From: Chlamydiales bacterium
GTDB lineage: Bacteria; Chlamydiota; Chlamydiia; Chlamydiales; SM23-39
Direction of reading: 5' to 3'
Assembly (NCBI GenBank): GCA_965261025.1
Contig: OZ253438.1
Location: forward strand, 270,001 to 302,000
Length of the DNA: 32,000 nt
The position numbers were made by a program, and so were the translations under genes. A model generated the notes under the pieces. That model ran no database searches. It worked only from the letters and a program-made list of their open reading frames with translations, and had not been told where the DNA came from. Positions within the stretch are counted from its first letter, which is position 1. Every line of letters begins with the position of its first letter. Positions 1 to 32,000 of this stretch are shown here, piece by piece.

Positions 1-1
1 A

Positions 2-184
2 GAAGCTTTCAAAAATGGGTTAATTCAAGACGGAGAAGTCTGGATGGAGATGATTCAGAGCCGAAATCGAACATCCCATACTTACAATCAGGAAATTGCA
101 CAACAAATTTCTCAGAGAGTTATTGAATTTTATTACCCCGCATTTGAGTTATTCGTTAAAAAAATGGAAGAGATAAAAGAGTGA
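2..184 (+). CDS. HEPN-domain protein of the HI0074 'nucleotidyltransferase substrate-binding' type. Only the 3' end is present; the 5' end lies outside the window.
   Basis: Frame-2 ORF is open from the window edge to TGA 182-184. The translation ...MIQSRNRTSHTYNQEIA... contains an Rx4H HEPN motif. It overlaps the next gene by 4 nt (GTGA). Confidence 0.7.
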   Translation, partial: EAFKNGLIQDGEVWMEMIQSRNRTSHTYNQEIAQQISQRVIEFYYPAFELFVKKMEEIKE

Positions 185-510
185 ATCAACCTGAAGCCAA
201 GTTCGGTCTTAAAGCTACTGAAATAAGCGCAGTTCATGGCGTTTTCAAACTGTTTCCTGATTTGAAAAAGGTTAGTATTTATGGTTCTCGAGCAAAAGGA
301 AATTATAGACCTGGATCTGATATAGATTTAACTCTACATGGTAAAAACCTGGCCTATCAGGATCTCGTAGCTATTGAAAATGCCCTAGACGAGCTATCTT
401 TACCCTATACAGTAGATCTTTCAATTTATCATCTTCTTGATAATCCAGATTTAATTGATCATATCAAGCGTGTTGGTATTGAATTTTATCAACAAGCCAA
501 AGATTGTTAA
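181..510 (+). CDS. Minimal nucleotidyltransferase (MNT/MntA-like), partner of the upstream HEPN protein
   Basis: 109-aa ORF with the GS-x(n)-DxD signature 'YGSRAKGNYRPGSDIDL'. Translationally coupled to the HEPN ORF. Confidence 0.85.
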   Translation: MNQPEAKFGLKATEISAVHGVFKLFPDLKKVSIYGSRAKGNYRPGSDIDLTLHGKNLAYQDLVAIENALDELSLPYTVDLSIYHLLDNPDLIDHIKRVGIEFYQQAKDC

Positions 511-725
511 GAGGTTGATATCAGCCCCAATATGGTCAAGATGAACCGGTAGTGACCTTGCCCCATTTTTAGGCCCAACCCTTTGTTAAGAGTGCTTAGT
601 TGGATGGTCCTCTTGAGTAATAAGCCAGGGCGTTTTCCCTTTTTTGGAGAAGTTTGGTCTCGCTAAATTATAAAAATGTCTGTAGCTTTCCGCCTTCCTT
701 AAAAAATCTTCCCTACAGCTAAATT

Positions 726-1040
726 GTGTCAGATTATAAAATTCTTCTTCATTCACATGCTGAGCGCATTTGGTACTCTGAGCAAATCATCAAAAATGGT
801 TGGTCTCGAACTGTATTAGTGATGAGAATAGAGCCCAAGTTACACAAGAGAAAAGGAAAAGCAGTCAATAATTTTGCACTAACGCTTCCAGAGCCTTATT
901 CAGACTTGGTCAAGGCAAAGACCCTAAAATTAAGCTATGCCTGGATGCAGTCTAAAGAATTTCGATCTAGGGTCTTGTGTGGTCTTTTATGTTCCTTTTT
1001 TGCTGCTAATTGGTCCACAGGCGGTCCCTACATAGAGTAA
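726..1040 (+). pseudogene. Fragment of a DUF1016/YhcG-type PD-(D/E)xK nuclease gene
   Basis: 'WYSEQIIKNGWSRTVLVMRIEPKLHKRKGKAVNNFALTLPEPYSDL' matches the middle of YhcG-like proteins. The N-terminal region and the nuclease core are missing, and the tail is unrelated sequence. Confidence 0.5.
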
Positions 1041-1101
1041 AAAACCAATACCTTTTTTAAGGATTTGATATAAACTGCATTAAAAACCAGATGAGTTTCA
1101 A

Positions 1102-2322
1102 ATGGATTTTCAATCTGAGAAAAAACGAATTGCTATTGTTTTGTTCATGATGGTGACTCTCGGTCAATTTGGTGTTGATTTATACCTGCCATCGATGCCG
1201 CATATTGCTACAGACCTACACAGTTCTATATCATCAATAAAGTTAACGATTCCTCTTTATTTATTAGGTTTTGGGCTTTCTCAACTTTTTTATGGTCCTA
1301 TATCTGACGCTACCGGCAGAAAACCGACTTTACATTTTGGGTTAGTTTTATTTTTAATCAGTTCTTTAGGAGTGTTATTTTCAACCAATTCATTAATGCT
1401 TATCGTTTTTCGTACTTTTCAAGGGTTGGGAATAGGAGCTGCAATTGTTAACGTAAGAGCTGTGATGCGGGATACTTTTCATGGTAAACAGATGGCCAAA
1501 GTCTCAGCCTGGATTGTTATGATTTGGTCTGTGACACCGATTGTGGCGCCTGTCCTCGGAGGGTATATCCAGAGCCATTTAGGGTGGAGAGCTAACTTTT
1601 CCGCAATGTTTTTCTACGCAGCATTAGTATGGTTATTTATTTTTCTTTTGCTTCCAGAAACTTTGGACAAAAATCACAGAAAGCCTTTTCACGTATCTGG
1701 TATGTTAAAAACGTATAAAAAAATATTTACCGACAAAGTTTTTTTATCGTTTAGCGTGATATCAGCATTATGTTACGGATATTTTATCAGTTATGCAACT
1801 GCTAGTCCTTTTTTATTTCAAACTCAATTAGGACTAACTCCTGTGCAGTATGGTTGGGCCATTTTGGCTATAGCATGCGGTACAGCCATAGGTTCAATTG
1901 TTTGTTATAGAATTGTTTCTTATGTAAAAATTACTCAACTTATCTTGATTGGCAGCTGTTTAATGTTAATTTCATCATGTATTTTATTTTTTCTTTCTTT
2001 AGGAGGGATATTTAATGTGGTTTCTCTTTTGGTTCCTCCTCTTATTGCCACTTTGGGTGGGGGTATGGTATTTCCAAATTGTACAACAGGGGCTATGACT
2101 CATTATAAAAAGAATGCAGGTGTCGCTGGGGCATCTCTAGGCTTTGTTCAAATGTTTATCAGCTTTATCTTTAGTATGATTATCAGTAATTTGCCAACAA
2201 AGAATGCATTTCCCCTATCAATTGAGTTGTTAATTATATCAATTTTGATTTTCTTTTTATTTCGTTTCTATATACAACCTCATTTTCTAGAAGAATTGGA
2301 AGAAACTCCAGAACGCATATGA
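1102..2322 (+). CDS. MFS transporter, Bcr/CflA drug-exporter subfamily
   Basis: 406 aa with about 12 hydrophobic segments. N-terminal signature 'GQFGVDLYLPSMPHIATDL...GPISDATGRKP' is typical of Bcr/CflA. Confidence 0.85.
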   Translation: MDFQSEKKRIAIVLFMMVTLGQFGVDLYLPSMPHIATDLHSSISSIKLTIPLYLLGFGLSQLFYGPISDATGRKPTLHFGLVLFLISSLGVLFSTNSLMLIVFRTFQGLGIGAAIVNVRAVMRDTFHGKQMAKVSAWIVMIWSVTPIVAPVLGGYIQSHLGWRANFSAMFFYAALVWLFIFLLLPETLDKNHRKPFHVSGMLKTYKKIFTDKVFLSFSVISALCYGYFISYATASPFLFQTQLGLTPVQYGWAILAIACGTAIGSIVCYRIVSYVKITQLILIGSCLMLISSCILFFLSLGGIFNVVSLLVPPLIATLGGGMVFPNCTTGAMTHYKKNAGVAGASLGFVQMFISFIFSMIISNLPTKNAFPLSIELLIISILIFFLFRFYIQPHFLEELEETPERI

Positions 2323-2445
2323 AATTATAATTTTACTGAATTTTTTCAGATTTAATCAGGTGGATTACGAATAGGATGACTTCCATGAACCTATCCTAAT
2401 TAAAGTTTGAGTTTGATATAGTTTCCTTTTTTTAAGGAGGTAACT

Positions 2446-2720
2446 ATGAAAAAGCCCTTTACTTGTCTTTCTGATTCTCAGTGGTCTTTAATTCATCAGT
2501 CTATGAACTGGACGCCACAAGAAAAAACAGAATAAACACACAAGAGATTTACGATTCTCTTAGAGTAGCAAGAAGGAGATGGGTGGTAGAAAGAACATTT
2601 TCCTGGTTGAAACGAAAAGGTAGAAGATTATTAATGAGATGGGAGAGAAATCCTATCACCTGGAATTCTTTTGCTTTTTTGGGGCTTGTTCATATGTGGC
2701 TAGGGACTTTATTAGGATAG
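2446..2720 (+). mobile_element. IS5-family (IS427/IS1031-like) transposase remnant with an internal deletion
   Basis: An AAGGAGG RBS precedes ATG 2446. The N-terminus 'MKKPFTCLSDSQWSLI' stops after 29 codons. It is followed by the family's C-terminal 'RRWVVERTFSWLKRKGRRLLMRWERN' (ORF 2481-2720). The catalytic core is absent. Confidence 0.7.
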
Positions 2721-2734
2721 ATTCATAAACTGAG

Positions 2735-3639
2735 ATGGAGATTAATTTAGAAGCTTATCAAAAACACTTTGCTCTAGAGTCTGCAAAATTTGTTCGCATT
2801 GATCACGCCAATACAATTATTGCAGTAGTATATAAAGTTGTTACATCAGACAAAAATCATTTATTCTGAAGATATGTCCTCGAGAGAAGGATTATTTTCG
2901 AGAAGCTTATTTTCTCCGTCAGCTCAGTGGGTGCATCCCAGTGCCACAGGTTATTGCTGCTTTCGAACCCTCATACGACCATTTTGGTGCTATTTTAATG
3001 GAGTATCTGGAGGGAGAGCTTCTTAAAACTGAAGATTGGTCGCATGATTTGGCTTTTGAAATTGGTATTGTCTTAGCTCGTCTTCATAGTAATCAAACCG
3101 AGACATATGGAGAGGTATCCAAACATCAAACTTTAATTCAAAAACCCAATTTGTACTTTAATGAAAAATTTGAAGAAGAGCTTGGCGAATGCAAAGGACA
3201 TCTTCCAGAAAACGTTATTGAAAACTGTGCTTTATATCTTAAGGCTTGTCAAGGCCTTTTGGCAGAGGTTGATGGCCCTTGTTTAGTACACCGTGATTTT
3301 CGGCCAGGGAATATGGTCGTCAGGCATGGGAAGTTGCAAGGCATTCTTGATTGGTCTAGCGCCCGCTCGGGATTTGCTGAGCAAGACTTTTGTTCACTGG
3401 AACATTTTCAGTGGATGCCAGATGCGGGTTATAAGAAAGTCTTCCTGGACGGCTATTCTAGTATTCGTCCGGTTCCAAATTATCAAAGGATAATGCCGTT
3501 ACTTCAGCTAGGAAGATCGCTTGCAGTGATTGGATATGCTGTCAAAAGTGATACATGGAACAGTAGTAATGCAAGTTTGTATGCTCTCAATCGGAAGTTC
3601 TTAGATTCCTTTAATTTTTTTCCCAATTCATCCCAATAA
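2735..3639 (+). pseudogene. APH/choline-kinase-family phosphotransferase, frameshifted
   Basis: ATG 2735 reads '...AVVYKVVTSDKNHLF*' and stops at 2867-2869. The reading continues in the -1 frame as 'ILKICPREKDYFREAYFLRQLSG...'. The catalytic loop 'LVHRDFRPGNMVV' and 'ILDWSSA' are present downstream. Confidence 0.75.
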
Positions 3640-3770
3640 AATTCTTTAATAGCTCCAAAAAAGTGTTAAAAAACGAGTTTATCCTGACAAAGATTCTGAC
3701 ATAATGCCCTGTGTTGTTGTACTGAACTATGCCAGAATAAAATAGCTGCTATTAAGCAACTCAAGTGTAT

Positions 3771-3950
3771 GAGGCAACCTGGACTTGATACCGAAGGCTT
3801 GATAGGTTATGAGGGAGAAGGAATTCCAGTTCATCCAGTAAAGACCAACTCTTATCAAAAGTAGTATAAATGGCTTGTAGAATGATTACTACTGGTTATT
3901 ATGGGTCTTTGCTGGAAAAAGTTGTACTTAAGTGCACCATTTTTGCACCA
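3771..3950 (-). repeat. Degenerate copy of the tRNA(CAU) 3' half (anticodon loop to 3' end) plus a shared arm of about 130 bp (repeat R1)
   Basis: 'ggcaacctggacttga...ggttatgag' matches 10651-10690. The remainder aligns with 6960-7090, with scattered substitutions. Confidence 0.8.
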
Positions 3951-4034
3951 GATTTGAGGTGTTATAATTTTTTTTGCTTCTAAATTATTGTATGTGATTC
4001 AATTCTGAACCCCAAAAAATCTTAAGAAGTTCAT

Positions 4035-6170
4035 ATGCGAAAGATAAAGCTATGGGTTCCTCTTTTTATGGTAACTTTAATGCCTTTTTCTTTAGTGCAT
4101 TCAGAAGAGGTATTTTCTCCTATATGTATTTTTTCTAATCCAGAGTTTATAAAATGGAAAGCTCCTAACAATTACGATCAAATTCTAGAACTTTTAGATG
4201 AGATAGAGTCGGATGATTTTGAAAAAAAATATTCTCAAGAAGACTTAGAAAATATCACAGAATATCTCATCTTTTTATCTAGAGAAGGTTTATTGCCTGG
4301 AGAATTTGAAGAAGCCATTGAACTAGAAGAAGACATTCAGGAATTACTTCAGGATAAGGAGTTATATGAACCTACTGGTTTTTCTAAGAATCCTCAAGGA
4401 TATCTAGTTGAATCGGGAGTGTTTTTATTGAATTCTTCTTTTTCTATTACAAACTGTGGTTTTGCTAAGGGATGGAAGAAGACAAAAAAGTTCTGTAAGA
4501 AACACAAAAAGGCAATAATTATAGGGGCTGTTATCGTTGTTGCAGTGGCTGCTGTTACAGTAGCTGTGGTAGTCGCAACTTCGACAAGTGCTGCGTCAGC
4601 AGCGGGGGGTGCAACGGGAGCTGTTGGAGCTGCTGTTTCTGATTCTGGATCAACTAAATCTGAATCCAGTGGAAGACTTTCTTCTAATTCAAGCACCTCT
4701 CAAACATCTTCAAATACTGCTCCAACTTTCCAAGCGGTTATGGAAGATCAGGTCACTTCTTTCAAAGATCACCTCGCTGATGAGAGTTTTTTCTCATCCC
4801 CTGAGGCCGGTCGGGGGCTTTCAGTAGAAGAAACAGGCAGAGTTTCCGGGGTTCTTTTCGCACACGATAGCTTCAATTACTTTAACAGCCAAATTCCAAA
4901 CTATCCTCAGCTTTCTGAGGAGTTGCGTAGTATTAGTTCACACCCTAGCTTTACTTTGCCTCTTGGAGCGATTAATAATCCTGTAGGATTTGGACATCAT
5001 GAGATTGACTCGAAGTTTTCCAGCAACTGCGGGGCAACATTCTCAGATCCATCTAAAGAAGTAAACATTGACGCCCTTTCCTATCAGATACGAGGAGAGA
5101 CAGCGCGTTATTATGGATATTATGGTCAGGCAGTGAATGACTTTAGCAAAGCCATTAGCATGAATCCAACAGATCCTATGCCCTATCTACAAAGGAGCGT
5201 CTCTTATTTTGATATGGGTCAATATAATGAGTCTTTCGAAGATTTTCGGAAATTTACTACTCAAATTGAGAAGGTGCCAGAAAAGATCCCATTTTCGACT
5301 CCAGAATTTACTCTTGGATTTGCAAAAGGGCTTCCGAAAGGAATCTATGAATCCGGAAAAGGGGTTATGTTATTTCTTGGGGATTTGATTACCCATCCCA
5401 TTCATACTTCAACACAGATGTATGAAGCGCTTTCAACACTTGCTAGTTTGGCTCGTAACGATGAATGGGGTGTTATTGGTGAAGTATTATCTCCAGAAAT
5501 TCACCAATTGATTACCCAGTGGGATACTCTTCCTTCAGATGAAAGAGGAGAATTAGCTGGATATGCGTTTGGAAAACATGGAGCAGACATAGTAGTCCCT
5601 GGAGCCGCAGCCAAAATTGCAAGTAAGAGTGTAAAGAGTGCTAGAGAGCTAGTGACCATTTTAAAAAATCTCCAAATAGCTGAAGAAACAATTGTGCTCG
5701 AAACTGCTGCTGGAATTGGAAACACAGCTAGAGCAGGAGAAATCTTAAATGCTGGCAAAACAAGCGCATTTCTCGGAGAAGAACTCGGGTTCACTGCAAA
5801 GGAAATGGGACAACTGCAAAAGACTGGAAAATTGGAAGGCGCAATTAACAGTCTTTTGGATAGATTAGTCTCCCAATCAGAAAGCGAGGTATTCAAAGCT
5901 GCAATTAGCAAAGACAGCCATGTGAAGATGGTAAGAGACTATCTCTCAAAACCAGCTAAAGAGGTCCAAAAGGGAATCAAAAGCTATGAAAAACAAATAG
6001 CCCTTCACCAAGAAAAAATTGCAAACCCGTCAAAGTTCATCCCCCACTGGGATAAGCTACATCCGGAAAGACAGCAAGCTTTAATCAATAAAAAATGGCC
6101 AGCTGAGATACAATGCTATACTGAACAAAGAAATATCCTACAATCAATTCTAAATGAAAGGATTAAATAA
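4035..6170 (+). CDS. Polymorphic-toxin-like protein: signal peptide, acidic domain, TM helix, Ser-rich linker, conserved TPR-containing core, and a variable C-terminal module (5838-6167)
   Basis: 711-aa ORF. The N-terminus 'MRKIKLWVPLFMVTLMPFSLVHS' is signal-like. The TM helix is 'AIIIGAVIVVAVAAVTVAVVVA'. The core is near-identical to 8612-9789, and the C-terminal 110 aa are unrelated to the paralogue. Confidence 0.6.
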   Translation: MRKIKLWVPLFMVTLMPFSLVHSEEVFSPICIFSNPEFIKWKAPNNYDQILELLDEIESDDFEKKYSQEDLENITEYLIFLSREGLLPGEFEEAIELEEDIQELLQDKELYEPTGFSKNPQGYLVESGVFLLNSSFSITNCGFAKGWKKTKKFCKKHKKAIIIGAVIVVAVAAVTVAVVVATSTSAASAAGGATGAVGAAVSDSGSTKSESSGRLSSNSSTSQTSSNTAPTFQAVMEDQVTSFKDHLADESFFSSPEAGRGLSVEETGRVSGVLFAHDSFNYFNSQIPNYPQLSEELRSISSHPSFTLPLGAINNPVGFGHHEIDSKFSSNCGATFSDPSKEVNIDALSYQIRGETARYYGYYGQAVNDFSKAISMNPTDPMPYLQRSVSYFDMGQYNESFEDFRKFTTQIEKVPEKIPFSTPEFTLGFAKGLPKGIYESGKGVMLFLGDLITHPIHTSTQMYEALSTLASLARNDEWGVIGEVLSPEIHQLITQWDTLPSDERGELAGYAFGKHGADIVVPGAAAKIASKSVKSARELVTILKNLQIAEETIVLETAAGIGNTARAGEILNAGKTSAFLGEELGFTAKEMGQLQKTGKLEGAINSLLDRLVSQSESEVFKAAISKDSHVKMVRDYLSKPAKEVQKGIKSYEKQIALHQEKIANPSKFIPHWDKLHPERQQALINKKWPAEIQCYTEQRNILQSILNERIK

Positions 6171-6414
6171 AATTATGGAAGATGAGAAATATAAAAGTTA
6201 TATTATAGATTTAATATCCATAATTAAAAAACAAGCAAAAGAAGCGAAAATAGAAGCAGATCATCCAAAAGAGGCGTGTGAGAGCTTTAATAACGGCTAT
6301 CTTATGGCATATCACACAGTGATTGAATTTATGAAGAATCAAGCCGAAGTTTTCAATATCGACCAAGAAGATATTGGTTTGGCTGACATCGAACCAGAGC
6401 GTGATTTACTTTGA
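6154..6414 (+). CDS. Small acidic protein, putative cognate immunity or partner of the upstream C-terminal module
   Basis: 86-aa ORF overlapping the toxin stop; an alternative ATG lies at 6175. Its position and size fit an immunity gene. No homology was verified. Confidence 0.45.
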   Translation: MKGLNKIMEDEKYKSYIIDLISIIKKQAKEAKIEADHPKEACESFNNGYLMAYHTVIEFMKNQAEVFNIDQEDIGLADIEPERDLL

Positions 6415-6527
6415 TCTACCAAATATTAAAATTGTCCTAGCCAGAGCTTCACTTGACAAACGCTACTTATTTGTAATAGGCAAAACTTTATTTGACATTT
6501 TTAAGAAAACAACGGGAATAGCATTAA

Positions 6528-6572
6528 GGTTCAGATCAGCCGCCTCTCCGAGCGGCTGGGCTGATCTGAACC
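6528..6572. other. Strong GC-rich hairpin (14-bp perfect stem)
   Basis: ggttcagatcagcc (6528-6541) is the reverse complement of ggctgatctgaacc (6559-6572). There is no canonical U-tract on the + strand. Confidence 0.6.
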
Positions 6573-6815
6573 AATGCAAAAAAAATTCACTTTTGCCAAT
6601 TCTGCGTGGTGATCGAAAGTTGGTCTTTTTAGCTCCGTTGGGATTTTCAGATTCTTCTTTATGAACCCAATGTATTCGAAGAAGAGATAACAGGACTGAA
6701 CTGGTCGAAATCTTCGCCCAAATGTTTTTATAAACGGATCGTGTAAGTCGTCCCAATTTTGAGGAACCTCGATTAACGATCTCACCACAGAATTATCAAA
6801 ATAAACCAATTCCAT
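6531..6815 (-). CDS. Hypothetical protein, possibly a gene remnant
   Basis: 94-aa ORF with no recognisable motif. Its 3' end runs into the hairpin, and it overlaps another minus-strand ORF. Confidence 0.2.
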   Translation of the reverse strand: MELVYFDNSVVRSLIEVPQNWDDLHDPFIKTFGRRFRPVQSCYLFFEYIGFIKKNLKIPTELKRPTFDHHAELAKVNFFCIGSDQPSRSERRLI

Positions 6816-6900
6816 TACACGTTCCCTTGAGATCTTGCAACAATTTTTTAGACACTACAAATCTGAATAATTTAAAAATTATAATGACTGTTATCTAATG

Positions 6901-7090
6901 GCTTATAAAAATGGGGCAACCTGGACTTGATACCGAAGGCCCGACGGGTTATGAGGGAGAAAGAATTCTAGTTCATCCAGTAAAGACCAACTCTTATCAA
7001 CAACAGTATAAATACCTGTAGAATGATTGCTCCTGGTTATTATGGGGCTTTGCTGGCAAAAGTTGCACCTCAGTGCACCATTTTTGCACC
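6901..7090 (-). repeat. Degenerate copy of the tRNA(CAU) 3' half with 3' flank, plus a shared arm of about 130 bp (repeat R2)
   Basis: 'gcttataaaaatggggcaacctggacttga...cgacgggttatgag' matches 10638-10690. Identity stops exactly at the anticodon loop, and the T-stem is disrupted. Confidence 0.85.
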
Positions 7091-7191
7091 CAATTACGCT
7101 CCCATTAGACTGAGTATAGATAGATTTTTTAGAAAACATCTTGAATTACCAAATATATTTGGTAAAATAACGTTAGAGTAGGGGATGTCCA

Positions 7192-7380
7192 GTGCCGATT
7201 AGTGGAAAGGAACTAGCAAAGCTATTTAAAAAGCAAGGGTATGAGGAAATAAAAAAAGGCGGTAAAGGGTCTCACATAAAGCTTAGGAAGGGGAATAGAA
7301 CTATTATCATTCCAGGGCATAAAGAATTAAAGAAAGGTCTTGAATTGGCTTTAAGAAAGCAGTTAGAGGGAGAAAGGTAA
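7192..7380 (+). CDS. hicA: HicA mRNA-interferase toxin
   Basis: 62 aa. 'GKELAKLFKKQGYEEIKKGGKGSHIKLRKGNRTIIIPGHKELKKG' is the YcfA/HicA pattern. GTG start. Confidence 0.85.
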   Translation: MPISGKELAKLFKKQGYEEIKKGGKGSHIKLRKGNRTIIIPGHKELKKGLELALRKQLEGER

Positions 7381-7805
7381 TGAGATACCATTTTAAAATT
7401 CATAAAGAAAAAAATGGCTTCTGGGCTGAGTGCTTGGAGTTGCCTGGTTGTGTTACTCAGGGTAATTCAAAAGAAGAGCTAAACAAAAATATGCAAGAAG
7501 CTCTAAATCTTTATTTAGAAGAGGAAGAAGATATCGATTTTTTACCAGCTCTTCCTAAGAAATCTATCAAATTAGGTCGTAATATCAGAGAAGTCCCTGT
7601 CGATCCTTCTGTAGCTCTTGCTGTTTCTATTCGAAGAGAAAGAATACAAAAAGGACTTACTCAAAGAGAAGTGGCTAATCAGCTAGGAATGAAGGGGGTA
7701 TATAGTTATCAAAGACTTGAGAGAAGATGTAACCCTACTTTGGATTTGATTTATAAACTGGTTTTACTTTTTCCTGCTCTATCTTTAGATAAAGTTTTAC
7801 ATTGA
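7380..7805 (+). CDS. hicB: HicB antitoxin with a C-terminal XRE-type HTH
   Basis: 'YHFKIHKEKNGFWAECLELPGCVTQGNSKEE' is the HicB fold signature. 'LTQREVANQLGM' is the HTH. Its start overlaps the hicA stop. Confidence 0.85.
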   Translation: MRYHFKIHKEKNGFWAECLELPGCVTQGNSKEELNKNMQEALNLYLEEEEDIDFLPALPKKSIKLGRNIREVPVDPSVALAVSIRRERIQKGLTQREVANQLGMKGVYSYQRLERRCNPTLDLIYKLVLLFPALSLDKVLH

Positions 7806-7906
7806 TAATTCTAAAAAACTCTTTTCTCATCTTACATAGGTTTTTTTAAGCAAGGACTCTTTCTAGGAAGAACTCGTATTCTTCCAGAAAGATCTTTTTT
7901 AGTTTA

Positions 7907-8194
7907 TCAGAGTCTTTGCAAAGGATATCCCATCGAAGGGTAGAGAAGATCAAAGACACCTACATTTCCATTAGTATCTATGCTCATGCGAAATTCTTTG
8001 TGGGCATTGACTGTCGCCGCAAGAAGATAGATCATTGTTGGGTATAGTTTAACCTCTTTACCCTTAATTTCTTTCATCAAAGAGGTTAGGTCTAAATTAA
8101 CAGTCATGCTATATGTACAGGCAACTTGCTCAAGGTAATAATCAAAATACTCTTTACGATCCCAGGTAGAAATGTCTACTCGCTTAAAGGTCAT
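7907..8194 (-). pseudogene. cat: Type-A chloramphenicol acetyltransferase, N-terminal about 88 codons only
   Basis: 'VDISTWDRKEYFDYYLEQVACTYSMTVNLDLTSL...KLYPTMIYLLAATVNAHKEFRM' parallels the CAT N-terminus. The catalytic C-terminal half (HHAVCDG region) is absent. Confidence 0.8.
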
Positions 8195-8610
8195 GGAATT
8201 ACCTCATATTTTAGTTGTACTAATCCGCTCGGATACGATTGCGTAGAAATCAAGTGACATTTATGTTCTCGACTCATAACGCTAAATAGAGGGATGCCAG
8301 ATCCTAACACCATAGCAATAACAGATATAATGATTTCATCGACTAACCCCGCTTCTAAAAATCTAGAGACTGTAACACCCCCATCAATCCATATGTGCTT
8401 GATGTTTTCAGCGTGTAGTTTACTTAGTAGTTCTGTTAATTCCCCAGAAAATAGCTCGGCTTCTTTTCTGACTGTGTTCAAGGATTTACTAAGAACAATT
8501 ACTCTTTTATCTTTGTATGCCCAATCATCAAAACCAGCAACAACTTCATAGGTATTTTTACCCATAACCACCGCGTCGATACTGTTGGTAAATTTTTTGA
8601 ATCCGTTAAA
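8191..8610 (-). pseudogene. RibD_C/dihydrofolate-reductase-family gene, 5'-truncated
   Basis: 'FKKFTNSIDAVVMGKNTYE...IWIDGGVTVSRFLEAGLVDEIIISVIAMVLGSGIPLF' matches the RibD C-terminal-domain family. No start codon or N-terminal beta-strand remains. The reading frame runs into the toxin-paralogue junction. It overlaps cat by ATGA. Confidence 0.7.
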
Positions 8611-8691
8611 CCCGAATCCAGTGGAAGACTTTCTTCTAATTCAAGCACCTCTCAAACATCTTCAAATACTGCTCCTACTTTCCAAGCGGTT

Positions 8692-10209
8692 ATGGAAGGT
8701 CAAGTCAATTCTTTTAAAGATCACCTCGCTGGTGAGAACTTTTTCTCATTACCCGAGGCTGGCCGGGAGCTTTCAGTAGAAGAAACGGGCAGAGTTGCCG
8801 GAACTCTTTTCGCACACAATAGTTTTAATTACTTTAACAGCCAAATTCCAAACTATCCTCAGCTTTCTGAGGAGTTGCGTAGTATTAGTTCACACCCTAG
8901 CTTTACTTTGCCTCTTGGAGCGATTAATAATCCTGTAGGATTTGGACATCATGAGATTGACTCGAAGTTTTCCAGCAACTGCGGGGCAACATTCTCAGAT
9001 CCATCTAAAGAAGTAAACATTGACGCCCTTTCCTATCAGATACGAGGAGAGACAGCGCGTCATTATGGGTATTATGGTCAGGCAGTGGATGACTTTAGCA
9101 AAGCCATTAGCATGAACCCGATAGATCCTATGCCCTATCTACAAAGGAGCGTCTCTTATTTTGATATGGGTCAATATAATGAGTCTTTCGAAGATTTTCG
9201 GGAATTTACTACTCAAGTTGAGAAAGCGCCGGAAAAGATCCCATTTTCGACTCCAGAATTTACTCTTGGATTTGCAAAAGGGCTTCCGAAAGGAGTTTAC
9301 GAATCTGGAAAAGGGATTATGTTATTTCTTGGGGATTTGATCACCCATCCCATTCATACTTCAACACAGATGTATGAAGCGCTTTCAACACTTGCTAGTT
9401 TGGCTCATAACGATGAATGGGGTATTATTGGTGAGGTATTATCTCCAGAAATTCACCAATTGATTGTCCAGTGGGATACTCTTCCTTCAGATGAAAGAGG
9501 AGAATTAGCTGGATATGCGTTTGGAAAACATGGAGCAGACATAGTAGTCCCTGGAGCCGCAGCCAAAATTGCAAGTAAGAGTGTAAAGAGTGCTAGAGAG
9601 CTAGTGACCATTTTAAAAAATCTCCAAATAGCTGAAGAAACACTTGTTCTAGAAACGGCCGCGGGAGTAGGGAATACCGTTAAGGTCGGAGAAATTATAA
9701 AATCAGGCAAAAGTACTCTCTTTTTAGGAGAGGAATTAGGATTTACTGCAAAAGAAATGGGTCACCTAAAGCAGGCTGGGAAACTAGAAACCATTGTAAC
9801 AAAAGCTTATGAGAATCTGAATCTACCAATGCAAGAATCCATTAAGTTGTTCGATAAAGCTGAGGAATTCTTAAAGCCTTACCGGGAATTTATGCCCGAA
9901 GTTCGATGTAGAGAACTTATTCACAAAGCTGGCCTCCCAACCTTTCCTCGACCAGGAGGTATTCCAAAGAATTTCAGAGTCAAGGTCTCTGATAAGGGCG
10001 CTGGAATGACTTACTATCATCCAGAACATACTCATACTTCTATTAGAGTTATGCCCGGTAAACCTCACAGTCCCTGGCCTTATCAGCAAAAGCCTTATGT
10101 CATTCAAACAAAGAATGGAAGAATCTTAGATAAAGCAGGCAATGTGGTATCTCGTGATGCCCCAGAAGCTCATATAGCACTTGAAGAATTCATTTTTATA
10201 GGAGATTAA
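8692..10209 (+). CDS. 5'-truncated paralogue of 4035-6170 (orphan toxin module) with a different C-terminal module (9790-10206)
   Basis: Homology to copy 1 starts at about 8612 at a constant offset of 3952 nt. The signal peptide and TM helix are missing, and the first ATG is at 8692. The last 139 aa are unrelated to copy 1. Confidence 0.6.
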   Translation: MEGQVNSFKDHLAGENFFSLPEAGRELSVEETGRVAGTLFAHNSFNYFNSQIPNYPQLSEELRSISSHPSFTLPLGAINNPVGFGHHEIDSKFSSNCGATFSDPSKEVNIDALSYQIRGETARHYGYYGQAVDDFSKAISMNPIDPMPYLQRSVSYFDMGQYNESFEDFREFTTQVEKAPEKIPFSTPEFTLGFAKGLPKGVYESGKGIMLFLGDLITHPIHTSTQMYEALSTLASLAHNDEWGIIGEVLSPEIHQLIVQWDTLPSDERGELAGYAFGKHGADIVVPGAAAKIASKSVKSARELVTILKNLQIAEETLVLETAAGVGNTVKVGEIIKSGKSTLFLGEELGFTAKEMGHLKQAGKLETIVTKAYENLNLPMQESIKLFDKAEEFLKPYREFMPEVRCRELIHKAGLPTFPRPGGIPKNFRVKVSDKGAGMTYYHPEHTHTSIRVMPGKPHSPWPYQQKPYVIQTKNGRILDKAGNVVSRDAPEAHIALEEFIFIGD

Positions 10210-10211
10210 TC

Positions 10212-10562
10212 TTGAAACTTAATGAAGAAGATAAAAACTATATCCTGCAGGAACACCTAAAGCATATCTCTTGTATAGCCGATAAAGAATATCAAAAAAG
10301 AGTTTGGATAAATGGAGAAGGTCCTCAAGTGGATAGTTTTGAGGATACTGTTTGTGACTTTTTTACAACCTGTGACACTATTTTAGAGAATTATAAGGAC
10401 TTTAAGGTCACTGGCAAACAATATGATGTTTTAAAGCTCTTCCGTGATCGGTTCAGGGTTTTTTCAGATAAAAACAACCACCCTCATGAGTTCATAGATT
10501 CCCCAGAATGGGAACAAATTATGCGATTGGCAACGGAAGTACTAAAAGAGTTTAACTACTAA
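10212..10562 (+). CDS. Small protein, putative immunity or partner for the orphan C-terminal module
   Basis: 116-aa ORF starting at a TTG 2 nt after the toxin stop, with GGAGA about 7 nt upstream. It is unrelated to 6154-6414. Confidence 0.5.
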   Translation: MKLNEEDKNYILQEHLKHISCIADKEYQKRVWINGEGPQVDSFEDTVCDFFTTCDTILENYKDFKVTGKQYDVLKLFRDRFRVFSDKNNHPHEFIDSPEWEQIMRLATEVLKEFNY

Positions 10563-10640
10563 ATAGTTGAAGAAACACTTGTGCTGGAAACTGCTGCCGG
10601 AATTGGAAACACAGCTAGAGCAGGAGAAATCTTAAATGCT
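10561..10640 (+). pseudogene. 80-nt stub of the toxin conserved region (encodes 'EETLVLETAAGIGNTARAGEILNA')
   Basis: Ungapped hand alignment to 5674-5753 gives 4 mismatches in 80 nt. It ends where the tRNA flank 'tataaagatgggg' begins. Confidence 0.8.
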
Positions 10641-10648
10641 TATAAAGA

Positions 10649-10722
<74 letters not shown>

Positions 10723-10735
10723 GAGAAGGAACAAG

Positions 10736-10765
10736 AATATAACCGATTTATTTTAGGGAATGCAA
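10736..10765 (-). promoter_or_regulatory. Sigma-70-like promoter candidate for the tRNA
   Basis: On the minus strand: TTGCAT, a 17-nt spacer, then TTATAT, ending about 14 nt upstream of the tRNA 5' end. Confidence 0.4.
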
Positions 10766-10768
10766 GAA

Positions 10769-11029
10769 CTATAATGTCATAAAAACAAGTTCGAAATCAC
10801 GGAGCTCTCTATAGATTTTTTCTACCTGAGATAAACTGTCTGCACGAATTGTAAAAGTTAAAGAGAGATATTTTTTGTTTTTACTCCACTTTCTTCGAAT
10901 TCTATGGGAAGGAAGCTCTTTTACGTGATCCTCTACAATGGTAATAACCCTGCTTTCAAAGTGAGAAGTAGCCGGTCCCACTACCTTTATGGGGTATTCA
11001 CAAGGAAACTGATAGTAACTCTCCTGCAT
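10769..11029 (-). CDS. YbeD-like DUF493 (UPF0250) protein
   Basis: 86 aa. The 'FPCEYPIKVVG' motif and the size are typical of YbeD. Confidence 0.7.
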   Translation of the reverse strand: MQESYYQFPCEYPIKVVGPATSHFESRVITIVEDHVKELPSHRIRRKWSKNKKYLSLTFTIRADSLSQVEKIYRELRDFELVFMTL

Positions 11030-11075
11030 AAAGCCCTGTATAGAGTAGAGCTCATTTATTGTTCAACGAGAAAAC

Positions 11076-11438
11076 TTAACCTTCACAGAAGGGAAAGTAT
11101 TTTTGGGCCGCATGCACGGTATGTTTGGTAATAAGAGTATTTTTGAGAGCTCCAGGGTTGTTTGCCAGTTTTATAAGATCATCTGCTGTAATAAGCACAA
11201 CTGCCATACTCAATAGCCCAACAAAACTCACAGGAGTACATACAAAACAAGAAGCTATAGAAGGAGCAGCAAGAAAAACTTGAAAAACTATCGCTAATAC
11301 TCTAAATGTCAATTCATTAGAAGGTTCAGAAGCGGGCTTTTTTTCCCTAAGACCCTCTTTAAGAAGGATTGCGGTTTTCCTAAAGTTGTCTATATTCCTA
11401 TATAGACAATTTCCTACAATAGGAGAAATCTGTGACAT
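11076..11438 (-). CDS. Small membrane protein with a bilobed hydrophobic domain (Inc-like)
   Basis: 120 aa. 'FRVLAIVFQVFLAAPSIASCFVCTPVSFVGLLSMAVVLI' forms two hydrophobic lobes joined by a short turn. Confidence 0.45.
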   Translation of the reverse strand: MSQISPIVGNCLYRNIDNFRKTAILLKEGLREKKPASEPSNELTFRVLAIVFQVFLAAPSIASCFVCTPVSFVGLLSMAVVLITADDLIKLANNPGALKNTLITKHTVHAAQKYFPFCEG

Positions 11439-11595
11439 AAAACCTCTAGTTTAGTTATTAGAGTGATACTATAAATAATTTCATTATTATATGCAATTTA
11501 TATTTATTTTATTAAATAGTCTTTTTTTGATTCTTCTATTTAATAAAAGCTCCTTTTACCATGGGTTGTTTTTTTAAAAAGAGTGATAACATAGG

Positions 11596-12831
11596 GTGAG
11601 AGATTTATATCAAAAAAAAACTTGTCAAACCCTCTTTTTTTACGGGCTACTTGGGGAACCTTTATTTACCCTATGTGGTTTTATTCCCTATATTTTATGT
11701 AATAATTTAGGAGCCAATGGGTTACAAATAGCTCTTCTCACTACTCTGAAGCCGGTAGTTTCCTTATTCTCTTTTTATTGGAGCGCTTCTTTAAAAGAGA
11801 AGGGAGCAAAATTAAGAAGCAACCTAGTCTATGCCTCTTTTTTAGCAAGAGTTCCTTTCTTGTTCTTTCCTTTTATTTCAAGCTCTTGGTTTTTAATAGG
11901 ATCAAGTGCTATTTATCTATTATTTTCTAGAGCAGCAATTCCTGCTTGGTCTGAGGTTTTAAGACTAAATCTCCCTGAGGAAAGTAGAGGAAAGGCCTTT
12001 TCTTGGAGCTTTTCTTTCAGCTATTTGGAAGGAATGGGGCTTTCTTTGGCAGTAGGGGCTATTTTAGACCAAAATCAAGATCTTTGGAGGTGGCTTTTTT
12101 TTCTTGCAGCCCTCATAGGAATGGCAGGAGTTTATCTTATTTTTAAACTTCCTATAAAACATATTTTTACCACCCCTTTAGAAACAAGATCTAACTCTTT
12201 TCAAAAAAAAATGATGAAACCTTGGAAAGACACCTATTCTCTCTTGAAAACTCGTCCAGATTTTGCTCTATTTCAATGGGGATTTATGGTATGCGGTTTT
12301 GGAATCATGCTAGTGCAACCTATTTTGCCCTTTACCTTGATAGAGCATTTTCAGTTTAGCTACATGCAATTTGGTATAGCAAGTATTGCTTGTAAGGGGT
12401 TTTGTATTGTTCTTTCTTCTCCTTTTTGGGGAAGAATTCTTCATAGAATCTCTCCCTTTACAATCTCTGCTAGTATCTTTTTTCTGACGGCTCTTTTTTT
12501 ATTTACCCTTCATAGTGCCTATTTTTCCCCCTTTTTGGCTTATATAGCCTTTGGTTTTTATGGAATAGCTCAAGGAGGAAGTCATCTTCTATGGAATCTT
12601 TCTGGGACTTATTTTTCTAAAAAAGAAGACAGCTCTTCTTTTAGTGGGGTCAATGTAGTTATGGTGGGAATTAGAGGATTCGTAGCCCCTTTTTTAGGAG
12701 CTTTTCTTGCTTTTTTCTTTTCTTCTTCTTGTATCCTTTTTTTAGGAGCCCTTTTCTGTCTTGCGGCCGCTTTTCTTGTTTTGAAAAACGGAAAAAAGAG
12801 CTTCTCTTTAGATGGCCTTTCTAAGAATTAA
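11596..12831 (+). CDS. Polytopic membrane transporter, MFS-like
   Basis: 411 aa with about 12 hydrophobic segments and a central cytoplasmic loop. GTG start. Confidence 0.55.
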   Translation: MRDLYQKKTCQTLFFYGLLGEPLFTLCGFIPYILCNNLGANGLQIALLTTLKPVVSLFSFYWSASLKEKGAKLRSNLVYASFLARVPFLFFPFISSSWFLIGSSAIYLLFSRAAIPAWSEVLRLNLPEESRGKAFSWSFSFSYLEGMGLSLAVGAILDQNQDLWRWLFFLAALIGMAGVYLIFKLPIKHIFTTPLETRSNSFQKKMMKPWKDTYSLLKTRPDFALFQWGFMVCGFGIMLVQPILPFTLIEHFQFSYMQFGIASIACKGFCIVLSSPFWGRILHRISPFTISASIFFLTALFLFTLHSAYFSPFLAYIAFGFYGIAQGGSHLLWNLSGTYFSKKEDSSSFSGVNVVMVGIRGFVAPFLGAFLAFFFSSSCILFLGALFCLAAAFLVLKNGKKSFSLDGLSKN

Positions 12832-12876
12832 TAGGATTTTTTAAATAAAACTTTTCTCTTTAATAGCATTTAGGTT

Positions 12877-14082
12877 ATGGGTTCTCTTATGAGGAGAATA
12901 TATAAAACCATGACCTGTAAAAATTGGATTTTCCTTTTTTTTCTTTTCCTAGCTCCTATTTTTTCTGAGGAAGAGCTAGCAGTTATTCTTACTCGTTCTG
13001 ATGAGATTCCTTGTGAATCTTTAGAAGAAGGGTCAGATGCTTACTACGAAGGATACATACAAGCCTTAGTAGATATGCACTATTACGAGTTTCGGGTAAT
13101 TGTCATTGCTAGGAATCAAAATGTTTGGCTTGGGAATCTTCCCAAAAACAAGCTGATTTCTAAAAGTATTCTTTCCTTTGTAGCAGAGATTCCCGGGGTC
13201 AAAAAAGTAAAGGAATTGAAAGGGGAAGTGTTAGAAAAAGATAAGAAGATGCATGAAAAATATGAGTCTTGCTTCAAACCAAAGGGTATTTGGTTTCCCC
13301 AGACTACAGAGCTTTTTTTACCCATGGTAGCCAATCCTAGGCAGGTTACGAATTCTTTAGGATATAGGCAAAATGACTCTGTTGTAGGAAGAAAAGCGGT
13401 TCCTATCTCTTTAGGGGATAACTTTCCCATTTATCGTTGGATTGATGTAGGTAGTCATGGAGATCTTCAGGTGAGTCTTGAATCGGGAATTTGGGCTGTT
13501 TTTGATTTGGATCCACCAAAACCTAGAATTAATTCAGGAACTGCTTTGGTAAATACCGACTTCTATGTAGGGATTCCTCTGGCGTATGCCTCTGATGCTT
13601 GGTCTTTTCGTTTTCGTCTCTATCATATCTCTTCTCATTTAGGGGATGAGTTCTTGGTAAATAATCCGGGATATCTCCGGAAAAACCCCAGTTTTGAAGC
13701 AATAGATCTATTTGTTTCCTACCAGCTTTTAGGCTCTTTAAGAGTTTATTTAGGATTAGGGGATATTTTGCATAGTGATCCTTCTTTTCATCTTAAACCT
13801 TTCTATCTAGAATATGGAGGGGAATACCGATTTTTAGGACAGAAGTTTCACAAACAAAAAATGTACGGGACTTTTTTTGCCGGTGCCCATTTTCGTACCT
13901 ATCAGTATCTTGATTATGACTTTGATGGAACCTTTGTAGCTGGCTATGAGTTTAGTAAATTGCAGGGAATTGGCAGGAAATTCCGGATTTTTGCTGAATA
14001 CCACAAGGGTTTTTCTGTAGAAGGACAATTTATGAAAGAAAGAGCCCAATATTGGAGTTATCAGTTCTCCTATAACTTTTAA
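12877..14082 (+). CDS. Secreted or outer-membrane protein, DUF1207-like
   Basis: 401 aa with a signal-like N-terminus. 'FPQTTELFLPMVANPRQ' and 'YHISSHLGDEFL', together with the size, recall the chlamydial DUF1207 family. The C-terminus ends in aromatic residues. Confidence 0.55.
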   Translation: MGSLMRRIYKTMTCKNWIFLFFLFLAPIFSEEELAVILTRSDEIPCESLEEGSDAYYEGYIQALVDMHYYEFRVIVIARNQNVWLGNLPKNKLISKSILSFVAEIPGVKKVKELKGEVLEKDKKMHEKYESCFKPKGIWFPQTTELFLPMVANPRQVTNSLGYRQNDSVVGRKAVPISLGDNFPIYRWIDVGSHGDLQVSLESGIWAVFDLDPPKPRINSGTALVNTDFYVGIPLAYASDAWSFRFRLYHISSHLGDEFLVNNPGYLRKNPSFEAIDLFVSYQLLGSLRVYLGLGDILHSDPSFHLKPFYLEYGGEYRFLGQKFHKQKMYGTFFAGAHFRTYQYLDYDFDGTFVAGYEFSKLQGIGRKFRIFAEYHKGFSVEGQFMKERAQYWSYQFSYNF

Positions 14083-14159
14083 GAAAATTCTAGAAAAGAA
14101 AGCTTTACATAGAAAAGAAAAGGCAACTTTTATAAATTAAACCCTTTCGAGGGGCTTTT

Positions 14160-15035
14160 ATGGGAAAAAGAACGCCAAGAAGTTTTGGAGCTCATGACGG
14201 ATCTTTTCATGCTGATGAGATAACTGCTTGTGCTCTCCTTTTATTATTCGATCTGATTGACAAAGATAAAATTCACAGAACCAGAGATCCTCTTTCCTTG
14301 GAAAAATGCGAATACGTCTGTGATGTAGGGGGAATTTATGACCCTTCGCAAAAAAGATTTGATCATCATCAGGCAGAGTATCAGGGGTCTTTAAGCAGTG
14401 CAGGAATGGTTTTAAAGTATTTAAGAGACCAGAAGATAATTTCCGTAGAACTTTATGATCATTTTAACCGTAGCCTGGTGGAGGGAGTAGATGCTCATGA
14501 TAATGGTATTGCCCCTAAAGAATCGGGCTACTGTTTCTTCTCCCAGATTGTATCTAATTTTCTTCCCGTTCATTATGAAGCTACCTTGAAAGAGTATCAA
14601 CAAGCTTTCCTGCAGGCCTTGGAGTTTGTTTTTGGGCATTTAAAAAGGTCTAAAGAACGTTTTGAATATGTTAGGAAAGCTCGGGACAAGGTAAGAAAAA
14701 GCATGGAAGGCAACCAAAAGGTATTGATATTTGAAGAGTCCCTTCCTTGGATGGAGAATTTTTTTCTGTTGGGGGGAGAGTTTCACCCTGCTCTTTTTGT
14801 TTTGATGCCTACAGGAACTCATTGGAAGCTAAGGGGAATTCCTCCTTCTCTAAGAGATAGGATGAAAGTAAGATACCCACTGCCTAAGCAGTGGGCGGGC
14901 CTTCATGATGCAGATTTACAAAAAGTAACGGGTATTGAAGGGTCTATTTTTTGTCATAAGGGGCAGTTTATTTCTATTTGGGAAACCAAAGAGGCTGCCT
15001 TGAAGGCTTTAGAAGTTATTTTGAAGGGAAAATGA
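14160..15035 (+). CDS. MYG1/UPF0160 family metal-dependent hydrolase
   Basis: N-terminal 'GAHDGSFHADEITACALL' and 'FDHHQ' motifs. Confidence 0.85.
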   Translation: MGKRTPRSFGAHDGSFHADEITACALLLLFDLIDKDKIHRTRDPLSLEKCEYVCDVGGIYDPSQKRFDHHQAEYQGSLSSAGMVLKYLRDQKIISVELYDHFNRSLVEGVDAHDNGIAPKESGYCFFSQIVSNFLPVHYEATLKEYQQAFLQALEFVFGHLKRSKERFEYVRKARDKVRKSMEGNQKVLIFEESLPWMENFFLLGGEFHPALFVLMPTGTHWKLRGIPPSLRDRMKVRYPLPKQWAGLHDADLQKVTGIEGSIFCHKGQFISIWETKEAALKALEVILKGK

Positions 15036-15367
15036 GCACAGTATTTAGTAAAATTATTCAGAAAAAGCTTCCCGCTGAGATCATTTTGGAAAATGAGCAT
15101 TGTATCGTAATTAAAGACATAGCTCCTCAAGCGCCTGTCCACCTTCTCATCATTCCAAAGAAAGAGATAAGTAATTTGCAAGGAATGAAAAAAGAGGATT
15201 TTTTTTTATTGCAAGAGATAGGGAAAATAGCCCAGGAGCTTGCTCTTTCTTTCGGCATAGAAAAAGGATATAGGCTTCTTACGAATGTAGGAGAGGACGC
15301 AGGGCAGACTGTATTTCATCTCCATTTTCATTTATTAGGTGGGGATAAGCTAAGGCATCTTGTTTAG
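15032..15367 (+). CDS. HIT-family (HinT-like) nucleotide hydrolase
   Basis: The histidine triad 'HLHFHLLGG' is present. ATG 15032 overlaps the MYG1 stop (ATGA). The longer ORF starting at 14978 was rejected. Confidence 0.9.
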   Translation: MSTVFSKIIQKKLPAEIILENEHCIVIKDIAPQAPVHLLIIPKKEISNLQGMKKEDFFLLQEIGKIAQELALSFGIEKGYRLLTNVGEDAGQTVFHLHFHLLGGDKLRHLV

Positions 15368-15448
15368 AGGATCTCTTGGGAAAAATTCCCTTTTCTTCTT
15401 TTTTTTAAGTTTTTTTTTTTTATCATGGGGAAAAGAGAGTCTTTCTAA

Positions 15449-17164
15449 ATGAAATGGGCTGTATTTCTCCTTCTTTCTCCTTTTTTTCTTTTGGCAAAAG
15501 AGGCTTCTTTTTTTCAGGAGGATCTTCGAAGAATAGAAAAGCTTCTTTTTATAGAAAGTTTTTCTACCGCCTTGAAGATTTCTTCTCAACTTTTAGAAAA
15601 ATATCCAGAAGAAAAAGAAGTTCAATCTATTCATATCCAGAGTCTTATAGGTATAAAAGAGCCTGCAAAAGCTTTAGAGTGTTATCTGAGGTGGGAGCAA
15701 AACTTTAAAGACTTTACTCTTTTAGAAAAGATTTGCTGGGCTTTTTTAGAGGAAGGGGTTTCTTCTTCTCAATACGCTGTGCAGATAGCCTCTTTAATGG
15801 GAGCTTTTTTTACCCAGGATGCAAAGACAGTTCTCATCTTGTTAAAAATGATGGATAGCTCTCATGCTGCAGTTCGTTCTTTAGCCGTGCAACTTTCTGG
15901 ATATTATGGTGATCAAAAGTTGAAAGAAAAAATAGGGAGCCTTGTCAAAAAAGAAAATGCCTGGCCTGTCCGCCTTGAATTGATTCAAGCTTTAGGAAAG
16001 CTTGGGATAAAAAAAGAGAGAAGCTATTTAGAAAAACTTTTAGAAAAAGAAGAAGGGGTTTTAGAAGAGAAAATGGCAGCAATTCAAGCCCTTGTAGATA
16101 TGTATGAGGAGGTTCCTTGGGAAAAAATTTCTCCTTTGGTGAAAAGCCGAAGGGCATATACCAGGATTTTAGCATGTCGGTTGATTTCTCATTTTTCTAT
16201 TAAAAAGGCAAGGGGATATCTAGTTCCTCTTTTTTACGATGAACACCCTCATGTTCGAATAGAGGCTTTAAATGCTTTTGCTCTTACCTTCTTTTCTGAA
16301 ATGGATCAGGAAGAAGAAAAAATAATAAGAAGACTTGCTCACGAAAAGCATCCTTTTGTTGCTATTACAGCTAGTTGGATTTTATTTTTAAAAAATCCCA
16401 AACAAGAGTTTTTGCTCAAAAGGTGGTTGGAAGCAGAAAAGAAAGAAAATAGGTGGGTAGCTTCCGCAGCTCTTTCAACAGCAGGACAAAGAGGAATTTT
16501 GTTAGCAAAAAAAATGATCCAAGAAAGTAAAGATCCCTACGTTCGGGTAAACCTTGCTTTAGGTCTAATCCGCCATGGAGAAAAAGGAGAAGAGGAAAAA
16601 GAGATTTTAGTAAAAGCCCTTAACAAAGAAGGGCAAAGATGGATGAGAAGTAATGTTTCGAATTATTTATTTCCCATGTTAGTTCCTTCGAACTTAGTTC
16701 GAGAAGGCTCCCACTTTTCTGTTCCAGAACAGGAAGATCAAAAGGCTCGTTTTGAGATGATATCCCTTCTTGCTTTGCTAGGGGACTGTAGAGCAGAGCA
16801 GTATATTCATAGCCTTTTAGCAAAAAATTCCCTTCTAACAAAGGAGGCTCTTTTCTTTCTTTGGAAGGAAAAACCTTTCTTTTCTTCAGAACTGATAAAC
16901 CTTCTTCTGAAAGAGGGAAAAGAAGAACAAAGGCTGCAAAAAGCTCTTGTTTTAGCGATTTTTGCCAAAGAAGAAAGAGCTTTACAAGAGCTGGAAAAAG
17001 CGTATTTTTCTGCAAGCTATGAACAAAAAATTCAGATTTTGGAAGCGATGTTTCAAATAGGCAGAGTAGAGAATGCTTCCTTTTTCAAGAAGGTACTGCA
17101 AGAGCCTTTTTTGACACTTCGCATTCTTGGAGCTTCTGCTTTTTTACAAGCTATAAAAAGATAA
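15449..17164 (+). CDS. HEAT-repeat protein with an N-terminal signal sequence
   Basis: 571 aa. 'MKWAVFLLLSPFFLLAKE' is signal-like. There are repeated 'D..(H/W)..VR..A..AL' HEAT/PBS-lyase-type units. Confidence 0.65.
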   Translation: MKWAVFLLLSPFFLLAKEASFFQEDLRRIEKLLFIESFSTALKISSQLLEKYPEEKEVQSIHIQSLIGIKEPAKALECYLRWEQNFKDFTLLEKICWAFLEEGVSSSQYAVQIASLMGAFFTQDAKTVLILLKMMDSSHAAVRSLAVQLSGYYGDQKLKEKIGSLVKKENAWPVRLELIQALGKLGIKKERSYLEKLLEKEEGVLEEKMAAIQALVDMYEEVPWEKISPLVKSRRAYTRILACRLISHFSIKKARGYLVPLFYDEHPHVRIEALNAFALTFFSEMDQEEEKIIRRLAHEKHPFVAITASWILFLKNPKQEFLLKRWLEAEKKENRWVASAALSTAGQRGILLAKKMIQESKDPYVRVNLALGLIRHGEKGEEEKEILVKALNKEGQRWMRSNVSNYLFPMLVPSNLVREGSHFSVPEQEDQKARFEMISLLALLGDCRAEQYIHSLLAKNSLLTKEALFFLWKEKPFFSSELINLLLKEGKEEQRLQKALVLAIFAKEERALQELEKAYFSASYEQKIQILEAMFQIGRVENASFFKKVLQEPFLTLRILGASAFLQAIKR

Positions 17165-17222
17165 ATTCTCTATTTAATATTTATCAGTTGAACTGATATC
17201 ACGAGAAAAAAGACCTTTTTGT

Positions 17223-17855
17223 ATGGAACCTTTGGGCTTAATAGAAGCTATTGTATATATCAATCTCAAGAAACGAGATGATCGAAGAAAAAGTCTTTTA
17301 CAAGAGCTAAAAAAATTAAGAGTAAACCTCAATAAGGTGTTTCGAATAGAAGCTTTTGAGGAAAAGGAAAATGGGACCAGAGCTTGCGTAAGGAGTCATA
17401 TTCAAGCTTTGGAGCTGGCTTATTATAAAAAATGGAAGAGTGTTTTAATTTTAGAAGATGATGTTATTTTTTCTTTAGACCCAGAAAAAATCTCTAGGTA
17501 CATCGCTTCTTTTCTTAGGCATTTTCAGGATAAATGGGATGTTTTTTTCTTGGGAACGGAAATGGTTGCTTCTAAGCCAACAGACCATCCTTTTTATTTT
17601 CAGATTCTCTTTTCTATAAGAGCTCATGCCTATTTGGTAAATGGTCCCTATGTAAAATCCTTACGGGATTTTTTCATTAGGGTATATAGATCTATGCAGA
17701 AGGATGAAAGCCACGCTATTTCCTTAAAAAAAGGGCTCGATAAAGAATGGGTTCATCTTCAAATGAAGGATCGATGGTTTTGTGGAAAATCTATAGTGGC
17801 CTTTCAAAAAAAGGATTTTAGCGATATTGATCAAAAGTTAAAAAATCAGAGGTAG
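17223..17855 (+). CDS. Glycosyltransferase family 25 (LOS/LPS beta-glycosyltransferase-like)
   Basis: 'YINLKKRDDRR...FRIEAF...CVRSHIQALELA...VLILEDDVIF' is the GT25 pattern. Confidence 0.7.
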   Translation: MEPLGLIEAIVYINLKKRDDRRKSLLQELKKLRVNLNKVFRIEAFEEKENGTRACVRSHIQALELAYYKKWKSVLILEDDVIFSLDPEKISRYIASFLRHFQDKWDVFFLGTEMVASKPTDHPFYFQILFSIRAHAYLVNGPYVKSLRDFFIRVYRSMQKDESHAISLKKGLDKEWVHLQMKDRWFCGKSIVAFQKKDFSDIDQKLKNQR

Positions 17856-17949
17856 CTCTTTTATATGTTTATGAGGAAAGGTGGGAACACCACCCGCCTT
17901 GTGCAGTAGGTAGTTGATACCCTTTCCCTTTACACTTTGCTTAAAGGAT

Positions 17950-19317
17950 TTACCAGTTTTCAGATTTTTTAAAGTATTGCCAAATCCCTTTTAGTCTCCA
18001 GTATATATAAAGCTGTCGGAATCCAAAATTTTCTGAAAAAGAATACCAAAGAAGGCGAAGGATTTGTCGCAAGTATTGATACCTCCGAAAACTGGTGATC
18101 TCCATAGAAACAGAGACAAAGCTCAAAGCTATAGTTAGTCCCCAAGAAGCAAGAAGATAAAGGAGCGGAGCAATCCAGGGAATAACCCCTATGATAAGCC
18201 CTATAATCATCATGAGAAACCCTACCACTTCAACGACAGGCTCGAGCATTTCTCCAAAGAGATAGTAAGGATAAACAAGTAACCCTGCGAGACCATATTT
18301 GGGATTGAAAAGGAGGTATTTATATTTTACAAGTCCCTGAATCAACCCCTGATGCCACCTTGCCCGTTGCTTGGATAGAGCTTTTACGGTCTCAGGAACT
18401 GTTGTCCAGGCAACAGGATCTGGAATAAACAAAATGGGTCGACGAATTCCTTTTTTAGCTTGTTGTATGAAAAGACGTAAGGTAAACTCAAAGTCCTCGC
18501 CAATGGAAGTAACATCGAATCCTCCCGCTTCTAAAACGGCTTTTCTATCGAAAAGACCAAAGGCACCAGAGATAATGAAGTTGCCTCCTAAATAGTTCCA
18601 TCCAAGCCTTCCATATAAAAAAGAACGTAAGTATTCTGCTACTTGAATTCCAGGAAGATATTTTTTAGGGATATCTATTTTTTCAATTTTTCCCTCCTTG
18701 AAGGTACAGCCATTTAAAATACGAAGAGTGCCCCCTTGCCCGACTACATTATCGTGTAATAAAAAAAAGCGAGTCATTTTTAAAAGCGCGCTTTTTTCCA
18801 GGTAAGTATCTGCATCGATGATAGCTATTAAAGAAGAGATGCTATAGTTGATCCCTGCATTATTGGCGTCACTTTTTCCTCCCTGCTCTTTATCAATGAC
18901 AAACAAGTTAGGGACTAAATTAGAGCGGTAAAATCCTTTTACTGGCTTGCTTTTTAAAGTAGGGGGAGTTTGGGGAAGGACGGGATAAAGTTCATAGGTG
19001 TCTTTTAGTCTTTGTAGGGAATCGTCGGTAGAGCCATCATTTACAATGATAATTTCTTTAGAAGGGTAGGAAACCTCTAAAATCCCTTCAATAAAGCCGC
19101 AAAGAGACTCTCCTTCATTATGAACCGGAATTACAATAGAAATAGAAGGAAAAGAGTCTGAGGAAGCTATAACTTGGTCATTTTCTGATAGGGTTTCTTT
19201 AAAACGCCTTCGAATGGCGGGAATGGAGAGTGCTATGAGGAGAATATAAAAAGAATTTATGATTAAAAAGTAGATAACAAAATAAAACCCTGTGGTGCTA
19301 ATGATATGTTCTATCAT
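17950..19317 (-). CDS. Processive family-2 glycosyltransferase (PgaC/IcaA/NodC/cellulose-synthase-like) with flanking TM helices
   Basis: 'IVIPVHNE', 'VNDGSTDD', 'IDADT', 'GEDFEFTLRL' and 'QRARWHQG' (QxxRW) are present. There is an N-terminal TM segment and about four C-terminal ones. Confidence 0.85.
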   Translation of the reverse strand: MIEHIISTTGFYFVIYFLIINSFYILLIALSIPAIRRRFKETLSENDQVIASSDSFPSISIVIPVHNEGESLCGFIEGILEVSYPSKEIIIVNDGSTDDSLQRLKDTYELYPVLPQTPPTLKSKPVKGFYRSNLVPNLFVIDKEQGGKSDANNAGINYSISSLIAIIDADTYLEKSALLKMTRFFLLHDNVVGQGGTLRILNGCTFKEGKIEKIDIPKKYLPGIQVAEYLRSFLYGRLGWNYLGGNFIISGAFGLFDRKAVLEAGGFDVTSIGEDFEFTLRLFIQQAKKGIRRPILFIPDPVAWTTVPETVKALSKQRARWHQGLIQGLVKYKYLLFNPKYGLAGLLVYPYYLFGEMLEPVVEVVGFLMMIIGLIIGVIPWIAPLLYLLASWGLTIALSFVSVSMEITSFRRYQYLRQILRLLWYSFSENFGFRQLYIYWRLKGIWQYFKKSENW

Positions 19318-19392
19318 AAAAAATAGTGCAAAAAGACTCTAATTCTTTTAATAAAGAAATAGAGAGGGTTTCACAACAAAAATGTAGTTTTT

Positions 19393-20886
19393 ATGGGAAA
19401 AAGATTTTTTCTTTACTCCATCTGGCTTTTTGCTATTTCTCTGTTGATTGTCCAGATATCCTTGGGAGGATATTTTTCCTGGGATGTGGGCCGCCTTGCA
19501 GAAAAAGGGATCCAGGTTCTTCTTAATGGAGCTATTATCAGCCTCCTCATTTTTGCTGTAAGTGGGGCCTTATTTCACTTTGTAGTTACTCAGAAAAAAA
19601 ATTTTTTCCTTTTAGGGGGGGCTTTTTTTTGCATTTCTTTTTTAGAAGTTTTTGTTTTTTTTCTCGTAGAAAAATGGATTTCTTTAGGAATTCCTTACCA
19701 GGAACAAATAACTTTTGCTATTTGGTTTAGCCTCTTTTTACAAAAAATTTTCCTTTTTTTGGGAGGACTTTGGTTTTGCTTTTGTGGGAAAGAAACCTCC
19801 ACTAAGGTGTGTTGCACTACTTTTGCTGTATTTATGTTTGCCTTCCTAGGCTTTACTATGTATTTCGGAATCTATCAAAATTATTTTTTATTTTTATATC
19901 AAAAAATTTCCCCTCTTCCAGGTATCTATTTTTCTTCTACGCTTTTTTTTCTTCTTTTTTTACTTCCTGCTTTAGTAAGGCTTTTTTTCTCAGAGAAGTC
20001 CTATTTTTTCCTTTCCGTCTTTCTTTTTTTTATTCCGCAGTTGATAGGAGAAAATACCTTTTTTTATTTTGCCGGGAAAAATTTTGATCAAGCTTTGGCT
20101 CTTTTTTTTCTATTAGTTTTGGTCTCTACCATCCCGTTGATCTTGGGCATTACGCTAGACAATTTTTATCTGTTTCGTCAGCAGCAGAGGATAGAGGCTT
20201 TTTCTGTCAGAGAATCCGAAGGAAAAACCCGTTTCATTAATGCCTTAACGCACGAGATTTTAAACCCTTTAAATGCGGTGATGGCCTATAACCAACTTCT
20301 TTCGGAAGGGCTAGAAGGAGACTTGAATGCTGTGCAGAAAGATACTATGGGAAAGTCTATGAAAGCTTGTGAGAGACTACAAAACCTGGTAGAAGAGCTC
20401 TCCACTTTGTCCAAAGCAGAGCAAGGGAAATTAGGGTATAACTTAGAAAAGCTAGATATAAGAAAAGAATGGGAAGCTTCTTTGCCCGTGCTACAAGAAA
20501 TGGGAAAGAAAAGAGAGATCGAAGTTCAGCTGCAAGGGGAATCTAAGTCTTTTATGATAAAAGCAGATAAGAGGAGATTTTCCCAGGTAGTTCTAAATCT
20601 TTTCCTATATCTTTTTCATTTTTTTGAAAAGACTCAAATTCTTATAGAGATAAAAGAAGCTCAAAGCCTTTTTACAGTCTTAGTGAAAGGAAAAAAACTT
20701 TCACAGATAGAATCAGTAGATCTTTCTTCCATAAACCGGTTCGCTCTCCTTTTTTCAGAGGTGAACGTGCGCCCTTTTCTCTGGATCTCCCTTTGTGAGA
20801 AGCTCTTTAAAGAGCAGGGAGGGGAACTTATAGTAAAACAGGAAAAGGAGGGGCTTTGTTTTTATGGGAAATTACAAAAAGTATAG
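19393..20886 (+). CDS. Polytopic sensor histidine-kinase-like protein with an intact H-box and a degenerate ATPase domain
   Basis: The N-terminal domain has about 8 TM segments. The HisKA motif 'FINALTHEILNPLNAV' is present. The N-box position reads 'VVLNLFLYLFHF'. There is no DxGxG or GxGLG box. Confidence 0.65.
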   Translation: MGKRFFLYSIWLFAISLLIVQISLGGYFSWDVGRLAEKGIQVLLNGAIISLLIFAVSGALFHFVVTQKKNFFLLGGAFFCISFLEVFVFFLVEKWISLGIPYQEQITFAIWFSLFLQKIFLFLGGLWFCFCGKETSTKVCCTTFAVFMFAFLGFTMYFGIYQNYFLFLYQKISPLPGIYFSSTLFFLLFLLPALVRLFFSEKSYFFLSVFLFFIPQLIGENTFFYFAGKNFDQALALFFLLVLVSTIPLILGITLDNFYLFRQQQRIEAFSVRESEGKTRFINALTHEILNPLNAVMAYNQLLSEGLEGDLNAVQKDTMGKSMKACERLQNLVEELSTLSKAEQGKLGYNLEKLDIRKEWEASLPVLQEMGKKREIEVQLQGESKSFMIKADKRRFSQVVLNLFLYLFHFFEKTQILIEIKEAQSLFTVLVKGKKLSQIESVDLSSINRFALLFSEVNVRPFLWISLCEKLFKEQGGELIVKQEKEGLCFYGKLQKV

Positions 20887-20889
20887 GTT

Positions 20890-23205
20890 ATGGGAGAAGT
20901 AAAAACCTTTTTTTTTTCAGGGCAAAATGGGCAAGTAGGAGAACATCTGAAGCAGCTTGCCGAGAAAAAAGGAATTTCTCCTGCTGGTAAAGAGGAAGAG
21001 GCTTCCCTCTATTTTTTAGAAACCTCTGACGTAGAGGGAGCTTTAAAATTTTTTTCTGAAAAAGAGAATATAAAAGGTATAAAAAGCGTAATCTGCTCTC
21101 CGGAATCCTACCCTTCTTTTGTTGAGGCAAAAAAAGAAAAAAAGTATCAGGGAGTTTTCAAGCAGCTTTTAGAAGAAGAAGTTCTACAATTTTTTTTCTC
21201 CTTGTGTTTATTGCCTAAGTATTCAGAAAAAGCAGATATGGAAGTTCTTTTTGAAGAGTATAAGTGGAGTTTGCTTGACAAGTATTATATTTTAAGGGAT
21301 TTAAGAGAAGGTTTTTTACAAAATAAAAAAAAAGAGGATCTAGAAGCCTTAAAAAAAGCTGTTCATAAGCTTGCGGGAAATTCAGGTTCTTACGGTTTTT
21401 TGAAGGTAAGTGAGCTTTGTAAAAAAGAAGAGCAAGATCTTGAAAAAGGGCTACAAGAAATAGATAAGAGGGACTGGGGTAAAGAGCTTCCCTCTTTCTT
21501 TTCTTCTTTACTTGCAGCTTTTTCAGAATTTTCTCCTCAAAAGCAGGCAGAGCCGGAAAAGGAGGTTTTAGAAAAAAAAGAGGGTACGAGTCTATATCTC
21601 ATTGATGATGACGTAGATTTTACCAATTTAATTAAGCAAGTAGCTCTTTCTAAGAATATAGCAATAGAAGTAGAAAATAGCTTTTTAGCTGCAGAAAAAA
21701 AGTTAGCAGATGCAGGATTTCAACCGAGGATCATTTTATTTGATCTGGTTTCTGAAAAAGAAAGTCTTTCTGGGCTTGATTTGGTACAAAAGTATACAGA
21801 GTCGCATCCGCAAAAAGGAGATACTGTTTTAGGTATTCTTTCTGCCCAAGGGGAAGCTTCCTTTCGTTCTGAGGCGGTGAATAAATCGATAGATCTTTAT
21901 TTACAAAAACCCATTTCTCCAGAGGGTCTTTTAAGCCAGATTGAACTGATACTTTCTAATAAATTAGAAGGGGGAGGTTCTCTTTTTTTAATAGATGATG
22001 ATTCTGATTTTTGCCAGTTTTTTACAAAAGTTTTTGAAAATACCCCTTGGAAGGTAAAAACGGCCTCTTCTTGTAAACAAATTTTCCAAGATTTAGAGAG
22101 TTTTTCCCCTGATCTTCTCTTTTTAGATATTGAAATGCCAGAAATAGACGGAATCCAAGCCTTGAAAATGGTGCGATCTGATGCACGGTATAATTCCTTG
22201 AACGTATTTATTGTGACAGCAAAAAAGGATCCGGAACATCTTCGTTTTTTAGCTCAGCTGGGTATACAAGGGTTTCTGTTAAAACCTATAGAGCCTAAAG
22301 AGCTTCAATCCCAAGTAAGGGCCTTTTTTCAAAAACAAGAGGCTCTGAGTATTATTTATAAAAAGGATCCCTTTTTAGGGGTCTATCAGAAGAGAGCTTT
22401 AGAAAGTTTTTTAAAGACCTTAATAGTTCAAGAAAAAGAATTTGGGATTGTGCTTTTTCAGGTAGAAGAATTTTCCCCTGAGAAGAAAGAAAAAGAAAAG
22501 TGGAACTATTTTACAACTTCTTTGAATCAATTCTTTCCTCAAAAGGATCTTGCAGGAGTGTGGGCCGAAAAAGAGATAGTATTAGTTTTCTCTACTTTTC
22601 CTAGAAAACTTCTCTACCGTCTTGTCCATAGCTTCCTTCAATTTTTAACAGAGGATGAAAAATTAAAAAGTTTGTTCGAAGTATTCAAAATATACACCTC
22701 GATTATTTTTTACCCAGAAGAGGGGAAAAATATAGTGGAGCTTATAGAAAAAGGGAAAAGACTGATTCAAGAAAAAAAAGGCGAGAAAAAGTGGGGGGTT
22801 TTTGGGGAAGAAGGACTTTTTGGAACAAAAAGAACAGGAAAAAAGGCCTTAATGGTCTCCTCTGATGAAGAAATTCGAACCGTATTACGCTTTTATTTGC
22901 AAAGAGAGCATTTTATTCTTATTGAAATACCTACAGGAAAAGAGGGTCTTTCCTGGATCCATAAGAAGATGTTTGAAGAAAAAGTCGATTTCATCATTTT
23001 AGATATGGATCTACAGGATATTAGTGGGATTCTTTTTTTGGAAAAACTAGCCACATTTTCCGGAGAAAAAATTCCCTTAATGGTGTTGTCCTATCATAAT
23101 AGGGATAAGGAGATACTGGAGATCTTCTCTTTAAAAAACATCATCTATATTCAAAAGCCTTTTAGTTTAGAAGCTTTTTCTAGGAGGTTAGAGCAGCTTT
23201 TATGA
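20890..23205 (+). CDS. Multidomain phosphorelay protein: HPt - REC - REC - degenerate GGDEF - REC
   Basis: HPt: 'AVHKLAGNSGSYGF'. REC modules: 'LYLIDDD...ILFDL...QKP', 'LFLIDDD...LFLDIEMPEIDG...VTAKKD...LKP' and 'IILDMDLQDISG...QKPF'. The GGDEF-like block has 'DLAGVWAEKEIVLVF' in place of 'DL...YGG(D/E)EF'. Confidence 0.7.
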   Translation: MGEVKTFFFSGQNGQVGEHLKQLAEKKGISPAGKEEEASLYFLETSDVEGALKFFSEKENIKGIKSVICSPESYPSFVEAKKEKKYQGVFKQLLEEEVLQFFFSLCLLPKYSEKADMEVLFEEYKWSLLDKYYILRDLREGFLQNKKKEDLEALKKAVHKLAGNSGSYGFLKVSELCKKEEQDLEKGLQEIDKRDWGKELPSFFSSLLAAFSEFSPQKQAEPEKEVLEKKEGTSLYLIDDDVDFTNLIKQVALSKNIAIEVENSFLAAEKKLADAGFQPRIILFDLVSEKESLSGLDLVQKYTESHPQKGDTVLGILSAQGEASFRSEAVNKSIDLYLQKPISPEGLLSQIELILSNKLEGGGSLFLIDDDSDFCQFFTKVFENTPWKVKTASSCKQIFQDLESFSPDLLFLDIEMPEIDGIQALKMVRSDARYNSLNVFIVTAKKDPEHLRFLAQLGIQGFLLKPIEPKELQSQVRAFFQKQEALSIIYKKDPFLGVYQKRALESFLKTLIVQEKEFGIVLFQVEEFSPEKKEKEKWNYFTTSLNQFFPQKDLAGVWAEKEIVLVFSTFPRKLLYRLVHSFLQFLTEDEKLKSLFEVFKIYTSIIFYPEEGKNIVELIEKGKRLIQEKKGEKKWGVFGEEGLFGTKRTGKKALMVSSDEEIRTVLRFYLQREHFILIEIPTGKEGLSWIHKKMFEEKVDFIILDMDLQDISGILFLEKLATFSGEKIPLMVLSYHNRDKEILEIFSLKNIIYIQKPFSLEAFSRRLEQLL

Positions 23206-24281
23206 GTCGTTGGTTTTTTTTAGAGAAATTAATTTTTTTTGAATTTGTCATTCTTTTCTTTTTTATTTCTTTGATCCTCTTTGTCTCTTTTTTTTATGAA
23301 ATTTCTAGCAAGATAAAGCAAAGAAAAAAAAAGGTGATCCAAGAAATATTAACCCACTTTCTAGCGGAGCAGATTTATGTAACGGATATTGTAATACCTG
23401 AGTATTTAAGAGATTTTGAAATTTTTATCAGCGTTATAGAAGAATTTGATATAAAAATGACGAGCCTTTCCTGGACTCTTATGAAGGAATGGGTGATTCA
23501 TGACATCTTTAAAGAAAAGCTAAGAAAGACGCTCTCATCTAGCTTTTGGGCGAAAAATCTTCTTGCTTTAAGAGCGCTAAATCTTTCTCCTCGAGTTTCT
23601 TTCTTAGAGAAGGTAAAACCTTTTTTAGAAAAAACCAGACCCATTCTTCGATTTTCCGCTGTACCCATTTTAATCCAGATGGGGACAAAAGAGGCTATTT
23701 ACAGTGTAATAAAAGCCATGGCAAAAGAGTCTAAAACAACCCAGTATCCCTATAGAGATAACCTTTTAAAAGCCCCTGTTTTTATATATAAAATCTTACA
23801 AGAGCTTTACCACAGTTGTCAGGAAAGAGAGATGCGTCTTTGTTGTTTAAAGGTCTTATCTACAAAAGTAGGTTTTTTACAATATACAAGTTTAGAGAAA
23901 GATTTACATGGTGAAGACTTAGAAGTAAAATGGTGGGCTATTAGAGCGCTAGCAAATAATCCCTCAATGGAGATTTTTTCTTTTTTGAAAAAGCAGGTAG
24001 AGGACAAAGACTGGAGAATCCGTTCTCTTTCCTGGCAGATTTTAGGGAGAAATAAGCTTCATGAAGATTTGGGCTTTTTTACAAAGGGGTTAGAAGATGA
24101 GCACTACTGGGTTCGTATTTGTGCCGGATGGGCTATAAAGGGGCAAGGAGAAGAAGGGATAAAAATTTTACAGAATCAGACACAGGAAAAACAGACAAGC
24201 TTTTCTGTTTCACAATATGTTTTACAGGCTTCCTATGCAGAATTTGAAAAGAATTTGGAAACCATGTCAGTATACTTGTAA
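23202..24281 (+). CDS. Membrane-anchored HEAT-repeat protein
   Basis: N-terminal TM 'LIFFEFVILFFFISLILFVSFF'. C-terminal repeats 'DLEVKWWAIRALA', 'DKDWRIRSLSWQILG' and 'DEHYWVRICAGWAI'. Overlaps the upstream gene by ATGA. Confidence 0.6.
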   Translation: MSRWFFLEKLIFFEFVILFFFISLILFVSFFYEISSKIKQRKKKVIQEILTHFLAEQIYVTDIVIPEYLRDFEIFISVIEEFDIKMTSLSWTLMKEWVIHDIFKEKLRKTLSSSFWAKNLLALRALNLSPRVSFLEKVKPFLEKTRPILRFSAVPILIQMGTKEAIYSVIKAMAKESKTTQYPYRDNLLKAPVFIYKILQELYHSCQEREMRLCCLKVLSTKVGFLQYTSLEKDLHGEDLEVKWWAIRALANNPSMEIFSFLKKQVEDKDWRIRSLSWQILGRNKLHEDLGFFTKGLEDEHYWVRICAGWAIKGQGEEGIKILQNQTQEKQTSFSVSQYVLQASYAEFEKNLETMSVYL

Positions 24282-24284
24282 TGT

Positions 24285-25373
24285 ATGGATTTTTCTTGGA
24301 AAAAATATTATAGGACTCCCTCTAAAAAGCAGGAAAAAATTGCTGACAAATACAATAGGGAAGGAAAAGTTGCTTGCTTTGTTTTTGCAGGAGGAATGGC
24401 TTCTCGCTTAAATCTTTTTGGAGCGAAAGGGTGTTTGCCTGTGACTCCTTTTAAGAAAAAGAGTTTTTTTCAGATTTTTTTTGAGAGGGTAAAAGCTTTT
24501 GAAAAGCATTTTACTACTCAAGTAGAAGTGGGTATTATGCTTTCTTCAAAAAATGAAAAAGAAACACGTGTTTTTTTACAAAAGAAGCATTATTTTTCCT
24601 TTCCCCCTTCTCAGATTACCTTTTTTTTGCAACCAGATTTTGTTTGTTTAGATGATAAGGGAAAAAAGCTCTCCTCAAAAGCACCTTCTGGTAACGGAGC
24701 GGCAATCTTTTTATTGAAAAAGAGTAAATGGCTCTCTTTTTTGCAAGAAAAGGGGGTAGAGTGTGTTCATTTTATCCCTGTGGATAACCCTTTGATAGAT
24801 CCCTTAGATAGCGCTCTTACAGGCTCTCTTATAGAAAACCAGTGGGATGTAGTCATTTCGGGGGTAAAAAGGAAGAAAAGAGAAGAAAACTTGGGGGCGC
24901 TTTTTTTTGAACAAGATAGGCTTAAAATCAGAGATTACATGGAGCTTTCCCAAAGAAAGCAGTATCTTCCTGTATTAAGTACAGGGCAGTATTGCCTTTT
25001 TCTTCCTTGGCTTATTTCTGCCATAAAAAAAGCAAAAATGCCGATTCATTGGGTAGAAAAAAAGCTAACAAGAGCGGGAAAACAGGTGCGTAAAGGGGAG
25101 ATGTTTTTCTTTGATCTTTTTCAAAATAAGGGAAAAGTAGGGGTTTTATGTCGCAACCGCCGGCTTTTTTTTTCCCCTTTTAAAAGAGAAGAAGAAATAA
25201 AAAAGATGCAGCGAGATTTTCTAAAGAGAGATAAAGCGCTTTTAGAAAAAATCTCTGGAAAAAAAGGAAAGGGCCCCTATGAATTGGGCGCCTGTTTTTT
25301 TTATCCTTCCAAAAAGTTAATTCAAAGATGGAGGAAGAAAGACTTGCCGGAAAAAGGATATATTCCCTATTAG
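24285..25373 (+). CDS. UDP-sugar pyrophosphorylase family protein (UDPGP/UAP1-like, divergent)
   Basis: 'FAGGMASRLNLFGAKGCLPV', 'PSGNGAAIF' and 'HFIPVDNPL' parallel the L(A)GGxGTRLG / GNGG / VDN motifs. Confidence 0.6.
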   Translation: MDFSWKKYYRTPSKKQEKIADKYNREGKVACFVFAGGMASRLNLFGAKGCLPVTPFKKKSFFQIFFERVKAFEKHFTTQVEVGIMLSSKNEKETRVFLQKKHYFSFPPSQITFFLQPDFVCLDDKGKKLSSKAPSGNGAAIFLLKKSKWLSFLQEKGVECVHFIPVDNPLIDPLDSALTGSLIENQWDVVISGVKRKKREENLGALFFEQDRLKIRDYMELSQRKQYLPVLSTGQYCLFLPWLISAIKKAKMPIHWVEKKLTRAGKQVRKGEMFFFDLFQNKGKVGVLCRNRRLFFSPFKREEEIKKMQRDFLKRDKALLEKISGKKGKGPYELGACFFYPSKKLIQRWRKKDLPEKGYIPY

Positions 25374-25397
25374 CCTAAGCCAGGCTGTTAAACTCTT

Positions 25398-26411
25398 TTA
25401 AGGAAAAGAGGGAATGGGAGGAGAAGGATTTCCCTCTATTACAATCCAGTCTTTTAAGATAATATCAGAATCGAGTCTTTTTCTAGATAAAAACCAGGGG
25501 GATCTAGCTATTACTTTTTTCTTTTTATAAGGATTTAAATAAGCACCCCACCAAGAAAAGGTAGAGGGAGAGGTAATGACACTTTTACAAAGACTCATAA
25601 GGTAAAGATCGTGATGAGCTTCTTCATTCTCTATGAATAAAAGCTTTTTTCCGGGAAGATTGAGGTTTTTTTTACACCAAGGAATTGAATCAGAAAAAAT
25701 AATAAAAAGAGAGTCTTTCTCGAAAAGATCTGCTGCTTTTTGATAGTATAAAAGATCAGGGGCTGGAAAATTTTTATAAATAGAAGGACCTTCTAGTAAG
25801 AAGTCCTTATAAAAAGTGCGTACATGGAGAGCCACTGTTTTGGGGTGTTTGAGTAAAAAGCCATATTTTCCCTCCAGATAGGAAAGGATCTTTTCCGATG
25901 GAGCAAATAGCTTCAAGATTTTTTCTTTGTGTTTGATGAAATGCTTCTCTGACTCATAAAAACCAGATAGTCGCATGTTTGGTTTAAAAGCAATAGGAGA
26001 AAAAGGGGCAAAGACTCTCTCTTTATGTTTATGTCTAATAAGGTATTTATGAATTCTTTTTACAGGCAGCCTGAAAAACACTTCTTCCATATTTTTAGCA
26101 AGATTTTGTTTTTCTATTTCTAAGCATTTTTCTGGGAGGAAGTATTCGGCCTTATTTTCCAAAGCAAGAGCAATGGTTGTAGCCATTTGAAAGAGCTGAT
26201 TTCCTAGCTGTCCTTCCGGCTTTATAGTAACAAAGGGAACGTGTTTTTCTAAAAAGGGGGATATAGGATCTTGGAATCTTTTTTGATAAAAAGGGGTAAT
26301 AGAGAAAAAAATCCAAGAAAAGCAAAAAAGGAGAAAAACAAGATAGTTAAAAATGGTGGTTTCCTTTTGCTTTTTTTCAAAGTTGCAGTGTAATTTGTGG
26401 ATAAGAAACAC
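25398..26411 (-). CDS. Glycosyltransferase family 11 (alpha-1,2-fucosyltransferase-like) with an N-terminal TM anchor
   Basis: 'GQLGNQLFQMATTIALA', 'ALHVRT', 'IIFSDSIPWCKKN' and 'DLYLMSLCKSVITSPSTFSWWGAYLN' correspond to the four GT11 motifs. Confidence 0.8.
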   Translation of the reverse strand: MFLIHKLHCNFEKKQKETTIFNYLVFLLFCFSWIFFSITPFYQKRFQDPISPFLEKHVPFVTIKPEGQLGNQLFQMATTIALALENKAEYFLPEKCLEIEKQNLAKNMEEVFFRLPVKRIHKYLIRHKHKERVFAPFSPIAFKPNMRLSGFYESEKHFIKHKEKILKLFAPSEKILSYLEGKYGFLLKHPKTVALHVRTFYKDFLLEGPSIYKNFPAPDLLYYQKAADLFEKDSLFIIFSDSIPWCKKNLNLPGKKLLFIENEEAHHDLYLMSLCKSVITSPSTFSWWGAYLNPYKKKKVIARSPWFLSRKRLDSDIILKDWIVIEGNPSPPIPSFP

Positions 26412-26443
26412 GGCAAGAAAAAAGGGTTTAATAGGAGGTTTTT

Positions 26444-27061
26444 TTGGGAAAAATTTTTATCCGGGGGCTTTTAGCAATTACCCCGCTTGCTTTAACTATT
26501 GCCTTGCTGGTTTGGATTTTTTCTGCTTTGGAAAAGGCTTTCAGTGTTCCTATCAAATCTTTTATGGGAGACTATTACTTTCCTGGACTGGGTATTTTGG
26601 TAGCGCTGGTTTTTATATTTTTCATAGGAACCATCATTAATAACTTTCTCATCCAAAAGGTTTATGCCTGGGGAGAAAGGCTTTTAAAAAAGATTCCCTT
26701 TATCAAAACCCTCTATGGAGCTATCTCGGATGTAACAGGTTTTTTTCATACCTCGCAAAAGCAAAAATTAGGTTCTGTAGTGACCTTTGATTTTCAAGGA
26801 ATTCGTGGGATTGGATTTGTTACTAGAGAAGACTTTGAAGGACTTCCAGAAAATTTAATTCAAAGAGAGGAAATGGCTGTCTATATTCCTTTTTCTTACC
26901 AGATAGGCGGATTTACCTTTTTTATCCCTAAAAACAAGGTAAAAAAATTGGATATGACAGTAGAAGAGGCCATGCGTTTTGTTTTGACTGCTGGAATTTT
27001 AAAGAATCAGAAAGAAACCAAAAAAGCGCCTACTAAAAAGGAAGAGCTTTACGATTATTAA
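26444..27061 (+). CDS. DUF502 family membrane protein
   Basis: 205 aa with two N-terminal TM segments. 'KIPFIKTLYGAISDV' and the C-terminal 'LDMTVEEAMRFVLTAG' match the DUF502 pattern. TTG start with a TAGGAGG RBS. Confidence 0.7.
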   Translation: MGKIFIRGLLAITPLALTIALLVWIFSALEKAFSVPIKSFMGDYYFPGLGILVALVFIFFIGTIINNFLIQKVYAWGERLLKKIPFIKTLYGAISDVTGFFHTSQKQKLGSVVTFDFQGIRGIGFVTREDFEGLPENLIQREEMAVYIPFSYQIGGFTFFIPKNKVKKLDMTVEEAMRFVLTAGILKNQKETKKAPTKKEELYDY

Positions 27062-27074
27062 GGCTTGGTGGAGT

Positions 27075-27740
27075 TCAAGTAGAAGTTTTTTTGGATGAGA
27101 AAGGATTGAGCCTTTTAGGTAGCCATTTTTGAGGATTCAGAGTTTTTAAAAGAGGCTTGATTCCTAAACTGTGAAGAGCTGATTTAAGTATTTCTTTCAA
27201 AATAGCAGACTCGATTTCCCCTATAGGAAAGTCTTCACTAGAAATATCTTGAAGCTTTAGGCTTTTTATTGGGGGGTATTTCTTTTGATCTCCTTTATGG
27301 GAAGTGATCGTTACTTCCAGATTTTCCAATAAAAGAGCTTGAATAAAGATAGATTTCTTTCCCGTATTTTTCCCTGTATCTTCTTGGAAAAAATGAGACC
27401 AATTAGAAAGAGTTTCCTTTTCATCAAAAAATTCTACATCCAAAGAGATATTTTTTAGATGAACAGAGGCAATTTCTATCCTATTTTTCCAAAGGGTATG
27501 GAGAGGGAGATTTATAGAAAAAAACTCTACGGAAAAAGCTTTTTCTGTCTTAGAGCCCGGGGGATTGTAAATAAGGAAGTTTTCTAAGATAAAGCCCTGG
27601 TTTCTATTCCAAGAAAGAGAGCCTATGCTCACTTGAGTATTTAGCTCCTTTGATAAGTAGAGTTCAACAAGAAACCTTTTGCCCATCCATAATCCCCACA
27701 AAAGAGCAAAAACTATAAAAACCCAAACCACCTTTTTCAT
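27075..27740 (-). CDS. Membrane-anchored protein, AsmA-N-terminal-like, paralogue of 27829-28545
   Basis: N-terminal anchor. 'IYNPPGSKTEKAFSVEFFSINL...NWSHFFQ' parallels 'IANPVRSKTRTAFSAKVIEADY...NWGRIFQ' in the divergent neighbour. Confidence 0.4.
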   Translation of the reverse strand: MKKVVWVFIVFALLWGLWMGKRFLVELYLSKELNTQVSIGSLSWNRNQGFILENFLIYNPPGSKTEKAFSVEFFSINLPLHTLWKNRIEIASVHLKNISLDVEFFDEKETLSNWSHFFQEDTGKNTGKKSIFIQALLLENLEVTITSHKGDQKKYPPIKSLKLQDISSEDFPIGEIESAILKEILKSALHSLGIKPLLKTLNPQKWLPKRLNPFSSKKTST

Positions 27741-27828
27741 AAGAAAAATAGAAAAACCCCACTATTTCACTACTGAATAAAAGAAGGAATTGTTATTAGT
27801 CAAATTAAAAATAGAGAATAGGTTTTTT

Positions 27829-28545
27829 ATGATCTTTTTTAAGAAAAAAACTCCTTTGTTTATATTTATTTTGGTTTTAGTTGTTTTTGTGTTTTTGTGG
27901 TTTATAAAAGCTCCTATTATGGCTTCTTATTTATCTCATAAGATGAAAGTAAGTGTTTCTATGCTTACGGTTAAATTAAGACCTACTACCTTGAAGATTC
28001 GTAGGTTCCATATAGCAAACCCTGTAAGATCAAAAACCCGGACAGCTTTTTCTGCCAAAGTGATTGAAGCAGATTATTCTTTGCAAGAGCTTTTTAGCAC
28101 TCCTTCGATAATCGATAGAATTGTATTGGATAATGTCTTTGTAGGAATAGAATTTTATAACCCCTTGGGAACAGATACCAATTGGGGTCGTATTTTTCAA
28201 AATATGAAAGAAAAACAGGCAAAAGGGAAAAAAGAAAAAGGCTTTACTATAAAAACGTTAATTATAAAAAATTTAGACCTAAGTATATATGGACTCGGTA
28301 TTGGGGGTGTTTTAGGACAAGCACAGAAGAAGCATTTTTCTCAGCTTGTTTTTCACAATATCCGAAGTAGTGATGGGTTTCCCACAGGACCTATTTTACA
28401 GACTATTTTCGATTCTTTAAATATTGAAAACTACTTGAAGAACTTCCTGCAGCCTGAAAAAGAGCTGAAGGAAATTTTCAATCCTTTTAAAAATTTTGGA
28501 TACAAAGAAAAACCGCCCAGAGTATCTCCTCAGGGCGGCTTTTGA
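27829..28545 (+). CDS. Membrane-anchored protein, AsmA-N-terminal-like, paralogue of 27075-27740
   Basis: ATG 27829 is preferred over TTG 27790. It has the same architecture and shared motifs as the divergent neighbour. Confidence 0.4.
   Translation: MIFFKKKTPLFIFILVLVVFVFLWFIKAPIMASYLSHKMKVSVSMLTVKLRPTTLKIRRFHIANPVRSKTRTAFSAKVIEADYSLQELFSTPSIIDRIVLDNVFVGIEFYNPLGTDTNWGRIFQNMKEKQAKGKKEKGFTIKTLIIKNLDLSIYGLGIGGVLGQAQKKHFSQLVFHNIRSSDGFPTGPILQTIFDSLNIENYLKNFLQPEKELKEIFNPFKNFGYKEKPPRVSPQGGF
28508..28543 (-). terminator. Rho-independent terminator for groESL, potentially bidirectional
   Basis: The stem ccgccc (28513-28518) pairs with gggcgg (28533-28538). It is flanked by an A-run upstream and a T-run downstream, so each strand reads hairpin followed by U-tract. 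Confidence 0.55.
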
Positions 28546-28567
28546 AAAAATAGAGAATCTTTTCTTG

Positions 28568-30220
<1,653 letters not shown>

Positions 30221-30535
30221 TTATTCTTCAATGATGGCAATTATATCATCCGCCCTAACTATGAGCAATTCTTCTTCCTTCACAACCACTTCCTGGCCAG
30301 AATATTTATCCACGAGGATGATATCCCCTACCTTTACGGAGATAGGAAGCGCTTTTCCCTCTTCGGAAATCTTTCCCGGGCCTACAGCCAAAACTTTTGC
30401 TTTTTCTTGTTTTTTCTTAGCTGTGTCTGGGAGAATAATGCCTCCTTTTAAGACCTCTTCTGGTTCCAGTCTTTTAGCAAGCACACGATTTCCTAAGGGT
30501 TGTAAAATAACTTTCTTTTCTGTTTGTGTCGCCAT
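30221..30535 (-). CDS. groES: Co-chaperonin GroES (Hsp10)
   Basis: 104 aa. 'LQPLGNRVLAKR...GGIILPDTAKKK...VGDIILVDKYSGQEV'. It lies 18 nt upstream of groEL. Confidence 0.95.
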   Translation of the reverse strand: MATQTEKKVILQPLGNRVLAKRLEPEEVLKGGIILPDTAKKKQEKAKVLAVGPGKISEEGKALPISVKVGDIILVDKYSGQEVVVKEEELLIVRADDIIAIIEE

Positions 30536-30602
30536 GCCGGTTGTACCTCCTGATATAGAATGACGTTTTTCATATACAGATCTTATGTTAAAAAGAGGTT
30601 TT

Positions 30603-30629
30603 TTAGCAAAGCATTTTGTTAACTGCTAA
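30603..30629. promoter_or_regulatory. CIRCE-like (HrcA operator) inverted repeat, degenerate
   Basis: TTAGCAaag-N9-aacTGCTAA sits 68 nt upstream of the groES start. The consensus is TTAGCACTC-N9-GAGTGCTAA. The outer 6 bp of each arm are perfect and the inner 3 bp do not pair. Confidence 0.5.
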
Positions 30630-30810
30630 TCTTCTCTTAAAAGAAAGTAAAAATTTTATTTACTTTGATAAGATCAAAAAGCGGAGAAGGGGTAGCTGGA
30701 AAATTAGGATTTATCGGTAACTCCCCTTGGTAACTCAAAAAAAAGCTGTAGTATAAAGGGAGAATGGATCAGACTGGGGGTGTTTTTTGGTTTGCTCTTT
30801 GAGAGGTTTT

Positions 30811-32000
30811 ATGGTTTTAGAAAGAAGTGAAGTTCCTCCTGAAAATTTTTGGAAAGTAGAAAGCTTATATGAGTCGATAGAAAAATGGAGGGAAGATTTA
30901 GAGGGTTTTTCAGAAAAAAAAGGGGACTTTTATTTTCCTGACATACAGAGGCATCGGGGAAACCTTCATTTGGGCTCCAAAGAAGTAGCCGAGACGTTAA
31001 ATCTTTACTTTGAAGTAGAGAGATTTCTATCTAAATTACACACTTATGCCCACTTAAGACATGATGAAGACTTGGAAAAGGAAGGTCCTAAAAAAGCAAA
31101 TGATACTATTTCTTCTTTATATCATCGGTTTTCTCAAGAGACAGCTTGGATAGAGCCAGAACTTTTACACCTTCCCGAAAACAGCTTTCAAAAGCTTTTA
31201 GAAGAGAAAGACTTGCAGTTATATAAAACCTATTTAACTCGGCTACATAGGATGCGTTTTCATACGTTAGGGGAAAAAGAAGAAGAGCTTCTAGCTATGA
31301 GCGCTAAATCCTTGCAGGGGTTTCATAAGGTTTTTTCTAATTTAAGTGGGATCGATATGGTTTTTGAACCAGCAGAGGATAGTGCGGGAAATAAGCAGGA
31401 ACTGACAGAGGGGACTTATTCCATTTACTTAAAGAGTGGAGATAGAAAACTAAGACAAGAATCTTATCAAAACTTACATGCAGGATACGAGTCTTTTCAA
31501 AACACGTTTTGTGAAATTTTAAAGGGAGAAGTCGAATCACAGGTTTTTTGTGCTAAGGCAAGGAGGTTTGAGGATTGTTTACAGGCGGCCATAAAGCCAA
31601 AAAATATAGATCGTTCTGTTTATGAAAGTCTTATCCAAGGAGTACAGGCAAGACTGGATCTTCTCCATCGTTATACGAAGCTTCGAAAAAAAATACTGAA
31701 GGTAGAAAACCTTTATCCTTACGATCTGTATGTTCCTTTAGTGGGAGAGGTAGAGGAAAAATGGGATTATAAACAGGCGGTCGATTTAGTTTTAGACTCT
31801 TTATCTCCTCTAGGAGATAAGTACAGGGCTATTTTAGAAAAAGGGCTGAAAGAAGAAGGCTGGGTGGATATTTATGAAAACAAAAGAAAACGATCTGGAG
31901 CCTATTCCAGCGGATGTTACGACAGTCATCCATACATTCTTCTCAATTATCACGGCTTTTTTTCTGATGTAACTACGTTGACTCATGAAGCAGGGCACAG
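30811..32000 (+). CDS. pepF: Oligoendopeptidase F (M3B family). The 3' end lies outside the window.
   Basis: The ORF is open from ATG 30811 to the window edge. 'RSGAYSSGCYDSHPYILLNY...TLTHEAGH' reaches the HExxH zinc motif at the window end. Confidence 0.9.
   Translation, partial: MVLERSEVPPENFWKVESLYESIEKWREDLEGFSEKKGDFYFPDIQRHRGNLHLGSKEVAETLNLYFEVERFLSKLHTYAHLRHDEDLEKEGPKKANDTISSLYHRFSQETAWIEPELLHLPENSFQKLLEEKDLQLYKTYLTRLHRMRFHTLGEKEEELLAMSAKSLQGFHKVFSNLSGIDMVFEPAEDSAGNKQELTEGTYSIYLKSGDRKLRQESYQNLHAGYESFQNTFCEILKGEVESQVFCAKARRFEDCLQAAIKPKNIDRSVYESLIQGVQARLDLLHRYTKLRKKILKVENLYPYDLYVPLVGEVEEKWDYKQAVDLVLDSLSPLGDKYRAILEKGLKEEGWVDIYENKRKRSGAYSSGCYDSHPYILLNYHGFFSDVTTLTHEAGH

Follow-up and report, generated by a model that had tools for sequence, protein, structure and literature searches.

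Organisation of the locus

The window analysed here, a stretch of chlamydial DNA of 32,000 nucleotides, contains two related genes on the same strand, each followed by a small ORF, and an intact tRNA-Met bounds the locus on the right (Table 1). Gene 1 and gene 2 have a 1.03-kb core in common, forming a direct repeat at a constant offset of 3952, as the original prediction had proposed. In ungapped comparison at this offset, the identity between the two genes was 23% before 4643, 90% at 4661-4900, 98% at 4901-5200, 95% at 5201-5500 and 99% at 5501-5685. It then fell to 69-70% over the junction of ~150 nt (5686-5837) and to background (24-27%) from 5838 onwards, so that both the predicted weakening after 'LQIAEET' with its end after 'GKLE' and the unrelated nature of the C-termini were borne out by segment identity. 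The tail lengths given here (108 aa in gene 1, tail A; 137 aa in gene 2, tail C) are counted from just after GKLE+2. The small ORF directly behind each gene is indeed a different one, that of 86 aa overlapping gene 1 by 17 nt and that of 116 aa following gene 2 after 2 nt.

Table 1. Features of the locus, with positions in the window or residues of the gene 1 product.
Feature	Position	Strand	Description
tRNA-Met 3' half, diverged copy A	3770..3813	-	3' end to anticodon loop
Shared ~140-nt sequence, copy A	3814..3954	+	upstream of gene 1
Gene 1 ORF	4035-6170	+	711 aa; predicted full-length polymorphic toxin
Gene 1 signal-like peptide	residues 1-23
Gene 1 acidic N domain			conserved; behind the signal-like peptide
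Gene 1 Lys-rich stretch, then TM helix	residues ~145-182
Gene 1 Ser/Ala linker			between TM helix and helical core
Gene 1 helical core with TPR pair	TPR at residues 349-406		followed by the junction, then tail A
Core repeat, copy 1	4656..5685	+	90-99% identical to 8608-9637
Gene 1 pre-toxin junction	5686..5843	+	LVLETAAG...ELGFTAKEMGQLQKTGKLEGA; ~70% identical to gene 2 junction; travels with the tail
Tail A	5844..6167	+	108 aa, all-alpha, basic; predicted toxin domain
ImmA	6154..6414	+	86 aa, acidic; candidate immunity protein for tail A
tRNA-Met 3' half, diverged copy B	6912..6955	-
Shared ~140-nt sequence, copy B	6956..7095	+	followed by hicAB, not by a toxin gene start
HicA	7192-7380	+	HicA_toxin, E 1.2e-12; module 2
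HicB	7380-7805	+	HTH_3, UPF0150 and HicB_lk matches; toxin-antitoxin pair with HicA
Chloramphenicol-acetyltransferase (CAT) N-terminal fragment	7907-8194	-
RibD_C/DHFR-like fragment	8191-8571	-	adjoins gene 2 5' breakpoint
Gene 2 ORF	8692-10209	+	505 aa; homology to gene 1 from ~8608
Tail C	9796..10206	+	137 aa; helical lead-in, then beta-rich PT7-like domain; predicted DNase
ImmC	10212..10562	+	116 aa, acidic; candidate immunity protein for tail C
Stub	10561..10640	+	first 80 nt of type-A pre-toxin junction
Intact tRNA-Met (anticodon CAT)	10649..10722	-	right edge of locus

Since each tRNA-Met 3'-half copy is followed by the shared sequence of ~140 nt, the copies bracket two modules, each with a diverged tRNA-Met 3' half at its left end. 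Over 181 nt, copy A and its flank share 89% identity with copy B and its flank, and the 15 nt ahead of copy B (6896-6910) also precede the intact tRNA-Met. The ~140-nt sequence is probably the left end of the module or a 5' regulatory region, and an equivalent of 67-70% identity lies upstream of the toxin gene at another locus (L049).

The scaffold and its variable tails

Upstream of the tail, the gene 1 product has one strong TM helix (residues ~160-182), with nine Lys in the 15 residues ahead of it. A TPR unit had been predicted in the core, and Pfam does see TPR there, below the cut-off in gene 1 itself (26.3 bits against 27) and with E-values down to 3.7e-10 in its relatives. Except for the TPR pair, the scaffold had no relative in Pfam, NCBIfam or PDB, and we found no paper describing it. 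The proposal of an undescribed family is therefore plausible for the scaffold, but does not hold for the two warheads, which are drawn from the pan-bacterial toxin pool and are not new families.

The scaffold has 184 homologues at E <= 1e-3, and loci of this family were found on 153 genomic stretches in species-representative genomes, a single genome holding several of them. All homologues with a name come from Chlamydiota (Simkania, Rhabdochlamydia, Neptunochlamydia and Parachlamydiales MAGs), in support of the supposed chlamydial host, and a few MAGs are labelled as other phyla. Behind the conserved junction motif ELGFTAKEMGQLKQAGKLE at least six unrelated tail classes were found, making the C-terminus variable rather than fixed; one class is Pfam Ntox50 (E 4.5e-22) and another is weakly DUF4258-like. 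An adjacent small ORF is likewise present in other genomes, and each class has its own family: tail A is followed by ImmA in 17 of 19 loci, tail C by ImmC in 39 of 42, and the HxH tail by its own ORF class in 11 of 12, the gap from toxin stop to immunity start being mostly -26 to +15 nt. The sole locus that appeared to join tail A to ImmC (L046) encodes a fused A+C tail with the C domain at the end. Tails have been swapped recurrently, the nearest neighbour by core sequence carrying a different tail class in 43 of 109 cases, and in such core-sequence pairs cores 94-95% identical are joined to unrelated tails.

Tail A and tail C as predicted toxin domains

The tail A family comprises 1,340 cluster representatives (E <= 1e-3), across which H26, H55, K58 and R76 are conserved, and in 142 of the best 146 matches the domain ends no more than 10 residues from the C-terminus. 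The domain is uncurated, and its carriers include RHS, DUF637/CdiA-type, eCIS-core and LXG/PT-TG proteins. In hhalign comparisons the ORF directly downstream of the tail A carrier was an ImmA homologue for a CdiA-like protein (probability 99.2%, E 7.5e-20), an eCIS protein (probability 98.6%, E 1.4e-15), a Bacillus LXG/PT-TG protein (probability 88.7%, E 2.6e-6) and an RHS protein (probability 79%, E 1.6e-5). Structure and sequence searches with tail A gave no relative of known activity; we infer that it acts on nucleic acid. Both tails are basic (+6 and +4), and ImmA and ImmC are acidic (-7 each), with no hydrophobic segments in either.

For tail C, the AF2 model (pLDDT 92.6) had a sole confident PDB match, 8OWU, the PT7(Bc)-PIM7 complex (probability 1.00, TM 0.68 by target length, rmsd 3.0, 75 columns). 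The tail C family profile also matched 8owu_B, at a borderline level by sequence (E 0.004), with the motifs R..P, LD..GN.V and P(D/E)AHIP in common. PT7 is a Mg-dependent non-specific endo-DNase toxic to both E. coli and yeast (bioRxiv 10.1101/2021.10.19.465003), and tail C is thus predicted to be a PT7-like metal-dependent DNase domain. This match, together with the Ntox50 family member, bears out the expected similarity of such C-terminal modules to enzymes. The catalytic Asp37 that was mutated in PT7 appears, from the spacing in the profile alignment, to correspond to an invariant Met of the chlamydial family, and the active site of tail C may therefore differ from that of PT7. ImmC had no detectable similarity to PIM7 and is weakly DUF7945/SCO4402-like.

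The tail classes, the paired small ORFs, the PT7 match and the presence of tail A with ImmA on RHS, CdiA-like, eCIS and LXG/PT-TG proteins all favour the original prediction, and we consider it very probable that a polymorphic toxin-immunity locus is encoded here, its scaffold being restricted to environmental Chlamydiota. A TM helix, Ser-rich linker and TPR pair with no recognised toxin-trafficking domain, and a tail A without a known enzymatic relative, would also suit membrane-anchored surface or inclusion proteins, with variable C-termini that have a part in adhesion or antigenic variation, and with chaperones encoded by the small ORFs. We regard this as highly improbable, however, as the match of tail C is to a toxin of proven DNase activity, Ntox50 occurs in one member of the family and tail A travels with ImmA on RHS, CdiA-like, eCIS and LXG proteins. 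Equally slight is the likelihood that the pairs of tail and small ORF are toxin-antitoxin addiction modules that stabilise a tRNA-linked island and are not exported. The tRNA-Met fragments bracketing the locus, the hicAB pair within it and the resemblance of the DUF4258-like tails to toxin-antitoxin toxins are consistent with such a role, but more than 150 loci have the toxin domain fused to a conserved membrane-associated scaffold of ~600 aa, the toxin gene comes ahead of the immunity gene, and the same tails occur on secreted RHS, CdiA-like and eCIS proteins.

The truncated second gene and the stub

Gene 2 is a 5'-truncated, headless orphan of gene 1. The first ~206 codons are missing, and with them the signal-like peptide and the TM helix, as had been predicted, and also the N domain. 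The frame is open from 8455, with no start codon ahead of the ATG at 8692. The idea of an orphan cassette thus stands in that a 5'-truncated copy retains its own small ORF; it is, however, a long copy among gene fragments and not a classical short displaced tip. Sited among the CAT and DHFR-like fragments, gene 2 may be decaying.

It is possible, though we favour it less, that gene 2 and the stub are simply the decayed debris of a tandem duplication or of tandem insertion at tRNA-Met, forming no reservoir and never having recombined into gene 1. The promoter-proximal part of module 2 is gone, CAT and RibD_C fragments and an inserted hicAB occupy the module, a promoter scan gave nothing above chance, and the lack of a start codon ahead of 8692 as well as the near-equal counts of synonymous and non-synonymous changes in the gene 2 core (19 and 21 in 342 codons) are also in line with decay. 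Yet neither a stop nor a frameshift interrupts the 505 codons of gene 2 or the 116 codons of ImmC, and ImmC is 97% identical to the copy behind a full-length toxin in L003. The mosaic identity of the core, 90% in one stretch against 98-99% elsewhere, matches what is expected from gene conversion. Furthermore, truncation at the 5' end is also seen in L005, L009, L069 and L070, dozens of tail-C-only proteins of 100-250 aa are encoded on long contigs, and truncated copies that retain immunity genes recur in several genomes.

The predicted third fragment of 80 nt is present after gene 2 and is 95% identical to gene 1 (5674-5753) against 74% to gene 2. At two related loci (L003 and L006) the same stub follows ImmC and is fused to a type-A tail end, which is followed by a complete ImmA gene. 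The stub is a remnant of a displaced type-A cassette, kept in fuller form in these relatives.

Targets and a proposed mechanism

It is conceivable, if less likely, that the same modular proteins are effectors against a eukaryotic host such as an amoeba or other protist, in which case the small ORFs would do no more than keep the nuclease from harming its producer until export, and tail diversity would track host defences. The obligate intracellular life of these organisms and the toxicity of PT7 to yeast in addition to bacteria speak for this reading. A non-specific DNase also requires an immunity protein regardless of its target, and a secreted effector that inserts into the membrane would fit the TM helix and the unusual N-terminus. 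In Zhang et al. 2012 (PMC3482391), most toxin-like proteins from chlamydiae and other endosymbionts are interpreted as directed at the host; in the same paper, the adjacent immunity genes of Simkania are taken as a sign of intraspecific conflict. Orphan immunity genes also weigh against a host target, since they are more easily explained as protection from the toxins of other cells: with no matching toxin, L003 and L006 have ImmA behind ImmC, and L008, L012, L055 and L024 have immunity genes of the HxH type behind ImmA. Both warheads are moreover found elsewhere on interbacterial weapons (RHS, CdiA-like and LXG proteins).

We favour a polymorphic toxin system, in which gene 1 would be the working toxin. 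Its conserved N-terminal region of ~600 aa would handle export and presentation, the exchangeable tail A behind the junction would be the toxic domain, and ImmA, from the overlapping ORF, would bind and block tail A in the producer. The topology is puzzling: behind a Sec-like signal comes a TM helix that has nine Lys N-terminal to it, an arrangement in which the toxin domain would stay in the cytoplasm. In the neighbourhoods of the homologous loci, no secretion or accessory gene was conserved beside them. Gene 2 in its present form would not be exportable, but its locus may keep ImmC on hand against the type-C toxins of neighbours. A type-C cassette presumably displaced an older type-A cassette, leaving the 80-nt stub. 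A single homologous crossover in the 1.03-kb core would delete 3,952 bp, and its product, if formed, would be a full-length scaffold re-armed with tail C and ImmC.

Comparison with known systems

The Rhs/YD-repeat and CdiA toxins, reportedly accompanied by orphan cassettes in the work of Poole et al. 2011 and Koskiniemi et al. 2014 and reviewed in PMC3482391, resemble the chlamydial loci in the sharp demarcation motif ahead of the variable tail and in the cognate immunity gene downstream. Their displaced or orphan tips retain a piece of the core, so that recombination can swap the tail, and tail A itself is found on RHS and DUF637 proteins. The orphan described here differs in retaining an unusually long core (1.03-kb), and domain searches of the chlamydial proteins found no RHS repeats, YD shell, FHA repeats, DUF637 or VENN motif.

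The MafB/MafI polymorphic toxins of Neisseria, as they are said to be described by Jamet et al. 2015, offer a second parallel. In both systems a lineage-restricted conserved N-terminal region with a signal peptide precedes a variable C-terminal toxin, the immunity gene is directly downstream, and there are several loci per genome, with spare 5'-truncated C-terminal cassettes that have their own immunity genes. An internal TM helix, a Ser/Ala linker and a TPR core set the chlamydial scaffold apart from MafB, the MafB N-terminal domain (DUF1020) was not detected by domain searches in the chlamydial proteins, and the host is an obligate intracellular bacterium.

In the sections of Zhang et al. 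2012 (PMC3482391) available to us, the MafB class is given as 'T2SS (MafBN)', Ntox50 is one of many toxin domains recorded for chlamydiae, and the Simkania URI-domain toxins with adjacent immunity genes are treated as rare endosymbiont intraspecific conflict. These sections, which note toxin-like effectors of environmental chlamydiae, do not describe the scaffold, its junction motif or either tail A or tail C, nor how tail and immunity classes are paired, nor orphan cassettes in chlamydiae. PT7/PIM7 of Bacillus cereus (8OWU) differs in the fusion of PT7 to LXG (type VII secretion) and in its reported range, Firmicutes and Proteobacteria only (bioRxiv 10.1101/2021.10.19.465003), and tail C apparently has Met at the Asp37 position and a partner not detectably related to PIM7. 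Nevertheless, tail C shares with PT7 its fold, the C-terminal LD..GN.V....P(D/E)AHIP motif, the C-terminal position in a polymorphic toxin and an acidic immunity protein encoded downstream.

Features expected of a polymorphic toxin system

The interpretation of this locus as one encoding polymorphic toxins, put forward in the original prediction, is upheld at the level of sequence. All the sequence-level features by which such systems, as defined by Zhang, Aravind and colleagues (2012), are recognised were found, namely a conserved N-terminal region with C-termini that vary among close relatives, an adjacent downstream immunity gene that covaries with the toxin domain (in the three large classes), toxin domains common to other delivery scaffolds (tails A, C and Ntox50) and orphan toxin/immunity cassettes near the main gene. 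Toxicity of the C-terminal domains (tails) and their neutralisation by the small downstream ORFs are predicted.

Layout of the locus

The full-length gene 1, which ends in tail A, the 5'-truncated gene 2, which ends in tail C, and the candidate immunity proteins encoded behind them (ImmA and ImmC, respectively) were all recovered at the places where they had been reported from the sequence alone. The same-strand repeat between gene 1 and gene 2, with its constant offset of 3952 nt, was likewise returned by a repeat finder and by pairwise alignment. Ungapped identity of the two genes is 23% before position 4643, climbs to 100% at 4662 within about 15 nt, stays at 90-99% up to 5685, falls to 69-70% over 5686-5837 and past 5837 lies at a background of 24-27%. 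The core identity is a mosaic, with 90% in one stretch and 98-99% elsewhere, a pattern consistent with ongoing gene conversion. The described truncation of gene 2 proved to be a loss of ~206 codons at the start; from 8455 on the frame is open, with the ATG at 8692 as its earliest start codon. The 80-nt stub, whose own frame reads IVEETLVLETAAGIGNTARAGEILNA, has 95% identity to gene 1 as against 74% to gene 2. The drop in identity between the two genes and the left end of the stub coincide at about 5674-5690, which marks where the exchangeable cassette, made up of junction, tail and immunity gene, has its left boundary.

A promoter and terminator scan of the locus gave signals no better than in shuffled sequence, and an account of expression by such signals was dropped for that reason. 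The left third of the window also holds a cluster of gene fragments: a chloramphenicol acetyltransferase represented by its N-terminal 86 of 205 positions, a RibD_C/DHFR-like protein of which the C-terminal part is left, an APH-family phosphotransferase beginning at profile position 56 and a DUF1016_N fragment. A small Polbeta-type nucleotidyltransferase is found in the same third.

Coordinates of features in the window and in homologous loci from other genomes (L numbers)
Feature	Locus	Position	Strand	Remark
Gene 1	window	4035-6170	+	711 aa, full length
ImmA (small ORF 1)	window	6154-6414	+	86 aa; 17-nt overlap with gene 1
Gene 2	window	8692-10209	+	505 aa, 5'-truncated
ImmC (small ORF 2)	window	10212-10562	+	116 aa; starts 2 nt past the gene 2 stop
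Stub	window	10561-10640		80 nt
hicAB pair	window	7192-7805		HicA 62 aa; HicB 141 aa
Gene fragments	window	7907-8571	-
Gene fragments	window	2941-3639
Gene fragments	window	726-1037
Gene fragments	window	181-507
tRNA-Met gene	window	10649-10722	-
Diverged copy of tRNA-Met 3' half	window	~6912-6955
Diverged copy of tRNA-Met 3' half	window	~3770-3813
tRNA-Met-type repeats with flanks	window	3770-3954, 6896-7095, 10633-10690
tRNA-Met-type repeats with flanks	L049	5318-5755, 9937-10268
Internally deleted type-A cassette	L003	8457-8900		after ImmC
Internally deleted type-A cassette	L006	8469-8912		after ImmC
ORF with fused A-like and C-like tail	L046	3337-7527		1,400 aa; fused tail 297 aa
Orphan immunity ORF, HxH class	L008	4891-5130
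Orphan immunity ORF, HxH class	L012	3493-3630
Orphan immunity ORF, HxH class	L055	7549-7788
Orphan immunity ORF, HxH class	L024	4716-4937
Stand-alone tail-C ORF and ImmC gene	L049	3277-3969		tail-C ORF 104 aa
Run of same-strand ORFs	L023	642-5355		upstream of toxin gene

Tail polymorphism and toxin-immunity pairing

At least six mutually unrelated tail classes follow the junction among the 120 homologues listed: 55 members have a gene 2-like tail of class C, 32 a gene 1-like tail of class A, 18 a short tail with an HxH motif and seven a DUF4258-like tail, and there is one Ntox50 tail (protein P0080; Pfam E 4.5e-22) and one other. The nearest neighbour in core sequence bears a different tail in 43 of 109 proteins, and unrelated tails were found on core pairs that are 94-95% identical; tail class is uncoupled from core relatedness.

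Across the 80 fetched loci and the window, a member of the ImmA family lies downstream of 17 of 19 A tails, ImmC follows C tails in 39 of 42 cases and HxH tails are followed by an ORF family of their own (11/12), with toxin-to-immunity gaps mainly of -26 to +15 nt. The sole A tail followed by ImmC is that of L046, whose fused A+C tail has the C domain at its end. The long ORF of L046, which has an ImmC-type ORF behind it, may represent either an intermediate of recombination or a toxin with two warheads. Both immunity families are kept as proteins, in 17 and 30 genomes; ImmA and ImmC are acidic (net -7) and free of hydrophobic segments, and tails A and C are basic (+6 and +4). Judged by these patterns, the small ORFs behave as putative cognate immunity genes, and neutralisation of the adjoining toxin is predicted. 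ImmC gave weak DUF7945/SCO4402 matches in Pfam/NCBIfam, and for ImmA no curated family was found in Pfam or NCBIfam with either single sequences or whole-family alignments.

Orphan cassettes and tRNA-Met-linked modules

Orphans take several forms in addition to gene 2 and the stub of the window. Loci L005, L009, L069 and L070 hold 5'-truncated copies that retain their immunity genes, dozens of tail-C-only proteins of 100-250 aa are encoded on long chlamydial contigs, and immunity ORFs of the HxH class lie orphaned downstream of ImmA in four loci that have no HxH toxin. In L003 and L006, a full-length type-C gene with a 97%-identical ImmC is followed by the same pre-toxin stub, which there runs on into the final ~25 codons of a type-A tail, with a complete ImmA gene behind it. 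Since these two loci keep the fuller form, the stub of the window is the remnant of a type-A cassette whose place the type-C cassette has taken, in line with the Rhs tip-displacement model.

The stand-alone tail-C ORF of L049 and its ImmC gene precede by 2 kb a full-length toxin gene with another tail, and lie outside the tRNA-bounded module of that locus. Upstream of the toxin gene of L023, the run of same-strand ORFs, which have no Pfam match, includes paralogous ORFs of 193 and 195 aa and a 119-aa ORF that ends '...NKIKKWGDRSWE'; the run may represent a series of orphan toxins and immunity genes.

A tRNA-Met gene, absent from the original prediction, is also present in the window, and two other places repeat its 3' half, a stretch of 42 nt that extends from the 3' end as far as the anticodon loop. 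These two diverged copies are closer to each other than to the tRNA itself, and each is followed by a common sequence of ~140 nt. Since each tRNA fragment with its 140-nt sequence starts a unit, the locus consists of two tandem modules, the first continuing with gene 1 and the 86-aa ORF and the second with hicAB, the chloramphenicol-acetyltransferase and RibD_C/DHFR-like fragments, gene 2, the 116-aa ORF and the stub. The second unit of tRNA fragment and 140-nt sequence leads directly into the hicAB pair, which is seemingly intact, with an HTH domain in HicB. Direct repeats of the tRNA 3' end are found at the bounds of the inserted DNA, as in tRNA-integrated islands, and no integrase or recombinase family matched among the ORFs scanned between 181 and 11438. 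The bracketing repeats may represent decayed integrative elements or tandem duplications. An identical tRNA-Met layout surrounds the toxin gene of L049, which bears still another tail; a DUF1016-like ORF fragment is duplicated there, with one copy beside each tRNA-Met-type repeat. The toxin gene is tied to a tRNA-Met or a fragment of it in L023 and L061 as well, so that tRNA-Met recurs in a subset of loci (the window, L049, L023 and L061). A general linkage of these toxin loci to tRNA was rejected, since no more than about 10 of 60 loci lie within 6 kb of a tRNA or tmRNA.

The tails of the window

Tail C, modelled with a pLDDT of 92.6, is predicted to have a fold in common with a solved crystal structure, 8OWU, in which PT7, a polymorphic toxin of Bacillus cereus, is seen together with its immunity protein. 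The top Foldseek match was 8owu_C (probability 1.00, TM 0.68 by target length, rmsd 3.0 over 75 columns); the next had a probability of 0.06, leaving 8OWU as the only confident PDB match. The tail C family profile independently gave a borderline match to 8owu_B (E 0.004, 20 bits) with the common motifs R..P, LD..GN.V and P(D/E)AHIP. No Pfam model was matched by the profile, no curated family was found for tail C in Pfam or NCBIfam, and a single-sequence search of PDB sequences returned chance matches only. PT7 is a Mg-dependent non-specific endo-DNase that is toxic to E. coli and yeast and loses its toxicity on mutation of D37 or H47; it has been reported from Firmicutes and Proteobacteria only and is fused to LXG in Bacillus (bioRxiv 10.1101/2021.10.19.465003). 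Going by the alignment spacing, D37 (Ala in the crystallised mutant, 'RIAPP') would lie opposite the invariant Met86 of tail C, and H47, mapped in the same way, adjoins a 4-residue gap in the tail C profile alignment. Invariant His, Asp and Glu residues occur elsewhere in tail C. A PIM7-type immunity protein was not found, as the ImmC profile matches no chain of 8OWU.

Tail A is predicted to be all-alpha (model pLDDT 88.8). No relative was found in PDB, Pfam or NCBIfam, the single-sequence PDB search giving chance matches only and Foldseek against the PDB generic helical hairpins only (best E 1.7). An exhaustive profile search gathered 1,340 cluster representatives at E <= 1e-3; among the best 146, there are 142 in which no more than 10 residues separate the end of the domain from the C-terminus. 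Proteins that carry tail A include several with RHS repeats, one with DUF637 (CdiA-type), one with an eCIS core and an LXG/PT-TG pair of Bacillus safensis. In all four contexts the next gene is an ORF of 79-81 aa that hhalign identifies as an ImmA homologue (CdiA-like, 99.2%, E 7.5e-20; eCIS, 98.6%, E 1.4e-15; LXG/PT-TG, 88.7%, E 2.6e-6; RHS, 79%, E 1.6e-5). PT6 of Nachmias et al., which likewise has a link to eCIS, was considered as a candidate identity for tail A. Two His, one Lys, one Arg, one Ser and one Glu are shared by 85% or more of 137 diverse members, and our guess is that tail A may be a nucleic-acid-directed enzyme, possibly an RNase.

The scaffold and a proposed mechanism

Gene 1 has 184 homologues at E <= 1e-3, and a scan of species-representative genomes gave 153 stretches encoding a relative, often three or four per genome. 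The named sources are all Chlamydiota (Simkania negevensis, Candidatus Rhabdochlamydia, Candidatus Neptunochlamydia, and MAGs of Parachlamydiales and Simkaniaceae), with a few MAG labels giving other phyla. In the alignment, a signal-like N-terminus leads into an acidic domain of ~100 aa and the stretch WKKTKKFxKKHKK; next come a single helix of strong hydrophobicity, a linker rich in Ser and Ala, a helical region of ~350 aa that includes one TPR pair, and the junction ELGFTAKEMGQLKQAGKLE. Apart from TPR, no relative of this scaffold was found in Pfam, NCBIfam or the PDB; in 34 full-length members, Pfam matched solely TPR families plus one Ntox50 and one DUF6550. When all ORFs of 80 loci were clustered, no accessory gene (chaperone or secretion) was conserved beside the toxin, and the idea of such a neighbour was rejected, the clusters consisting of immunity families and shadow ORFs only. 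Nine Lys lie on the N-terminal side of the TM helix, after the Sec-like signal, and by the positive-inside rule the toxin end would therefore stay cytoplasmic. A second, shorter chlamydia-like scaffold occurs in P0280, P0285 and P0275 (433-511 aa); it shares the acidic N domain and the Lys-rich TM anchor with the first, has no TPR core and likewise ends in tail A.

We propose that the gene 1 product would be an exported or membrane-presented toxin, restrained in the producer by ImmA. The gene 2 product would not be exportable, but gene 2 would keep ImmC expressed or at least available. Gene 2 would also supply 1.03 kb of near-identical core in direct orientation for crossover with gene 1; a single event of this kind would remove 3,952 bp and put the PT7-like DNase on the scaffold as its new warhead. 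The target may be either a rival bacterium or the host: the retention of orphan immunity genes speaks for the former, and the toxicity of PT7 to yeast and the intracellular lifestyle of these organisms would suit the latter. With rival bacteria as the target, it is possible, though we lean somewhat against it, that the ~600-aa N-terminal region (signal-like peptide, acidic N domain, Lys-rich TM anchor, Ser/Ala linker and TPR-containing helical core) is an undescribed toxin-delivery module confined to environmental Chlamydiota, with which obligate intracellular bacteria kill rivals in the same host cell or vacuole, swapping warheads and immunity genes by recombination, partly on small tRNA-Met-linked modules.

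Comparison with known systems

Polymorphic toxins are usually seen as weapons of free-living or extracellular bacteria. The present family, multi-copy across Simkaniaceae, Rhabdochlamydiaceae and Parachlamydiales, bears the full signature of kin-directed warfare: toxins and immunity genes are strictly paired, cassettes and immunity genes occur as orphans, and tails are often swapped. It thereby becomes testable whether, within amoebae, chlamydiae fight one another or fight further intracellular bacteria, for example Legionella. As a scaffold without a known trafficking domain, the N-terminal region offers an entry point for working out the export route. Two uncurated domain families would also be tied to function, tail A with ImmA (>1,300 cluster representatives) and a chlamydial branch of PT7.

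Zhang et al. 2012 (PMC3482391) already counted chlamydiae with the organisms that have Ntox50 and other toxin domains, reported toxins but hardly any immunity genes in endosymbionts, and treated the URI toxins of Simkania with their immunity genes as rare cases of intraspecific conflict there. The literature on the Simkania locus tag and on chlamydial toxin-immunity systems yielded no description of this scaffold family; the scaffold, the junction, the pairing of tail and immunity classes and the chlamydial orphan cassettes are apparently new, since no earlier description of them was found. Unlike Rhs, CdiA, MafB and LXG proteins, the 34 full-length chlamydial members contain no RHS repeats, FHA or DUF637, DUF1020 or LXG domains detectable with Pfam. 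The MafB islands of Neisseria are the closest system in concept, although the chlamydial scaffold lacks the domain that defines MafB. Polymorphic toxins are thus a kind already known, and the novelty would lie in the chlamydial scaffold on which the tails sit.

Follow-up and report, generated by a model that had tools for sequence, protein, structure and literature searches.

Do eight consecutive genes of a chlamydial genome, lying within the 32,000-nucleotide stretch analysed here (the window), form a single signalling-controlled glycan system, as the initial annotation of this DNA proposed? The coordinates and strands of all eight open reading frames (Table 1) were recovered exactly as that annotation had given them, all eight genes have the domains that it had named, and the spacing of the same-strand run at 19393-25373 was reproduced: 3 nt separate HK from RR (20886 to 20890), RR and HEAT2 share an ATGA overlap that can be read directly in the sequence (23205 and 23202), and 3 nt separate HEAT2 from UDPGP (24281 to 24285). 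Operon structure was inferred from this gene spacing, and G+C content is uniform over the region. The synthase gene diverges from the operon, a layout also found at the related loci L081, L084 and L085, and the AT-rich region between them is presumably a shared promoter region, although it is no more than a candidate, as a promoter scan of the locus gave no signal above shuffles and a terminator scan was likewise uninformative. As set out below, only part of the eight-gene cluster behaves as one system. The reading we favour, and consider reasonably likely, is that 17950-25373 is the chlamydial copy of a widespread synthase-dependent polysaccharide module, built on a receiver-HEAT-GT2 core, gated by the receiver and making a HexNAc product.

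Table 1. Features of the locus, with positions in the window.
Feature	Position	Strand	Description
HEAT1	15449..17164	+	571 aa, signal-peptide-bearing HEAT/TPR-like solenoid; Pfam HEAT_2, 76.7 bits; system membership unproven
GT25-like glycosyltransferase	17223..17855	+	210 aa, EDD motif; Pfam GT25; system membership unproven
GT2 membrane synthase	17950..19317	-	455 aa; Pfam Glycos_transf_2, Glyco_trans_2_3, Glyco_tranf_2_3
Divergent intergenic region, GT2 versus HK-RR-HEAT2-UDPGP operon	19318..19392	.	75 bp, AT-rich
Polytopic pseudo-histidine-kinase (HK)	19393..20886	+	497 aa; Pfam HisKA only
Phosphorelay protein (RR)	20890..23205	+	771 aa, Hpt-REC1-REC2-GGDEF*-REC3; Pfam Hpt and three Response_reg
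RR Hpt domain	21295..21465	+	aa 136-192; His retained (VHKLAGNSGSYG); Pfam and alignment
RR REC1 and REC2	21589..22317	+	REC1 aa 234-345, REC2 aa 364-476; residue columns
RR degenerate GGDEF domain (GGDEF*)	22351..22827	+	aa 488-646
RR REC3, C-terminal receiver	22837..23202	+	aa 650-771
HEAT2	23202..24281	+	359 aa, TM-anchored; Pfam HEAT_2, 48 bits
UDP-HexNAc pyrophosphorylase-like enzyme (UDPGP)	24285..25373	+	362 aa, eukaryote-type; Pfam UDPGP, 62.7 bits; last operon gene
GT11 protein (alpha-1,2-fucosyltransferase family)	25398..26411	-	337 aa; Pfam GT11, 85.8 bits; membership unproven

The conserved core consists of a receiver-ending phosphorelay protein, a membrane-anchored cytoplasmic HEAT protein and the GT2 synthase. 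Among the 72 genome loci with enough upstream sequence, which come from Gemmatimonadota, Chloroflexota, Nitrospirota, Actinomycetota, Cloacimonadota, Bacteroidota and other phyla, a HEAT gene lies directly upstream of the synthase in 68, often abutting or slightly overlapping its start (by 4 nt between the called genes of L083), and in 65 the HEAT gene is itself abutted by a gene whose final domain is REC3-like. Sampled genes upstream of HEAT encode REC in 40 of 41 cases, Hpt in 23 and GGDEF in 19, and the minimal form is Hpt-REC only, which makes the receiver the constant element and GGDEF not. The core module is therefore not specific to chlamydiae; it is conserved across many phyla, with the three genes present in hundreds of species of bacteria, and its recurrence in dozens of unrelated genomes means that the clustering is no chance arrangement. 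Judged by gene order, the synthase has HEAT2 as its obligate genomic partner, and the partner that matters appears to be the HEAT protein together with the C-terminal receiver rather than the GGDEF domain. A search for natural fusions of REC with HEAT, or of HEAT with GT2, found none. HK, RR, HEAT and GT2 are kept together in all six chlamydial loci, RR orthologues occur in all of these as well as in many phyla, and seven chlamydial synthases are monophyletic in a neighbour-joining tree. The UDP-GlcNAc-pyrophosphorylase-like gene is conserved in the closest chlamydial clade, with the UDPGP orthologue directly behind the HEAT gene in L081 and L085.

The remaining three genes behave differently. 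Homologues of HEAT1, GT25 and GT11 were found within 10 kb of the synthase in 0 of 86 fetched loci (tblastn, E ≤ 1e-3), and metagenome pattern scans gave no HEAT1 or GT11 relatives. Within Chlamydiota, synteny holds for HK, RR, HEAT2 and GT2, and for UDPGP in the closest clade, but HEAT1, GT25 and GT11 do not share it, and the eight genes do not make up a unit that is conserved as a whole. It is unlikely that all eight nevertheless form one system making a poly-GlcNAc- or chitin-like polymer that carries galactose (GT25) and fucose (GT11) and is served by two HEAT envelope proteins. The genes are closely packed and uninterrupted by any unrelated gene, and accessory transferases at the locus are the rule in chlamydial relatives, which always have an extra GT4, one of them also carrying a GT10 fucosyltransferase-family gene two genes past the GT4. 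HEAT1, for which hydropathy gives an N-terminal signal-like segment, sits where relatives carry a periplasmic TPR/beta-barrel exporter protein, but on the opposite strand and with no detectable similarity to the TPR protein of L081 (E=1.4). The GT25 match is weak and partial (30.2 bits over only 47 residues), with no NCBIfam or PDB match for the same product, and GT11 has one N-terminal TM helix by hydropathy (residues 20-38); the GT11 and GT25 genes belong to separate transcription units. With no homologues of GT25 or GT11 at related loci, adjacency is left as the basis for the fucose or galactose decoration suggested earlier. We regard HEAT1, GT25 and GT11 as lineage-specific neighbours outside the conserved system, which may modify or handle its product.

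In the synthase a cytoplasmic GT-A domain lies between an N-terminal TM helix and several TM helices at the C-terminus, and the motifs are intact (D94, D168xD170, E274-D275 and QxxRW as Q317-R-A-R-W321) and invariant in an alignment of 16 family members. Its best NCBIfam family is PgaC_IcaA (TIGR03937, E=3.7e-33), where it scores 115 bits and the cutoff is 422, and it shares 29% identity with E. coli PgaC over the catalytic domain. Identity to members of its own family across phyla is 40-55%, which marks it as a distinct sister family of PgaC and no orthologue. The AF2 model (pLDDT 86.9) has as its best PDB folds Chlorella virus HAS (TM 0.71, 462 aligned columns), BcsA, XlHAS1 and Chs1; the HAS and BcsA matches span nearly the full length at 14-18% sequence identity, and the BcsA alignment runs through QxxRW into the downstream TM helices. 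As modelled, GT2 would be a processive enzyme of the hyaluronan/cellulose-synthase type. Its intact motifs, fold matches and gene neighbourhood bear out the earlier proposal of a processive-type, signalling-linked GT2 in a chlamydial genome.

Whether such an enzyme secretes a polymer depends on its surroundings. In every chlamydial relative the synthase is adjoined by an outer-membrane TPR/beta-barrel protein and a GT4; the TPR protein lies behind the synthase and has a beta-barrel-type C-terminus ending Y-x-F, and the GT4 is convergent with the synthase. In Gemmatimonadales a YaiO-type barrel is fused to the synthase or lies behind it (PF19413, 25.1 bits). No TPR/beta-barrel or GT4 homologue and no YaiO-like barrel was found in the 32-kb window, so a secreted polymer is less certain here than in the relatives. 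QxxRW enzymes include the oligomer-forming NodC, to which GT2 has a weak NCBIfam match; weak Glyco_transf_21 matches occur among family members, and the membrane mannosyltransferase PcManGT is also among the fold matches. Together with the missing export component, these matches could indicate a short or non-secreted product, such as a NodC-like oligosaccharide, a periplasmic glycan or a glycolipid headgroup. We consider this distinctly unlikely, as the best near-full-length folds are those of the polymer-translocating HAS and BcsA, in two phyla the related loci pair this synthase with outer-membrane barrels, and an exporter could lie elsewhere in the genome.

The nature of the product is suggested by the last operon gene. 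All 11 PDB matches of UDPGP are UDP-GlcNAc/HexNAc pyrophosphorylases (best 3.3e-19), and since such an enzyme at the operon end would supply UDP-HexNAc locally, the product would most likely be a HexNAc-containing polymer or oligomer. Taken with the PgaC/IcaA resemblance of GT2, this makes the HexNAc polymer first put forward a reasonable guess; the product is probably HexNAc-based, a chemistry read from family resemblance only.

HEAT2 has one N-terminal TM helix by hydropathy (residues 10-28), followed by a basic cluster (KIKQRKKK), a pattern that holds across the HEAT family. Its AF2 model (pLDDT 87.4) has fold matches of scaffold type only. The solenoid most likely faces the cytoplasm, as predicted from this basic cluster, which would put it on the side of the membrane where the soluble RR and the GT domain lie. 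Of the two HEAT envelope proteins described previously, the signal-like segment of HEAT1 and the TM anchor of HEAT2 are thus both present, but the predicted cytoplasmic orientation of HEAT2 does not fit an envelope role and is a further point against a single eight-gene system.

How the synthase is controlled was addressed from the residues of the two signalling proteins. In RR, alignment shows AEKEI in place of the GGDEF motif and PQKD in place of the I-site RxxD. The domain is still recognisable: the excised segment matches Pfam GGDEF at E=0.009, two chlamydial RR orthologues have a recorded Pfam GGDEF match, and a profile of the five closest chlamydial GGDEF* segments matched only diguanylate cyclase/GGDEF PDB chains (best E=4.3e-5). 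The suspicion that this domain is catalytically dead is therefore upheld at the level of sequence. All Chlamydiota have lost the cyclase motif, and many Gemmatimonadaceae have it in the altered form GGxDF. A degenerate GGDEF domain might still act as a c-di-GMP receptor that activates the synthase, as in PelD, PssE and YdaK, and such receptors of GT2/GT4 synthases are well known, the one from Listeria keeping its RxxD I-site and binding c-di-GMP (PMC4125290). Non-chlamydial RR family members keep GGDEF/GGEEF and RxxD, and chlamydial clade B keeps RxxD (REQD, RSRD). Classical c-di-GMP control is nonetheless very improbable here: PQKD lacks the Arg, the I-site is likewise absent from the other clade-A chlamydial RRs, and a review describes the enzymes making c-di-GMP as absent from Chlamydiales (PMC10745434). 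The GGDEF domain is missing altogether from many family members, which are Hpt-REC only, so c-di-GMP cannot be the universal link.

The phosphorylation route is also altered. HK has at least seven hydrophobic segments, is orthologous over its full length to the L081 kinase and keeps the His of its DHp domain (THEILNPL), but no HATPase_c was detected by Pfam even at E ≤ 10, and a six-way alignment shows the N, G1 and G2 boxes replaced. By these residues the ATP-binding domain is dead, and the label HK-like was apt. In sister lineages the kinases keep the ATP-binding domain but carry S or Y in place of the His. In RR, Hpt, REC1 and REC2 retain all phospho-chemistry residues, each receiver having its DD pair, phospho-Asp, S/T and Lys. 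REC3, the most conserved part of RR across phyla with near-invariant columns, has lost its acidic pair here (DDD to SSD) and retains Asp, Ser and Lys, which makes it probably a pseudo-receiver.

With several signalling residues degenerate, the module could be a partial vestige in this reduced 1.4-Mb genome. At its fullest, this view holds that a decaying module has lost its exporter, GT4 and signalling chemistry, and that regulated production of a surface polymer has ceased. The dead kinase domain, the lost GGDEF motif, I-site and REC3 acidic pair, and the absence of TPR/beta-barrel and GT4 homologues from the 32 kb are all consistent with it, and the complementary defect of the sister kinases suggests relaxed constraint on phosphotransfer. 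We judge it quite improbable, because none of the five core ORFs is truncated, translational coupling is kept, every invariant synthase catalytic residue is retained, and the phosphorelay chemistry of Hpt, REC1 and REC2 is intact. Moreover, SSD is common to three of the five clade-A lineages and the DD pair is missing in all five; as these lineages are ~50% apart in synthase identity, the REC3 change looks like a stable derived state rather than ongoing decay.

For the favoured receiver-gated module we propose the following mechanism. The PgaC/HAS/BcsA-like GT2 would both polymerise and translocate the glycan, and the HEAT protein (~350 aa), anchored in the inner membrane by a single helix, would act as an adaptor whose cytoplasmic solenoid keeps the C-terminal receiver pressed to the synthase on its cytoplasmic face, so that the state of the receiver gates polymerisation. 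In other phyla this state would be set by phosphorylation, with a further contribution, in many of these lineages, from an active REC-GGDEF cyclase within that protein. In this lineage the c-di-GMP arm appears dead and the phosphorylation arm crippled, which is why control is probably conformational, with the polytopic membrane sensor as its source. Another possibility is that some unlinked kinase works by phosphotransfer via the DHp His, Hpt, REC1 and REC2, which are all intact. Control is thus probably exerted through the predicted receiver-HEAT-synthase contact rather than c-di-GMP. A limited full-text literature search found no published description of the module, in line with the undescribed status first suggested for it, and it is apparently uncharacterised although widespread.

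Among known systems, the closest comparison is with PgaABCD/IcaADBC, which make poly-beta-1,6-GlcNAc. Shared features are a membrane GT2 with D, DxD, ED and QxxRW, for which this is the best curated family match, a synthase encoded alongside a small membrane partner that it would need and, in the chlamydial relatives, a PgaA-like TPR and beta-barrel outer-membrane protein. GT2 nevertheless scores well short of the family cutoff, a PgaB-type deacetylase is lacking, and in place of the two-helix PgaD/IcaD an upstream gene encodes the partner, a cytoplasmic HEAT solenoid of 350 aa. In PgaC-PgaD c-di-GMP binds at the interface of the two proteins, whereas here control would lie with an operon-encoded phosphorelay protein. 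BcsA-BcsB and the hyaluronan synthases share the fold of GT2 (Chlorella virus HAS, E. coli and Rhodobacter BcsA and Xenopus HAS1 are top matches), and its size is HAS-like although identity is low; unlike BcsA-BcsB, the module has no PilZ domain and no BcsB. The E. coli yaiO-yaiX-yaiP-yaiS cluster, in which yaiO adjoins the GT2 gene yaiP, recalls the YaiO-type barrels of Gemmatimonadales, but YaiP is distant from the synthase (27% identity over the N-terminal half, E=5e-13) and the cluster has no HEAT or REC genes.

The REC-REC-GGDEF order of RR resembles PleD, and its non-chlamydial orthologues keep the cyclase and I-site motifs as PleD/WspR do. RR differs in its extra N-terminal Hpt and C-terminal REC, in the translational coupling of its gene to the HEAT-GT2 pair, and in the chlamydial and Gemmatimonadaceae changes to the cyclase motif described above. 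PelD-PelF, PssE-PssC of Listeria and YdaK-YdaM of B. subtilis likewise encode a catalytically dead GGDEF domain with a polysaccharide synthase. PelD and YdaK are degenerate GGDEF receptors that keep the RxxD I-site, bind c-di-GMP and control their synthases; in the RR of the window, by contrast, the I-site is lost, and the conserved element beside the module's synthase is a receiver domain together with a HEAT protein.

Relatives of the GT2 synthase were encoded in at least 587 stretches when one genome per species was scanned, and the best 80 of these loci fall in Gemmatimonadota, Chloroflexota, Nitrospirota, Actinomycetota, Cloacimonadota, Bacteroidota, Eremiobacterota and Chlamydiota. With a HEAT2-derived HMM, a homologue of about 350 aa was located in essentially all loci. 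Gene order was counted in the 72 loci with 1.1 kb or more of sequence ahead of the synthase: the HEAT gene adjoins the synthase on the same strand in 68, often abutting or slightly overlapping its start (by 4 nt between the called genes of L083), and the remaining four are chlamydial, with the HEAT gene nearby. A gene ending in a receiver like REC3, the C-terminal receiver of the window's response protein (RR), abuts the HEAT gene in 65 of the 72. Among 41 sampled upstream genes, REC was present in 40, Hpt in 23 and GGDEF in 19, and the smallest version of the module is Hpt-REC (310 aa), HEAT and GT2; the constant triad is therefore receiver, HEAT and synthase, with GGDEF optional. Natural REC-HEAT or HEAT-GT2 fusions, sought as a sign of interaction, were not found, and long ORFs suggesting them in high-GC loci were start-codon artefacts. 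Source annotations carry generic names only, HEAT2 relatives being called 'HEAT repeat domain-containing protein', and homologue searches with the single HEAT2 sequence or a 28-sequence profile returned few true relatives. An exhaustive search of representatives was dominated by giant multi-HEAT proteins, so that family size cannot be read from it; about 50 of its top 150 matches are single-stretch proteins of 337-376 aa. In the full-text literature searched, an incomplete library, a HEAT/REC-coupled GT2 synthase is nowhere described.

In the window, the initial annotation had put forward eight genes as a candidate regulated glycan system. The eight ORFs, with their positions and strands, were confirmed, as was the spacing of the four-gene run at 19393-25373 (a 3-nt gap, an ATGA start/stop overlap and a 3-nt gap). 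The domains of each gene also agreed, with Pfam giving HEAT_2 twice, GT25, GT2, HisKA, Hpt with three receivers (771 aa), UDPGP and GT11; HisKA is the sole Pfam domain of the sensor, the GT25 match is weak and partial (30 bits, 47 residues), and the membrane predictions were supported by hydropathy. Joint conservation did not hold up: no homologue of HEAT1, GT25 or GT11 lies within 10 kb in any of the 86 loci fetched around GT2 relatives (tblastn, E≤1e-3, at which very divergent HEAT1 or GT25 could escape), and pattern scans of a metagenome collection found no relatives of HEAT1 and GT11. That all eight genes form one system making a decorated polymer is a rival reading of low probability, with these 86 loci against it, and HEAT1, GT25 and GT11 are more probably optional, lineage-specific additions.

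Positions of genes in the window and of selected orthologues in related chlamydial loci
Feature	Location	Strand
TPR-containing ORF, longer paralogue	4035-6170	+
HicB-like/HTH ORF	7380-7805	+
TPR-containing ORF, shorter paralogue	8692-10209	+
tRNA-Met (CAT), sole RNA gene found in the window	10649-10722	-
DUF1207 protein	12877-14082	+
HEAT1	15449-17164	+
GT25	17223-17855	+
GT2 synthase	17950-19317	-
Polytopic sensor kinase (HK)	19393-20886	+
Response protein (RR), Hpt-REC1-REC2-GGDEF*-REC3	20890-23205	+
HEAT2	23202-24281	+
UAP-like enzyme	24285-25373	+
GT11	25398-26411	-
Short AsmA/DUF748-like ORF	27075-27740	-
Short AsmA/DUF748-like ORF, divergent from the preceding	27790-28545	+
Cpn60/GroEL-family gene, just downstream of the cluster	28568-30202	-
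UAP-like gene, L081	L081:2270-3376	
UAP-like gene, L085	L085:3677-4906	
Orthologous polytopic kinase, L081	L081:8221-9867	
Orthologous polytopic kinase, L084	L084:8280-9878	
Orthologous polytopic kinase, L085	L085:8344-9888	

GT11 has an N-terminal hydrophobic anchor (residues 20-38). Such an anchor occurs in eukaryotic FUT1/2, and characterised bacterial GT11 enzymes are, as far as is known, soluble; the window protein may be eukaryote-like or host-directed and not work with the synthase. Promoter and terminator scans of the window did no better than shuffles. Anti-phage defence was considered and rejected as a reading, since PADLOC matched only HEAT1, to a generic HEAT-ARM repeat model (28 bits), and REC2 of RR, twice and below 20 bits; the synthase, HEAT2, kinase and transferases drew no match.

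The synthase (455 aa) carries the complete motif set of the BcsA/HAS/Chs/PgaC class (D, DxD, (T/G)ED, Q(Q/R)xRW), with D94, D168xD170, G-E274-D275 and Q317RARW321 invariant in a 16-sequence family alignment. Its alignment with BcsA brings the catalytic motifs into register and runs across QxxRW into the downstream membrane helices. An AF2 model (pLDDT 86.9, pTM 0.87) has helices at 311-331, 343-376, 382-410 and 416-449, and model, fold matches and hydropathy concur on post-catalytic TM helices in a channel-type architecture. The best fold matches are Chlorella virus hyaluronan synthase (TM 0.71, 462 columns), BcsA, Xenopus HAS1 and yeast Chs1, those to HAS and BcsA spanning near-full length. 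Grouping with non-processive lipid-carrier transferases, which the initial annotation had named as counter-evidence, was not observed; polymer-translocating synthases match best. Several Pfam GT2 models match the protein. PgaC/IcaA (TIGR03937 equivalog) is the nearest curated family, yet the score is 115.1 bits against a cutoff of 422.3, and BcsA (TIGR03030, 41.2 versus 699.1 bits) and NodC (TIGR04242, 35 versus 550 bits) also fall below cutoff. The PilZ domain expected of a BcsA gave no Pfam match. While identity to E. coli PgaC is 29% and confined to the catalytic domain (residues 57-324), relatives outside Chlamydiota share 40-46% over the full length, which marks GT2 as a distinct sister family; the closest sequences, at 45-55% identity, come from Simkaniaceae, Rhabdochlamydiaceae and further Chlamydiota MAGs. 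The family is a slowly evolving sister group to the PgaC-type synthases. Neither a PgaD/IcaD-type small partner nor a PgaB/IcaB deacetylase was found in the window or related loci.

The order HK-(REC)-RR-HEAT beside GT2 is common to six distinct chlamydial loci, divergent in L081, L084 and L085, as in the window, and collinear in L082 and L086. Seven chlamydial synthases form a single clade in an NJ tree and G+C is uniform across the region, and recent horizontal acquisition was rejected on these grounds. Called genes were read in five chlamydial loci (L081, L082, L084, L085 and L086), and in every one a TPR protein of 517-942 aa follows the synthase, with a conserved C-terminal region of about 340 residues and the terminus Y-x-F, an outer-membrane barrel signature; beyond it, each of the five has a convergent GT4. 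In L003, whose gene content otherwise lay outside the reading, a barrel-protein homologue is upstream of the synthase. Among the ORFs of the 32-kb window, which is part of a 1.42-Mb contig, there is no TPR/barrel protein or GT4 homologue, hence no such outer-membrane component encoded with the synthase, and the position is occupied, on the opposite strand, by HEAT1 and GT25, in which no similarity was detectable. Three candidates for the missing exporter were rejected: HEAT1 as a divergent counterpart of the TPR protein (dissimilar to it, E=1.4, and with a C-terminus that is no β-barrel), the two TPR-containing ORFs (mutual paralogues with divergent C-termini lacking a barrel), and the DUF1207 protein, which is outer-membrane-barrel-like but is linked to the synthase in no relative. 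Gemmatimonadales appear to export through a YaiO-type barrel, either fused to the synthase or encoded just after it. A product that is non-secreted or oligomeric would suit the gene content of the window, and the best fold matches of GT2, polymer-translocating synthases, point the other way; the making and translocation of a polymer by GT2 is putative, with indirect support from the outer-membrane barrel genes coupled to its orthologues.

The fused Gemmatimonadales synthase (P0086, 711 aa) ends in about 250 aa of YaiO-type outer-membrane β-barrel (PF19413); fusions occur in six fetched loci (L006, L007, L011, L013, L014 and L028) and separate genes in L021 and L026. This topology is odd, joining an inner-membrane synthase to an outer-membrane barrel. 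A signal-peptide-like stretch, MARKGFGKPSVAALLALCLATPCLGQ, lies at the junction, and an internal translation start may be used. Of the rejected candidates in the window, the DUF1207 protein (217 bits) carries a signal peptide and ends in SYNF, as is typical of an outer-membrane β-barrel. The paralogous TPR-containing ORFs are 88% identical over 376 aa with unrelated C-terminal stretches of ~100-130 aa; the longer has a signal- or TM-bearing N-terminal extension, the shorter begins at the shared core, and their layout, with the HicB-like/HTH ORF between them, resembles polymorphic toxin/effector cassettes with exchanged C-terminal modules.

Proteins of the HEAT2 family have one N-terminal TM helix, then a basic cluster, then the solenoid (alignment and AF2 model), and the fold matches scaffold proteins only (alphaRep, PP2A A subunit, armadillo). 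The positive-inside pattern puts the solenoid on the cytoplasmic side of the membrane, where the soluble phosphorelay protein and the GT domain also lie. Non-chlamydial HEAT partners share a near-invariant motif, S-x-x-W-(W)-R-R-L-x-A-x-R (HEAT2 family alignment A3), at which a ligand or a partner may make contact. At this position (residues ~113-125) the window protein reads SSSFWAKNLLALR; the Arg pair is gone, in a lineage that has also lost GGDEF and the I-site. A second conserved motif of the HEAT family is D-x-x-W-x-V-R.

The signalling arm is degenerate to uneven degrees. The DHp domain of HK is recognisable (HisKA, 48.5 bits), with the phospho-accepting His at the canonical site in THEILNPL. 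HATPase_c gave no match in the window HK even at E≤10: the N-box Asn is Tyr, and G1 and G2 are gone. Orthologues in L081, L082, L084, L085 and L086 retain the N, G1 and G2 boxes. Clade B kinases (L082, L086) are canonical; in clade A (window, L085, L084, L081, L003), the L081, L084 and L085 kinases keep the ATP-binding domain and carry Ser or Tyr in place of the His. The degeneracy is thus complementary, the window having the phospho-His and a dead ATP-binding domain and three relatives the reverse; phosphorylation of the neighbouring protein's Hpt by the ATP-binding domain, as in CheA, would account for the three relatives but not for the window. In RR, Hpt, REC1 and REC2 keep all phospho-chemistry residues, both receivers having the acidic pair, phospho-Asp, Thr/Ser and Lys. 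REC3 of the window keeps Asp, Ser and Lys, with SS for the acidic pair (VSSDEE); that position reads SSD, SSD, CSD, GSN and SSD in clade A and DDD in clade B. These losses would fit a vestigial module, and against it stand the invariant synthase motifs and the intact Hpt, REC1 and REC2.

Once excised, the region between REC2 and REC3 matched Pfam GGDEF at E=0.009, the PDB matches of a profile of the five closest chlamydial segments are all diguanylate cyclase/GGDEF chains (best E=4.3e-5), and RR orthologues in two further chlamydial genomes have a recorded Pfam GGDEF match; by these profiles the segment is a true but degenerate GGDEF domain. The GG(D/E)EF active-site motif is an established requirement for cyclase activity, and since the window reads AEKEI there, its domain cannot be a cyclase. 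GGDEF/GGEEF and the RxxD I-site are kept in Nitrospirota and some Gemmatimonadota relatives, Gemmatimonadaceae have GGxDF, and all Chlamydiota have lost the motif. The I-site (RxxD, five residues upstream of the GGDEF position) is PQKD in the window, also missing in L085, L084, L081 and L003, and retained in clade B. Classical c-di-GMP reception could draw on the I-sites of clade B and of other phyla; in the window it is opposed by PQKD. According to a review, c-di-GMP-synthesising enzymes are absent from Chlamydiales (PMC10745434), consistent with the loss of the GGDEF arm.

The UAP-like gene directly follows the HEAT gene in the window, L081 and L085. Its product matches Pfam UDPGP (62.7 bits), all 11 of its PDB matches are UDP-GlcNAc/HexNAc pyrophosphorylases, and, in keeping with the UDPGP fold, its glycine-rich nucleotide-binding loop AGGMASRL aligns with AGGQGSRL of 3oc9. 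No NCBIfam equivalog matched; UDP-HexNAc specificity is predicted from the PDB matches. The enzyme resembles eukaryotic UAP1/AGX and not bacterial GlmU, its best PDB matches being from Entamoeba, yeast and human, a hint that the gene may have passed from a eukaryote to chlamydiae long ago. That the synthase is intact and comes with a UDP-HexNAc supply of its own points to a glycan so far unrecognised in Chlamydiota, one that might be relevant to the environmental-stage envelope or to contact with the host. We are aware of no processive exopolysaccharide synthase reported from this phylum, whose members are generally regarded as lacking c-di-GMP signalling; no chlamydial one was described in the full-text literature searched, the library being incomplete.

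How these parts might work together can be outlined from evidence that is entirely in silico, from gene, sequence and model comparison: domain content, motif status, the synthase and HEAT folds, gene order across phyla and the identity of the UAP-like enzyme. The HEAT solenoid would bridge the C-terminal receiver and the synthase, receiver state would gate polymerisation through this bridge, and the operon's UAP-like enzyme would feed a HexNAc-based product. Control in this lineage is probably conformational, from the polytopic sensor; alternatively, an unlinked kinase could act by phosphotransfer, for which the DHp His, Hpt, REC1 and REC2 are intact. We tentatively put forward, as a possibility with the odds against it, that REC-HEAT-GT2 is a new, phylogenetically broad synthase-dependent class (at least 587 stretches in species-representative genomes) in which no nucleotide second messenger takes part and a receiver gates the synthase directly via a HEAT adaptor tethered to the membrane, and that in one chlamydial clade the relay is phosphorylation-independent (pseudo-kinase, pseudo-receiver) and still drives a HexNAc polymer. 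If so, these intracellular bacteria would make a HexNAc polymer not previously known from them. The paradigm of c-di-GMP-controlled biofilm matrix production is the synthase-dependent system (cellulose, PNAG, alginate, Pel), and a widespread family whose synthase is wired directly to a receiver and a HEAT adaptor would introduce a new mode of regulation, as well as a handle on matrix or envelope polymers in the poorly studied Gemmatimonadota, Nitrospirota and Chloroflexota. Overall, the module appears to work as synthase-dependent exopolysaccharide systems do, and by curated thresholds it lies outside Pga, Ica, Bcs and NodC, whose accessory genes are absent from it. While the I-site of the PelD/PssE/YdaK type is not present in the window, the module shares with Pel, Pss and Yda the pairing of a dead GGDEF domain with a synthase.

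Follow-up and report, generated by a model that had tools for sequence, protein, structure and literature searches.

The locus described here, from a Chlamydiales bacterium, raises the question of what a response regulator built around a diguanylate cyclase-like domain may do when the sites for catalysis and for the binding of c-di-GMP have both been lost. Degenerate GGDEF domains are common, and most of the cases that are understood are c-di-GMP receptors that work through the RxxD motif; the family of the present response regulator (hereafter, RR) has also lost RxxD, yet it has been conserved, in tight linkage with the genes of a HEAT protein and a processive glycan synthase. The original prediction, made from the letters of the window (i.e., the whole stretch of 32,000 nucleotides that was analyzed), suggested a phosphorylation-controlled protein-protein switch for this synthase. 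The results given below tend to favor, by a modest degree, a soluble phosphorelay hub with one HPt His, three receiver Asp sites and a dead GGDEF-fold output.

Gene and Domain Layout

The RR and its modules are arranged as follows:

20890..23205, + strand: RR gene, a 771-aa ORF with an ATG start, encoding a soluble multidomain response regulator of the order N-terminal region(?)-HPt-REC1-REC2-stalk-degenerate GGDEF-REC3 (Pfam Hpt and three Response_reg matches)
20890..21240, + strand: N-terminal region of ~117 aa, with no Pfam match above threshold
21241..21534, + strand: HPt domain (Pfam Hpt, 32.2 bits against a cutoff of 24.6)
21586..21954, + strand: REC1 (Pfam Response_reg, residues ~237-352, 30.1 bits, borderline)
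21976..22329, + strand: REC2 (Pfam Response_reg, residues 366-476, 84.3 bits)
22294..22356, + strand: predicted long stalk helix from REC2 to the degenerate GGDEF domain (residues 6-26 of the AF2 model)
22357..22809, + strand: degenerate GGDEF domain, or pseudo-cyclase (profile against the PDB, AF2, Foldseek and motif losses)
22843..23202, + strand: REC3 (Pfam Response_reg, residues ~654-766, 54.3 bits)

The order HPt-REC-REC-GGDEF-REC that had been proposed is borne out by the Pfam Hpt match, the three Response_reg matches and the GGDEF fold obtained from profiles and a structure model, and no transmembrane (TM) segment was predicted in the 771 residues. The N-terminal stretch, put originally at about 130 aa and left without a domain assignment, is some 117 aa long and likewise carries none here. 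The relatives of the RR have a genuine REC at this position, and the comparison of these REC-bearing N-termini with that of the RR in hhalign returned a probability of 0.6%, while the AF2 model of the region has a pLDDT of 55 and only a weak beta-alpha pattern. A degenerate receiver, considered as the identity of this segment, was rejected on the basis of these two results.

The Pfam Hpt match, which exceeds the gathering score, spans residues 136-192 (E=1e-7 for the segment), and the string VHKLAGNSGSYGF, quoted in the original prediction, was found at residues 158-170. It contains the candidate phospho-His, His159 (nt 21364-21366), in the HK.AG-type context VHKLAGNSG. Of the 15 members of the degenerate branch that cover the HPt region, 14 keep this His. 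The three receivers had been credited with the acidic pocket, the phospho-Asp and the conserved Lys, at least in REC2 and REC3, a claim that holds for REC2 (D370, D371, D413, T443 and K465) and extends to REC1 (D240, D241, D285, S318 and K340), both of which have a complete phospho-site. In REC3, on the other hand, the acceptor D705, S734 and K756 are present, but the pocket is half-lost (S658, D659), this Ser at the first acidic position being the sole exception to the 15 canonical phospho-site residues that the RR keeps. The five site residues of REC1 are kept across the degenerate branch and are degenerate in the relatives with an intact GGEEF. By these residues, all three copies would be classed as receivers (PF00072), with phosphorylation itself being predicted.

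Fold and Lost Sites of the Degenerate GGDEF Domain

No GGDEF match was obtained at E<=1 when the whole RR was compared with Pfam, and the isolated segment scored 15.7 bits (E=0.014), which is below the cutoff of 23.8. In the one full-length homolog that is close to the RR, the corresponding segment clears this cutoff, with 30.5 bits, and the cutoff is passed by the orthologous segments of P0002, P0036, P0039 and P0056. When a profile built from 17 degenerate members was compared with the PDB, all 15 matches were GGDEF structures, the best with E=3.3e-12, and the AF2 model of this region of the RR (pLDDT 86.7, pTM 0.78) retrieved through Foldseek a top 50 in the PDB made up entirely of GGDEF cyclases, with a probability of 1.00 and TM scores of up to 0.77 on the target. 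Given this support from the family profiles and the structure model, the GGDEF fold is accepted despite the sub-threshold Pfam score, and the membership of the domain in the GGDEF superfamily (PF00990 fold) is confirmed by profile and by its predicted nucleotidyl-cyclase palm fold. The fold that the original prediction had placed at about residues 490-640 is thus real. A palm domain of another type, such as that of a class III cyclase or Cas10, was also considered, and was ruled out by the sequence and structure matches, all of which are to GGDEF domains.

The last helix of REC2 runs on into the predicted stalk, which aligns with the stalk or coiled coil of PadC, DgcR, a WspR-GCN4 fusion and DgcB in the Foldseek and PDB profile matches. 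A single-sequence search of the PDB with the segment from REC2 to the degenerate GGDEF domain found only generic receivers, which do not discriminate between PleD and WspR.

The active-site string PQKDLAGVWAEKEIVLVF quoted previously lies at residues 550-567 of the RR, and a single alignment with the intact relatives reproduces the reading that was given to it: AEKEI (residues 559-563, nt 22564-22578) stands at GGEEF, and PQKD (residues 550-553, nt 22537-22548), with Pro in place of the Arg, stands at RxxD, which defines the I-site when found five residues upstream of the GGDEF position. The same alignment has Gln in place of the first metal-binding Asp (LFQVEEF) and a guanine-binding loop (the DxxFKxxNDxxGHxxGD segment) shortened by ~6-8 residues, from which the Asn and the Asp are both gone. 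Neither a GG[DE]EF-like motif nor an R..D motif occurs anywhere in the 771 residues, so that the predicted loss of the catalytic motif and the RxxD Arg stands, and neither of the two outcomes named in advance as contrary to it, that is, profiles that find no GGDEF fold or an intact active site elsewhere in the RR, was seen. Judged by its residues, the RR is not an active diguanylate cyclase, for which it has no GG(D/E)EF, metal Asp or guanine-binding Asn and Asp, nor is it an I-site c-di-GMP receptor of the PopA, PelD or PssE type, which is defined by RxxD.

The mean pairwise identity of the degenerate domain is 22%, against 17% in the N-terminus and 32-34% in the REC domains, and a number of residues are conserved specifically in this branch (D493, Y499, F549, D553, G556, W558, P609, G612 and W635). 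Given both the identity above that of the N-terminus and the existence of its own conserved residues, the domain is, on the pattern of conservation, constrained rather than decaying.

Relatives of the Response Regulator

The five-module architecture, described originally as unusual, is not confined to the RR: approximately 20 clusters (at 50% identity) share it. A single-sequence homolog search with the RR found only one true relative, and nothing was retrieved at E<=1e-10 when the domain profile was used in a word-indexed search; no relative shares more than ~30% identity with the RR. The nearest named relatives belong to the Simkaniaceae, Rhabdochlamydiaceae, Chlamydiales and Chlamydiia, and the family is apparently small and chlamydial. 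It is also previously undescribed, given that no description of the module was found in the literature on chlamydial GGDEF or HEAT proteins, glycosyltransferases or cellulose synthases, or on the architecture.

The relative P0047, the sole intact member whose gene context was recovered, has a GGEEF and ends a Wsp-like CheR-CheW-CheW-MCP-CheA/REC-CheB operon, where it occupies the position of WspR. By analogy, its place in a Che-like operon may indicate the ancestral logic of the family.

Neighboring Genes and Synteny

The genes that surround the RR in the window are the following:

17950..19317, - strand: processive family-2 glycan synthase (GT2; Pfam GT2 families, weak Chitin_synth_2)
19393..20886, + strand: multi-pass membrane histidine-kinase-like protein (Pfam HisKA only; alignment with five orthologs)
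23202..24281, + strand: 359-aa HEAT-repeat protein with one N-terminal TM helix (Pfam HEAT_2)
24285..25373, + strand: UDP-sugar pyrophosphorylase (UDPGP family), the last gene of the four-gene unit (Pfam UDPGP, E=3e-17)

The kinase-like, RR, TM-anchored HEAT and UDPGP genes form a tightly packed operon, alongside which the GT2 gene is divergent from the kinase-like gene, at a distance of 75 bp. The synthase presents the motifs DD98, DAD168, GED274 and QRARW317 (the QxxRW processive signature) and flanking TM helices, together with a PgaC/IcaA-like NCBIfam match that is below the cutoff, and Pfam finds no PilZ domain in it.

The kinase-like gene, whose stop lies 3 nt upstream of the RR start, encodes ~7-8 hydrophobic segments and retains the His of the H-box (LTHEILNPL), whereas the N, G1 and G2 motifs for ATP binding have been lost; together with the HisKA-only Pfam score, this upholds the description of the adjoining gene as a pseudo-kinase. 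Motif analysis would exclude the binding of ATP, and the protein does not appear to be a canonical sensor histidine kinase. In every ortholog examined, one of the two sites (the His or the ATP site) is missing, and none has both; in the versions of L080 and L084, the ATP site is intact and the His position is taken by Tyr or Ser. The missing ATP motifs of the kinase-like protein in the window weigh against the switch proposed below, in which the RR has to be phosphorylated.

The start of the HEAT gene overlaps the stop of the RR (ATGA), and an AGGAGG lies 15 nt upstream, internal to the RR; this overlap and internal motif suggest that the two genes are translationally coupled. In eight other loci, the gene that follows the RR encodes an ortholog of this HEAT protein (E from 1e-22 to 1e-66), and the TM helix was found in 9/9 loci. 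HEAT proteins in general had been proposed as candidate partners, a suggestion that narrows to this one downstream, translationally coupled and TM-anchored protein.

Among the loci with degenerate-domain members, the RR and HEAT genes are adjacent in nine of 11, and these loci usually also contain a GT2 gene (QRARW), a kinase-like protein and UDP-sugar genes. The GT2 gene adjoins the module in the window and in L080, L081, L082, L084, L085 and L003, and in L003 and L085 the RR, HEAT and GT2 genes are all on the same strand, while the UDPGP orthologs hold the same position in L082, L083 and L084. No HEAT or GT2 gene was found near the degenerate-domain relatives of L004 and L086. Synteny of this kind carries no information on which domain of the RR contacts the HEAT protein or the synthase.

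Comparison with Known Systems

The second REC of PleD serves as an adaptor that cannot be phosphorylated, and the output is a GGEEF cyclase that is active and has an RxxD I-site. The label "PleD-like" is apt for the domain order REC-REC-GGDEF, and PleD structures (9g85, 2wb4, 1w25 and 2v0n) are among the top Foldseek matches, but it does not fit the receivers or the output, as REC1 (D285) and REC2 (D413) both keep the acceptor Asp, unlike the Asp-less second REC of PleD, and the cyclase is dead. PleD also has no HPt and no C-terminal REC.

The succession of a REC, a long helix and a GGDEF fold is shared with WspR and DgcR, which are likewise found among the structural matches (WspR 3bre, 3i5a and 3i5c; DgcR 6zxm and 6zxb). 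The RR differs from them in the absence of GG(D/E)EF, RxxD and the guanine-binding loop, and in the presence of an HPt, two further RECs and the N-terminal region, and its gene, unlike that of WspR, lies with HEAT and GT2 synthase genes outside any Che operon. Given that P0047 is located in a Wsp-type chemosensory operon, the REC-stalk-GGDEF arrangement of WspR and DgcR is a better analogy for the RR than PleD.

A catalytically dead GGDEF domain as a regulatory module is also known from PelD, PssE and PopA, the last of which, from Caulobacter, has the order REC-REC-GGDEF, and PssE and PelD are linked genetically to a glycan synthase. These receptors act through an intact RxxD I-site, however, where the RR has PQKD, and none of them is known to have an HPt, a C-terminal REC or a TM-anchored HEAT partner. 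The phosphorelays of the Rcs type for capsule or exopolysaccharide (a hybrid kinase, an HPt protein and a response regulator) resemble the RR in the link of an HPt and multiple receivers to polysaccharide genes, whereas in the RR a single soluble chain combines the HPt, the three receivers and a pseudo-enzyme as the output, and there is no output domain that binds DNA. The neighboring kinase-like protein also differs from the Rcs kinase, in that each of its orthologs lacks one of the two sites, as described above.

A Proposed Mechanism and Its Alternatives

We infer, with a little more confidence than doubt, that the RR is a phosphorylation-driven pseudo-cyclase switch which acts on the GT2 synthase independently of c-di-GMP, and its derivation from response-regulator cyclases of the WspR/DgcR type seems slightly favored as well. 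In this mechanism, the phosphorylation of REC2, modulated by the HPt, REC1 and REC3, would shift the segment formed by REC2, the stalk and the degenerate GGDEF domain from monomer to dimer and back, or from one conformation to another, which is what happens in the active relatives. The degenerate domain, in place of making c-di-GMP, would then make contact with the HEAT protein anchored in the membrane and act by way of it on the GT2 synthase, so that the synthesis of a surface or extracellular glycan may be gated directly. An ancestral route from phosphorylation through c-di-GMP to a polysaccharide synthase would thus have been short-circuited to a messenger-free switch between proteins, an idea that is strengthened by the synteny with the HEAT partner and GT2 conserved across eight other loci.

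The degenerate domain could instead be a receptor like PopA, PelD or PssE, which binds c-di-GMP or another nucleotide made elsewhere, integrates it with phosphorylation and controls the synthase, given that degenerate GGDEF receptors over polysaccharide synthesis are well established, as in the case of PssE in Listeria (PMC4125290). The I-site RxxD is indeed kept in four of the 17 degenerate-branch members, namely P0002, P0036 and P0038, all with RSRD, and P0039, with REQD, and part of the family may sense c-di-GMP in this way; it is lost in the other 13, however, and the PQKD of the RR, in a protein with no R..D anywhere and with the guanine-binding loop deleted, makes such a receptor quite improbable here. 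A census from 2005, which predates the genomes of environmental chlamydiae, also argues against it, having concluded that the chlamydiae lost all signal transducers except histidine and Ser/Thr kinases (PMC1183210). Even less can be said for a domain that is still an active cyclase with a non-canonical motif, which has the retained fold in its favor and nothing more, and which AEKEI, the replacement of the metal Asp by Gln and the deletion of the loop with the guanine-binding Asn and Asp make barely credible.

The output of the RR might also be phosphotransfer from the HPt to other receivers, such as those of single-REC proteins, in a hub or phosphate sink in which the degenerate domain is a mere dimerization spacer that has no particular partner. 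All four phospho-sites of the RR are conserved, the degenerate domain evolves faster than the REC domains, and in L001, L003, L080, L081, L084 and L085 the module is bordered by genes for single REC domains, but there is no single-REC gene next to the module in the window, and the family-specific residues of the domain (W558, W635 and others), together with the invariant coupling to HEAT, argue for a specific interaction surface, which renders such a hub or sink unlikely. If the system were no more than a decaying relic of a reduced intracellular genome, with a dead kinase, a dead cyclase and no regulatory role, then the missing ATP-binding motifs of the kinase-like partner, the joint loss of the kinase motifs and the HPt His in the L082 lineage and the low identity of the RR to its relatives would all be expected. 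Against this stand an intact ORF of 771 codons in a tightly packed operon, the retention of every phospho-site residue other than the Ser of REC3 and the maintenance of the module across deeply diverged lineages, and such decay is very unlikely.

A more specific form of the switch on the synthase, put forward tentatively and open to considerable doubt, is a Wsp-type pathway rewired without its messenger in obligate intracellular bacteria that are thought to lack c-di-GMP signaling, in which a phospho-dimerized degenerate domain docks on the HEAT protein and gates GT2. The kinase-like partner would here be non-canonical, given that the acceptor His and the ATP site never occur together in its orthologs, and it may either phosphorylate the HPt of the RR in trans, in the manner of a split CheA, or read the state of the receivers as a DivL-like pseudokinase.

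If the proposed mechanism is true, a second-messenger pathway would have collapsed into a direct protein switch, and a regulated system for surface or extracellular polysaccharide would exist in the environmental chlamydiae, a group in which little is known of the glycans of the envelope and of the developmental stages. The RR family also provides a natural series for the evolution of pseudo-enzymes, which runs from intact members, through intermediates with a full-length loop, to those that are fully degenerate.

Domain organization and fold

The open reading frame at 20890-23205 (+) encodes a response regulator (RR) of 771 residues, in which Pfam detects an Hpt domain at 136-192 and three Response_reg stretches (REC1-REC3). 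Scanned as isolated segments, these scored 32.2 bits for Hpt (cutoff 24.6), a borderline 30.1 bits for REC1, 84.3 bits for REC2 and 54.3 bits for REC3. Both sequence strings cited in the original prediction lie in RR at the positions given, and the proposed order HPt-REC-REC-(degenerate GGDEF)-REC was borne out by Pfam and, for the degenerate GGDEF domain (GGDEF*), by profiles and an AlphaFold2 model. No domain assignment was obtained for the N-terminal ~117 residues: hhalign gave a probability of 0.6% against the genuine N-terminal REC of relatives, and AlphaFold2 a pLDDT of 55.

The Pfam GGDEF match at residues ~470-646 is weak (E=0.014; 15.7 bits, below the cutoff of 23.8; profile positions 62-157 of 161), and the assignment of residues ~490-640 to a GGDEF domain is confirmed by four agreeing lines of evidence. 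Among 5.8 billion proteins, the sole homolog that is both close and full-length is P0002 (29% identity, 86% of the query), which comes from a Simkaniaceae MAG; it aligns unbroken across this segment, and its own counterpart clears the Pfam GGDEF threshold at 30.5 bits. A profile of these two sequences retrieved only diguanylate cyclases from the PDB (best E=1.3e-5), while a profile of the 17 relatives with a degenerate domain (the degenerate branch) alone gave 15 matches, all GGDEF chains (best E=3.3e-12). Finally, the AlphaFold2 model built on the 17-member alignment is confident (pLDDT 86.7, pTM 0.78), and its top 50 Foldseek matches in the PDB are all GGDEF domains at probability 1.00, including PadC, PleD, WspR, SadC and the T. 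maritima DGC. The model opens with a long helix predicted to run on from REC2, and would be the counterpart of the stalk in enzymes of the WspR, DgcR and PadC type.

When 1.84 billion representatives were searched exhaustively with HMMER, ~20 proteins shared the layout of RR at E<=1e-10, with a long tail of 1004 proteins at E<=1e-3, so that the architecture, originally called unusual, does recur and is not a one-off. Literature searches turned up no account of this family or of its HEAT/GT2 module.

Loss of the active site and I-site

In an alignment with the RxxD- and GGEEF-bearing relatives P0047, P0055, P0060 and P0063, the RxxD position of RR reads PQKD and the GG(D/E)EF position AEKEI, as had been proposed. 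Gln replaces the first metal-binding Asp, and the loop that normally contributes the guanine-binding Asn and Asp (FKxxNDxxGHxxGD) lacks ~6-8 residues. The full sequence of 771 residues contains neither a GG[DE]EF-like motif nor an R..D motif; with the fold supported and no active site displaced elsewhere in the protein, the prediction of a dead cyclase holds.

The loop deletions are common to the degenerate branch, and RxxD is kept by just four of its members (P0002, P0036, P0038 and P0039). The homologs P0052, P0054 and P0059 and the loci L003 and L004 combine a full-length loop with a degenerate active site (motifs NESKL, DEAEF, DNNIF, QSKGF and DHGRF). Considering L082 (whose RR is P0037), L085, L003 and L004, active-site decay seems to have taken more than one course, and the family members together make up a graded series, with intact sites at one end and fully degenerate ones at the other.

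Phosphorelay residues and the kinase-like partner

The candidate phospho-His of the HPt, His159, is present, as are the site residues of REC1 (D240, D241, D285, S318, K340). The acidic pocket, phospho-Asp and Lys expected in REC2 are all kept (D370, D371, D413, T443, K465). In REC3, for which the same was expected, D659, D705, S734 and K756 remain, and the first acidic-pocket residue is lost (Ser658). These phospho-sites are conserved through the degenerate branch, with rare exceptions in single members; in contrast, REC1 is degenerate in the relatives with an intact cyclase.

The kinase-like protein encoded upstream keeps the canonical H-box His (LTHEILNPL) and has lost the N-box Asn, G1 DxGxG and G2 GxGL, with Pfam detecting HisKA only, in agreement with its designation as a pseudo-kinase.

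Kinase-like orthologs of the window and related loci
Window, 19393-20886: His kept; ATP-binding motifs lost
L080, 7091-8698: Tyr at the His position; N-box and G1 kept
L081, 5979-7577: Tyr at the His position; N-box and G1 kept
L082, 6496-8004: all these motifs gone; its RR (P0037) also without the HPt His
L083, 35-1582: Ala at the His position; N-box and G1 kept; G2 partly degenerate (GISL)
L084, 8370-10004: Ser at the His position; N-box and G1 kept

A canonical His and an intact ATP-binding site occur together in none of the six, and none would therefore be a canonical autokinase, judging by these motifs. Possible readings are trans-phosphorylation of the HPt in the manner of a split CheA, a pseudokinase function like that of DivL in Caulobacter, where Tyr takes the place of the His, and simple decay.

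Genomic context

Four genes of the window run head to tail, with a divergent glycan synthase.

19393-20886 (+), kinase-like gene; stop 3 nt before the RR start
20890-23205 (+), RR
23202-24281 (+), HEAT gene; start overlaps the RR stop (ATGA), with AGGAGG 15 nt upstream, within the RR coding sequence
24285-25373 (+), UDPGP gene; starts 3 nt past the HEAT stop
17950-19317 (-), GT2 synthase; divergent, 75 bp from the kinase-like gene

The synthase carries the motifs DD98, DAD168, GED274 and QRARW317, with flanking TM helices, and has no PilZ domain. The closest named relatives of RR and GT2 are from Simkaniaceae, Rhabdochlamydiaceae, Chlamydiales, Chlamydiia and Chlamydiota MAGs, so that the window most probably comes from a chlamydial genome.

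Gene order in loci with relatives of RR
L080, L081, L082, L084: GT2 / kinase-like -> RR -> HEAT
L083: kinase-like -> RR -> HEAT; contig starts at the kinase-like gene
L082, L083, L084: UDPGP gene after the HEAT gene
L003: REC -> RR -> HEAT -> TPR -> GT2, on one strand
L085: GT4, GT4, REC -> RR -> HEAT -> GT2 -> UDP-glucose dehydrogenase -> epimerase
L001: RR -> HEAT, followed by a GT10 gene and a pair of GT4 genes

Across loci, the HEAT proteins are orthologous over their full length (E from 1e-22 to 1e-66), and a single N-terminal TM helix is predicted in all nine. The RR-HEAT/GT2 context is absent around the degenerate-domain relatives L004 and L086.

Relation to known systems and proposed function

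The relative P0047, of REC-HPt-REC-REC-GGDEF architecture and with RxxD and GGEEF intact, is encoded at the end of a complete chemosensory operon of Wsp-like composition on a JGI 3300072015 contig (REC, CheR-TPR, CheW, CheW, MCP, CheA-REC, CheB). This is the position of WspR, and suggests what the family did ancestrally. Regulators of the WspR/DgcR type, with REC-stalk-GGDEF, are the closest to RR in working, RR being without catalysis. The "PleD-like core" originally proposed is correct as to the REC-REC-GGDEF order; in PleD, however, the second REC is an adaptor and the cyclase is active, and RR has neither of these defining features. RR also recalls PopA, as well as PelD and PssE (for PssE, PMC4125290), degenerate-GGDEF regulators of polysaccharide synthesis.

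The best-supported reading, which we consider somewhat probable, is that RR is a phosphorylation-controlled pseudo-cyclase switch. Phosphorylation of the receivers would alter the conformation or oligomeric state of REC2-stalk-GGDEF*, as in the active relatives, and GGDEF* would then contact the HEAT partner, anchored by its TM helix, and the GT2 synthase, so that glycan synthesis would be gated with no need for c-di-GMP. We observe the architecture, the dead sites and the synteny directly; the contacts of RR, the phosphoryl source and the polymer are inferred.

Given the phospho-sites retained across the branch, RR might instead be nothing more than a hub of the phosphorelay or a sink for phosphate, which is unlikely beside a GGDEF* domain that is itself constrained. 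Slightly less likely again is a non-canonical nucleotide receptor: the intact RxxD that defines the PelD, PssE and PopA receptors is absent from RR. As to a decaying relic, mean pairwise identity in the branch is 22% in GGDEF*, against 17% in the N-terminus and 32-34% in the REC domains; residues conserved specifically in the branch include G556, W558, P609, G612 and W635, and, from these alignments, GGDEF* is under constraint despite the motif loss, which makes decay improbable. A cryptically active cyclase, shared fold notwithstanding, is highly improbable with the catalytic motifs gone.

Other features of the locus

The UDPGP enzyme of the window has 362 aa, versus 410-447 aa in L082, L083 and L084, and is ~60-80 residues shorter at the N-terminus; its start may be misannotated or the protein truncated. 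The GT2 family is very widespread and well conserved (44-55% identity among the matches listed, Gemmatimonadales included), and many of the members of ~711 aa are labeled "YaiO family outer membrane protein" at their source, so that they may be fused to an outer-membrane barrel.

Just past the GT2 synthase, where relatives usually have a GT4 gene and a gene for a large TPR protein, lie two other genes. The one at 15449-17164 (+) encodes a second, larger HEAT protein (571 aa) that is hydrophobic at its N-terminus and is no ortholog of the HEAT partner encoded after RR; the one at 17223-17855 (+) encodes a small protein resembling GT25. A GT11 (fucosyltransferase-family) gene at 25398-26411 (-) converges on the RR operon, and in L001 (Simkaniaceae) the corresponding place is taken by the GT10 gene, also of a fucosyltransferase family, a hint of possible fucosylation of the glycan. 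Finally, GC skew is negative over a GroEL-type chaperonin gene at 28568-30202 (-) (about -0.29 at 29001-30000) and positive in the rest of the window, which probably reflects the gene strand.
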